The notes under the pieces: model-generated
The model's database searches: none
Seen by the model: only the letters and a program-made list of their open reading frames with translations
What the model was told of the DNA's origin: nothing
From: an uncultured Erysipelotrichaceae bacterium
Lineage (GTDB): Bacteria; Bacillota_I; Bacilli_A; RFN20; CAG-826
Reading direction: 5' to 3'
Assembly: GCA_902800025.1 (NCBI GenBank)
Contig: CADCDA010000005.1
Span: forward strand, 36,900-100,899
Length of the DNA stretch: 64,000 nucleotides
Translations under genes and position numbers: made by a program
In this document: positions 1 through 64,000 of the stretch, one piece after another
How the letters are laid out: every line of letters begins with the position of its first letter
Numbering within the stretch: the first letter of the stretch is position 1

Positions 1-494
1 ATTTTAAAGACGGCAAGGATAACTGGGGCGGGAAGATGAGAGAAAGGGTATGCGGAATGTATAAATACTTAACTCGTCAACCAACTTTAAAATTAAATGA
101 AGCTGCCAATAAGTTTGCAGTTATGGATATCAATAAAAGAGGTGGCAAATTTACAATCGATAAAGGAAAACATCTTGTTGCTTATACTGAATTGTATAAA
201 GAGTTTATTAACAAAGAAATAGAAATTATTAATCCAGATATAGTTGTCTTGGTTGGTGTCAACCTCTGTCGACTAAGGATTGTTCAAAAACTTGGATGTT
301 TAGAAGAAGACAATAAATGCTATTTTTTAATAAATAAAAAGAAGGTCCCTATTTTGCTTTCTTTACAAACCGCAAACGTACAATATCAAGCAAAAAGATA
401 TCCACCATTGAATGGGTGTGAAAACAAAGCGATTGGCATTTTGTGTTCATATTTAAAAAAAGAAATTGCAAAGTATAAGATCTACGAACAATAA
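1..494 (+). CDS. 5'-truncated hypothetical protein, possibly uracil-DNA glycosylase-like fold
   Basis: Frame is open from position 3 to the stop at 492-494. The segment KEIEIINPDIVVLVG resembles the strand motif of UDG-superfamily proteins. Confidence 0.5.
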   Translation, partial: FKDGKDNWGGKMRERVCGMYKYLTRQPTLKLNEAANKFAVMDINKRGGKFTIDKGKHLVAYTELYKEFINKEIEIINPDIVVLVGVNLCRLRIVQKLGCLEEDNKCYFLINKKKVPILLSLQTANVQYQAKRYPPLNGCENKAIGILCSYLKKEIAKYKIYEQ

Positions 495-616
495 GATTGT
501 CTGTTTGATAAATCATATTAATTGCGTTTATGATACAGGCAATCAAAGTTTGCTGCCCCGTTTTTACAAAAATATTTGAAAAGCCAATATAAGACGCAAA
601 AAACTAAAAATATATT

Positions 617-652
617 AAGAAACTAGTGTTAATACTAGTTTTCTTTTAGTTT
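617..652. terminator. Hairpin/intrinsic terminator
   Basis: AAGAAACTAGTG...TACTAGTTTTCTT inverted repeat followed by T-rich sequence, downstream of the first ORF. Confidence 0.5.
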
Positions 653-788
653 TAAGACAATTTTTAAGAGTAATTGAATTATTAATAGAAGTGGAACCAG
701 AAATAAAAACGTGGCAGCGAGTTGTCCTGACACGAAAAGGATAGAGGTAGCGGGTTTTCTTCGTAACCATTCGGATCCACCAAAACGA

Positions 789-927
789 TGAAAATCCCCC
801 GAAATTTTGTACCAGCGTAGTACAATTAAACGGGGGTTTTATTATGGTACATAATGCTCAATTTTGGTTGATGATTGTCCATGAATATTTGAATAATAAA
901 GCATCTATTCAGCAAGAACTGGCATAA
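789..927 (+). mobile_element. IS3/IS150-family left-end remnant with truncated OrfA
   Basis: Begins TG-AAAATCCCCCG...CGGGGGTTTT-ATT-ATG, a layout typical of IS150-like left ends. The ORF 844-927 (MVHNAQFWLMIVHEYLNNKASIQQELA) resembles the first helix of IS150 OrfA and then stops. Confidence 0.5.
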
Positions 928-1042
928 TTGCTGGGTTGACATTCCTGATTTGGAAGCTGAAAAAAATGAACCAAAACTATCCTTGTTTGAAGGTGGTAGA
1001 GGCACTAATTATTTAAATTACTGGAACGAAAAAAAGCAGTGT

Positions 1043-1166
1043 TGCAACAAAAATTTACATAATAGTTTCATATAGAGTAACAAAGTTAAGTAGTTAAAAA
1101 TCATGCGATGTAAACAAAAGTTGACATAAGTTTTTATTGACATGATGTATACAAAAGTTATAGATT
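1043..1166 (+). promoter_or_regulatory. glnA promoter with GlnR/TnrA-like boxes
   Basis: TTGACA (1137-1142) - 18 nt - TAGATT (1161-1166). Boxes TGCAA-N7-TTACA (1043-1059) and TGTAA-N8-TGACA (1109-1126) resemble TGTNA-N7-TNACA. Confidence 0.5.
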
Positions 1167-1194
1167 TTAAGCATGTTTTTTCGGAGGGAAAAAT

Positions 1195-2529
1195 ATGCGT
1201 AAGGAAGAAATTAAGAAAATAATTAAAGAAAACAATATTTCATACATTAGAATGCAGTTCACAGATATGCTCGGTGATATCAAAGCAGTTGAGATACCAG
1301 CGAGTCGAATTGATGATGCATTAGAAAACAAGATTATGTTTGATGGTTCTTCAATTGAAGGCTTTGTGCGTATTAAAGAAGCTGACATGTATTTGCATCC
1401 AGATTTAGATACTTTTTTAGTCCTTCCTTTTGAAGATAGCTCCATTGGTGGAGTTGCTAGATTTATTTGTGATGTCTATATGCCAGATGGCACTCCATTT
1501 ATTGGTGATCCACGTTATATTTTGAAAAAAGAAGTTAAGAAGATGAATGAGATGGGGATTGATAGTCTCTTTGTGGGCTTTGAGCCAGAATTCTATCTTT
1601 TTAAATTAAATAGCGATGGTAGTGTTTCTACGAATTGTAGCGATAGAGCGTCTTACTTTGATTTATCTCCATTCGATGGAGGAGAAGATGTAAGAAGAGA
1701 AATCGCTCTTATGTTAGAAAAAATGGGCTTTGAAGTCCAGGCCAGTCACCACGAAGTTGGCCCTGGTCAAAATGAAATTACTTTTAAATACACGGATGTT
1801 GTTTCCGCTTGTGATAGAGTGCAAACATTTAAACAAGTTGTGAAAATGATTGCGAGAAAGAACGGGTATCTTGCAAGTTTTATGCCAAAACCACTTAATA
1901 AACAAGCTGGTAATGGTATGCACACAAACTGCTCACTTTATAACAAAGATAAAGGCGATTTATTCTATGATCCAAAAGCAGCGATGGAATTATCAAGCAT
2001 GTGTAGAAAATGGATTACAGGAGTCTTAAATCACGCTCGTGAATTATCTTTGTTAACTAATCCGATAGTTAATTCTTATAAACGATTGGTCAGTGGTTAT
2101 GAAGCACCGATTTATGCTTGCTGGAGCGACGCTAATAGGAGTTCTTTAGTGAGAATTCCTGCTGCTAGAGGACTTGCGACTCGTACCGAATTTAGAAACG
2201 TTGATCCATGTGCTAACCCATATCTTGCTTTAGCGGGTATTTTAGCCTGTGGATTAGAAGGTATTAAAAACATTAAAGATAAAGACACTATCCCACCAGT
2301 TAAAGATAACTTATTTGACTTATCTTCTGATGAGATTAAAAATAGAAACATCACTTGTTTGCCAGAAACTCTTCATGAAGCAATTGAAGAATTTAAAACA
2401 AGTAAGATATTAAAAGAAGTTTTAGGAGAACATTTATTCCCTAAATATGTTGAAGCTAAAGAAAAGGAATGGAAAGAATACCATACCACTGTTAGTGAAT
2501 TTGAATTAAAGAAATATTTGGGTAGATAA
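1195..2529 (+). CDS. glnA: Glutamine synthetase type I
   Basis: 444 aa with motifs MFDGSSIEGF, HHEV, GQNEI, FMPKP, GNGMH, NSYKRLV, NRS and DPCANPYLA; SD GGAGG. Confidence 0.97.
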   Translation: MRKEEIKKIIKENNISYIRMQFTDMLGDIKAVEIPASRIDDALENKIMFDGSSIEGFVRIKEADMYLHPDLDTFLVLPFEDSSIGGVARFICDVYMPDGTPFIGDPRYILKKEVKKMNEMGIDSLFVGFEPEFYLFKLNSDGSVSTNCSDRASYFDLSPFDGGEDVRREIALMLEKMGFEVQASHHEVGPGQNEITFKYTDVVSACDRVQTFKQVVKMIARKNGYLASFMPKPLNKQAGNGMHTNCSLYNKDKGDLFYDPKAAMELSSMCRKWITGVLNHARELSLLTNPIVNSYKRLVSGYEAPIYACWSDANRSSLVRIPAARGLATRTEFRNVDPCANPYLALAGILACGLEGIKNIKDKDTIPPVKDNLFDLSSDEIKNRNITCLPETLHEAIEEFKTSKILKEVLGEHLFPKYVEAKEKEWKEYHTTVSEFELKKYLGR

Positions 2530-2532
2530 AAT

Positions 2533-4311
2533 ATGTGTGGAATAGTTGGTTCGGTTGGATTAAAAAATCCAAAAGAATATGTTACTAAAGGTTTAAAGAT
2601 GCTTGATTACCGTGGGTATGATTCAGCGGGAATCGCATTCTTTAATAGTGGCATTAAGATCTATAAAGATGTCGGTAGTGTGGAACAATTAATGACAATT
2701 GTTCCTAAAACCATTACCACCAATATCATGATTGGTCACACTAGATGGGCCACTCATGGAGCACCTACTAAGCTCAATACCCATCCTCATATCTCATTCA
2801 ATCAACGCATTTGCTTAGTGCATAATGGAGTGATTGATAACTATAAAGAACTAAAGGATTTTCTTTTAAAGAATAACTATAGTTTTTATGGTGAAACCGA
2901 TTCTGAAGTAGTAGCGAACTTATTGGAATACTATTATTTAGAGAACAACGATATCATTGAGACTATTAAAAAAGTTAAATCATTAATTAAAGGTAGTTAT
3001 GCGATTACTTTCTTCACTGATGACGCCCAAGATACTCTCTATATTCTAAAGAAAGCCTCTCCTTTAGTGATTGGTAAAGGCAGTGACTTTAATCTAGTCG
3101 CGTCTGATGCTTCTCCAATGATTGATTACACGAACGAATTCATAGAACTAGAAGATAATGAATTTGGTTATATCAATAGTAAAGAAGTCGTTATCTTTAA
3201 CGAACAAGGTGATATTACTAGTAAAGAAATCATTCATAAAGATATTGAACTAATATCTCATGATTTGAAAGGATATCCTCATTACATGTTAAAAGAGATT
3301 GAGGAAATCCCACAGACCATTAGTAGATTAATCAATACATATTTCCAAGATGATAAATTTCAATTTGATGAGCAGTTAATCAGAGATTTGAAAGAATCTG
3401 ATCATATCCTTTTTATTGGATGTGGTACTTCTTATCACGCAGGACTTGTGGGTGGTCGTTATTTTGAAAAACACAACAAATCGACGAGTAGATTTATCGC
3501 TTCTGAGTGGGCGTTCCACCCAACTTATCCAGGAGCAAAACCATTTATCATCATGATTTCTCAATCGGGAGAAACCGCTGATTTAATTCACTGCTTGAAA
3601 ATTATAAAGGAACACAATTTAAAGAATTTAATCATTACCAACACTGGTGGTTCTACTTTAGATAGAAACTGTGATTATTCTTTACTCCTCCATAGTGGTG
3701 TTGAAGTTTCTGTTGCCTCCACAAAAGCGTATGTCGCTCAAGTTACTTTACTAGCGATGCTTTCTGCTGCGTTAGATAACGATAAATCAGTAGTTAGTGA
3801 TTTAAGACAGGCTATTAACGTTGTTAACGATATTCAAGATAACTACAAACCAATGATTATGAAAGTTGCTAAAGAGCTGATGAATAAAAAGAATATCTTC
3901 TATCTTGGACGAAGCTTTGACTATTTCTTATCTTTAGAGGCCTCTTTAAAGCTCAAGGAGATTAGTTATATTCATTCTGAAGCAATTCCTGGGGGTGAGT
4001 TAAAACACGGCCCAATCGCCTTAATTGAAAAAGATTTACCAGTTATCGTTTTCATTACTGATCCAGATACCGCTGCTCCAATGAGAGGCAACATCGAAGA
4101 AGTGAAGACTAGAGGGGCGAAAGTCTATGTCGTTTCTACGAAAGAGTTAAGCACCCCTGAAGATACGATTGTCGTTAAAGACTATGCTTATTATTTATCT
4201 AGTGTCGCTATTTCGTGTATCGCTTTCTATTTAGCGTATTATGTTTCCTTAGCGAAAGGACTAAATGTCGATAAACCAAGAAACCTCGCGAAGAGCGTGA
4301 CGGTTGAATAA
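2533..4311 (+). CDS. glmS: Glutamine-fructose-6-phosphate aminotransferase
   Basis: MCGIVG N-terminus, YRGYDSAG, GHTRWATHG, SQSGET, LKHGP, C-terminal DKPRNLAKSVTVE. Confidence 0.98.
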   Translation: MCGIVGSVGLKNPKEYVTKGLKMLDYRGYDSAGIAFFNSGIKIYKDVGSVEQLMTIVPKTITTNIMIGHTRWATHGAPTKLNTHPHISFNQRICLVHNGVIDNYKELKDFLLKNNYSFYGETDSEVVANLLEYYYLENNDIIETIKKVKSLIKGSYAITFFTDDAQDTLYILKKASPLVIGKGSDFNLVASDASPMIDYTNEFIELEDNEFGYINSKEVVIFNEQGDITSKEIIHKDIELISHDLKGYPHYMLKEIEEIPQTISRLINTYFQDDKFQFDEQLIRDLKESDHILFIGCGTSYHAGLVGGRYFEKHNKSTSRFIASEWAFHPTYPGAKPFIIMISQSGETADLIHCLKIIKEHNLKNLIITNTGGSTLDRNCDYSLLLHSGVEVSVASTKAYVAQVTLLAMLSAALDNDKSVVSDLRQAINVVNDIQDNYKPMIMKVAKELMNKKNIFYLGRSFDYFLSLEASLKLKEISYIHSEAIPGGELKHGPIALIEKDLPVIVFITDPDTAAPMRGNIEEVKTRGAKVYVVSTKELSTPEDTIVVKDYAYYLSSVAISCIAFYLAYYVSLAKGLNVDKPRNLAKSVTVE

Positions 4312-4316
4312 CATAA

Positions 4317-4340
4317 AAAAGTACTGATTTCAGTGCTTTT
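4317..4340 (+). terminator. Intrinsic terminator after glmS
   Basis: AAAAGTACTG-loop-CAGTGCTTTT. Confidence 0.65.
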
Positions 4341-4408
4341 AATTTATCTGTGGCACTTTTGTGACAATTCCTGTTGTAACTTATTAAATGTAGAGGAAAA
4401 GTTTTTAT

Positions 4409-4702
4409 ATGAGAGAAGATTTATTAAAAGGTTTAACTAAAGAACAAATCGCTAGAGTTAAAGCTTGTAAAACTCAGGAGGAACTTTTAAAACTCGCCAA
4501 AGAAGAAGGCGTTCAATTAAATGATGAGCAATTAGAAGCCGTTAATGGTGGTGGATGTAACTCTGCTACCAAGCCTACTCATTGTCCAAGATGCAATTCC
4601 ACAAATATTCGCTACGAAAGCTGTAAACATGAAATGTCTTTTTCCGATTATTATTATAAATGCAAATGCAAAGACTGCTATTATAAATGGGAAGTTGAAT
4701 AA
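4409..4702 (+). CDS. Nif11-like leader peptide protein with Cys-rich (Zn-ribbon-like) core
   Basis: Leader ...EELLKLAKEEGVQLNDEQLEAVNGG ends in a double glycine; the core contains CPRC and CKCKDC. Confidence 0.75.
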   Translation: MREDLLKGLTKEQIARVKACKTQEELLKLAKEEGVQLNDEQLEAVNGGGCNSATKPTHCPRCNSTNIRYESCKHEMSFSDYYYKCKCKDCYYKWEVE

Positions 4703-4792
4703 CAATCAAATAATAAGTATAATAGCGACTTTGCTAAAGCAATTTGACAGTATTATGAATAATAGTTTACAATAAAAAACTGAGCACTTTTT

Positions 4793-6295
4793 ATGAGAAT
4801 ATTCATGTCGATTGTTTTTATGTTATTAGTTGCCGCACTTTTATTGTGCGCTTTTATTTCGTTTAGATCGCGTAAGCCAATCGGAAAAACAGTCGCTTTA
4901 TTACTCATCGCTTTAATCCCTCCTGTTTTAGGAAATTTATTTATTGTTGCTTCTCCAAATAAAACACTTTCTTTAATCGGAAGTTATACCTACTACATTG
5001 GTATGGACTTTGTTATTTACGCTTTGCTTAAATACACATTCAAATATTGCGATATCAAGTTTGGAAAGAAATTATTATTTATTCCAATCATTCTTTATGC
5101 GCTTTTATTCGCTGACGGATTACAATTAATCCTCAACTTACAATTTGGTCATGCTTTTGATATTGAACTCGTCGAAGCGTATGGATCAACATACTATAGC
5201 CTTATAGCGTTTACTGGACAAACAATACACCGTATTGTGGACTACACTATTTTGGGTGGAGTTATCGCTATCTTTGTTTTTAAAACATTTACTTCTTCAA
5301 AAGTTAATTCTGAAAGATATTGGATTATTCTTCTCGTGATGATTATTGTCACTATTTGGGAATCATTCTATATCTTCTCAAGAACACCAGTGGATAGGTC
5401 GATGATTGGATTTGGTGTATTTGGACTACTCGTGTTCTTCTTCTCGATTTATTATCGTCCACTTCGACTATTAGATAGAATGCTTGCGACAATTGCCTCT
5501 AAAATGCCAGAAGCGTTATTCTTTTATGACACGAATGGAAGATGCATTTGGATTAATAACCAAGCAAGAAACCTCGTAAATATTGATGGAAACGACCTTG
5601 ACTCTGTTAATGAAATACTTTCTGAAAAGTTTGGAAAATATGAAAAAGAAGGAAATGAATGGACAACCACATTCATGAGTGGAACTGACGCAGAAGTTGA
5701 GAGTTACTATGTTATTGAAAAGCACGCTGTTACTGATAATAGAGGTCGTGTGGTTGGTTCGTTTTTAAGTGTTAGAGATGGAACAGTTGAACAACAAACC
5801 ATTCAAAGAGAGACATATAATGCGACTCATGATAGTTTAACTAAAGTCTACAATAGAGCGGGATATAACATGCTTTTATCTTCAAGTGATTTAAAAGATG
5901 TGTTCTTCTTAATGATTGACGCTGATTCATTTAAGGAAATCAATGATACATATGGACACGAAATTGGTGATAAAGTTCTTATTAACATAGTTAAGACGGT
6001 TCAAAAGCATTTTAGAGAAGATGACCATATGTGCCGTATCGGTGGGGATGAATTTGTTATCTTTATTCAAAATCCTGATGAAGACACTGCAAAACATATT
6101 AAACAAAGAATTGATAAGATTAATGAAGAATTATCACATCCAAAAGGTGGCCTTCCAACAATTACTATTTCCGCGGGTGGAGCCTATGGAAGACATTCAA
6201 AAGATGAATTCGACTTATTTGAAGCTGCTGATAGTGCGCTTTATGAAACGAAGCGAAATGGTAAAAAAGGCTTCACGTTATCGAAAGATTATTAA
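4793..6295 (+). CDS. Membrane diguanylate cyclase (7TM sensor, PAS-like, GGDEF)
   Basis: About 7 N-terminal TM segments, HDSLTKVYNR, FKEINDTYGH, I-site REDD five residues before GGDEF. Confidence 0.92.
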   Translation: MRIFMSIVFMLLVAALLLCAFISFRSRKPIGKTVALLLIALIPPVLGNLFIVASPNKTLSLIGSYTYYIGMDFVIYALLKYTFKYCDIKFGKKLLFIPIILYALLFADGLQLILNLQFGHAFDIELVEAYGSTYYSLIAFTGQTIHRIVDYTILGGVIAIFVFKTFTSSKVNSERYWIILLVMIIVTIWESFYIFSRTPVDRSMIGFGVFGLLVFFFSIYYRPLRLLDRMLATIASKMPEALFFYDTNGRCIWINNQARNLVNIDGNDLDSVNEILSEKFGKYEKEGNEWTTTFMSGTDAEVESYYVIEKHAVTDNRGRVVGSFLSVRDGTVEQQTIQRETYNATHDSLTKVYNRAGYNMLLSSSDLKDVFFLMIDADSFKEINDTYGHEIGDKVLINIVKTVQKHFREDDHMCRIGGDEFVIFIQNPDEDTAKHIKQRIDKINEELSHPKGGLPTITISAGGAYGRHSKDEFDLFEAADSALYETKRNGKKGFTLSKDY

Positions 6296-6320
6296 GGGGT
6301 TAATTGAGCCCCTTTTATTT
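6294..6320 (+). terminator. Intrinsic terminator
   Basis: AAGGGGTT-AATTG-AGCCCCTT followed by TTATTT. Confidence 0.7.
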
Positions 6321-6345
6321 TGAAATCTAATGCTATAAGTATTAT

Positions 6346-6374
6346 TTGATAAATAATATTTTTTTGATTACAAT
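6346..6374 (+). promoter_or_regulatory. Sigma-A promoter of the rnf operon (likely leaderless mRNA)
   Basis: TTGATA-17 nt-TACAAT, with ATG 6 nt after the -10 box and no SD. Confidence 0.7.
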
Positions 6375-6380
6375 TATTAC

Positions 6381-7682
6381 ATGATTGAAAAGACTATTCA
6401 GATTAAAGACACTAAAAAATTAGTGGGATCTTTACCTGCGATTAGATATACAGAACCAGAGTATCTCTATATTGCTACCGCTAATGCTAGATGTCCAAAA
6501 GCTGATTTATATATTAAACCAGGTGACCATGTTAATTCTTGTCAAGTTATTGGTATGCGTCATGGTCCTTTCTTTGAACAACCTATACATGCGACTTGTT
6601 CAGGCACTTTTGTTGGCTTAGAAAAACATTACCATAGAAATGGTAAATTGACAGACTTTATTAAATTAGAAAACGATCATAAAGACACTTTAGATCCATC
6701 GGTTATCATTCGTACTCCAGAAGAGATTAAAGCTTTAACCAAAGAGCAAATGACTGAGATTATTAAAGACGCTGCAAATGTTGGACTAGGTGGATCTTCA
6801 TTCCCAACTTATATCAAATTCCAAACCGACAAAAAAATTGATTTGATTTTAATTAATGGAATTGAATGCGAACCATATATTACCGCTGACCATAGATTAA
6901 TGCTTGAATTCCCATACCGTATCATGGATGGAATCACTTATGTCATGCAAGCATTTGACTGCCATCACGCTAAGATTTGTATCAAATCAAAATATAAAGA
7001 TATCGAAGAAGTTTATCGACAAGTTATTAAAGAATACGAAGGTTCTGGTATTGAATTATGCTTAGTTGGTAACTATTACCCCCAAGGCTGGGAAGTTGAA
7101 ATGATTAAAAGCGCAACTGGGATTCAATTAAAACCAGGTGAACTTCCAACTAATAGAGGAATTCTTAACTTTAACGTCTCCACAATGGTGGGTATTTATA
7201 AGGCGATTAAATACAATATGCCTGTTATCAAAAGATTCGTTACCATTACTGGCGATGGAATTAAATTCCCAAAGAACTTCCGTGTTAGAGTTGGAACATC
7301 AATTCATGATTTAATCCCAATGTGTGGTGGATATAAAAACCCCGATAAAGAAAAAGTCTTTATTCTCGGTGGACCAATGATGGGAGCTTCAGTTCCAAGT
7401 GATGACTGTATTATTACTAAAACAGTGACTTCAATCATTATCTTAGATAAGAGTGAGGCAAAAGAGGAACCATGTGTCAGATGTGGCTGCTGTGTTTTAA
7501 GCTGTCCAGCACACCTTGAGCCTGTTCAAATTATGAATGCGGTTAAAGTTTTAGATAAAGAAAGAATTAAAAAACTCAATCCTTTGAAATGTATCGAATG
7601 CGGTCTTTGTACTTATACTTGTACATCAAAGATTCAAGTTACCGACTATATTAGAAAGGCAAAAATGATTGCGAAATTATGA
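6381..7682 (+). CDS. rnfC: Rnf complex subunit C
   Basis: GLGGSSFPT, NGIECEPYITADHRLM, YPQG, GGPMMG, two 4Fe-4S motifs (CVRCGCCVLSCP, CIECGLCTYTC). Confidence 0.95.
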   Translation: MIEKTIQIKDTKKLVGSLPAIRYTEPEYLYIATANARCPKADLYIKPGDHVNSCQVIGMRHGPFFEQPIHATCSGTFVGLEKHYHRNGKLTDFIKLENDHKDTLDPSVIIRTPEEIKALTKEQMTEIIKDAANVGLGGSSFPTYIKFQTDKKIDLILINGIECEPYITADHRLMLEFPYRIMDGITYVMQAFDCHHAKICIKSKYKDIEEVYRQVIKEYEGSGIELCLVGNYYPQGWEVEMIKSATGIQLKPGELPTNRGILNFNVSTMVGIYKAIKYNMPVIKRFVTITGDGIKFPKNFRVRVGTSIHDLIPMCGGYKNPDKEKVFILGGPMMGASVPSDDCIITKTVTSIIILDKSEAKEEPCVRCGCCVLSCPAHLEPVQIMNAVKVLDKERIKKLNPLKCIECGLCTYTCTSKIQVTDYIRKAKMIAKL

Positions 7683-8815
7683 ATATAATTAAGGAAAGCG
7701 CACCTCATCTTAGAAGAAAAGCTACCGTCGCTAGAATGATGGGAGATGTTTTAATCGCGCTTGCACCAACACTTATATTCTCCTTTGTTGTTTATCCCGC
7801 TAATACAGCGATTACTTTAGTAATCTCTTTAGCGGTGATGCTTATTTCCGAGTTCGTTTATGTCGGATTAAGAAATATGATGCCTAAAGATGGATTAAAG
7901 CATTCGTTTAAAGAAAGATTTGAATATTCCTATAAAGGAAAATATACGATTAACAATATCTTATCTCCAGCTATTACCGCAGTTATCTTTACTCTTATTA
8001 TGCCTGCAGGTGCTCCAATATACGCTATTATTCTAGGAGCGTTAGTTGGAATCGTTTTAGGAAAACTCGTTTTTGGTGGATTAGGAAGCAACATCTTTAA
8101 CCCTGCCGCAGTTGGTATGGTGTTTGCTAAACTCTGTTTTGGTTCACAATACGTTAAATATGTTCCAACTTGGTATTATTCAGTTCCTGATGTTTCTGTT
8201 GGCCCAACAGCGTTAAGTGGTGTAGCCGAATCGAGCTTAGATAATATCGTTAATAACATGAGTTACTATAACCCATTCGATTTGTTCTTTGGACGTATTC
8301 CAGGAACACTTGGTGAAGTATACAAAATCACCATTTTAGTGGGTCTCTTATATCTTTTAATTAGAAAAAGCGCTGACGTGAGAATCGTTTCTTCATATTT
8401 AGTAACCTTTATTATTCTCTCACTAGTTGCTGGCTTATCTATTTATGGATTGAATCAAAAAGTTAATCCTCTTAGTTTTACTCTTTATAACTTATTAAGT
8501 GGTGGTGTTTTATTCGGTGCAGCCTTTATGCTTACCGATCCAGTTACTAGTCCAATTAATTCTCCTTCAAGGGTGATGTATGGAATTATTGCCGCCGTAT
8601 TTACTATATTTATTAGATTCTTTGCTGCTTTCCCAGAAGGTGTGGCTTTTGCAATCTTACTCGCTAATATGATTGCCGTTGTTTTAGATCACTATGAATG
8701 GAGCAGCTCTCAGTATACTTGGAAAAAATATTTAGCTATTGTGTTATTAATTGCAATTCCAGCTTTAGTAACTTTCTTAGCTATTTATTTTGGAGGTGCA
8801 TATCATGTCGGATAA
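7679..8815 (+). CDS. rnfD: Rnf complex subunit D
   Basis: SAPHLR, FGGLGSNIFNPA, GTLGE, FMLTDPVTSP, PEGVAFAILLAN. Confidence 0.93.
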   Translation: MNIIKESAPHLRRKATVARMMGDVLIALAPTLIFSFVVYPANTAITLVISLAVMLISEFVYVGLRNMMPKDGLKHSFKERFEYSYKGKYTINNILSPAITAVIFTLIMPAGAPIYAIILGALVGIVLGKLVFGGLGSNIFNPAAVGMVFAKLCFGSQYVKYVPTWYYSVPDVSVGPTALSGVAESSLDNIVNNMSYYNPFDLFFGRIPGTLGEVYKITILVGLLYLLIRKSADVRIVSSYLVTFIILSLVAGLSIYGLNQKVNPLSFTLYNLLSGGVLFGAAFMLTDPVTSPINSPSRVMYGIIAAVFTIFIRFFAAFPEGVAFAILLANMIAVVLDHYEWSSSQYTWKKYLAIVLLIAIPALVTFLAIYFGGAYHVG

Positions 8816-9323
8816 GAAGAAATATGTGATCACCTCTATCACCTTAGGGTTTATTGCCGCTAGTAGTGCAGCTTTAATCGCAGTTACTAATTTAGTAACT
8901 AGAGATAAAATACGCGAAAGTGAACAGCAAAGAATTGTTAAAGGTATTCAATCAATTTTCACTGAGTGTGAATCATTTAAAGAAAATGAACTCGTTAATA
9001 GTTATAAATATGTTATGACTGCTTATCGAGTAGTTGATAAGAATGACGCTGAACTTGGTTATGCTTTCCAAACAATAGGTTCAAATCAATATGGCAAGAT
9101 TTCTTTAATTGTCGGATATGAAAATGCAATATCAACTGCTTCCTTTAAAGGAGTATATGTAGTCGTTGATGAACAAACTTATGCTTCTACATTAGAAGAT
9201 AATTACATTAGTCAACTTCCTGATATTTTAGAGGATGTTAATTGTGGTGCGACTTATGGCGCAAAACTCGTTAGAGAAATGATAAAAGAAGCTGGCAAAG
9301 CCGCTGAGGATATTTGGAATTAG
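8805..9323 (+). CDS. rnfG: Rnf complex subunit G (divergent FMN-binding protein)
   Basis: Lies between rnfD and rnfE, has an N-terminal TM and a C-terminal DVNCGAT flavinylation-like motif; SD GGAGG before ATG 8805. Confidence 0.8.
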   Translation: MSDKKKYVITSITLGFIAASSAALIAVTNLVTRDKIRESEQQRIVKGIQSIFTECESFKENELVNSYKYVMTAYRVVDKNDAELGYAFQTIGSNQYGKISLIVGYENAISTASFKGVYVVVDEQTYASTLEDNYISQLPDILEDVNCGATYGAKLVREMIKEAGKAAEDIWN

Positions 9324-9325
9324 TT

Positions 9326-10054
9326 ATGGCAAAAGAAAAAGGAAAGACAAAAGCTAATCTTCTTAAGGGCATTATAAATGAGAATCCTCTCTTAGTGTCG
9401 ATTCTTGGAACATGTCCTGCTTTAGCAACCACCAAAACAGTGGAGGCTGCTTTAGGAATGGGTTTGTTATTTACCATCGTTTTGATTTGTTCTAATATCT
9501 TAGTTTCATTATTAAGAAAATTAATTCCAGAAGAAGTTAAAACCCCAGCCTATATCGTTATCATTGCGACATTTGTGACGATGGTTAAAATGTTCACAAA
9601 CGCTTTCCTTCCTGAATTATATTCAACCTTAGGTGTCTTTATTTCTCTTATCGTTGTTAACTGTATTGTTTTAGGAAGAGCAGAAGCATATGCTTCTAAA
9701 AACAAAGTTTTTGATTCCTTTATCGATGCGCTTGGTATGGGAATTGGTTATACTTTAGCAATTATCTTAATGGCGTTCTTTAGAGAACTACTTGGTACAG
9801 GAGCATTTACCTTTGGTAAGATTTTTACATTTATCCCATTAACAAAAGTACAAATCATTCCAAAAGGATATGAAATCTCCTTATTCCAAAACCCAGCAGG
9901 CGCCTTTATTGTTTTTTCAATTATCTTAGCGGTTATCGCTTTTATTAAGAACCGTAAGGCTGAACTTGTTGCTTATAATGAAAAACAAGAAAAGATAAGA
10001 AAACTTCAAGAAGCAAAAGCGCAGGCTGCAAAAGTAGAAGGAGGCAATAAATAG
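9326..10054 (+). CDS. rnfE: Rnf complex subunit E
   Basis: ENP...LGTCPALA, LIVVNCIVLGRAE, PAGAF. Confidence 0.93.
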   Translation: MAKEKGKTKANLLKGIINENPLLVSILGTCPALATTKTVEAALGMGLLFTIVLICSNILVSLLRKLIPEEVKTPAYIVIIATFVTMVKMFTNAFLPELYSTLGVFISLIVVNCIVLGRAEAYASKNKVFDSFIDALGMGIGYTLAIILMAFFRELLGTGAFTFGKIFTFIPLTKVQIIPKGYEISLFQNPAGAFIVFSIILAVIAFIKNRKAELVAYNEKQEKIRKLQEAKAQAAKVEGGNK

Positions 10055-10056
10055 TT

Positions 10057-10656
10057 ATGAATATGTTTATTTCTTTCCTTTTAGCTATTATTTCAAGCAT
10101 GTTAGTGGATAACGTTGTTCTTTCTAGGTTCTACGGTATTTGTCCATTCTTGGGAGTTTCTAAAAAAGTCAAATCTTCTTTAGGCATGGGCATCGCTGTT
10201 GTCTTTGTTATTTTATTAGCTACTTTAATTTGCTGGCCTTTATATCACTTTGTCCTAGTTCCAGCAGGAATTGCTTTCTTAGATACAGTGGTGTACATCC
10301 TTGTTATTGCTTCTTTAGTCCAACTAGTTGGATTATTCATTAAAAAGTATTCTCCTTCTTTATATAAATCGTTAGGTATTTATCTACCATTAATTACCAC
10401 TAACTGTGCAGTCCTTGGTGTCGCTCAAAGTAACACCGATCAGGGCCTAACATTCTTAGAATCATTAGGCAATGGTTTAGGAACTTCAGTTGGTTTCTTA
10501 CTAGTTATTGTTGTCTTTAGCTGTATTAGAGTGAGATTAGAATCCGCTAACACACCTAAGGCATTTAAAGGATTACCAATCGCTTTAATCGTTGCGGCGA
10601 TTATGGCTATTGCGTTTATGGGATTACAAGGATTATTTGTGGGGTTAGGATCATGA
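10057..10656 (+). CDS. rnfA: Rnf complex subunit A
   Basis: NVVLSRFYGICPFLGVS, LGIYLPLITTNCAVLG. Confidence 0.95.
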   Translation: MNMFISFLLAIISSMLVDNVVLSRFYGICPFLGVSKKVKSSLGMGIAVVFVILLATLICWPLYHFVLVPAGIAFLDTVVYILVIASLVQLVGLFIKKYSPSLYKSLGIYLPLITTNCAVLGVAQSNTDQGLTFLESLGNGLGTSVGFLLVIVVFSCIRVRLESANTPKAFKGLPIALIVAAIMAIAFMGLQGLFVGLGS

Positions 10657-10850
10657 GTCAAACTGAAAATCTAATCTTAGGAATATCTATTGTCGTGTTT
10701 TTACTCGCTATTTTTGTCGTCTCATTTGTTTTATTTATGAAGACCCCAGCCCCAAAAGGCTGCGAAGATATCAAAATTAGTGAAGAAAACTGCTCTAAAT
10801 GTGGAAAAACAGAATGTGCTTTCTATAAGAAAGCTGAGGAGGAAAAATAG
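10653..10850 (+). CDS. 65-aa membrane microprotein with four-Cys cytoplasmic tail
   Basis: ATGA overlap with rnfA; one TM helix followed by C-x9-C-x2-C-x4-C. Confidence 0.75.
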   Translation: MSQTENLILGISIVVFLLAIFVVSFVLFMKTPAPKGCEDIKISEENCSKCGKTECAFYKKAEEEK

Positions 10851-10852
10851 TT

Positions 10853-11170
10853 ATGGAAATTCTCTATGCGATTTTAATTCTCCTTGGATTAGGACTTCTA
10901 TTAGGTCTTGGTTTAGCGATCGCTGCAAAAGTTTTACATGTTAAAGAAGATGAAAGAATTGAAGAAGTTGCAAAAAGGCTACCGAATTATAACTGTGGTA
11001 GTTGTGGATATGCAGGATGTCACGATATGGCGGAAGCAATCGTTTCTGGCAAAGAAGAAAACTTACGTAAATGTAAGCCAGGAAAAGAAGATCAAAACTT
11101 CAAACCAATTATCGAATATCTTAATGAACACCCAAATGAGGATGGTTCAAAAGTAAAAGCTCACCTATGA
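10853..11170 (+). CDS. rnfB: Short Rnf subunit B (TM + N-terminal FeS domain only)
   Basis: TM helix, LPNYNCGSCGYAGC...CKPG; 105 aa with no ferredoxin domains. Confidence 0.85.
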   Translation: MEILYAILILLGLGLLLGLGLAIAAKVLHVKEDERIEEVAKRLPNYNCGSCGYAGCHDMAEAIVSGKEENLRKCKPGKEDQNFKPIIEYLNEHPNEDGSKVKAHL

Positions 11171-12120
11171 AAACTAAATTAATATTTCCGTTAATTGCTT
11201 TCATTGCTACTTCATGCACTCCAAAAAGCTTTGTTCTTGGTAGCAAAGTTTTTTGTTTTGATACAGTAGTGAGTATTGAATTATATGAAGGCAAAGATGA
11301 AGATGTTAAAAATATTGAGGAAATACTAAAGTATTACGACAAATTATCCGATAACTACTTACCTAGAGATATCACTAATGTTTATACAATCAATAACACA
11401 AATGAAACGATTGAAGTATCGAAAGACTTATATGATTTGTTGAAATCATCTATGGAAGTCACTTCTAAAGGGGCTAACTACTTTAACTTATTGGCGGGAT
11501 CTCTTTCAAAAAGATGGAAAGAATCTCTATCTCAAAATCAAGTTTTAAGCCAAAACGAAATTAATGAAGAACTCGATAAGCTTAATGATTCTTCGCTATC
11601 TTTATATCCTAATAATTTAATTAAAAGACTAGGAGAAGCGGAAATTGATTTAGGGGGTATCGCTAAAGGGTATACTTTAGATGTAATCAAAGATTATTTA
11701 GATTCTAAAGAATATAAACACTACATCATTAATGGTGGTTCTTCTAGTATCCTTTTAGGAGAAAAAAATCTTGGAGATGGATGTTTTACTGTTGGGATGC
11801 AAAAAGAGCTTCCTGGAGCCTATTTCAAAGCGAAGAATTGTTTTATTTCTACTAGTAGCAATAGTGAACAGGGCGTAGAAATAGATGGTACAGTGTATTC
11901 TCATATCATTAATCCAATTACTGGATCAGCGATTACGAATTATGATTCCGTTATTGTTTTAAGTGAAGATGGATATTTAGGTGACGCTTTATCGACTTCA
12001 ATGATGATGAACACCATAGAAGAAATTGAGCAAATTGAAAAAGATCAAAACGTTAAAACAATTATCGTTAAAGATGAAAAAATTGTTCATAAACATGTAG
12101 GCATTGAGGTTTTTCGCTAG
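11167..12120 (+). CDS. apbE: FAD:protein FMN transferase lipoprotein
   Basis: Lipobox ATSC, IDLGGIAKGY, SHIINPITG, GDALST. Confidence 0.93.
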   Translation: MKTKLIFPLIAFIATSCTPKSFVLGSKVFCFDTVVSIELYEGKDEDVKNIEEILKYYDKLSDNYLPRDITNVYTINNTNETIEVSKDLYDLLKSSMEVTSKGANYFNLLAGSLSKRWKESLSQNQVLSQNEINEELDKLNDSSLSLYPNNLIKRLGEAEIDLGGIAKGYTLDVIKDYLDSKEYKHYIINGGSSSILLGEKNLGDGCFTVGMQKELPGAYFKAKNCFISTSSNSEQGVEIDGTVYSHIINPITGSAITNYDSVIVLSEDGYLGDALSTSMMMNTIEEIEQIEKDQNVKTIIVKDEKIVHKHVGIEVFR

Positions 12121-12122
12121 TT

Positions 12123-12497
12123 ATGGATAAGAAAAAACTCAGAAACGATATCATCTTAATTGCTTCTTTACTAATCGCTGCAGCGGTTGCTTTGACTGTG
12201 ATTTTATGCACTAGAGTAAAAACCAACTTAATTGCGAAAATATCAGTTCAAAACCAAGTGGTGGAAGTTATTGATTTAACTAAAAAAGAAGATAAGCACT
12301 TTTATGTCGACGGATTACATGGAAAAGTTCATGTTCATACGAAAGACGGAGCGATTGCGATATTAGAATCAAATTGTCCACATCAAGATTGTGTTCATAT
12401 GGGTTACATCAGTGAATCAAATCGTCCAATCATCTGCGCTTATAACGCTGTATATATCGTTATTGAAGGGGCGAGTAGTTACGACGTGGTGATTTAA
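12123..12497 (+). CDS. NusG domain II-containing membrane-anchored protein
   Basis: N-terminal TM, SNCPHQDCVHMGYI...PIICAYN; usual neighbour of apbE. Confidence 0.85.
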   Translation: MDKKKLRNDIILIASLLIAAAVALTVILCTRVKTNLIAKISVQNQVVEVIDLTKKEDKHFYVDGLHGKVHVHTKDGAIAILESNCPHQDCVHMGYISESNRPIICAYNAVYIVIEGASSYDVVI

Positions 12498-12499
12498 TT

Positions 12500-13045
12500 A
12501 TGGAAGAAGAGAAGAAAGAAAGACGAATTAGTGTCCATAAAATTGCAATCCTTGGTGTTTTAACTGCGGCCGCAATAGTGATTGGTATATTGGAATCATA
12601 TATTCCTAGTATTGGTATACCAGGAGTAAAACTCGGGTTAGCCAATATTATGATATTAGTTACTCTATATGAATTGGGTATTCTTGAAGCAGTGTTCGTT
12701 AATCTTTTACGTGTTGTAGTAGTGGGTCTAGTTAGAGGAACGATATTTGGAATGGGATTCTTTATGTCGCTTACTGGAGCGGTTTTGTCTTTGGGAGTGA
12801 TGATTCTTTTCTATCTACTAATTAAGAAATTTTCAATTATTGGTGTTTCAGTTATCGGGGCTATTTTCCATGTTCTAGGACAAATAATAATCGCCATGAT
12901 TTATCTTGGGACTGCGTATGTCTTCTATTACTTACCGATAATCGCAATTTCCGCAATTATCACTGGAATATTTGTTGGTATAACAGCAAATCTCATCATA
13001 AAAACTGGTGTGATTAAAAAGCAAAAAGAGAAATATAAATTCTAA
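12500..13045 (+). CDS. Gx transporter family (heptaprenyl diphosphate synthase component I-like) membrane protein
   Basis: LESYIP..IPGVKLGLAN, GVSVIGAIFH; follows the NusG-II gene. Confidence 0.85.
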   Translation: MEEEKKERRISVHKIAILGVLTAAAIVIGILESYIPSIGIPGVKLGLANIMILVTLYELGILEAVFVNLLRVVVVGLVRGTIFGMGFFMSLTGAVLSLGVMILFYLLIKKFSIIGVSVIGAIFHVLGQIIIAMIYLGTAYVFYYLPIIAISAIITGIFVGITANLIIKTGVIKKQKEKYKF

Positions 13046-13053
13046 TAAATAGT

Positions 13054-13080
13054 AGGTCAAACTAATTGACCTCTTTTTAT
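13054..13080 (+). terminator. Intrinsic terminator of the rnf operon
   Basis: AGGTCAA-ACTAA-TTGACCT followed by CTTTTT. Confidence 0.7.
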
Positions 13081-13180
13081 CTATAAAAAAATAATGGATA
13101 AATATCTGTAGTAATCTAAATACTCTTTTCAGAAGAAAAGTCTATATGGTCCATTTTACTCTTGTTTAATAAAACAAATA

Positions 13181-13209
13181 TTGCGATAAGATAATGTCGG
13201 TTTTATAAT
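13181..13209 (+). promoter_or_regulatory. Sigma-A promoter of the starch operon
   Basis: TTGCGA-17 nt-TATAAT. Confidence 0.6.
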
Positions 13210-13269
13210 TTTTGTATAAATTCGTTATCGTTAGTATAACGGAACTTTTTAGAAAAGTAGGAATGACTT

Positions 13270-15807
13270 ATGAGAAAAAAAGTACTATTTTTAGGGTTTT
13301 CGCCTGTTTTTCTATTGGCCGGATGTTTAGCGGTAGCAGCGGTTGCTCCTGCAATTAATTTTGCTAAGGGCACAGTTGCTTCTGAAGCTGAAGATCCAAA
13401 CCAATACGATTATTGGCTAAACTCCATTTCTCAACCAGGCCATCTTTACCTTCACTACAACAGAGGAACAGAGTCTAACTACAACGACTATTGTTTATGG
13501 CTTTGGCAATCTTCTCCTCAAGACCTCGAAGGTGCTCTTTGGGGTTTCAGTGGTAATCCACGTGTTTCGGAGAATTTAACGCTAAAACCAATGTCCACTG
13601 GTTGGATGACTTATTCTGATGTTGGCAAAGAGGGATCCGGACTATATTATGACGACTATGGTGCCATCATGGACGTCGATTTATATAGAAGTGATCTCGT
13701 CGGCGGAAAAACCGGTACACCTGTTACTTATGAAGGCGCTGAGGAATTAGGTTTCTTATTACCTCAACAATCTTCAATGGACGGTTCTTCTAACTGGGTC
13801 AGTGATGGTGGAAGAGAAACTTACATTGACGACATTGCAGATGAAGCTAATTGGAGAGTGATTGATGGTGGAAAATGCGTCCACATTTTCGTCTCTAAAG
13901 GTGCTTTATCTAACTACAAGTATTTCGCTGGGGATGGTGTTCCAGAAGTCAAAATCAATCCAATTGATAATGACACAACTGGCAAATACAGTTCTTCTAT
14001 TGAAGCCTACGCTGATACATTTAGTGTTAGTTCAACTTCTGAAGCATTTAAGAAGTTAGGTGTTGGCTATCAAATTTTCGTCGCTTCATTTAGAGATAGC
14101 GATGGAGATGGAACTGGTGATTTACGCGGCGTTATTAATTCCCTCGATTACTTAAAAGACCTCGGAGTCGATGTCCTATGGTTAACACCTATTCAAAAAT
14201 CAGACTCTTATCACGGCTATGATATCAGTGATTATTTAGCGGTTGATAAGAGATTTGGTACGATTAACGATTACCGTGAACTTATTTATAAAGCTCACAA
14301 GATGGGTATGAAAGTGATTATGGACTTAGTCCTTAACCACACCTCAAAAGGTAATCCATGGTTTATTAACTCTCAATGGGGCGCGAACGAAGACGGATTC
14401 AAGAATGAATGGAGAGACGTTTATACTTGGAAATACAAAGAAGACTTAATCGATAAGTACATTGATGGTTCTTATCAAAAAATAACAGTCGAAACAGATG
14501 CGAAGAGTAAAAACCCATCTTGGTATAGAGATGGTGAATCAAATTACTACTACTATGGCAAATTCGGTAGTGGTATGCCTGAAATTAACTATCAAAACGC
14601 AAAGACACGTCAACTAGTCATCGAAATGGCGAAATATTGGCTTTCTTTCGGCTTAGATGGTTATCGTCTTGACGCAGTTAAACACATCTTCATGAGAGAT
14701 GAATGCTATCAAAGTGGCGATATTATTATCACCGATACTGGAAGCAAGAGATCTTATGATGATGAAAAAGGTCAATACATCACAAAAGAATATGATTATT
14801 CTAGTAACTTAACTAAGAACGTTGCATGGTGGAAAGAATTCGCTAACGCATTAAAAGCGGATTATCCAAGTTGTTTCTTAGTTGGTGAAAACTTTGATGG
14901 ATGGGGAACAAGAACTGCTCCTTATTATCAAGCTCTCGATAGTCAATTCTCATTCTCGACCTATTATCATATTCCAGCTTACTTATATGCGAACGCTGGT
15001 GGAGCGAGCAACTTCTCTGGTCAAGCCGCTGAAACATTTGACCCATTCGGTGCTGATTCAGCAGTTCTTGATGATGGCAAAACAGTAATCAATATTCCTG
15101 GTGGAAAACGTCCAGACTTTATTGATGGTGCTTTCACTTCTAACCACGACGTTATGAGAGCTATTAACCAAGTTAATGGCACTGGAACAAAACAAGAAAC
15201 CGTCGCCCTTGACTGTGTCACAGGCGCTGGTGATCAAGTTAATAAAGCAAAGATCGCTGCGGCAGTTACAATGTTAGATCGTGGTATTTCCTGGATTTAC
15301 TATGGTGATGAACTCGGTATGTCCTCAAATACTGATCAACACGTTGCTAAATATGGCAGTGAAAACTGTGAAGATATTTGGTATCGTCAACCATTCTTAT
15401 GGCAAGATACCACTCAAAGACCAAACTATAAATCTGGTCAATATGTTTTCGAATTAGATTCTTATAATAAGACTCTTGAAACAATGGAACAACAAAAGGC
15501 TAACCAAAATTCGATGTTCAATTGGTACAAAGATTTATGTGAAATCAAACACATGTATCCAAATGATGCGAGAATCGCATATGCGAATAGCAGTTCCAAT
15601 GTTATGGAAATTAAAGTTTATAGCGCGAGTGGTTTACTCACTCTCACTATTTATATCAATACTGGTTTAAGTGACTCTCAATACTTAATGAACCCAAATA
15701 ACAACCAACCAATGCAGGCTGTTAAGACGATGGGTGGCGCTCCATCTAACGCTGGTGGCAATATCGGTGGTACTAAATTCAGTATTGCTGTATTTAAACA
15801 TATCTAG
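13270..15807 (+). CDS. Exported GH13 alpha-amylase with N-terminal CBM41-like module
   Basis: Signal/lipobox-like LAGC; LYLHYNR..YCLWLWQ; DSDGDGTGDLRG, SYHGYD, DLVLNH; catalytic RLDAVKH, VGENF and NHD intact. Confidence 0.92.
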   Translation: MRKKVLFLGFSPVFLLAGCLAVAAVAPAINFAKGTVASEAEDPNQYDYWLNSISQPGHLYLHYNRGTESNYNDYCLWLWQSSPQDLEGALWGFSGNPRVSENLTLKPMSTGWMTYSDVGKEGSGLYYDDYGAIMDVDLYRSDLVGGKTGTPVTYEGAEELGFLLPQQSSMDGSSNWVSDGGRETYIDDIADEANWRVIDGGKCVHIFVSKGALSNYKYFAGDGVPEVKINPIDNDTTGKYSSSIEAYADTFSVSSTSEAFKKLGVGYQIFVASFRDSDGDGTGDLRGVINSLDYLKDLGVDVLWLTPIQKSDSYHGYDISDYLAVDKRFGTINDYRELIYKAHKMGMKVIMDLVLNHTSKGNPWFINSQWGANEDGFKNEWRDVYTWKYKEDLIDKYIDGSYQKITVETDAKSKNPSWYRDGESNYYYYGKFGSGMPEINYQNAKTRQLVIEMAKYWLSFGLDGYRLDAVKHIFMRDECYQSGDIIITDTGSKRSYDDEKGQYITKEYDYSSNLTKNVAWWKEFANALKADYPSCFLVGENFDGWGTRTAPYYQALDSQFSFSTYYHIPAYLYANAGGASNFSGQAAETFDPFGADSAVLDDGKTVINIPGGKRPDFIDGAFTSNHDVMRAINQVNGTGTKQETVALDCVTGAGDQVNKAKIAAAVTMLDRGISWIYYGDELGMSSNTDQHVAKYGSENCEDIWYRQPFLWQDTTQRPNYKSGQYVFELDSYNKTLETMEQQKANQNSMFNWYKDLCEIKHMYPNDARIAYANSSSNVMEIKVYSASGLLTLTIYINTGLSDSQYLMNPNNNQPMQAVKTMGGAPSNAGGNIGGTKFSIAVFKHI

Positions 15808-15817
15808 GAGGTAATGA

Positions 15818-17329
15818 ATGATGAGAAAAAGTAAATTATTCTTAATCGCATTGCCTTTACTAGCAATGTCATTAGCGGGCTGTGTTAAATATAACGGCCG
15901 TGAGTCAAGTAACCCAGTTGAAAAGATGACTCTTACTATCGACAAAACCGAACTTTCAATCGTTGAAGGTAGCCAAGCTACAATTAATGCAACAGTTGAT
16001 AAGGATGTCGAAGTTCGTTGGTCAGTTGCTGATGAACAAATCGTTACCGCTACTCCTGAAAACGAAAAAGGTTTAAAGGTTACAGTTAACGCTCTTGTTC
16101 CAGGACAAACAACTGTAACAGCGTCAACGAGTTACAAAAATAGAACATATACACAAACATGTACAGTCTCCGTTACTAGAAAAGGTGGCGGTGGCGGTGG
16201 CGGAGATGATCCAAGCATCCCAGAGCCAGGTGAAACCGTTACCACATATTTAGTAATTGGTGAAAACGGTAGATATCAAGGTCAACCAGGCGTTGATATT
16301 CCATCCGTATTCGTTGAATACGCGGTTGAGTTTACCGCGAAAGTTGGAGATCCATTACCAACCAAAGCTGATGTTACAAGCACAGTTGAAGGTTCAAAGT
16401 TTGTCGCATGGCAATCTTATGAAGGCGATGGCGCTCTTACGCAGTGGACAACCGTTCCAAATGCAAGAGGCAAGATCTTATATGCTTCATTTGCAGGCGG
16501 TGGCGGAAGCGTTCCACCTCAACCAGGTCCAGGACCAGAACCAACTGGTTATGTCACTTTATACTTTGCAGGTATTGGTGCTTGGACAGATGAAACCGCA
16601 GTTAACCTTGGTATTAATAATCAATTCGTCGTTGCTGCAAAACAAGCAGATAACAACTATAAAGCAACTGTTTCAGTAACAGGTTCTGTTAGCACAGTTA
16701 ACGTTTACCTTAACCAAGGTGGACAAGAAGGCAAGTACTTCCATCCAACAACTGGCACACAAGACTATAACAGAATGAATTCCGCTATTAATACTGGTGC
16801 AGTAACTGTTGAAGTTGCTGAAGAAATCTCTGAAGCAAAAGAATACACAATTACATTTGTTGATTGGGATTATGCAGAAGATGATTGGAACCATGCATGG
16901 TTCAAATATACCTTCACCGCAGGAAAACCAAGTTCGGGTGGTGGAGATCAACCAACTCCTCCTCCATCAACTGGTACCATTACACTTTATTTTGATGGTA
17001 TTAGTGAATGGACCGATCCAACAGATGTCCATCTTGCAGTTGGTTCAACTTGGAAAGACGCTGTTAAACAACCTAGTGGAAAATACAAGGCTGAATTTAC
17101 AGTTTCAGAAGTTTCAAGTATTAGCTGTTACTTATCTCAAGGAACAACTAAATATTTCCATCCTGCAAATGGAACAACTTACGACAGAATGTACTCAACT
17201 ATTAATACAGGATCAACCCAACTAGAAGTTGGTGGTGAATATATCATCACATGGACTGGTTGGCTAGATCACTGGGAAGATGAAGGAAACCATGGTTGGT
17301 TTACTTACACCTTCCAACTAGTAGCGTAG
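15818..17329 (+). CDS. Lipoprotein: Ig-like (Big_2) domain, B-repeat-like domain, two tandem aromatic-rich domains
   Basis: Lipobox LAGC; Gly/Pro linkers; two ~120-aa repeats (TLYF.GI..WTD...KYFHP...NH.WF.YTF). Confidence 0.85.
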   Translation: MMRKSKLFLIALPLLAMSLAGCVKYNGRESSNPVEKMTLTIDKTELSIVEGSQATINATVDKDVEVRWSVADEQIVTATPENEKGLKVTVNALVPGQTTVTASTSYKNRTYTQTCTVSVTRKGGGGGGGDDPSIPEPGETVTTYLVIGENGRYQGQPGVDIPSVFVEYAVEFTAKVGDPLPTKADVTSTVEGSKFVAWQSYEGDGALTQWTTVPNARGKILYASFAGGGGSVPPQPGPGPEPTGYVTLYFAGIGAWTDETAVNLGINNQFVVAAKQADNNYKATVSVTGSVSTVNVYLNQGGQEGKYFHPTTGTQDYNRMNSAINTGAVTVEVAEEISEAKEYTITFVDWDYAEDDWNHAWFKYTFTAGKPSSGGGDQPTPPPSTGTITLYFDGISEWTDPTDVHLAVGSTWKDAVKQPSGKYKAEFTVSEVSSISCYLSQGTTKYFHPANGTTYDRMYSTINTGSTQLEVGGEYIITWTGWLDHWEDEGNHGWFTYTFQLVA

Positions 17330-17346
17330 AAAGTGAGGCATAACGT

Positions 17347-20300
17347 ATGAAGCATATTAAAAAAGCATTATTAGCAGTTATTCCTTCTTTCATGCTCTTT
17401 GGAGTAGCTGGCTTAGCGGCCACTAGAGTTTCTCAAAAGATTAACGGTAATCCTGGTAAGGACACCGCAATCTATGATGAAAACTTAGAACACGCTAGAC
17501 TCGATCGTCCTGATATCGTCAACGGCAGATATCTTGCTGATGGCGGTAGTGAGGAAGAAGAGGAAGAAGCAACAGTCGTTGTTAACAAAGTCATTCTCCA
17601 TTACTATAACGAAGCTGGTGGAAACGATGGTAGAGCCTTCTACCTTTGGGTCACTGGTGTTGATGGTGTCGAATATAACTTAGAAAATGCATCCGACATC
17701 ATGACTGTCAATAGTGATAGAACAATGATGACTATTGAAATCGACTTTACCGATCCAAGATTCACAGCGTTCGCCGGCAAATCTAAATTATTCTTTATTA
17801 TTAAATATAAGAAGATAAGTGAGATGAACCTCAACTGGGGTGGACAATCAGATGATATGCAACTCGTATATTCTGAATTCCCACCTGCAGAAGGAAGCGA
17901 TGTTTGTGAAGTTTGGACGATGCCTGCCGCTGGTGGTGGTATCGCTATCTTAGATAGTGAAAACAAAACCAGAGTGCATGGTGTTAACCTCGCTGAATTC
18001 AATAGTTGGAACACCATTAAATGCAAGTTGACAAATGATACACAGTCTGTCAATTATCAACTCTATGCATTTGATGAAACATATTACAAAATCAAACCTA
18101 AAAAACGTGCTGATTATCAAAGATGGTATTTAGTCAAAGAAGGCACAGGTACAGGTGATGCAAATGGCGAATTCACCATTACCTTCCAATATGAAGCACA
18201 TATCAATGTCGTCTATTCTTTGGTCTCTCATGATCCAAGTACAGATACCGACCCAGATATGGCGGCCTTAAGTAAGACTGTTACCGTAAGATTTGATAAA
18301 CTCTACGACACTGATAAGTTCCATACATATTATGAAAATGCGAACTTACAAAAAGATTTAGGTGCCTCATATTCTGCTACTGGAACAACATTTAAAGTTT
18401 GGTCACCAGTATCTGCGAATATGACAGTTCTCCTTTATGATTCAGACACTGCTGCTGAATTTGGTGGAGACGATAAATATAAAGGCTACCATATGCACTA
18501 TACAAGCGGTGGTATTTGGGAGCTAACAATTGATGGAGATATCAAAGGCAAATATTATAACTTCCAAGTTGATAATACCTTAGGTACCAATGTCACAATG
18601 GATCCATATGCGACCACAGCTGGTGCGAATGGTGTTCGTGGACTTATCTATGATAAGAGTGAAACCAATCCAACTGGCTGGGACACTCTTCCAACTAAAT
18701 GGGATGGTGTATCAGGATATGACATTACTTCTCCACAAGAATTATCAATCTATGAAGTACACGTTCAAGACTTTACTGGTGATTCCTCATGGAATGGTAC
18801 AGAAAAGAATGGAACATATAACGCATTTGTTGAAAGTGGTACACATCTTGCTGGTCATCCAGAAATTTCTACAGGTTATGACCACATCAAAGATTTAGGA
18901 GTTGAAGCTGTTCAATTAGTCCCAGTCTTTGACCACGATAACGACGAAAGCGCGGAAGTACTTAAGTATAACTGGGGTTATAACCCTCTCAACTATAACG
19001 TTGTTGAAGGTGGTTATTCCTCAAATCCTCATGATGGTTTAGCTAGAGTCAAAGAATTTAAGAATATGGTTCTTGAATTATCTAAGACTAGACAAGGCAA
19101 AGAAAATGATGTTCACACTCGTGTCATTATGGACGTTGTTTATAACCACGTGAGTTCGGCAACCGGTAGTAATTTCCATAAACTTATGCCACGTTATTAT
19201 TTCAGATATGCGGCAAAAGATTACTATTACTGGGATGAAGGAAAACAAGAATATGTCCGCTATCAAATGGAAGGCGAACTCTGGGATGGCTCTGGCTGTC
19301 ATAATGAAGTCGCTACTGAAAGACCAATGATGAGAAAATTCATCGTTGATTCTCTTAAGATGTGGGCCACTGAATATAAGATTAAAGGTTTCCGTTTCGA
19401 CTTAATGGGATTACTTGATTTCAAAACCATGATTGAAGCGAAAAAAGCCTTATATGAAATTGATCCAGATATTTATCTCTATGGTGAAGGCTGGACCAGT
19501 GGTGGATATCACGGTGAAGGTAGCGATCAATGGAAAGAAGCTCATCCAGGCGAACCAGATCCACATAACTTTGGTGCGATGAGTTGGCAAGTTTATAACG
19601 AATGTAACAACTTCTTAACCACAGGAGTTTATCTCGGTGGATTTAACGACGCGGTTAGAAACGCAATTAGAGGCGAAAATAACGTTAATGGTTATCCAGG
19701 AAAAGGATATATCCAAACTGGTGACTCTAACCAATATGCATGGACCATCGCTGCTGGATTATGGGGCGTTAATACTGGAGTAAGAACTGATAATGAACTC
19801 AGTGGTTATTATCCAGAACAAACAGTTAACTACGCTTCATGTCACGATAACTGGACCGTTAGAGATCAACTCTATAACACTTTAGCTGATGGAACTCACC
19901 CAACAGGTAGCCAATTAGCACATGGTGTTCTTCAAGCACACGGCCTAATCTTTGCAAGTAACAGTGCAGCCTTTATGCTCGGTGGAGAAGAATTACTTAG
20001 AACCAAAGAATTACAAGTTTCTGATTTGGACGCAGTTACCGCTGATTCATATCAAAACTTACATGGTCACTACATTTCTCATAACTCTTACAATGCACCA
20101 TTAAGTGTCAACACATTTAAATGGGGCAATAAATACGAAATCTCGTTTGATGATCAAACCATCAAGAACGAACAAGAAGATGGTTATAGATTAGTCAGTT
20201 GCTTTGCAAGCTTAATTAGAATGCATAAACAACTCGCTAAGAAACGCGGAGTCAGCACAGGCTATAACAGTTTTGTCGGATCGACATCAAGTGGTAAGTC

Positions 20301-20559
20301 CGTCGGTAACATCGTTTGGGGCGGTGGTGACTGGGGCGCATTTGATAGCACATCTGCTGCTATGCAAATCAACGAAACATTCATCTACTTATGTACTGGT
20401 AGTCAAAATAGTGCCGTCTGGGGCGATGCGAGAATTGCTTCTGGAGACTGGACACGTATGTGGGACTACGGTGGATACACGATGAACACCGAATCTAACA
20501 AACTTGAATTCTGGAACTTGAATACGATTGTGATATTCAATTCCAATGGAAAGTGCTAG
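17347..20559 (+). CDS. pulA: Exported type I pullulanase (GH13, CBM41/CBM48-like modules)
   Basis: N-terminal hydrophobic segment, VILHYY..FYLWV, LGASYS..TTFKVWSP, YNWGYNP, GFRFDLMG, YGEGW, CHDN. Confidence 0.92.
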   Translation: MKHIKKALLAVIPSFMLFGVAGLAATRVSQKINGNPGKDTAIYDENLEHARLDRPDIVNGRYLADGGSEEEEEEATVVVNKVILHYYNEAGGNDGRAFYLWVTGVDGVEYNLENASDIMTVNSDRTMMTIEIDFTDPRFTAFAGKSKLFFIIKYKKISEMNLNWGGQSDDMQLVYSEFPPAEGSDVCEVWTMPAAGGGIAILDSENKTRVHGVNLAEFNSWNTIKCKLTNDTQSVNYQLYAFDETYYKIKPKKRADYQRWYLVKEGTGTGDANGEFTITFQYEAHINVVYSLVSHDPSTDTDPDMAALSKTVTVRFDKLYDTDKFHTYYENANLQKDLGASYSATGTTFKVWSPVSANMTVLLYDSDTAAEFGGDDKYKGYHMHYTSGGIWELTIDGDIKGKYYNFQVDNTLGTNVTMDPYATTAGANGVRGLIYDKSETNPTGWDTLPTKWDGVSGYDITSPQELSIYEVHVQDFTGDSSWNGTEKNGTYNAFVESGTHLAGHPEISTGYDHIKDLGVEAVQLVPVFDHDNDESAEVLKYNWGYNPLNYNVVEGGYSSNPHDGLARVKEFKNMVLELSKTRQGKENDVHTRVIMDVVYNHVSSATGSNFHKLMPRYYFRYAAKDYYYWDEGKQEYVRYQMEGELWDGSGCHNEVATERPMMRKFIVDSLKMWATEYKIKGFRFDLMGLLDFKTMIEAKKALYEIDPDIYLYGEGWTSGGYHGEGSDQWKEAHPGEPDPHNFGAMSWQVYNECNNFLTTGVYLGGFNDAVRNAIRGENNVNGYPGKGYIQTGDSNQYAWTIAAGLWGVNTGVRTDNELSGYYPEQTVNYASCHDNWTVRDQLYNTLADGTHPTGSQLAHGVLQAHGLIFASNSAAFMLGGEELLRTKELQVSDLDAVTADSYQNLHGHYISHNSYNAPLSVNTFKWGNKYEISFDDQTIKNEQEDGYRLVSCFASLIRMHKQLAKKRGVSTGYNSFVGSTSSGKSVGNIVWGGGDWGAFDSTSAAMQINETFIYLCTGSQNSAVWGDARIASGDWTRMWDYGGYTMNTESNKLEFWNLNTIVIFNSNGKC

Positions 20560-20571
20560 GAGGAAACGATT

Positions 20572-21000
20572 ATGAAAAAGAAATTATTCTTATTACCATT
20601 ACTCGTCCTTCCTCTCTTAGTGGCTGGATGTAAGACCATGACCTATACTCCAAGAGTTCCATATCCAGGAATTCCTGAAGATCCAGGTACAGGTCCAGGA
20701 GGAGACGATCCAGGCGAACCAATTGAAAAGAACATGGTCGTCAACTTCTATCTCAATTATTCAAATTCTGATACCCCAATTTATACGATGGAATGGTGGA
20801 GCTTAAAAGCGTTAGGTGAATGCCCAGAAGAGGCAATCTTAACTGACGCGGACGCTCCAGACCCACTCTATCCTAAATTCTTAGGCTATTCAGAATACCC
20901 ATCATCAATTGATGAAAGCCATTTGTGGGATTTCGCAAATGACTACAAACAAAGCAATATCCTTAACCTTTATGGTATCTGGGTTGCTCACGTTCAATAG
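20572..21000 (+). CDS. Small lipoprotein with InlB B-repeat-like domain
   Basis: Lipobox VAGC, Pro/Gly linker, KFLGYS...LWDF...LNLYGIW. Confidence 0.75.
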   Translation: MKKKLFLLPLLVLPLLVAGCKTMTYTPRVPYPGIPEDPGTGPGGDDPGEPIEKNMVVNFYLNYSNSDTPIYTMEWWSLKALGECPEEAILTDADAPDPLYPKFLGYSEYPSSIDESHLWDFANDYKQSNILNLYGIWVAHVQ

Positions 21001-21015
21001 AAAGGAGTAAAACAA

Positions 21016-22299
21016 ATGAGAAAAAATATTAAATATTTAGCTTTCATTCCTGTCCTCCTTTTAGCGAGCTGTAACTTCAAATTCTCTTATTCTTTACCTG
21101 ATGGAGTCACTTTCTTTACTGGATCTGGCACATGGGATGGTGGAGATGAATCATTTGATGACTCAGGTAAATATGAAATTAAGGTCTGGGTTGATAGCAA
21201 GATTCAAAGTTTGACTGAAGCCCAAATCAACAACTTTGCCGCTGTTAGTGGTGGCAAATACACGATTAGTGCGACAGTTCAAGCAATGTCCGAAGGTGAA
21301 GCTGCTAGCAAGATGCTTCAAGACGTTTCTAGTGGCGCTGATATCTTCATCTTCGCTCAAGACCAATTATCAAGATTAAAGACCGCTAATGCATTAGCTG
21401 CCTTTGATACATCTTTAACTGCTCACCTTAAATCCACTAATAGCGCAGACTCAATTAAGGCTGCTTCTATCGGAGATAAGATGTATGCTTTCCCAACTAC
21501 AAGTGATAACGGATATTTCCTTTATTACGATAGTTCTGTGGTTAATAGCGAACAAGTTAAAGACATGACTACATTACTTTCTGCTTTGAAAGCCAAGAAA
21601 AAGAAACTCAACTTTGATCGAAAGAACGGATTCTATGCGGCAAGTTATTTCTTAGCCACAGGCTGTTATTCACATTGGACTATCGACGAAAAGTCTGGTA
21701 GTTTCCTTGGTTATGATGATAACTACAATTCCGCGAATGGTATCAAAGCTGGTATGGCATATCGTGAACTCGCAGATAACTCTGTTGTTGCGACAAAGTC
21801 AACATGGACCAACTCTGCTGGAGCGATTATCACTGGTGTTTGGGAATATGAATATATTAAGAGCCAATTTGGCGATAATTTAAGATGCACCGAACTCCCA
21901 AGCTTCACATATAATGGTGAAACATTCCATATGTCTTCCTTTGATGGATATAAACTCATGGGTGTTAAACCTCAAGCAGACAAGAAAAAAGCTAGTGTGT
22001 GCCGTAAACTCGCTGAATACCTCACAAACGGTGAAAATCAACTTAATAGATTTAAACAAGTTTCTTGGGGTCCAACAAATATTGAAGCGAGCCAAAGCTC
22101 TGATGTTTTAGCTCACCCAGCCTTAGCAGCCTTAGCGGCACAACACGAATATGCAGCCCAACAAGAACAATGCCCAGGTGCATGGTTCAACTCATTGGGT
22201 GGTTTAGCTGGTAGTATCGCTACTGGTAGTTCTCAAAGTGATATTCAAACGCTTTTAGATAACTATACTGCTGGCTTACCAACATTATTGGATGATTAA
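21016..22299 (+). CDS. Maltose/maltodextrin ABC substrate-binding lipoprotein
   Basis: Lipobox LASC; ADIFIFAQDQL, MYAFP..DNGYFLYY, AIITGVW; adjacent to permeases. Confidence 0.88.
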   Translation: MRKNIKYLAFIPVLLLASCNFKFSYSLPDGVTFFTGSGTWDGGDESFDDSGKYEIKVWVDSKIQSLTEAQINNFAAVSGGKYTISATVQAMSEGEAASKMLQDVSSGADIFIFAQDQLSRLKTANALAAFDTSLTAHLKSTNSADSIKAASIGDKMYAFPTTSDNGYFLYYDSSVVNSEQVKDMTTLLSALKAKKKKLNFDRKNGFYAASYFLATGCYSHWTIDEKSGSFLGYDDNYNSANGIKAGMAYRELADNSVVATKSTWTNSAGAIITGVWEYEYIKSQFGDNLRCTELPSFTYNGETFHMSSFDGYKLMGVKPQADKKKASVCRKLAEYLTNGENQLNRFKQVSWGPTNIEASQSSDVLAHPALAALAAQHEYAAQQEQCPGAWFNSLGGLAGSIATGSSQSDIQTLLDNYTAGLPTLLDD

Positions 22300-22310
22300 A
22301 GGAGGGTTTT

Positions 22311-23816
22311 ATGGCAAATACAAACGAATTAGAATTGCTTAAAAAGACGAAGCTCCAAAGAATGGGAATCAACTTTGTTGCCTTCTTTAAATCAATTCCA
22401 ACAAAAATCAAAAATTTAGGATTATCTATTTGGGGAGCCTTAAAGAAATTCTTCTGGGGAATCGTCAATTTCTTCAAGTTTATTGGCGTGACCTTTGTCA
22501 AAGGTGATTGGAAAACAAAAGTTTCCTACTTCATCATGGGCTTTGGTAGCATCTTCAGAGGACAATGGTTAAGAGGTATTCTCTTCCTCCTGTTTGAAGT
22601 CGTATTTATTCTTTATATGGTACTTCTTGGTGGTGGATACTTCTCTAAACTATATATCTTAGGTACTCAAGAAACGATTACCCTTGATGATGGCACAAAG
22701 ATTCAAGGCGACCAATCCTTCAGCATCCTCCTTTATGGTGTGTTAACTATCTTCTTTATCGCTGCGCTTATTTATACTTGGTATCTCAATATCAAGCAAA
22801 ATAAGATTGCTGAAGAAATCATTAAAGAAGAAAAGAAGCTCGAAACTGCGAAGGATGATCTCCGTGCTATGGTGGATAAGAACTTCCACAAAACATTATT
22901 ATCACTTCCTACCCTTGGTATTGTAATCTTTACAATCTTGCCAATCTTCTTCATGGTCTTAATTGCCTTTACCGATTACGATAAGCAACACGCGACCTTG
23001 TTTGGATGGGTTGGACTTGATAACTTCAAACAATTATTTACATGGACCGCTGGTGGAAAATCATTCTCAGCGACATTCGGGCAAATCTTATTATGGACGC
23101 TTGTCTGGGCCTTCTTCGCCACATTTACTAACTACTTCTTAGGTATGTTAGTGGCGATGCTCATTAACAAGAAAGGTATCAAGATGAAGAAGTTATGGAG
23201 AACAATCCTCGTCTTCTCTATTGCTATCCCTCAATTTATTTCCATTCTTTACGTCTCACAGATGTTTGCAACAGATGGTCTAATTAATGGTTTATTTGGA
23301 ACGATTGCTGGCTGGTTTGGTAATCATAACTTCCAACCAATCGATTTCTGGGGTGACCCAATGCTAGCGCGTATTACCGTTATCATTATTAATATTTGGA
23401 TTGGTGTTCCATATTTGATGCTTGTTGTTACAGGTATCTTAATGAACATCCCTGCTGACTTATATGAGTCCGCGAATATTGATGGTGCGAATGCATGGCA
23501 ACAATATTCGAAGATTACTCTTCCATACATGCTCTTTATTACTGGACCATACTTATTAACAAGCTTTACTGGTAACATGAACAACTTCAACGTTATCTAC
23601 TTGTTAACTGGTGGTGGACCAATCAACACTGAAATGTATGGCGACGCTGGTAGCACTGACTTACTTATCACTTGGCTTTATTCCTTAGCGGTTAGTGATT
23701 CCGACTATAAGTTCGCCGCGGTTATCGGTATCATGGTCTTCATCGTGGTCTCAGTTATCTCCTTAGTGGTGTATAACTTGATTCCATCAACAAAGAACGA
23801 GGAGGAATTCCAATAA
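22311..23816 (+). CDS. Maltodextrin ABC permease (MalF/MalC type)
   Basis: EAA loop LYESANIDGA, NMNNFNVIYLLTGGGP, TDLLITWLY. Confidence 0.9.
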   Translation: MANTNELELLKKTKLQRMGINFVAFFKSIPTKIKNLGLSIWGALKKFFWGIVNFFKFIGVTFVKGDWKTKVSYFIMGFGSIFRGQWLRGILFLLFEVVFILYMVLLGGGYFSKLYILGTQETITLDDGTKIQGDQSFSILLYGVLTIFFIAALIYTWYLNIKQNKIAEEIIKEEKKLETAKDDLRAMVDKNFHKTLLSLPTLGIVIFTILPIFFMVLIAFTDYDKQHATLFGWVGLDNFKQLFTWTAGGKSFSATFGQILLWTLVWAFFATFTNYFLGMLVAMLINKKGIKMKKLWRTILVFSIAIPQFISILYVSQMFATDGLINGLFGTIAGWFGNHNFQPIDFWGDPMLARITVIIINIWIGVPYLMLVVTGILMNIPADLYESANIDGANAWQQYSKITLPYMLFITGPYLLTSFTGNMNNFNVIYLLTGGGPINTEMYGDAGSTDLLITWLYSLAVSDSDYKFAAVIGIMVFIVVSVISLVVYNLIPSTKNEEEFQ

Positions 23817-24682
23817 TGGCAGATAAAAAATCAATGTCAATGTCGAAGAAACGTCGTATTGGCAATATCGTGACTTATGTCGTCCTCATTCTCGTTTCAG
23901 TGATTTGGATCTTACCGTTCGTCTTCCTCGTGTTACAGTCATTCAGAACTGAAAATACAGGTATCGTTAACTACGTATTTCCACATCAATGGGGATTTGA
24001 TAACTATATCTTCTTATTCTCCGCTGAAACAAACTTCTTACAATGGTATTTCAATACCTTCATCATCGCGTTGTTTGTCTGTGTTCTTCAAACAGCCATG
24101 CAATTCATGATGAGCTATACCTTATCAAGATTTAGATTCAAACTTCGTAAGCCATTAATGAACGTTATGCTTGTTCTAGGTATGTTCCCTGGCTTCTTAA
24201 CGATGATTGTTCTCTATCAAGTCTTGAAGGCTGTTGGACTTACTGGAGATAACGCTGTTCCAGGTTTAATCCTTGTCTCAGTCGCTAGTAGTGGTATGGG
24301 CTATTATGTTTCTAAAGGTTTCTTAGATACATTACCAAAATCACTTGATGAAGCGGCCCGTGTAGACGGAGCGACAAGAATGGAAATCTTCTTCAAAGTT
24401 ATTCTTCCACTTTGTAAGCCAATTCTTATTTACACAGTATTGACCTCATTTATGGGTCCTTGGGGCGATTACATCTTCGCATCTGTCATCGCGCTTGGTT
24501 CTGAAACAGGTCTTAACGTCGCTGCTGGTTTATACACTTGGTTAGGCCAGTCGATGATCTCTAATAACTTCACTCATTTCTGTGCCGGTGGTGTTATTGT
24601 TGCAATTCCAGTCATGGTCTTGTTCATGTTCCTTCAAAAATACTATGTTGAAGGTGTTACTGGTGGCGCAGTTAAAGGATAG
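23816..24682 (+). CDS. Maltodextrin ABC permease (MalG/MalD type)
   Basis: SLDEAARVDGAT, C-terminal QKYYVEGVTGGAVKG. Confidence 0.92.
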   Translation: MADKKSMSMSKKRRIGNIVTYVVLILVSVIWILPFVFLVLQSFRTENTGIVNYVFPHQWGFDNYIFLFSAETNFLQWYFNTFIIALFVCVLQTAMQFMMSYTLSRFRFKLRKPLMNVMLVLGMFPGFLTMIVLYQVLKAVGLTGDNAVPGLILVSVASSGMGYYVSKGFLDTLPKSLDEAARVDGATRMEIFFKVILPLCKPILIYTVLTSFMGPWGDYIFASVIALGSETGLNVAAGLYTWLGQSMISNNFTHFCAGGVIVAIPVMVLFMFLQKYYVEGVTGGAVKG

Positions 24683-24693
24683 GAGGCTATATT

Positions 24694-26031
24694 ATGGCAA
24701 CTGTAAAATTAACAAACGTAAAGAAAATATACCCTGGCAGTGTCAATGCAACCGTGCATGATTTCAATCTTGACATTGCCGATAAAGAATTCATCGTCTT
24801 CGTCGGACCTTCTGGATGTGGCAAATCGACAACTTTGAGAATGGTCGCTGGACTTGAAGACATTTCCGGTGGAACAGTCGAGATTGATGGAGAAGTCGTT
24901 AACGATCTCCAACCAAAAGATCGTCACATCTCCATGGTCTTCCAAAACTATGCCTTATATCCTCACCTCACAGTTTATGAAAATATCGCTTTCCCATTAA
25001 GACTCCAAAAGAATCCAAAGATGAGCCAAGATGAGATTTACGAAAGAGTGACTAATGCCGCTCAAATCTTAGGTATTACTCAATACTTAACTCGTAAACC
25101 AAAAGCCTTATCTGGTGGACAAAGACAAAGAGTCGCTATCGGTAGAGCGATGGTTAAGGATTGTAAGGTCTTCCTCATGGATGAACCATTATCAAACCTC
25201 GATGCGAAATTACGTAACCAAATGAGAGCGGAAATTATTCTTTTAAGAAAGAGAATTAATACGACCTTTATTTATGTTACTCACGATCAAACTGAAGCTA
25301 TGACCTTAGGTGATAGAATCGTTTGTATGAAAGATGGCTATATCATGCAAGTTGGAACACCAACCGAATTATTTGATTGGCCAGCCAACTTATTCGTCGC
25401 TCAATTCATTGGCGCTCCAATGATGAACACGATTAAGACCGAATTAACTAAAGAAGGAAACAAATATTATGTTTCCCCATTCGGATATAAGCTCGAAGTT
25501 ACTGGCGATAAAGGTAAGCTCTTAAACGACCGCAAGGTTGAACCAAAAGAGATTTACTTAGGTGTTAGACCAGAACACGTCACTTTGGTCAAGGAAGGGG
25601 CTAAAAACGGCTTCCCAGTGACAATCTTAGTTAATGAAATGATGGGAAGTGAATATCACTTACACGTTCAAACAGAAGATGGCACTAAACTCGTTGTTAG
25701 AATTCCAACCATTAACTTAAGCGAAGAAGAAAGAGCGAAGATGGTGGCAGGCGAAGTGATTCATGTCGCATTTGAAGGCAAAGCTATGCACTTCTTTGAT
25801 ATTGAAACAGAATATAACTTATTAACTGATAATCAATATCATGCAGAAGATGATCCAGAAACACCAATCAAATCTAACGAAGCAGAAAGTGAACTCCCAG
25901 CGGAAACTTCTCCAGTAGAAGAACCAAAGGCTGAAGAAAAAGCTGAGGAAGCTAAACCAGAAGAAGCTTCTAAAGAAGAAGCGCCTGCTGAAGAAAAGAA
26001 GGAAGAAAAAGAAGAAGCTAAAAAGGAGTAA
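24694..26031 (+). CDS. Sugar ABC ATPase (MalK/MsmX type) with acidic low-complexity tail
   Basis: GPSGCGKST, LSGGQRQR, DEPLSNLDAKLR, YVTHDQ. Confidence 0.93.
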   Translation: MATVKLTNVKKIYPGSVNATVHDFNLDIADKEFIVFVGPSGCGKSTTLRMVAGLEDISGGTVEIDGEVVNDLQPKDRHISMVFQNYALYPHLTVYENIAFPLRLQKNPKMSQDEIYERVTNAAQILGITQYLTRKPKALSGGQRQRVAIGRAMVKDCKVFLMDEPLSNLDAKLRNQMRAEIILLRKRINTTFIYVTHDQTEAMTLGDRIVCMKDGYIMQVGTPTELFDWPANLFVAQFIGAPMMNTIKTELTKEGNKYYVSPFGYKLEVTGDKGKLLNDRKVEPKEIYLGVRPEHVTLVKEGAKNGFPVTILVNEMMGSEYHLHVQTEDGTKLVVRIPTINLSEEERAKMVAGEVIHVAFEGKAMHFFDIETEYNLLTDNQYHAEDDPETPIKSNEAESELPAETSPVEEPKAEEKAEEAKPEEASKEEAPAEEKKEEKEEAKKE

Positions 26032-26037
26032 GCCAGT

Positions 26038-26436
26038 ATGTTTAAGTTAGACAAGAAAAAGAAAAGAATGCTTGCATACGTTGGTATCATCGGTGGATGT
26101 GCTGTTTTGGCTTTAACTTTCTTCTCTATCTGTCAATTTGAAAAGGCAAAATTTAAAGCTTCTGAAACAATGAAAAGCTCGAGCCAAATGAGTCTTGATA
26201 ACATTCTTAATAAAGACTCTACTGCATTGACAAGTGAGACGAGTACTTATCACGATTTAGCGGTTTTCTGGCAATCAGTGACTGAAGATTTTACAAAAAT
26301 CTCTGCTCAGAACGCCGGAGCATATAAAGGTACCGCTATTCCAGCGTATATCTTCTCAATGGCGACACTTGTTTCATTCGGCTTAGTTCTTAAAGACGCT
26401 GAAAAGGTCAAAGAACAAGAAGAAAAAGAAGTGTAG
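26038..26436 (+). CDS. Two-TM hypothetical protein, last gene of the starch operon
   Basis: 132 aa, 6 nt after the ATPase gene, followed by a terminator. Confidence 0.7.
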   Translation: MFKLDKKKKRMLAYVGIIGGCAVLALTFFSICQFEKAKFKASETMKSSSQMSLDNILNKDSTALTSETSTYHDLAVFWQSVTEDFTKISAQNAGAYKGTAIPAYIFSMATLVSFGLVLKDAEKVKEQEEKEV

Positions 26437-26454
26437 CTACATTTATAAAACATT

Positions 26455-26480
26455 AGGCCGATTTCAATAATCGGCTTTTT
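26455..26480 (+). terminator. Intrinsic terminator
   Basis: AGGCCGATT-TCAAT-AATCGGCTTTTT. Confidence 0.8.
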
Positions 26481-26516
26481 GTGTGCTTTTATAAATAAAA
26501 GTGATATATTTATGTC

Positions 26517-27002
26517 ATGCAAGAAAAAGAGAAGAAAATATTTATCGGCTTATGTGTTGGAAGTGTTCTTTCGTTTTTATTATGTGGATATTCTCTTATC
26601 GCTTGCTTCGCTACTGAATCAAGTGGACCAGAGTTAGGAACTTATATTCTTGAAGTTTCATATTTATTTTTGCATCTTATCTTTTGTGCGATAGTGTTCT
26701 ATCTCTCTTTAAGAGCGGTTAGGGTTGGATCTTTCTTTGTAAAGAATGTTATCTATCGTGTTGATGGAATAGTGTATAAAAATAGAAGAATTGTGTTATC
26801 TATTTTCTGTGGTTTATTCTTTGCGATATTTGTTTATGCGCTTATTCAAGGAATACTGATGACTCTTCCTTTAGCGAATGAGCTAGGAAAAGTCGTGTGG
26901 CACGATATTATGAATGGAACATTCCTATTATCAATTGTCTTCTTCATTATTGTTATCTACCCAATCGTGCCTTATACATCAAACAATAAACACGCGGAAT
27001 GA
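26517..27002 (+). CDS. Four-TM hypothetical membrane protein
   Basis: 161 aa hydrophobic ORF; extended -10 TG-A-TATATT ends 6 nt before the ATG. Confidence 0.75.
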   Translation: MQEKEKKIFIGLCVGSVLSFLLCGYSLIACFATESSGPELGTYILEVSYLFLHLIFCAIVFYLSLRAVRVGSFFVKNVIYRVDGIVYKNRRIVLSIFCGLFFAIFVYALIQGILMTLPLANELGKVVWHDIMNGTFLLSIVFFIIVIYPIVPYTSNNKHAE

Positions 27003-27148
27003 ACCGCGTTTTATTTTGCCTATAAAAATAGTTCACTATCTTTTATTTAATTGATATATAATATCATTAACGACATATATTCACGTCTAATCTAGCTTTC
27101 TAGTTTTTAGGTGTGTTTATTGTACAAATTAATCTAAAGGAGAACTTT

Positions 27149-29380
27149 ATGAAGAAAGGATTAATTATTACATCTGCTTTAGCCTTGCTTTTTGGTACCG
27201 CTGTTGCCGTTGGTGCACAGCCAAAAAAGGTTGCTAAGGTTGAAGCCGCTACACAAACCACGGTCTACTGTGCGATTGATGCTTCTACATTAGGAACCTA
27301 TACCCTAAAATTAAACGTCAATCGTCAAGGCGATGGAGACAATTGGCAATCATATGTGATGGATGATTTGGGAGATACTTATGAAACAAAGAAGATTTTC
27401 TCAAAAACATTTACCGATTTATATGATGGTTTAGGCGCTATTCAATTCCAACTTTACAATGGTGAAGAATGGGTTGAACAAGATCAAGTGTTTGGACCAA
27501 AAACATGGACCTCTCCTACTGTGTATAACAACAAGTTACACGTTTATAAAGGAACTGGTTGGGTAGACTATACTCCAACAAAATATACTGTTTCTGTTAA
27601 TTTGACCGATGGAGAAGGTAATGTTACTAGTACCAAAGAAGAACAAGTTTTTAAGAATAGTCTTCCAGCTACACCTGCGCTTACCTACGGACAAAGGTTC
27701 AGCGGTTGGTTTAGTGATAAAGATTTAACTCTTGGTAACGAAGTTAGCGCAATTACATCTGATTGTGCAGTCTACGGACACATTGAAACTGTACCAACAC
27801 ACAGATACACATTAGATGTTTCTTCTGTCGATATTCTATTTACCAATCCATATTTCTATGCATGGGATGCAGTAGGACATAACGCAGAATGGCCAGGACA
27901 AGCTGTCACTGATGGCAAATTCACAGTTCCTGAAGGCGCAGGATTTGTTATTGTGAGTTTCCCTGAAGAAGAAGGAAGAAAACAAACGATTGATATTTCT
28001 CAACCAACTTCACCTGTTGCAGATGAAACACTTATTATCACAGATACAGTTCTTGAAGGAAAATATGATGCTTATTGGCAATTAGACGAAGAAGCTCCAG
28101 CGGATGGTTTCTATCTTGTCGGTACAAAGAATAACTACAAATTTAGAAATGCCTCATATATTTCTGAAATCGCAAAAGATATCGATGGTAATGTCGGCTA
28201 TTTAGGTGGCTACGTTGCTGAAGCAAACGAAAAGGTTACTATTCGTAAATCATTCAAAAACATTCCTGGTTGGATTAGTAGTGATGATCCAGCTGAAGGT
28301 AGTCCAGAACAAAAGGCATATGGATATAAAGATGGTGGAGATTTCAAATTCACAGTCGCTGGAACATATGACATCTTTGTTCACGAAGATGGTTTCTATG
28401 TTGCAGAACATGAAGCAAATAGAATTCGCATTGGTGTTGTTAGCCGTTTATATAAAGGAAATACATTATATTCCTTTGAAAACGGTCCATCACAAAACTC
28501 TATTGCTGGGGCAGAATTTACTCCTAGAGCATATGAAGTTGCTGGACATCATTTCATCGGATTCTATTCAGACATATCTTGCACAACTCCATTTGATGAT
28601 GGAACAAAACTTGATTATGACACAACCATATATGCGAAATTCATTAAAGCCGGATATTACACAATTAGTGGTGCTGGCGAATGGAAGATTGTAAATGCTG
28701 TTGCGATGAATACTGAAGATATTGGTGTAAACAATAAAGCAGAAGCTGCTATTACTGTTTCAGCTGTTAATGAAACTTATTCATTCGTCTATTATAACGA
28801 AGAAGGTGAGATGGCTGGACACGCAGGCTTAGGCGCTTCATATGATTACGTTGAAGACGAAAGTGATCACATCAAATTCACAAAGACAGGTACATATACA
28901 GTTTATTGGAGCAACACCGATAACAAACTTTATGTCAATGGTGGATTACAAGCGTTCTATAGTAACTTCATTAGCTCAATGGCCGCTGTTTGTAACGAAC
29001 AAGGCGAATACGCTACAGAAGAAGCATACAATGCTGTTAAGGCTGCATGGTTACAACAAAAGGCTGCTTATGAAGCATTAAGTTCAGCAGACAAAAAGAC
29101 AATCTCTGATATCGGCTTCGATGGTGGTAGTACTGATCCAGAAGCAGACCAATCCTTAAAGATGGTTGCTAAGTATCATTACATCGTCTATAAATATGGC
29201 ACAGCCGAATTTAATGACTTTATCTGGAATCAAAATCTTGCTGCTAATAATTCGTTCAGTTTACCATATGAACGTATCAGCACAAGCAATAGTGATATTA
29301 TCGTTATCACAATTATCGCTGCAACAGTCGCAGCAATCTCTGTCGGCGTGTTCTTCATGCTTAAGAGAAAACACGACTAA
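27149..29380 (+). CDS. Modular surface protein (putative starch-binding modules, B-repeats, helical C-terminal domain + TM tail)
   Basis: SD AAAGGAG before ATG 27149; signal peptide ending KVEA; CBM26-like YFYAWD..NAEWPG; SusE-like FYLVGT..GTYDIFV repeats; ends in TM + KRK. Confidence 0.85.
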   Translation: MKKGLIITSALALLFGTAVAVGAQPKKVAKVEAATQTTVYCAIDASTLGTYTLKLNVNRQGDGDNWQSYVMDDLGDTYETKKIFSKTFTDLYDGLGAIQFQLYNGEEWVEQDQVFGPKTWTSPTVYNNKLHVYKGTGWVDYTPTKYTVSVNLTDGEGNVTSTKEEQVFKNSLPATPALTYGQRFSGWFSDKDLTLGNEVSAITSDCAVYGHIETVPTHRYTLDVSSVDILFTNPYFYAWDAVGHNAEWPGQAVTDGKFTVPEGAGFVIVSFPEEEGRKQTIDISQPTSPVADETLIITDTVLEGKYDAYWQLDEEAPADGFYLVGTKNNYKFRNASYISEIAKDIDGNVGYLGGYVAEANEKVTIRKSFKNIPGWISSDDPAEGSPEQKAYGYKDGGDFKFTVAGTYDIFVHEDGFYVAEHEANRIRIGVVSRLYKGNTLYSFENGPSQNSIAGAEFTPRAYEVAGHHFIGFYSDISCTTPFDDGTKLDYDTTIYAKFIKAGYYTISGAGEWKIVNAVAMNTEDIGVNNKAEAAITVSAVNETYSFVYYNEEGEMAGHAGLGASYDYVEDESDHIKFTKTGTYTVYWSNTDNKLYVNGGLQAFYSNFISSMAAVCNEQGEYATEEAYNAVKAAWLQQKAAYEALSSADKKTISDIGFDGGSTDPEADQSLKMVAKYHYIVYKYGTAEFNDFIWNQNLAANNSFSLPYERISTSNSDIIVITIIAATVAAISVGVFFMLKRKHD

Positions 29381-29406
29381 TCAATTAAGATTATAAATTA
29401 ACAACT

Positions 29407-29432
29407 AGGCCAGGGGAGACCCTGGTCTTTTT
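29407..29432 (+). terminator. Intrinsic terminator
   Basis: AGGCCAGGG-GAGA-CCCTGGTCT followed by TTTT. Confidence 0.8.
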
Positions 29433-29437
29433 GTGTC

Positions 29438-29623
29438 ACTATATCAAAGATATCGATATTTTGTTGTTGTCTTTATATTTGTATAAAAATATAATAATCG
29501 TATATTAGTTTTTTGAAATTATTTGAATGATTTCAGGAAAATATAAAAGAATCAAAGCGACAAACAAATCATTTGTCGTATTTAATTACCATTGTATTTC
29601 TTATCTTTGATTGGAGTATGACT
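29438..29623 (+). promoter_or_regulatory. Operator palindrome + sigma-A promoter + structured 5' leader (copy A)
   Basis: ATATC-AAA-GATAT (29441-29453); TTGTCT-17-TATAAT (29467-29495); two stem-loops; homologous to 31221-31464. Confidence 0.75.
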
Positions 29624-31144
29624 ATGAAATTAAGACACTCATTAATTATTGGATGTTTAACAGCATTATTAGGTGTTGGTGCTTTTGTTTTTATACCATC
29701 TGCAAACCAGCCAAATGCCCAGAAAGCCGAAGCTAATAATACAACCGTGACCTTCTATGTTGCTGTTAATACCGCAGATATTGGTAGTAATAATATGACT
29801 TGTAATTTGAGACTCGGCGATGGAGACTATACTGATTATCAAAATATGACCATGGTTGAAAAGGGAATTACTTATAGTGGTAAAAATGTTTATTCTTATA
29901 CATTCACAGAAAAATATGGTGGCGCAGAATTCCATCTTCGTTATTTTGTTGGCGCTGTAGAGCACTATGTTCATGCTTCATATGGCGACTGGACAGCTGT
30001 TAGTACTTTTTCAGGAAAACTATATACTTTTGAAAGCGGTGAGGGATCGTCTTGGGTATCATATTCTATCCCAACCAGATATAGTCTTGTTGGATCTGGT
30101 AGCGGTTGGGAAAATGATATTGATCTAACTTCTAACGGTGATGGGACATATTCGACAATTAAAGATTTTGTGATTAATGAGCAATTTAAAATTAGACAAA
30201 ACCATTGTTGGTATGGAGGCTGGGGATATAACAATGTTTCTGGCACCGGTTCAACTTACTTTGTCGATTCTGATGGTAAAACTGGAAACAACTTTAAATG
30301 CACTTTTGGTGGCAATTATACAATCAAATTTAATCCGACCAATTCATCTTTTGTGATTACAGATAATACAAGCGAAACTTTTTCTTACATTTTAACAATG
30401 AAGGACGATTATTCCTGTGGATATCTATATAATAGTGATTCAGACAAATATTCGGAATGGATTCCTGCTCCAGCATTTTCATCTTTAGGCGGTGGACAAG
30501 CTTATAATGTTAAAATCGATTATAATAGTGATTACTATTATGGCTTATACAAAATTAGTGATAGGTATTTATCTTCATTTACTTATTTAATCGCCAAGAA
30601 AAGTGGTAACTATAGTGGAGCGTATGACAATCAATCTTGCACATTTACAGTGACCGATCCTCATAGTGTTTATATTTGTAACAATACAGCGACCCCTGTA
30701 TATGTTACTGGCACATCAACGTTATATAATGCTTTAGAGTTTATTTATGATTTAGTTGGCCATCGTGGAAACGCTTCATATGACAACCATAGTTTTGATT
30801 ATTCTATCTGTGCAACTTCCGTGTCTGAAGCAGAAAGACTTATTAATGCTTACGATAATGTTATCGGCGCTGGCGCTCAAGCCATTTGCGAAATCTCATA
30901 TTGCTATGTTTATAAGTTAACCGGTGGTTATAACGAAACAAATAAAGAATATCGTACAATTTCTGATATGGTTGACGCATTAAGACTTATTGTTGAGAAG
31001 AATTCAAATAACGGATCCCCAGCAAATGCGTTAGTCAACAATACAAGTGGTTCAGATACAACAATGGTTGCTATTCTCTCTTCATTTACCGCATTAGTAA
31101 CTGTTGGTGGATTCTTCTTCATCCGCAAAAAGAAAGTAATGTAA
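29624..31144 (+). CDS. Modular surface protein (SusE/F-like module, helical C-terminal domain + TM tail)
   Basis: SD GGAG 7 nt before ATG 29624; signal ending KAEA; YSLVGS..GW...FKIRQNHCW; ends in TM + RKKK. Confidence 0.85.
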   Translation: MKLRHSLIIGCLTALLGVGAFVFIPSANQPNAQKAEANNTTVTFYVAVNTADIGSNNMTCNLRLGDGDYTDYQNMTMVEKGITYSGKNVYSYTFTEKYGGAEFHLRYFVGAVEHYVHASYGDWTAVSTFSGKLYTFESGEGSSWVSYSIPTRYSLVGSGSGWENDIDLTSNGDGTYSTIKDFVINEQFKIRQNHCWYGGWGYNNVSGTGSTYFVDSDGKTGNNFKCTFGGNYTIKFNPTNSSFVITDNTSETFSYILTMKDDYSCGYLYNSDSDKYSEWIPAPAFSSLGGGQAYNVKIDYNSDYYYGLYKISDRYLSSFTYLIAKKSGNYSGAYDNQSCTFTVTDPHSVYICNNTATPVYVTGTSTLYNALEFIYDLVGHRGNASYDNHSFDYSICATSVSEAERLINAYDNVIGAGAQAICEISYCYVYKLTGGYNETNKEYRTISDMVDALRLIVEKNSNNGSPANALVNNTSGSDTTMVAILSSFTALVTVGGFFFIRKKKVM

Positions 31145-31173
31145 TTTTGTACTGATTTTATCTGAAAAAAATT

Positions 31174-31203
31174 GAAGTGGTGAGACATCCACTTCTTTCA
31201 TTT
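31174..31203 (+). terminator. Intrinsic terminator
   Basis: GAAGTGG-loop-CCACTTC followed by TTTCATTT. Confidence 0.7.
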
Positions 31204-31220
31204 GTGGTAAACACTAATTA

Positions 31221-31464
31221 ACTATATCTTTGATATAGATTTTTTCTGGTTGCCTTTATATTTATAAACAAATATAATGTCTCCAATATTATTTTTTGAA
31301 AATCCGTTGGTGATTTCAGAAAAGAATATACAAGAAACAAAGTGACAACAAAGAACAAGCGATTGAAACTTGCTACTATTGCCACATTTAATAACCTTTC
31401 AGTTTCTTGTTATATCTAGGAGATGAACTTAGACGTTGGTTATTTGTTAAGTTCAAGTGTAATT
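31221..31464 (+). promoter_or_regulatory. Operator palindrome + sigma-A promoter + structured 5' leader (copy B)
   Basis: CTATATC-TTT-GATATAG (31222-31238); TTGCCT-17-TATAAT (31250-31278); leader homologous to copy A. Confidence 0.75.
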
Positions 31465-32619
31465 ATGAAAGTTAGACATTCATTAATTATTGGTTGTATG
31501 ACAGCGTTATTGGGTGTTGGCGCTTTTGTTGGCGCTGGCACTAGTAGAGAAGTTAGAGTTGAAAAGGCTGAGGCTGCTACCTCAAATAGAGAAATTACTT
31601 TAATAAACGATACTTACTGGTGGTATACAAACGAAGATGCCATTAAAGTTCATGTTTGGGATGGTGGAGCAACTGATTCAACTATAAATATGGAAATGGT
31701 TGCTAATTCAGCAAGACGTAAATGGACAGCGACAGTTAATGTTAGCGACACATCAATGATTGAATTTATTAGATGTAGCGAAGATTATACAACAGATTGG
31801 AATTGGAGCAGCAAAACAACAATCAGTGATTGTGATTATTTCACTTTAAACAATGATGCTCCTGGCGGATATGATGGTGCTTCAATTACTCGTTCATATT
31901 CTAATGGAACTTACTTAAGAGGAACATTCCAAGATCCAGAATTTACTGATTATGGGCAAAAAAGAATGAGTGCTTCTGATAAAGATGGCTATTCTGTTAT
32001 GCTTAAAGATTTTACAATTACAAAAGCCACGCGTTTTAAGGTTGTTTATTACACTGACGGCGTTATGGAATGGGGTGGCAATATATCCGGACACTTATCT
32101 GATGACGATGCTAATTATCCGTTATATGAGTTCAGCGGTTCTGATGGATATTTAACAGCTAGTGGCACATATGATTTATATGTTAATACAACATCAAACG
32201 ATTATTATGTTGTTTCCCCAACAGGAAGATATGCTACAAAATTCTTAGAAGAGATTGTTTGCCCAGGCGAAGTTTACAGTGGCGGTAGTGAGAAGTGGGA
32301 TCTAATGTCTGGATTATTCACCTCTTCACTAAATAGTGGAGCAAGAGGAAAATTTACTTCTGCTTCTGCAAATATGAGCGGAACGATTGTTGAACAAGCA
32401 GTTGCTAGATATGATGCTGTTGTTAGACACTACGGCGCCAGTACATATGCAAATTATATGAGCAGAACAATTAGTCCTGCTCCAAGTGGCTCAATCGCTG
32501 TTGGACAATTATCAAACGACATGGCTAATAGTGGTTATTTTGCCGCAATTGCTTCTGCGTTTGTTGCGTTAATTGCAGCAGCAGGATTCGTTATTATTAA
32601 GAAAAAGAAATCAATCTAG
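31465..32619 (+). CDS. Modular surface protein (CBM26-like + SusE-like modules, helical C-terminal domain + TM tail)
   Basis: Signal peptide MKVRHSLIIGCMTALLGVGAFV is nearly identical to that of 29624, which fixes the start; WW...KVHVWD module; ends ARYDAVVRHYG + TM + KKKK. Confidence 0.85.
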   Translation: MKVRHSLIIGCMTALLGVGAFVGAGTSREVRVEKAEAATSNREITLINDTYWWYTNEDAIKVHVWDGGATDSTINMEMVANSARRKWTATVNVSDTSMIEFIRCSEDYTTDWNWSSKTTISDCDYFTLNNDAPGGYDGASITRSYSNGTYLRGTFQDPEFTDYGQKRMSASDKDGYSVMLKDFTITKATRFKVVYYTDGVMEWGGNISGHLSDDDANYPLYEFSGSDGYLTASGTYDLYVNTTSNDYYVVSPTGRYATKFLEEIVCPGEVYSGGSEKWDLMSGLFTSSLNSGARGKFTSASANMSGTIVEQAVARYDAVVRHYGASTYANYMSRTISPAPSGSIAVGQLSNDMANSGYFAAIASAFVALIAAAGFVIIKKKKSI

Positions 32620-32636
32620 TTAATAAAAAAAGATAT

Positions 32637-32664
32637 AGAGGGCTGAAAAGTCCTCTTTTCTTTT
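32637..32664 (+). terminator. Intrinsic terminator
   Basis: AGAGGGCT-GAAA-AGTCCTCT followed by TTTCTTTT. Confidence 0.75.
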
Positions 32665-32754
32665 GGGAAATTCCCATATAAGTAAGTTGGTTATTGAAAA
32701 TAAAAAATCTTTGATTTATTATTTGAGTGTTAATACACAAAGGAAATATTTCTT

Positions 32755-34185
32755 ATGAAAAAACATTTAGGTATTCTTCTTGCCGTTTCATCCTTACCAG
32801 GAAATCATGGAATCGGTGATTTTGGTGATTCTTGCTACAAATTAATTGATTGGTTAGCGGATAATGGATATGAATATTGGCAAACCCTTCCTCTTAATCC
32901 AGTTGGACCAGGTTATTCACCATATATGTCTACATCAAGCAATGCTTTAGAATATCGTTATATATCTTTAGATATGGTGTCTAAGATGGGACTTATTCCT
33001 AAAGTAGCGCCCCATAATCCAGACACTACTCATGTTGATTATTATGATGTTGGGGAATTCAAAAGAAGAGAGCTTTATCTTGCCTATAGAAAGTTTATTA
33101 AGAATCATAAGGAAACATTACATAAATTTAAAACTCAAAATCCTTGGGTTAATACATACGCGACTTTTGAAGTCTTTAAATCATTAAATGATAATAAGCA
33201 GTGGAATGAATGGGATGAAAGATTCCTTAATTATTTCAATCACCATAATAAGCCACCAAGAACATTTAAGACTGAAATTAACTTTGTTATCTTCCTTCAA
33301 TATTTAGCGCTTAAGCAGTGGAAGAGAGTTTTACGTTACGCGAAAAAGAAAAATATTAAGATTATTTGTGATATGCCATTCTATGTTGGTTTTGATGGAG
33401 TGGAATGTTGGCTACATAGAGACCAATTCCAAATCGGACCAGATAACAAGTTATTTGAAGTTGGTGGAGTTGGACCAGATGCTTTCTCTGATGTTGGACA
33501 ATTATGGGGTTCACCGATATATAACTTTGAAAGAATGAAGAAAGATAACTATAAGTTATTAATTGATAGAGTTGGCTATTTAGCATCTTTATGTGATTAT
33601 TTACGTATTGATCACTTTAGAGCGTTTGATACATATTATGTGATTCCAGCAGGTGAAGAAACCGCTCGTAATGGCGAATGGAAGATTGGACCAAGAGATG
33701 AATTCTTTAACGAATTATATAAAAGATATCCAAATATCAATTTGATCGCTGAAGATTTAGGCGATTTAAGACCTGAAGTTCTTGAATTAAGAGATCAATT
33801 CAATTTACCAGGAATGTTTATTTGTGAATTCACAATCTTTGATTTGAAACAAGAGTCCACAGAAAGACAATTAGTGTATCCAGGTACGCACGATAATGAA
33901 ACTTTATATGGATGGTATCTGAATTTAAACGATGACCAAAGATGGTTTATCGCTAATAGATTAAATACTACCTATGACGATGGTTTATATGATAAAATCG
34001 TTGAATATATTTATAAGATTCCAAGTTTAATGACTATTTTCCAATTACAAGATGTCCTTAAACTTGATAACAGTGGCCGTATGAATTGGCCAGGTACAGT
34101 CGGTGATCCAAACTGGACATGGAAACTTAAAGACTTCTCCTTCACTAAAGAAGTTAAGTATCCAAAGAAAGAATGGGTTGAATAG
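32755..34185 (+). CDS. malQ: 4-alpha-glucanotransferase (GH77)
   Basis: SSLPG..GIGDFG, SPY, GPDAFS..GQLWG.P, RIDHFRAF, AEDLG, GTHDN. Confidence 0.96.
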   Translation: MKKHLGILLAVSSLPGNHGIGDFGDSCYKLIDWLADNGYEYWQTLPLNPVGPGYSPYMSTSSNALEYRYISLDMVSKMGLIPKVAPHNPDTTHVDYYDVGEFKRRELYLAYRKFIKNHKETLHKFKTQNPWVNTYATFEVFKSLNDNKQWNEWDERFLNYFNHHNKPPRTFKTEINFVIFLQYLALKQWKRVLRYAKKKNIKIICDMPFYVGFDGVECWLHRDQFQIGPDNKLFEVGGVGPDAFSDVGQLWGSPIYNFERMKKDNYKLLIDRVGYLASLCDYLRIDHFRAFDTYYVIPAGEETARNGEWKIGPRDEFFNELYKRYPNINLIAEDLGDLRPEVLELRDQFNLPGMFICEFTIFDLKQESTERQLVYPGTHDNETLYGWYLNLNDDQRWFIANRLNTTYDDGLYDKIVEYIYKIPSLMTIFQLQDVLKLDNSGRMNWPGTVGDPNWTWKLKDFSFTKEVKYPKKEWVE

Positions 34186-34196
34186 GAGGGGTATAA

Positions 34197-34958
34197 ATGA
34201 AATTAACGAAAAAAGCCTTACTATTGACATCAATGATTCCTTTACTTGCTAGTTGTTCAACTAGCTCTATTGCGGGAACATATTATTTCCAAATGGGAAA
34301 AGAACAAGGAACCCATTTTGGAGTGTATTTATATTTAACCGATGAAGCATATATCCCAGAAGAAGGGGAAGATATCGGAGATGAAAGCTTCAAGAAATTT
34401 ATTTTTGATGCGAGTTTCCAATTCCCAACTGAAGAAGAAGGAAGTGCTTCTGAAGCTATCGAAAATATTTTGAAATATTTCCCTAACGGTATTCCTGGGT
34501 ATTATCGCTTAACCGATGAGAAGAATCCGAAGGGCGAACAAAGAATTAAAGTTGGTATTAATTACCATGATGTTTATGATACATTTAAACAAGTGTACAA
34601 AGACACTGCTGGAGAAGATTTTCCAGTAGATGAAGAAACATTAGAAACTTTAAATAACTCCGCGATTATTCAATCTCTTCTATATACGACATATAAAGAT
34701 AGCACAGTGAATATGTATATTCCTGTGAGTTTTGATGATGTCTATTACCAATTATATTGGTACGGAAAAGATATCAAAATCAATATTGAACAATTTGATA
34801 TCAGTATTGTGGATGTCACTCCACATGATTTGGGAACTCATCCAAAGGCGGAAGAAATTGAAGCAATTAATAAGACTTTTGAAACCGAACATCAAGGATG
34901 CTTGATTTCTACTTTTAGAGATTTTAACCAAGTCAAAATGGGACTTATCAAGAAATAA
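34197..34958 (+). CDS. Hypothetical lipoprotein
   Basis: Lipobox LASC; SD AGGAGG; abuts the ABC ATPase gene. Confidence 0.8.
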   Translation: MKLTKKALLLTSMIPLLASCSTSSIAGTYYFQMGKEQGTHFGVYLYLTDEAYIPEEGEDIGDESFKKFIFDASFQFPTEEEGSASEAIENILKYFPNGIPGYYRLTDEKNPKGEQRIKVGINYHDVYDTFKQVYKDTAGEDFPVDEETLETLNNSAIIQSLLYTTYKDSTVNMYIPVSFDDVYYQLYWYGKDIKINIEQFDISIVDVTPHDLGTHPKAEEIEAINKTFETEHQGCLISTFRDFNQVKMGLIKK

Positions 34959-35927
34959 ATGGAAGACAATAGAGAAGTAATTATTAACGTTGAACATTTA
35001 ACCAAGGACTATGGATATGGTCGTGGTGTTTTCGATGTCTCTATTAAAGTTCATAAAGGTGAATGTTATGGCTATTTAGGCCCTAATGGAGCAGGAAAAT
35101 CCACAACGATAAGACATATCATGGGCTTTTCAAAAACTTCCGTAGGAAAGGTCCAAATCTTTGGCGTTGATTCATTTGGTAACACTGATAAGATTCTTTC
35201 TCGAGTTGGTTATTTACCAGGCGAACCCGCAATCCCAGCCGGACTAGACGGATGGGGTTTCATCCATATGATGGAAGGGATGAGAGGGGAAGCTAATGAA
35301 GAAAGACTCAAATATCTTTTAGATTTATTTAAGTTTGATCCAGGTATGCCGGTTAAACAAATGTCTTTGGGCGAAAAAAGAAAGCTCGCCGTTGTGGCAG
35401 CCTTTATGAATGACCCAGATGTTTTGATATTAGATGAACCCACTAGTGGACTTGATCCAGTGATGCAGAAAGTCTTTATTAAATTCGTCATCGACGAAAA
35501 GAAAAGAGGAAAGACGATTTTATTAAGTAGTCATATCTTCTCTGAAGTCGATGCGACATGCGATACGATTTCAATTATTAAAGACGGACATCACGTTTCA
35601 ACATTTAACGCGAATGAATTAAAGAAATCACAAGATAAGACATTTGAATTATTCTTTATGAATAAAGAAGAACTTCATAATTATCTTGATAATTTAAATA
35701 AGTTTGAAGTTCTCGCTTCTAGCGATGATTTATTAATCGCTGTGATTAAATTCCCACACGATAAACATAACGAGTTTTTCCAAACCCTTAAGGGTGTAAA
35801 GATTACAAAGTTTGAAGAGAAACCATTCACCCTTCAAGACTACTTTATGTCTTTCTATAAAGAAGAGAGAGATTTTGGTGGTCTAGAAGGTGTTAAAGGA
35901 AACACTAAGGAAGGATTAAAGAAGTAA
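34959..35927 (+). CDS. ABC exporter ATP-binding protein
   Basis: GPNGAGKST, LDEPTSGLDP, SSH. Confidence 0.92.
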   Translation: MEDNREVIINVEHLTKDYGYGRGVFDVSIKVHKGECYGYLGPNGAGKSTTIRHIMGFSKTSVGKVQIFGVDSFGNTDKILSRVGYLPGEPAIPAGLDGWGFIHMMEGMRGEANEERLKYLLDLFKFDPGMPVKQMSLGEKRKLAVVAAFMNDPDVLILDEPTSGLDPVMQKVFIKFVIDEKKRGKTILLSSHIFSEVDATCDTISIIKDGHHVSTFNANELKKSQDKTFELFFMNKEELHNYLDNLNKFEVLASSDDLLIAVIKFPHDKHNEFFQTLKGVKITKFEEKPFTLQDYFMSFYKEERDFGGLEGVKGNTKEGLKK

Positions 35928-35928
35928 T

Positions 35929-37038
35929 ATGGCAAGTAATCATAAAACTTATTTCTATTACCTCCTTGGTGAAGATAATAACACTTGGGTGGTTAAAGAA
36001 AGTGAAACACCATTTGAAGAATATAAAGAAGAATCTTTAGTAAAAGAAGAGGACAAAAAAGCTTTAGAGGAATATATGGAGCATCCATATAAACCAAAAA
36101 AGAGCGAGGAACCTACAACTTTACAAAAAACTAAAGACGGCAAAGAGATTATTATTTCCGTTAAAGGATTAACGAAAGATTATGGCAAAGGTCGTGGTAT
36201 CTTTGATATTTCTTTTGATGTTTATAAAGGCTCGGTATTTGGCTATTGCGGTACGAATGGTAGTGGTAAAACAACAACATTAAGAAATATTATGGGCTTT
36301 ATTAAGCCTGATAAAGGAACAGTGACTGTTAAAGGATTAGATTCTTGGAAATATGCCTCTGAAATCAAAAAATATATCGGCTATCTTCCAGGAGAAATCG
36401 CCTTCCCTCAAGTTGAAAACGGCACACAGTTCTTAAAGATTCAAGCTGAAAGTATCGGTCTTACCGATATGAGTAAGGCAGAGAGCTATATTAACGCGCT
36501 TCAGCTCGACCCAACCGCGAATATGAGAAGAATGTCAAAAGGAATGAAACAAAAGACTGCTTTAGTCGCTGCCTTTATGCATTCTCCTGAAATTATTATC
36601 TTAGATGAACCAACAACCGGATTAGACCCATTAATGAGAGATGTCTTCGTCCATATGATCAAAGTGGAAAAGGCTCGAGGAGCAACCATCATCATGTCTA
36701 ACCATATGTTTGATGAACTAGAAGAAACATGTGATTATGTTGGATTTATTAAAGATGGACATCTTATAGATGTCGTCAATATGGAGGAATTAAGAAATCT
36801 TCCATATCGAGATTATAAGATAGTGTTTGAACACAAAGAAGATTATGAGAACTTAGACTTACGTAATGTCAATGTGTTAAGTAAAGATGATTACGAACAT
36901 TCGATATTAGTAAGAGTCGACTTAAAAGATACGAATAAGCTCATCACAAATTTGAATAAATACCCAATCAAATCAGTTACTGAAAAGAAACACACATTAG
37001 AAGAATTCTTTGTTAAAGATATAGGAGGAGAAGAATGA
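35929..37038 (+). CDS. ABC exporter ATP-binding protein with ~70-aa N-terminal extension
   Basis: GTNGSGKTT, MSKGMKQK, LDEPTTGLDP; paralog of the upstream ATPase. Confidence 0.9.
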   Translation: MASNHKTYFYYLLGEDNNTWVVKESETPFEEYKEESLVKEEDKKALEEYMEHPYKPKKSEEPTTLQKTKDGKEIIISVKGLTKDYGKGRGIFDISFDVYKGSVFGYCGTNGSGKTTTLRNIMGFIKPDKGTVTVKGLDSWKYASEIKKYIGYLPGEIAFPQVENGTQFLKIQAESIGLTDMSKAESYINALQLDPTANMRRMSKGMKQKTALVAAFMHSPEIIILDEPTTGLDPLMRDVFVHMIKVEKARGATIIMSNHMFDELEETCDYVGFIKDGHLIDVVNMEELRNLPYRDYKIVFEHKEDYENLDLRNVNVLSKDDYEHSILVRVDLKDTNKLITNLNKYPIKSVTEKKHTLEEFFVKDIGGEE

Positions 37039-38009
37039 TGGAAAATAGAAAACAATTTATCTCAAAACCATTATTTAAACAGTCAATGAAATCCTTATTA
37101 GGATTATGGATTGCCTTGATGGTTGGATCCGCTTTTATCTTTATTGCCATTAACTTAGCGATTGGTTCAAAAAACTTATTCACTAATATCGATATGGATA
37201 GTGTTACCGCTTATGTTAAGGAAGAAAATTTAAGCTGGCTTAAGATTTTAGGATTATTAGAAAAGATGGGATTCTCATTAAGCAGAATTCAAATCATGTC
37301 TCAAATCGACTTAAATAGTATTCTTAACGAATTAGTGTATAAGATCGCTGGCGTGTTATTACCAATGATTTATGTGATGATTGCCGCGAATAAACTAATT
37401 GCCGCTCAGGTGAGCGATGGATCAATGGCGTATGTTTTATCGACTCCAACGAATAGAAAGACCGTTATTAGAACTCAATATGTCTTCTTATTATTTACAA
37501 TTACAATTATGTATTTAGCAATTACTGTTGCTGCGACTGCTTCTGAAGGTATCAGCTTTGCAGTAGCAAAAGCAGGTAATCCAGAATTAAGTGGTAGTTG
37601 GAACCCAACTACAACATTACTTTTCTGTCTCGGTTCTTATTTAGCGATTTTTGCATTAAGTGGAATTTGCTTTGGAGCTTCTTGCTTCTTTAATAAATCC
37701 AGTAATTCCATCGCTGTTGGTGGAGGAGCATGTATTATTAGCTTCCTTTGCTGTATTTTAGGCTTATTTGGTAATGAAGTATTCGTCGCTGTCGGTATTG
37801 GTGTTAAGGCGATGTCTTTCTTCAATTATTTATCAATCTTCACTCTAGTGGATAATAGTTCAATGTCTTCCTTTGCTAAAGCATTAGCAGGATATGACGC
37901 CACGATTAGCTTCACCTGGATTTGGAAGTTAGCTATTCTTATCGCTATCGGAGTTGTCTTTGCGATGATCGGCGGTAGGAAGTTTGTTAAGAAAGACTTA
38001 CCATTATAA
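37035..38009 (+). CDS. ABC-2 type exporter permease
   Basis: Multiple TMs, DGSMAYVLSTP..R, C-terminal FVKKDLPL. Confidence 0.88.
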   Translation: MMENRKQFISKPLFKQSMKSLLGLWIALMVGSAFIFIAINLAIGSKNLFTNIDMDSVTAYVKEENLSWLKILGLLEKMGFSLSRIQIMSQIDLNSILNELVYKIAGVLLPMIYVMIAANKLIAAQVSDGSMAYVLSTPTNRKTVIRTQYVFLLFTITIMYLAITVAATASEGISFAVAKAGNPELSGSWNPTTTLLFCLGSYLAIFALSGICFGASCFFNKSSNSIAVGGGACIISFLCCILGLFGNEVFVAVGIGVKAMSFFNYLSIFTLVDNSSMSSFAKALAGYDATISFTWIWKLAILIAIGVVFAMIGGRKFVKKDLPL

Positions 38010-38026
38010 TCTATAGAATAATATAA

Positions 38027-38060
38027 AGGTCCGTTTCTTATGAAACGGTCTTTTATTTTT
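38027..38060 (+). terminator. Intrinsic terminator
   Basis: CCGTTTC-TTAT-GAAACGG followed by TCTTTTATTTT. Confidence 0.75.
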
Positions 38061-38145
38061 CTCTATATTTAGAAAATGACTTTTTTGATTATTTATTGCA
38101 TTAGGTATTCACATATAATTTGTCATTATTGTATAATGACTACGT

Positions 38146-39987
38146 ATGGCATTCGGATTACTTTATGATTATTTAATGGGCCAGACCATAGACGCGTACA
38201 ACTACTTCGGCGCTCATTTTGAAAATAGAGATGGCGTTGACGGAGTTGTTTTTAGATTATACGCTCCTATGGCAAGTGATGTTTCAGTCATTGGTGATTT
38301 CAATGATTGGAGTATGTATGCCCACAAAATGAACAAGATCGATGATTGCGGTGTTTATGAATTATTTATTCCTGGACTACAAAATTATCAATCCTACAAG
38401 TATCACTTTAGAAACGCGAAAGGAGTATATGTAGACAAAATTGACCCATATGCGTTCTTTAGTGAAGTTGCACCTGGAACTTGTTCGAGACTTTACGACA
38501 TTAGAAATTTTGCGTGGCATGATGAAAAGTTCTTAAAAGAAAGAACTCGTAACTTTGACAAACCAATGTCAATTTATGAAATGCACGCTGGAAGCTGGCT
38601 TAAGAGCCATCCAGGCAGATTCTCTTCTTATGAAGAGTTAGCCGATGAATTAATTCCTTATATCCAAGGAATGGGATACACTCATGTGGAATTTATGCCA
38701 ATCATGATGCACCCATTTTTAGGAAGCTGGGGCTATCAAGCAACGGGATTTTATTCTTGTGACCCAAGATATGGAAATCCACATCAATTGATGTCTTTAA
38801 TTGATAGACTTCACCAAGCTGGTATTGGAGTGATTATCGACTTTGCGCCTGTTCACTTTGCTAACGACCCATGGGCTTTAGCGGAGTATGATGGAACTTG
38901 CTTATTTGAATATAGCAATAAATACCGTATTTCCCCATGGGGAAGCTATCAATTTGATTTAGGAAAAGATCCAGTTAGAAGCTTCCTTATGAGTGCGATT
39001 AATTTCTACGTGGAAATGTATCACGCGGACGGAATTAGAATCGATGCGGTTAGTAATATTATTTTCTATAACGGCGATAAGAGAAATGGCACGAATGAAG
39101 GGGCGATTGAATTCATCAAACGTTTAAACGGCAAGATGCATATCGCTCATTGCTCTGTCATGATGATTGCTGAAGATAGTAGTGATTATCCAGGAGTTAC
39201 TAAGGACACTGATATCGGACTTGGCTTCGATTATAAGTGGGACTTAGGTTGGATGAATGACACACTTAAATATTACGCACTAGACCCAGTTTATAAGAAA
39301 TATGACCATAATAAACTTACTTTCTCTATGGCGTATTTCTATAGTGATAATTTCTTATTACCATTCTCACACGATGAAGTCGTGCATGGAAAGGGCACCT
39401 TACTTAACAAGATGTGGGGAGACTATTATCAAAAGTTTGCCTTATTAAGAAACTTAGTCACATATCAATTTGGTCACCCAGGAAAGAAACTCAACTTTAT
39501 GGGTAATGAATTCGGTTCATTCGATGAATGGAACGAAAGTAAGTCTTTGCCATGGGAATTAAAACAATTCCCTGCACATGATTCGATTGCTCGTTTATAT
39601 CATGATTTAAACCTCATCTATCGCGCTCATCCAGCGATGTATTTTGAAGAGCATAATCCTGCCACCTTCAAATGGTTAATTGTTGATAATAGCACTGATA
39701 GTGTCTTTGCTTTCACAAGAAGAACAAAAGATGAAACATTAATATTTGTCTACAATATGACTCCTAACTTCTATGGATCATTTGGTATCCCAGTAGAAAA
39801 AGAAGGAGAATATGTTGAAATCTTTAATAGTGATAAAGACATTTATGGTGGCGCAAATCAATATAACGGCGCTCCTATTGGAAGCTTTGGTGGTTTCATG
39901 ACCATTAAGCTTGCCTCCTTTGGAGCAATGATTTTTAAACTCGATAAGGAATATATTCCACCAAAAGAGAAAAAATCAAAAAAATAG
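38146..39987 (+). CDS. glgB: 1,4-alpha-glucan branching enzyme
   Basis: FGAH, IYEMHAGSW, SWGYQ, RIDAV, AEDS, KWDLGWMND, SHDEVVHGK. Confidence 0.96.
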   Translation: MAFGLLYDYLMGQTIDAYNYFGAHFENRDGVDGVVFRLYAPMASDVSVIGDFNDWSMYAHKMNKIDDCGVYELFIPGLQNYQSYKYHFRNAKGVYVDKIDPYAFFSEVAPGTCSRLYDIRNFAWHDEKFLKERTRNFDKPMSIYEMHAGSWLKSHPGRFSSYEELADELIPYIQGMGYTHVEFMPIMMHPFLGSWGYQATGFYSCDPRYGNPHQLMSLIDRLHQAGIGVIIDFAPVHFANDPWALAEYDGTCLFEYSNKYRISPWGSYQFDLGKDPVRSFLMSAINFYVEMYHADGIRIDAVSNIIFYNGDKRNGTNEGAIEFIKRLNGKMHIAHCSVMMIAEDSSDYPGVTKDTDIGLGFDYKWDLGWMNDTLKYYALDPVYKKYDHNKLTFSMAYFYSDNFLLPFSHDEVVHGKGTLLNKMWGDYYQKFALLRNLVTYQFGHPGKKLNFMGNEFGSFDEWNESKSLPWELKQFPAHDSIARLYHDLNLIYRAHPAMYFEEHNPATFKWLIVDNSTDSVFAFTRRTKDETLIFVYNMTPNFYGSFGIPVEKEGEYVEIFNSDKDIYGGANQYNGAPIGSFGGFMTIKLASFGAMIFKLDKEYIPPKEKKSKK

Positions 39988-40011
39988 TTTATTAGAAAAG
40001 GACGTGAACAT

Positions 40012-42414
40012 ATGTTTGCATCGAAAAAAGATTTTAAAAATGAATTCCAATCACGTTTGCTCCAAAGATATGGTGTAGCCGTTAAGGACAGCTGTCCTAA
40101 CGAACAATACACAATCTTAGGAGAAATGATTCGTGATTACGCGAATGTTGACTGGAGTAAAACCCACTTAGAATCAATTCAAGGAAAGAGAAGTTTAATC
40201 TACTTTTCCATGGAGTTCTTAATTGGCCGTTTGCTTAATAACAACATTCAAAACCTCGGCTTATATAACATTATCAAAGAAGGATTAGATGAACTCGGTA
40301 TCGATATCAACACCTTAGAAGGTGAAGAGAGCGATGCTGGTCTAGGTAATGGTGGTTTAGGACGTCTAGCAGCCTGTTTCTTAGATTCAATTGCTTCTTT
40401 AGGTTATATTGGTCACGGTAACTGTATCAGATACGCATATGGCTTCTTTAGACAAAAGATTGCCGAAGGCAAACAAAGAGAATTACCAGATCAATGGTTA
40501 ACTAACGGAAACGTTTGGGAAGTCAGAAGAGCAAAATACGCGGTTGAAGTTAAGTTCTACGGACACCCAGAGAGCTATCAAAAGAAAGATGGAACTTTTG
40601 GTATTAAAACCGCTGACGCTTTAATCGTTAGAGCGGTTCCTTATGATATGCCAGTTATCGGTTATCAAAACCATGTTACAAATACTTTAAGGCTTTGGAA
40701 CGCTGAACCAAGTAGTAAGCCACTTCCAAAATCCACTTCATTTACCGATTATTGCATCGCTCTAGAAGAGCTTTGCCATGGCTTATATCCAGATGATTCT
40801 ACTGAAGCAGGACGTATTTTAAGATTACGTCAACAATACTTCTTAGTGTCTGCTGGTTTACAAAGTGCCCTTAATTCATATTATCGTCACCATAATACCC
40901 TTATTGGTATTCATGAAGACTATGTCTTCCAACTCAATGATACTCACCCAATTCTCGCTATTCCTGAAATGATGAGAATCATGCTTGATGAGTATGATAT
41001 GGAATGGGATGACGCATGGAATGAAGTTACTAAGTGTATGGCTTACACTAACCACACCGTCATGGTGGAAGCATTAGAAAAATGGCCAATTAACTATGTT
41101 CAACATTTAATTCCACGTTGCTACATGATTATTGAAGAAATCAATCGTCGTTTTAATAACGAAATGATGGAAAAAGGCGTTAGCGAATGGGAAAGACATG
41201 CGATGAACATTATCAAAGATGGTCAAATCCATATGACTAATTTAGCCATCTATACTGCTTTCTCAGTTAATGGTGTTGCAGCTTTACACACTGAAATCTT
41301 AAAGACTATTACCTTTAAAGAATTCTATAAGTACATGCCAGAGAAATTTAATAACAAGACCAATGGTGTCACTCATCGTAGATGGTTATTAAATTCTAAT
41401 CCAAAACTCGCCAAACTTATCACAAGTAAGATCGGTGAAAAATGGATTACTGATATGAGCAAGATTAAGGCTTTTGAAAAGTTCCAAAACGATGAAAAAG
41501 TCTTAAAAGAACTCCAAGAAATCAAACTCGAAAATAAAAAGAAACTCGCCGCTTATATCAAAGAACATAACGGCATTGAAGTTGATGTCAATTCTATCTT
41601 TGATGTCCAAATTAAGCGTTTACACGCTTATAAGAGACAATTAATGAATGTCTTCCACATCATTTATCTCTATCAAAGAATGAAGAGCGATCCAGAATTT
41701 AGAATCTATCCACATACCTATATCTTTGGTGCGAAAGCCGCTCCAAGTTATGTGTATGCAAAAAAGATTATCGAATTAATTTTAGCGGTTGCTGATGTTG
41801 TCAATAATGACCCAGATGTTTCACCATTCTTAAAAGTGGTCTTTATTGAAAACTATGGCGTTTCTTTAGCGGAATTAATCATTCCAGCCGCTGATATTAG
41901 CGAACAAATTTCTACCGCCGGTAAAGAAGCTAGTGGTACCTCTAACATGAAATTCATGATGAATGGTGCGATTACTTTAGGCACGATGGATGGAGCGAAT
42001 GTTGAAATCGTTAATAATGCTGGTGAAGATAATGAAATTATCTTTGGCTTAAGAGATAACGAAGTCGAAGAAATGGTGCGTAATGGAACTTATTCTCCAT
42101 GGGATATGTATAATAACGATTACCGCATTAAAGCGATTATGGACTCCTTATTTGATGGAGAATGGACCAATTATCGAAGAGATAAATTCAGAATGATTTT
42201 TGATGAAATCTTTAACAATAATGATCAATACTTCATCCTTAAGGATTTACCAAGTTATATTGAAGCACAAGAAAAAGCCGCTTTGCTTTACCAAGATCAA
42301 AACAAGTGGGCAAAGATGTGCTTAATCAATATCGCTAATAGTGGTTACTTCTCAAGTGATAGAACAATTGAAGAATATGTAAGAGATATTTGGAAATTGG
42401 AGAAGATTGCTTAA
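40012..42414 (+). CDS. glgP: Glycogen/maltodextrin phosphorylase
   Basis: GLGNGGLGRLAAC, QLNDTHP, KRLHAYKRQ, PLP motif EASGTSNMKFMMNG. Confidence 0.97.
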   Translation: MFASKKDFKNEFQSRLLQRYGVAVKDSCPNEQYTILGEMIRDYANVDWSKTHLESIQGKRSLIYFSMEFLIGRLLNNNIQNLGLYNIIKEGLDELGIDINTLEGEESDAGLGNGGLGRLAACFLDSIASLGYIGHGNCIRYAYGFFRQKIAEGKQRELPDQWLTNGNVWEVRRAKYAVEVKFYGHPESYQKKDGTFGIKTADALIVRAVPYDMPVIGYQNHVTNTLRLWNAEPSSKPLPKSTSFTDYCIALEELCHGLYPDDSTEAGRILRLRQQYFLVSAGLQSALNSYYRHHNTLIGIHEDYVFQLNDTHPILAIPEMMRIMLDEYDMEWDDAWNEVTKCMAYTNHTVMVEALEKWPINYVQHLIPRCYMIIEEINRRFNNEMMEKGVSEWERHAMNIIKDGQIHMTNLAIYTAFSVNGVAALHTEILKTITFKEFYKYMPEKFNNKTNGVTHRRWLLNSNPKLAKLITSKIGEKWITDMSKIKAFEKFQNDEKVLKELQEIKLENKKKLAAYIKEHNGIEVDVNSIFDVQIKRLHAYKRQLMNVFHIIYLYQRMKSDPEFRIYPHTYIFGAKAAPSYVYAKKIIELILAVADVVNNDPDVSPFLKVVFIENYGVSLAELIIPAADISEQISTAGKEASGTSNMKFMMNGAITLGTMDGANVEIVNNAGEDNEIIFGLRDNEVEEMVRNGTYSPWDMYNNDYRIKAIMDSLFDGEWTNYRRDKFRMIFDEIFNNNDQYFILKDLPSYIEAQEKAALLYQDQNKWAKMCLINIANSGYFSSDRTIEEYVRDIWKLEKIA

Positions 42415-42905
42415 TGATTTGCGATTTGACAGATTTATATAATAAGCAACGAGAATTAGACGCGGAAATCGCGTCTAATCATCGTATTAGCTACCAAACA
42501 ACAAGAAATAAGAGAACACTTGCTTTACTTGTTGAACTTGGAGAATTCGCAAATGCGACCCGTACTTTTAAGTACTGGTCAAATAAACCAAGTGAATCAA
42601 AAGAGAGAGTTCTTGACGAATTTGCGGATGGTTTGCATTTCCTTCTTTCCTTAGGAATTGATCAAGGATTTAATGTCGATAGTATCGAAGTAAATGACGA
42701 CGATAATACCCTAACTGACAATTTACTTCGAACTTATGAATTAACCTCTATTTTCTATTCAAACCAGACTTTGGAAAACTACTTAAGCATGTTCATTTCT
42801 TATCTTAGAGCCCTCTATAAACTCGGTTATTCTTGGGAGGAAGCGAAGGCTGCTTACTATTCAAAGTTACAAGAAAATTATAATCGTCAAAATAACAATT
42901 ATTAA
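42414..42905 (+). CDS. dut: Dimeric (all-alpha) dUTP diphosphatase
   Basis: TAATG overlap with glgP; ALLVELGEFAN..FKYWS, EFADGLHFLLS, NYNRQ. Confidence 0.88.
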   Translation: MICDLTDLYNKQRELDAEIASNHRISYQTTRNKRTLALLVELGEFANATRTFKYWSNKPSESKERVLDEFADGLHFLLSLGIDQGFNVDSIEVNDDDNTLTDNLLRTYELTSIFYSNQTLENYLSMFISYLRALYKLGYSWEEAKAAYYSKLQENYNRQNNNY

Positions 42906-42991
42906 TTATATTAATAATTAGACTAAAAAAATAAAAATAAATGGGAGTTTTGTTCTTGTAGAACACCCCATTTTTTTGTCATAATAGTAAT

Positions 42992-43477
42992 ATGGAGTAT
43001 AAAGTAGGAGAACGTGTAGTTCACTCAAGAGAAGGATTATCTACTATTAAAGATATGACTTCCATCTCGGGAAACGAATATTTTGTCGTGGTTAGCGATA
43101 AAGGTGACCGCGAGAATATTTACGTACTCAAAAATCGAACCGAAAATATTATTCGTCCGATTATGAGTTTAGAAGAGGCGAATGAACTAATTAACTATAT
43201 GAAGTCTGTTGAAGCAGAATTCATCAGTAACACCAAACAAAGAAGAGACCAATATCGTAAAAGATTACTCTCTGGAATGGTGAAAGATCTCGCTTACTTA
43301 ACTAAACAGCTCTATTTCTTTAATTACTACAATTCAATCGGACAAGTTGTCAAACTTGGACCAACCGATTTACAGATGTTAAAAGACGCTGAAAGAGTGC
43401 TATATGATGAATTAGCAATCTCGTTTGGAATCGATAGAGACTCAGTAAGTCAAAAAGTTGAAAGCCTAATTAAGTAA
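42992..43477 (+). CDS. CarD-family RNA polymerase-binding regulator
   Basis: YKVGERVVH..G...I, IRPIMS..EA, AERVLYDELA. Confidence 0.8.
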   Translation: MEYKVGERVVHSREGLSTIKDMTSISGNEYFVVVSDKGDRENIYVLKNRTENIIRPIMSLEEANELINYMKSVEAEFISNTKQRRDQYRKRLLSGMVKDLAYLTKQLYFFNYYNSIGQVVKLGPTDLQMLKDAERVLYDELAISFGIDRDSVSQKVESLIK

Positions 43478-44119
43478 ATCTAATAACTCACTTATCGAAT
43501 CAATGATAGGTGAGTTTTTTGTTAGCTCTAAAAGATACTCTTTTGAACGATACCCATAACTAACAAGGACGCAGTCGAGGTTTGAGTTAGTGGCAGTTTC
43601 ATAATCGACATTGGTGTCACCAATATATAGTGCTTCTTTATTAGTAACACTTAATTCAGATAATACTTTATTCACTAAATCGTTTGCGGGTTTATATCTT
43701 AAAGTTGGAATCGAACCCTGAATTGCATCAAAAATATTTGGAAGATAAAAGTTAACCAATTTTTTTGCGCCTTCATCAAACTTATTTGAAACAACCGCGA
43801 GTTTATAGCCTCTCGTTTTAAGAGTGAGAAGCGTCTCTTTAACTCCTTCATAAGGGAAGGAATTTTCAAAGTAGTGGGCTTTGTAATACTCTTTAAAAAT
43901 TGAGAGACATTCAGGATAATCTTTATTATTTATTCCATTAGGAATACTTCTTTCAATTAGCTTAGCTACTCCGTTACCAATATCATCGGTTGTGTTTTTG
44001 ACGGTACGTAAAGGATACCCGAGTTTTTCTAGGGCATAATTAGTAGCGACATTTAAGTCTTTGACTGTGTTTATCAATGTGCCGTCTAAATCAAAAATGA
44101 GGAGTTTCTTTTTATTCAC
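43466..44119 (-). CDS. HAD-family phosphatase (phosphoglycolate phosphatase-like)
   Basis: FDLDGTL, VVSNK, KP, YIGDTNVD. Confidence 0.9.
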   Translation of the reverse strand: MNKKKLLIFDLDGTLINTVKDLNVATNYALEKLGYPLRTVKNTTDDIGNGVAKLIERSIPNGINNKDYPECLSIFKEYYKAHYFENSFPYEGVKETLLTLKTRGYKLAVVSNKFDEGAKKLVNFYLPNIFDAIQGSIPTLRYKPANDLVNKVLSELSVTNKEALYIGDTNVDYETATNSNLDCVLVSYGYRSKEYLLELTKNSPIIDSISELLDLLN

Positions 44120-44205
44120 AAATCTATTTTACTGATTTTAGTAGTGAAATGTCTAATCATATATGATTGCCATTTCTATTTTTCGCCTATATAATTGATA
44201 TTCAA

Positions 44206-46293
44206 ATGGGTAAATATAGATTTACATTCACTAATATTCTATTTTGGGTTGCTATTATTGCTTCCATTTTAGTTTTTGAAAATATCACCTTCTTTGAAAA
44301 GGGAACAGCAGAAACATTTATGCTTCCAGGAATGCAAGACCCATATTTCTTTATGTTCTTTGGAATTGCTGCTTTCTGTTTTGTGGCGCTGATTTTATAT
44401 GAGACATTTTTTAATAGAGCGAAAGTTAATAAACTCGCTTTAGTGGTTTGCCTTACTGTTTTAGTGTGTGGGATTATTGGCATTTATTCATTTAATGGTA
44501 TGACTTTCTCTAATGGGGCCGCTCCAATAGTGGTTACTGAATGGGACAAAATCAAACATGTTTTATCATTTGTTTTATTTGTATTAACTGTCTATTCTAC
44601 AGTCTTTTATTTTAATAAAAACCATCCATCTATTAAGAGACTAAGATTCCTCTTCTTAATCCTTGTTTTAGTGACTTATTTCTTTGTTATTTATTCAATT
44701 GCCACTGAATACTGGAAATATGAAATGATTGCTAATACGAAGTTAGATGAAGAAATTCCTCATGTTAGCGTTCAATCTTTATTCCAAAACTCCAATATGT
44801 TTGCGGGATTCATTTTAATGGGTATCTGCGCAGCAATGGGTCTTAACTATTTCAAAAAGAATCCGCTTTCTTATATTTCAATTATCGGTTTTTCAATCGT
44901 TCAAGTATTCGCTTGTTCTTTAACAAGCATCATCATAACTATAACTGGCACTTTATTATATTTCTTAGCGGAGATTATCGCTGACTTTAAGAAATACAAA
45001 ACAGGACCAGTTCCTTTCGTTAAATTAACGATTGTCTTAATAGCTTATGTCGCTATTATTTTGATGTTCTGTTTAGCTCAAACTTATGACGTAGGAGCGG
45101 TTACTGCTTTCTGCCGATATTTATATCGTGAGTTATCCACAAGTGATTTCAATAGCTTCACTAATAGAAGAGAAATCTGGGAAGCAGCGATTGGAGCAAG
45201 CAATCAAAACATTACTACATTACTATTTGGCTATGGATTTAGAAATTCCGAATACATTGTCGGTGGTCTTATGAATGTTGATGATCATCGTATCAGTTGC
45301 CATAACGGTTATTTGCAACTCCTTCTTAACTTTGGAGTTATCGGTTTAGTGGCTTTTGGCGTTTTTGTATTTGTGTATTTATTCTCGCTTATCCGTCTAT
45401 TTAGAAGACATTTAAGATTCTCACTTATTTTCTTAATTATTGGTTTTTCATATTTTGCTTTAGCAACCATGGAATCAATTATCGCCTTCAATGCGAGTGC
45501 GACTGGTATTATTATTGGTGCTTCATTCTATTTACCTGTCATTAATCGATATCGTCACTTTAGACACAAAGAAGTTGGTGATTACGCGATTGATTATCAT
45601 TCATCACCAAAACTATTAGAACCAAAATTAGTAGCGAGAATGTCAACTCGATTAATTTTGTCGCTTATGGCGATTGTGGGAGTGTTCTTCATCTTTGATG
45701 ACTTCCGCTCTAATACACATATTTACTATTCGTTAGTGAATGCTTCTGTGGTTTTAGGATTATTATTCTTCTCTTGGCCATATTTGAATGCTTTATGGGC
45801 GAAGACAGGTCATTTATATAAGTATCTTTTCCATGCGTTACTATTTGTTATACCTCTTGCTTTATTAGCGTCAGGCTCTTCAGTGATGATCTTCACTCAA
45901 GGGGATAACGCTAATCAGGGATATATTTGGATTTGTCCAGCAGCGTTTATTCTTTATTTGCTACTCGAGATAAGTGTTTATTCCATCATTATGCATGGAA
46001 GCTTTAAATTATATTTAAATACCTTTGTTGGTATTAAAACATCCTTAGGCTCATTAATTGGAGCGGGTGGATATATCGCTTTAGCGTACTATGTAAGAGG
46101 GTATTTAATTCCTGATTCAATGATTACATATTTGCTATTAGCTATCGGAGCGGGATTATTCTATTATTCATTCTCCTTCCTCACTCCATTTAAAGACTTA
46201 TTTGAAATCGTTAGATTCCAAGGGGAATTTGATGCAAACTTAATGAAGATCGATATCATTAGAGATCGTTTGGAGGAACCATATGAAATCTAG
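44206..46293 (+). CDS. O-antigen ligase/polymerase-like multi-TM protein
   Basis: FQNSN, R.EIW, LFGYG, CHNGYLQLL..FG..GL motifs, with extra C-terminal TMs. A promoter TTGCCA-17-TATAAT (44167-44195) favours ATG 44206 as the start. Confidence 0.8.
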   Translation: MGKYRFTFTNILFWVAIIASILVFENITFFEKGTAETFMLPGMQDPYFFMFFGIAAFCFVALILYETFFNRAKVNKLALVVCLTVLVCGIIGIYSFNGMTFSNGAAPIVVTEWDKIKHVLSFVLFVLTVYSTVFYFNKNHPSIKRLRFLFLILVLVTYFFVIYSIATEYWKYEMIANTKLDEEIPHVSVQSLFQNSNMFAGFILMGICAAMGLNYFKKNPLSYISIIGFSIVQVFACSLTSIIITITGTLLYFLAEIIADFKKYKTGPVPFVKLTIVLIAYVAIILMFCLAQTYDVGAVTAFCRYLYRELSTSDFNSFTNRREIWEAAIGASNQNITTLLFGYGFRNSEYIVGGLMNVDDHRISCHNGYLQLLLNFGVIGLVAFGVFVFVYLFSLIRLFRRHLRFSLIFLIIGFSYFALATMESIIAFNASATGIIIGASFYLPVINRYRHFRHKEVGDYAIDYHSSPKLLEPKLVARMSTRLILSLMAIVGVFFIFDDFRSNTHIYYSLVNASVVLGLLFFSWPYLNALWAKTGHLYKYLFHALLFVIPLALLASGSSVMIFTQGDNANQGYIWICPAAFILYLLLEISVYSIIMHGSFKLYLNTFVGIKTSLGSLIGAGGYIALAYYVRGYLIPDSMITYLLLAIGAGLFYYSFSFLTPFKDLFEIVRFQGEFDANLMKIDIIRDRLEEPYEI

Positions 46294-46738
46294 TGGAATT
46301 AAAATTATCGCCCAAAACAAGAAAGCTTCTTTTAACTATTTTTTAAGTGACTTTACAGAATGCGGTATTGAATTAAAAGGAACAGAAATTAAATCTCTTC
46401 GTAACCATGGAGCGACAATTGGTGATTCTTATATTGTGATTCGTAATGGGAACGCTGAAATAATTAATATGTATATTAAACCTTATGAACAAGGGAATCT
46501 TTTTAATCACGATCCTTTAAGAAATAGACAGCTCTTATTGCATAAGAAAGAAATTAAATGGTTTGAGATGAAAATTAAGCAAGGTGGTTTTACAGTTGTG
46601 CCCACTAAGATTTATCTTAAAAACGGAAGAGCAAAAGTGGAAATTGCTTTAGCGAAAGGCAAAAAACTATACGATAAACGTGAAACGATTAAGCAAAGAG
46701 ATTTATCGAGAAGTATGAATAGAGGAGATGACGAATAA
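46283..46738 (+). CDS. smpB: SsrA-binding protein
   Basis: NKKA, GIELKGTEIKSLR, LLLHKKEI, GKKLYDKRETIK. Confidence 0.97.
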   Translation: MKSSGIKIIAQNKKASFNYFLSDFTECGIELKGTEIKSLRNHGATIGDSYIVIRNGNAEIINMYIKPYEQGNLFNHDPLRNRQLLLHKKEIKWFEMKIKQGGFTVVPTKIYLKNGRAKVEIALAKGKKLYDKRETIKQRDLSRSMNRGDDE

Positions 46739-47964
46739 TGTCTATAAATGAACTCATCTATTCTTTTGACTATAACGATGAAAGTAGAGATAATCTCGAT
46801 TCTTTTCTTCGTAAAATTAATTTTAAATATGACGTTCCTTCTATTCATATAGCGGGCACAAACGGGAAAAGTACAGTTGCGTATCAATTAAAGAATGTTT
46901 ATCAAGCCGCTAAATATAAAGTTGGTCTATTTATTTCTTCTCATTATCAAAGAAACATCGAAGAAATGATTTATATCAATGATGAGCATATTTCTAGTAA
47001 AGAAATAGAATCAATTTTTAACGACCATCAAAAACTCTTTAAAAAGTTTGATTTATCTCCTTTTGATATTATCGTTTTTATCGCTTTATCATATTTTCAA
47101 AATAGTGGTGTTGATATTGCGCTTATTGAAACAGGTATTGGAGGAGAATATGACTCCACGAATATCTTTACGCCTATTTTATCAATGATCACAAATATCT
47201 CTTTGGAACACACAAATGAATTAGGAGTTTCGTTATCTGAAATCGCTAGACATAAAGCTGGTATTATTTATAATAATGTTCCAACTTTAATTGGCAAGAT
47301 TGAAGGTGACGCATTAGACGTTATTGTTAATGTCGCAAAAAGAAAAGAATCAAAGATTATTATGACTAGCGAAATCCATAACGAAGGCCTTAGTGAAAGT
47401 GGAATTTCTTTTGAATATAAAACACATCGCGATTTATTTATTCCTAATTTAGGACATTTAAACGTCATTAATGCCTCTTTAGCGATTGATGCGATAGATT
47501 TACTAGTAAATCAATTTCCAGTTAGTGAAGAAGCCTTAAAAGAGGGTTTAAATCACAAATTACCTAAAGGTAAGTTTGAAGTGATAAATAAAGAAGGAAT
47601 AACTTATGTTATTGATACCGCTCATAATGTGGAAGCAATCCATACATTAAGAGATAGTGTTGATCGATTTCAATTAGAAAAAGAGACTTATATTGTATTT
47701 GCCACTAATAAAGATAAAAACATCACACTCATGCTTCCTGAGATTGGTTTATTAGGAAAGATTTATATTTCAACTTATGAAAACAAAAGAGCAAGAGAAG
47801 AAAGTGATTATTTCTTGTTCTTAGATGAATATGAGTTTAATGATAATTACCGTTCATTAATCAAAAAGATTAAAGAAGAGCATCCAGAATGCATGATTGT
47901 GGTTACTGGTTCATCAGTATTCGCGTCTCTTGTATCAGATGATATCAATAACGATATCGTTTAA
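46738..47964 (+). CDS. folC: Folylpolyglutamate synthase-like ligase
   Basis: IHIAGTNGKST, ETGIGGEYDSTN, IARHKAGI, IDTAHN, VTGS. Confidence 0.88.
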   Translation: MSINELIYSFDYNDESRDNLDSFLRKINFKYDVPSIHIAGTNGKSTVAYQLKNVYQAAKYKVGLFISSHYQRNIEEMIYINDEHISSKEIESIFNDHQKLFKKFDLSPFDIIVFIALSYFQNSGVDIALIETGIGGEYDSTNIFTPILSMITNISLEHTNELGVSLSEIARHKAGIIYNNVPTLIGKIEGDALDVIVNVAKRKESKIIMTSEIHNEGLSESGISFEYKTHRDLFIPNLGHLNVINASLAIDAIDLLVNQFPVSEEALKEGLNHKLPKGKFEVINKEGITYVIDTAHNVEAIHTLRDSVDRFQLEKETYIVFATNKDKNITLMLPEIGLLGKIYISTYENKRAREESDYFLFLDEYEFNDNYRSLIKKIKEEHPECMIVVTGSSVFASLVSDDINNDIV

Positions 47965-48029
47965 ACTACAAAATCATTGGATACAGAATGGGTAATTTTA
48001 AAAGAGTATAATATAAAAAAGGCAAAAAA

Positions 48030-48524
48030 ATGAAAAAGAATAAGGTTCTAGTCGCGTTATTATTATCACTTGGATTATTAGTGATGCCTGTCACTAGTAA
48101 TTTTGCTTATGAAACAAATAATAATTATGTTGTTGCTATGGCAACCCCAGAAGCTAAAGAACAATTCTTAATTAAATTTGAATTAATTAGAACTCTCCAA
48201 AGAAATGAAGGACGTTCTGTTTGTGATACAACTAAAGAAGAATACGAGGAACTTGTCGCGTATTATTATGATTTAAGCAAAGAAGAGAAAGCCGAAGTGA
48301 ATGCGATGCAAGATCCAACTAATCTTCCTGGAGAGGATTACACAATTGGGGATGTAATGAAAGAAATTGTTAGACTTTTCTATACACCTCAAACTCCAAA
48401 TAGTAGCAACAAGAAAAGATTAGATCAAAAAACAACGATTATTATCTCTGTTGTAGTGTCTATTATTGGAATGTCAGCGATATCTGTTCTCTTCATTTTA
48501 AAGAACAATAAATTTATTGAGTAG
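48030..48524 (+). CDS. Small exported protein: helical domain + C-terminal TM tail
   Basis: Signal peptide; SVCDTTKEEYEELVAYY...TIGDVM resembles the C-terminal domain of 29624-31144; TM followed by KNNK. Confidence 0.8.
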   Translation: MKKNKVLVALLLSLGLLVMPVTSNFAYETNNNYVVAMATPEAKEQFLIKFELIRTLQRNEGRSVCDTTKEEYEELVAYYYDLSKEEKAEVNAMQDPTNLPGEDYTIGDVMKEIVRLFYTPQTPNSSNKKRLDQKTTIIISVVVSIIGMSAISVLFILKNNKFIE

Positions 48525-48618
48525 TTAACCTATTTATTTGAATATTATATGTTGATTCCCTATTTGATTTACTAATATGGTTATTGACGTTTCCCTAGAT
48601 GTGACTTACTTTAAGAAT

Positions 48619-64000: not shown

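Follow-up and report, generated by a model that had tools for sequence, protein, structure and literature searches.

Three tandem genes, P1, P2 and P3, in the window (the whole 64,000-nucleotide stretch of DNA analysed here) probably encode surface multi-module starch binders that sit on a type-I membrane anchor equipped with a lineage-specific, cysteine-bearing cassette. We rate the helical domain of this cassette as new and the anchoring principle as already known. The host genome (a 1.57 Mb MAG, 95% complete) belongs to an uncultured member of Bacilli from the ruminant gut that appears to be without peptidoglycan and sortase. Translations of P1–P3 confirmed an earlier sequence-only reading, by which tandem exported proteins end in a helical domain, a linker, a TM helix and a basic tail, with signal peptides ending in (V/A)EA and with no LPXTG motif (TIGR01167 gives E 0.11, below its cut-off). 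The C-terminal order, shared with a smaller fourth protein, S, is helical domain, N/S-rich linker, TM helix of ~22 aa and K/R tail. The features, in window positions, are:

13270..26031, plus strand: starch/maltodextrin genes 5′ of P1 (GH13 amylase, lipoprotein, CBM48 pullulanase-like protein, lipoprotein, solute-binding protein, two permeases, MsmK-like ATPase), from library matches and ORF translations
27149..29380, plus strand: P1, 743 aa, with signal peptide, beta-rich starch-binding-like passenger of ~565 aa and C-terminal cassette
27149..27247, plus strand: predicted signal peptide of P1, aa 1-33, ending KVEA (putative cleavage site, by the AxA rule)
28943..29197, plus strand: helical domain of P1, subtype B, aa 599-683 (AF2 models, family and subtype B alignments)
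28991..28993, plus strand: codon for Cys615, the invariant cysteine of P1, which opens low-confidence loop 615-620 (alignment, AF2)
29198..29296, plus strand: N/S-rich disordered linker of P1, aa 684-716 (AF2)
29297..29377, plus strand: TM helix of P1, aa 717-738, and tail KRKHD
29407..29428, plus strand: terminator-like hairpin behind P1 (consensus scan only)
29467-29495 and 31250-31278: promoter-like sites (consensus scan only)
29624..31144, plus strand: P2, 506 aa, with signal peptide ending KAEA, beta-rich passenger and subtype C cassette
30722..31000, plus strand: helical domain of P2, subtype C, aa 367-459, with Cys396 at 30809-30811
31058..31141, plus strand: TM helix of P2, aa 479-500, and tail RKKKVM
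31174-31195: terminator-like hairpin behind P2, similar to that of P1 (consensus scan only)
31465..32619, plus strand: P3, 384 aa, with signal peptide ending KAEA, passenger and subtype B cassette
32230..32460, plus strand: helical domain of P3, subtype B, aa 256-332, with Cys266 at 32260-32262
32536..32616, plus strand: TM helix of P3, aa 358-378, and tail KKKKSI
32637-32656: terminator-like hairpin behind P3, similar to that of P1 (consensus scan only)
32755..42414, plus strand: ORFs 3′ of P3 that read as MalQ-like, lipoprotein, ABC transporter proteins, GlgB-like and GlgP-like (named by eye from translations, not by a family-library scan)
48030..48524, plus strand: S (164 aa), the minimal member, which stands alone, with signal peptide, domain, TM helix and tail

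AF2 predicts the P1 domain as a bundle of four helices (599-610, 624-642, 646-655 and 668-683), with pLDDT 72 when the domain is modelled alone and, in a full-length model built with 17 orthologues, 78.5 overall and ~78-87 over most of the domain; the invariant Cys borders the least confident loop. The linker has pLDDT <50 at aa 703-731 and no secondary structure at aa 684-714, and across the family its composition is 17% N and 13% S. The helical domain had been put at 110-130 aa, which the models revise to a folded part of ~85-95 aa followed by ~30 aa of disordered linker. In S the domain covers ~aa 41-118, followed by a TM helix (aa 135-157) and the tail KNNKFIE, and the single Cys of the protein is Cys65 (nt 48222-48224). 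The position of the S gene is kept in a relative (Wzy_C-like, smpB, folC, S, secE, nusG; in the window rpmG precedes secE), and domain-bearing ORFs of ~160-190 aa are present in most genomes of the genus.

The conservation of the cysteine, together with the architecture, is well beyond chance. One Cys follows helix 1 in each of P1, P2, P3 and S, in keeping with the early Cys originally noticed; it is the sole invariant column in an alignment of 12 C-terminal domains from the host genome, it is kept in 79/79 public C-terminal members, and it is readable in all 40 of the translated matches from the genus (in a 51-row MAFFT alignment the column stands at ≥90%, not 100%). At least 12 exported proteins of the host genome share the cassette design, and a search of public sequences recovers 719 representatives at E 0.001 or better. 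Among the best 150 of these, 82 are matches with one or two stretches, and the domain ends 29-51 aa from the C-terminus in 79 of the 82, with 76 of the 82 passing the TM plus K/R pattern. A crude signal-peptide pattern is passed by 56/79 public members; those that fail are mostly apparent N-terminal fragments or have starts upstream of the true Met.

Searches of Pfam, NCBIfam, PDB sequences and folds returned no named family for the domain. Indeed, a Pfam scan of 63 members found passenger families only (Flg_new 12, Big_2 11, Big_3 5, Big-like 3, S8 1, GDSL 1), and the passengers in the host genome also differ (S8 protease with Big_2, GH16, CBM35-like). The expectation of many paralogues placed before a TM tail, with an invariant Cys and no Pfam match, is thus borne out on unrelated passengers. 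The module is also lineage-specific, as had been supposed: it is present in 37/65 genomes of the host's own GTDB family, versus only 3 marginal partial matches among 135 genomes of seven sister families.

The passengers of P1–P3 resemble multi-CBM starch binders within a starch locus and, judged by the structural matches of P1 and by the locus, would bind starch. VIA-align of the P1 AF2 model matched CBM41 (2j71, Z 8.9, aa 33-143), CBM26 (6b15, Z 7.9), Sas6 (7uww, Z 7.6) and CBM25 (2laa, Z 7.3; these three over aa ~35-315 and 212-315), SusF (4fe9, Z 8.8), X25 (7rpy, Z 8.1) and SusE (4fem, Z 8.0; aa 317-612), as well as the InlB B-repeat (2y5p, Z 9.0, aa 423-502), and Foldseek found SusF at E 4e-5. 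The matches to starch modules lie at Z 7.3-8.9 and rmsd ~3 A, with 85-94 residues aligned per single domain, and are only middling as structural matches go; at the sequence level the passengers match no CBM family, and P2 has no match in Pfam, NCBIfam or PDB sequences. SusE/SusF of Bacteroides thetaiotaomicron, Sas6 and Sca5-X25 of Ruminococcus bromii and CBM20/25/26/41 are likewise surface-displayed strings of beta-sandwich alpha-glucan-binding modules, with genes beside those for amylase, pullulanase and maltodextrin transport; however, the likeness is confined to the passengers, and the anchor here is a C-terminal TM helix, not a lipid or a dockerin.

We hypothesize that these surface-displayed starch-binding proteins of a starch-utilization locus would be exported by their N-terminal signal peptides (SPase I is encoded in the host genome) and would stay on the cell as type-I membrane proteins, the C-terminal TM helix of ~22 aa and the K/R tail of 4-6 residues acting as a stop-transfer anchor. 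The cassette would lie between the passenger and this anchor as a four-helix domain of ~85-95 aa and a flexible N/S-rich linker of ~30 aa; it appears to have been shuffled onto unrelated passengers (S8 protease, GH16 enzyme, GDSL lipase, Big/Flg_new adhesin-like proteins and CBM-like binders) and to occur also as a stand-alone small membrane protein. The helical domain itself may be a conserved membrane-proximal module with a thiol-requiring function of its own, for which partner contact, self-association or covalent modification would be the likeliest candidates. A disulfide or acylation at the Cys, raised by the sequence-only reading, may likewise be considered.

The gene content of the host is consistent with a membrane tether. 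In the 95%-complete genome we found no match to Sortase, PBP transpeptidase, Rhomboid or exosortase, and FolC is the only match to Mur_ligase_M, so that in this peptidoglycan-less lineage the tail most likely serves as a permanent type-I membrane tether; we attribute anchoring to the TM helix itself because no peptidoglycan genes were found in the organism. The wall-less assignment is based on three Pfam models and this MAG, and PBP genes occur in 3/65 genomes of the family. In another family of the same order (f3) PBP is found in 4/66 genomes and the module in 0/66; since that family is mostly PBP-free, the module is not a general requirement for wall-less life. Surface proteins of wall-less Mollicutes, the ScARP adhesins of Spiroplasma citri and VmpA of the flavescence doree phytoplasma, are described with a conserved cleavable signal peptide, a large exposed ectodomain, a near-C-terminal TM helix and a short K/R-rich cytoplasmic tail (PMC2386487, PMC4392738), and in the ScARPs a domain of ~110 aa directly precedes the TM helix (PMC2386487). 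The parts of these accounts consulted mention neither an invariant Cys nor a four-helix module (PMC2386487, PMC4392738). ScARPs and VmpA are adhesins of insect-borne plant pathogens, whereas the cassette displays enzymes and carbohydrate binders on a gut commensal.

Of the alternatives, the one that survives best, and which we still consider unlikely, is that the helical domain serves as a module for docking or oligomerization, gathering tethered enzymes and binders into surface assemblies. The conserved stand-alone form with its retained genomic position would suit such a role, as would the occurrence of several cassette proteins per locus or tandem array and, in subtype A, polar and aromatic positions that are strongly conserved, more than a simple core pattern would require (motif form W-A-x-A-N-G-E). 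The assemblies might form around S and would be comparable with an amylosome or surface layer. However, the TM helix of each protein already tethers it, which makes docking unnecessary for retention, and VKOR and Thioredoxin_4 models found no extracytoplasmic disulfide machinery.

A sorting function, in which an enzyme would recognize the domain, cut away the TM helix and link the protein covalently as a functional replacement for sortase (perhaps via the Cys, with a lipid, glycolipid or second protein as acceptor), is more doubtful again. It would account for the invariant Cys and for an end of signature, hydrophobic stretch and basic residues in many paralogues per genome, as in LPXTG, PEP-CTERM and GlyGly-CTERM proteins, and the genome holds two Lgt paralogues and two CPBP (Rce1-like) proteases, including one lgt-CPBP pair with overlapping reading frames. 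Like LPXTG/sortase substrates, the cassette proteins carry a C-terminal hydrophobic stretch and basic tail on many exported proteins per genome, and on the same passenger types (Big_2, Flg_new, S8 protease, CBMs); here, however, both the motif and the sortase and peptidoglycan genes are missing from the sequences searched. In the PEP-CTERM/exosortase, GlyGly-CTERM/rhombosortase and MYXO-CTERM systems a dedicated enzyme goes with a short signature that immediately precedes the TM helix. The cassette shares with them the TM helix, the basic cluster at the extreme C-terminus, the many paralogues and the restriction to a lineage, but its signature is a folded domain of 85 aa lying ~30 aa upstream of the TM helix, and the juxtamembrane stretch shows compositional bias only. 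Sorting in the sortase or exosortase sense, raised by the sequence-only reading, thus finds neither a short TM-adjacent motif nor, in the host genome, the enzymes. Phylogenetic profiling for a processing enzyme, also suggested there, was applied to one CPBP protease, whose distribution is unlike that of the domain: this protease, encoded next to lgt, was found in 13/65 own-family genomes, in no genome sampled from four genera that carry the domain (g20, 0/3; g24, 0/3; g29, 0/4; g31, 0/2), and in families without the domain (22/66 in f3, for example).

The window domains represent three diverged subtypes, B, C and S, whose apparent link to the large subtype A is by profile-profile comparison only. 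Subtype B comprises P1, P3 and 15 further sequences; the P1 and P3 domains align as first proposed (BLASTP E 0.001 across the last helix and tail), and P2, then singled out as a second subtype, does fall in a different one. Relatives of the P2 domain are o3593 of the same genome and four loci in other genomes, and P3 has only 3 homologues in a search of 5.8 billion proteins. By hhalign, B matches A (E 3e-5 to 7e-5, prob 63-75%), S matches B (E 1.2e-4, prob 54%) and C matches S (E 3e-5, prob 73%), with Cys columns matching in the printed pairs, versus E 0.067-0.77 for nine reversed control sequences; C-A and C-B are not significant. A model from 75 subtype-A representatives, in a search of the four sequences, gave E 0.012 for P1 and 0.34 for P3, neither significant, and left P2 unmatched, and the originally proposed four-segment HMM, with tails removed, is a weak tool that found only one further paralogue (o2203, E 0.0013). 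All four domains are nevertheless probably one family: the claim of a single family stands as a remote hhalign chain and falls short at C-A, C-B and the subtype-A model. We regard it as very unlikely that P1/P3, P2 and S are unrelated juxtamembrane helical segments with a coincidental Cys, a reading favoured by these failures and by weak phmmer pairs (E 0.05 to >1), given that position, size and helix order are the same in all four and that members of each subtype are conserved in other genomes, the Cys included.

Least probable is that the domain is a diverged known helical surface module (FIVAR, GA module or a ~66-aa repeat of large Bacillota surface/dockerin proteins): 68 of the best 150 representatives are long and match in ≥3 stretches (as many as 30 among the matches listed, the ~66-aa units covering profile positions ~28-68), and hhalign pairs the family with the repeat units at prob 95%, E 2e-8, but this match spans only 24 columns and the units were selected by a pattern from the shared helix-turn-helix motif itself (~24 residues, A-K/R-x-A-Y-x-x-L-S/T-x-x-Q-K-x-L), leaving a quarter of the domain alignable, whereas the repeats are tandem (7 to ~30 units), lack the Cys and lie away from the membrane. 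The repeat is itself uncurated, with weak DUF3106 matches that are sub-threshold per stretch in Pfam. FIVAR and GA had no match in any of the Pfam scans, that of the 63 members included.

The lipoprotein at 34197-34958 has no family in a Pfam or NCBIfam scan. The consensus scan counted 20 terminator-like sites, compared with 3.1 expected in shuffles.

Four proteins of the window end in a cassette of the same build, which we define as a helical domain with one invariant Cys, an Asn/Ser-rich linker, a transmembrane (TM) helix and a Lys/Arg (K/R) tail; the part of a protein N-terminal to the cassette is herein referred to as the passenger.

Cassette-bearing ORFs of the window
27149-29380, + strand: P1, 743 aa, tail KRKHD
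29624-31144, + strand: P2, 506 aa, tail RKKKVM
31465-32619, + strand: P3, 384 aa, tail KKKKSI
48030-48524, + strand: S, 164 aa, a cassette without a passenger

P1, P2 and P3 are arranged head to tail on the + strand, and a consensus scan places a terminator-like hairpin after each of them and promoter-like sites before P2 and P3. The translations show N-termini in which a K/R-rich n-region and a hydrophobic stretch are followed by KVEA or KAEA, and C-termini composed of a helical segment with one Cys, a polar linker, a hydrophobic stretch of ~22 aa and a basic tail; the sole Cys of S is the one in its helical segment. Judged by these ends of P1-P3 and S, the sequence-only reading described the window proteins correctly, as signal peptide, Cys-bearing helical segment, polar linker, TM helix and basic tail are all readable. 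In a full-length AF2 model of P1 (alignment with 17 orthologues; mean pLDDT 78.5), aa 34-598 form beta-rich domains, aa 599-683 form four helices, aa 684-714 are unstructured and a TM helix occupies aa 715-742; within the helical domain the only low-confidence segment is aa 615-620, with the Cys at its start.

The cassette recurs throughout the genome that holds the window (1.57 Mb in 26 contigs, 95% complete; 4610 stop-to-stop ORFs of at least 60 aa), where 28 ORFs of at least 120 aa end in a hydrophobic stretch and a K/R cluster, and the same pre-anchor helical segment can be read in many of them. We aligned 12 such segments, of which the window contributed four and the rest of the genome eight, and the Cys was the single invariant column. 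The proteins carry unrelated passengers, among them a GH16 enzyme, a CBM35-like protein and an S8 protease with Big_2; Pfam placed nothing on the C-terminal segment of the own-genome paralogues. Searched against 1.84 billion representative proteins, the 12-sequence profile returned 719 at E 0.001 or better. Among the best 150 of these 719, 82 have one or two matched stretches, the domain ending 29-51 aa from the C-terminus in 79 of the 82 and the TM and K/R pattern being passed by 76; all 79 C-terminal members of this best-150 set keep the Cys. The family medians are an uncharged stretch of 22 aa and a tail of 6 aa with four K/R. Pfam, run on 63 full-length members, recognized passenger families only (Flg_new 12, Big_2 11, Big_3 5, Big-like 3, S8 1, GDSL lipase 1). 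The 15 residues before the TM helix of the 79 members hold no short fixed motif, with no column above ~50%, and show a composition bias only (N 17%, S 13%).

Signal peptides are readable in P1-P3 and S, and a crude pattern is passed by 56 of the 79 public members, most of the remainder looking like N-terminal fragments or beginning upstream of the true Met; the genome itself encodes SPase I. Cassette proteins moreover have stereotyped signal peptides (public proteins P0022, P0027, P0031, P0053, P0060 and others; window positions 27149-27247, 29624-29734 and 31465-31575), with an n-region of the form M-N-K-L-x-T-K, a glycine-rich h-region (G-V-G-V-A-x-G) and a spacer of ~10 residues before the A-x-A site. 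Taken with the C-terminal cassette, this shows conservation at either end of these proteins, around a variable middle.

The helical domain occurs in several subtypes. Subtype A, with a last-helix motif of the form A-R-L-x-A-W-A-x-A-N-G-E, dominates the public family; P1 and P3 belong to subtype B (17 sequences; last helix like A-R-Y-D-Y-I-V-x-K-Y-G), which includes orthologues of the P1 domain in other genomes at 35-46% identity; P2 represents subtype C, together with one more protein of its own genome and four loci elsewhere; and S is a subtype of its own. A subtype-A model built without the window proteins did not significantly detect P1-P3, and the window copies are hence tied to the family via profile-profile comparison: B matches A (E 3e-5 to 7e-5, probability 63-75%, 45-51 columns), S matches B (E 1.2e-4, 65 columns) and C matches S (E 3e-5, 64 columns), compared with E 0.067-0.77 for nine reversed-sequence controls, whereas the comparisons of C with A and of C with B were not significant. 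The Cys is aligned in the printed B-A, S-B and C-S matches. Considering these matches together with the identical position and identical helix order, A, B and S very probably constitute one diverged superfamily, and C probably belongs to it too, with a confidence that is somewhat lower. An HMM built directly from the four window segments, the check proposed in the sequence-only reading, was less informative, as it matched paralogues mainly through the TM region when the tails were included and, without the tails, matched only o2203, another ORF of the same genome (E 0.0013).

A short part of the helical domain resembles a tandem repeat. The remaining 68 of the best 150 matches (of 719) are long proteins with at least three stretches (up to 30) matching profile positions ~28-68, and they consist of tandem helical repeats of ~66 aa, some ending in dockerins. 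Alignment of the family with these repeats by hhalign gave a probability of 95%, but over only 24 columns, and the pattern used to pick the repeat units had been derived from the motif in common; we treat the likeness as a common helix-turn-helix motif and not as membership of the repeat family. P0018, P0051, P0001 and P0002, public proteins from other genomes, are large Bacillota proteins with up to ~30 tandem copies, some with type I dockerins; the repeats lack an adequate Pfam model (weak DUF3106 matches only), and among PDB sequences only the dockerin has a relative. For an LPXTG signal, TIGR01167 matches P2 alone, over the TM helix and tail and below its cut-off (E 0.11; 13.2 bits, cut-off 15.9); P1 and P3 have no match, and no LPXTG can be read in the tails. 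Pfam lists neither FIVAR (PF07554) nor a GA module for the four window proteins (E up to 1), for nine paralogues (E up to 0.1) or for 63 members (E up to 1e-4).

Structural comparison likewise named no relative. The best PDB match of the helical domain by Foldseek has E 0.66; by VIA-align the best Z is 7.2 (rmsd 3.7 Å, 78 residues aligned), to generic helical bundles, for which Z below ~13 is uninformative, and neither FIVAR, GA nor another surface module occurs among the VIA-align rows. The C-terminal part retrieved unnamed clusters only from the ESM Atlas (score 0.76), and a two-copy complex prediction (51-sequence alignment) gave a score of 0.04 and a mark of 0.42, which speaks neither for nor against a homodimer. 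No description of this helical domain was found in a full-text literature search.

The cassette is concentrated in one GTDB family. In the 95%-complete genome, no match was obtained to sortase (PF04203; control matches in 3 of 14 genomes), rhomboid (PF01694), exosortase (PF09721) or the PBP transpeptidase, the sole Mur_ligase_M match is FolC, and Lgt is present; the host thus appears to be without a cell wall, as judged from a MAG and three models. Field et al. (PMC10868615) predict that two RFN20 families are peptidoglycan-deficient, and report sortases to be missing in RFN20 and ML615J-28, from which reduced surface-protein expression was inferred. Within the same GTDB family (own family), the cassette profile finds copies in 21 of the 24 other genomes searched, and the 16 genomes sampled from seven sister families gave none. 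A 51-sequence profile finds them in 37 of the 65 own-family genomes sampled, compared with three marginal partial matches in 135 others; the sampled genomes are related to each other, and these counts are hence descriptive. PBP genes occur in 3 of the 65 own-family genomes, all three without a cassette match, and in 11/11, 12/12 and 23/31 genomes of the sister families f2, f8 and f7, respectively. A further sister family, f3, is nearly free of PBP genes (4/66) and yet has no cassette (0/66); the cassette is therefore an invention of one wall-less family and not a general feature of wall loss.

We propose that cassette proteins would be exported via Sec and SPase I, and that the C-terminal TM helix and positive-inside tail would then halt translocation and keep the protein in the cell's only envelope layer. 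The same arrangement of TM helix and tail is described for the ScARP adhesins of Spiroplasma (PMC2386487) and for VmpA of a phytoplasma (PMC4392738), and the anchoring principle is therefore already known. Cassette proteins share with this ScARP/Vmp-like type-I tether class the N-terminal signal peptide, the C-terminal TM helix with a short K/R tail and the wall-less host, a likeness of architecture. What is new is the helical domain, a conserved module of four helices and one Cys that lies between the passenger and its anchor.

We argue that the four-helix module may be more than a spacer, on three grounds: the Cys never changes, even though overall identity is only ~15-25% and its place is the border of a loop that varies and is modelled with low confidence; subtype A keeps many of its polar and aromatic residues; and the passenger-less form is retained throughout the genus at one position, with folC on one side and secE-nusG on the other (in the window, folC, S, rpmG-secE-nusG). 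The sequence-only reading had gone further, proposing a lineage-specific sorting, stalk or docking domain. That interpretation is supported in part: the module is indeed specific to the lineage, is not catalogued and has an invariant Cys, but nothing in the data speaks for a sorting signal, as neither a sortase, rhomboid or exosortase match nor a short pre-TM motif was found. A more elaborate version, to which we assign only a slim chance, would make the invariant Cys a site of covalent maturation (lipidation, glycosylation, or a protein-protein or protein-lipoglycan link) by an unrecognized enzyme, and the cassette the recognition domain of a sortase-independent display system that a peptidoglycan-less branch of Bacilli evolved after wall loss, with S as a possible core or adaptor.

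No candidate processing enzyme for the cassette emerged. Of the disulfide machinery, the models VKOR and Thioredoxin_4 had no match. One lead for a partner is a Wzy_C-like protein encoded two genes upstream of S.

Candidate partner gene in the window
44167-46293, + strand: Wzy_C-like protein, 708 aa, polytopic, O-antigen ligase domain at E 2.8e-8

Its arrangement with S is kept in the genus, in a host genome without detectable peptidoglycan genes, and cassette-bearing genes lie ~1.7 kb from a Wzy_C-like gene in another genus too. Relatives occur in 28 of 65 own-family genomes and in 6 of 66 f3 genomes; across the 65, 24 have both the cassette domain and the Wzy_C-like protein, 13 the domain only, 4 the Wzy_C-like protein only and 24 neither. 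This loose co-occurrence would be no more than a lead and is confounded, because both queries come from the same genome and detection falls with distance, and because the genomes are not independent. A CPBP protease whose gene overlaps an lgt paralogue was rejected as a general processing partner because its distribution (13 of 65 own-family genomes, and other families as well) does not follow that of the helical domain. The gene pair itself lies in a locus outside the window (L096, G000:C4:25000-32000), where ORFs 3342-4115(-) and 2597-3352(-) encode the Lgt paralogue (257 aa) and the CPBP/Rce1-like intramembrane protease (251 aa) with an 11-nt overlap; a second Lgt match is found on contig 20 (G000:C20:386-1168), within a 490-aa frame.

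The passengers of P1-P3 can be read against their locus. Upstream lie genes for a GH13 amylase, a CBM48 pullulanase-like protein, a solute-binding protein, two permeases and an MsmK-like ATPase, and downstream ORFs were read by eye as putative MalQ, GlgB and GlgP. P1-P3 have no Pfam or NCBIfam match and no CBM family in Pfam at E up to 1, PDB sequence searches returned nothing below E 0.05, and P3 has three homologues only. Structural alignment of the P1 model (VIA-align), which is longer than the tool recommends and gave middling Z values, matched starch modules in three separate regions (Z 7.3-8.9, rmsd ~3 Å, 85-94 residues aligned): aa 33-143 with CBM41 (2j71, Z 8.9, rmsd 3.1 Å, 94 residues aligned); aa ~35-315 with CBM26 (6b15, Z 7.9), Sas6 (7uww, Z 7.6) and CBM25 (2laa, Z 7.3); and aa 317-612 with SusF (4fe9, Z 8.8), X25 (7rpy, Z 8.1) and SusE (4fem, Z 8.0). 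The fourth matched region, aa 423-502, resembles an InlB B-repeat (2y5p, Z 9.0). Foldseek also matched P1 to SusF (E 4e-5), and whole P1 in the ESM Atlas gave CBM26, X25 and Flg_new at 0.81-0.84, as leads only. Given the uniform theme of the structural matches and the locus context, the passengers are most likely surface starch binders, an assignment we keep as putative.

Lipoprotein anchoring also occurs within the starch locus, as translations of 15818-17329 (+), 20572-21000 (+) and 13270-15807 (+) have lipobox-like Cys signal ends; a 503-aa lipoprotein of the locus contains two similar ~120-aa modules without a Pfam match, possibly more starch binders. In one relative, a ~105-aa module corresponding to P1 aa 316-423 is present in five to six tandem copies in a single large ORF (L079-L083, G013:C24). 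DNA of the locus was found in bovine gut metagenomes, four of which, from one study, contain at least 0.72 of its words, one of the four being a possible source of the DNA; no RNA datasets carrying it were present among the sequencing runs searched.

This gut member of the Bacilli, apparently lacking peptidoglycan and sortase, would display a rich surface set (protease, glycosidases, lipase, adhesin-like proteins and starch binders) on one shared C-terminal cassette, and the starch locus suggests a way for such minimal bacteria to compete for rumen starch. The cassette is a practical surface-proteome marker for the lineage, its profile picking 1-12 exported proteins per genome, and could serve as a display tag in chassis organisms without a wall; it also poses a defined biochemical question, namely why one extracellular Cys stays unreplaced.

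Two further features of the genome lie outside the window. The first is a second stereotyped C-terminal end in three exported proteins, in which G-C-G-G-N directly precedes a TM helix and K/R tail.

Proteins with G-C-G-G-N tails
G000:C4 ~103710-105473: exported protein
G000:C6 ~77422-79386: exported protein
G000:C23, minus strand: exported protein, 401-aa ORF

NCBIfam has no match to these tails up to E 10, and their membrane-adjacent Cys is reminiscent of MYXO-CTERM, a Cys-containing sorting signal. The second, which surfaced only as weak chance matches of the helical profile, is a tandem array of ~17 ORFs of ~100 aa at G000:C6 ~9900-25300 (+ strand), each composed of a conserved helical leader, with two or three Gly at its end, and a variable Cys-rich core with CxxC pairs; the array resembles a large set of Nif11-like leader-peptide RiPP precursors.
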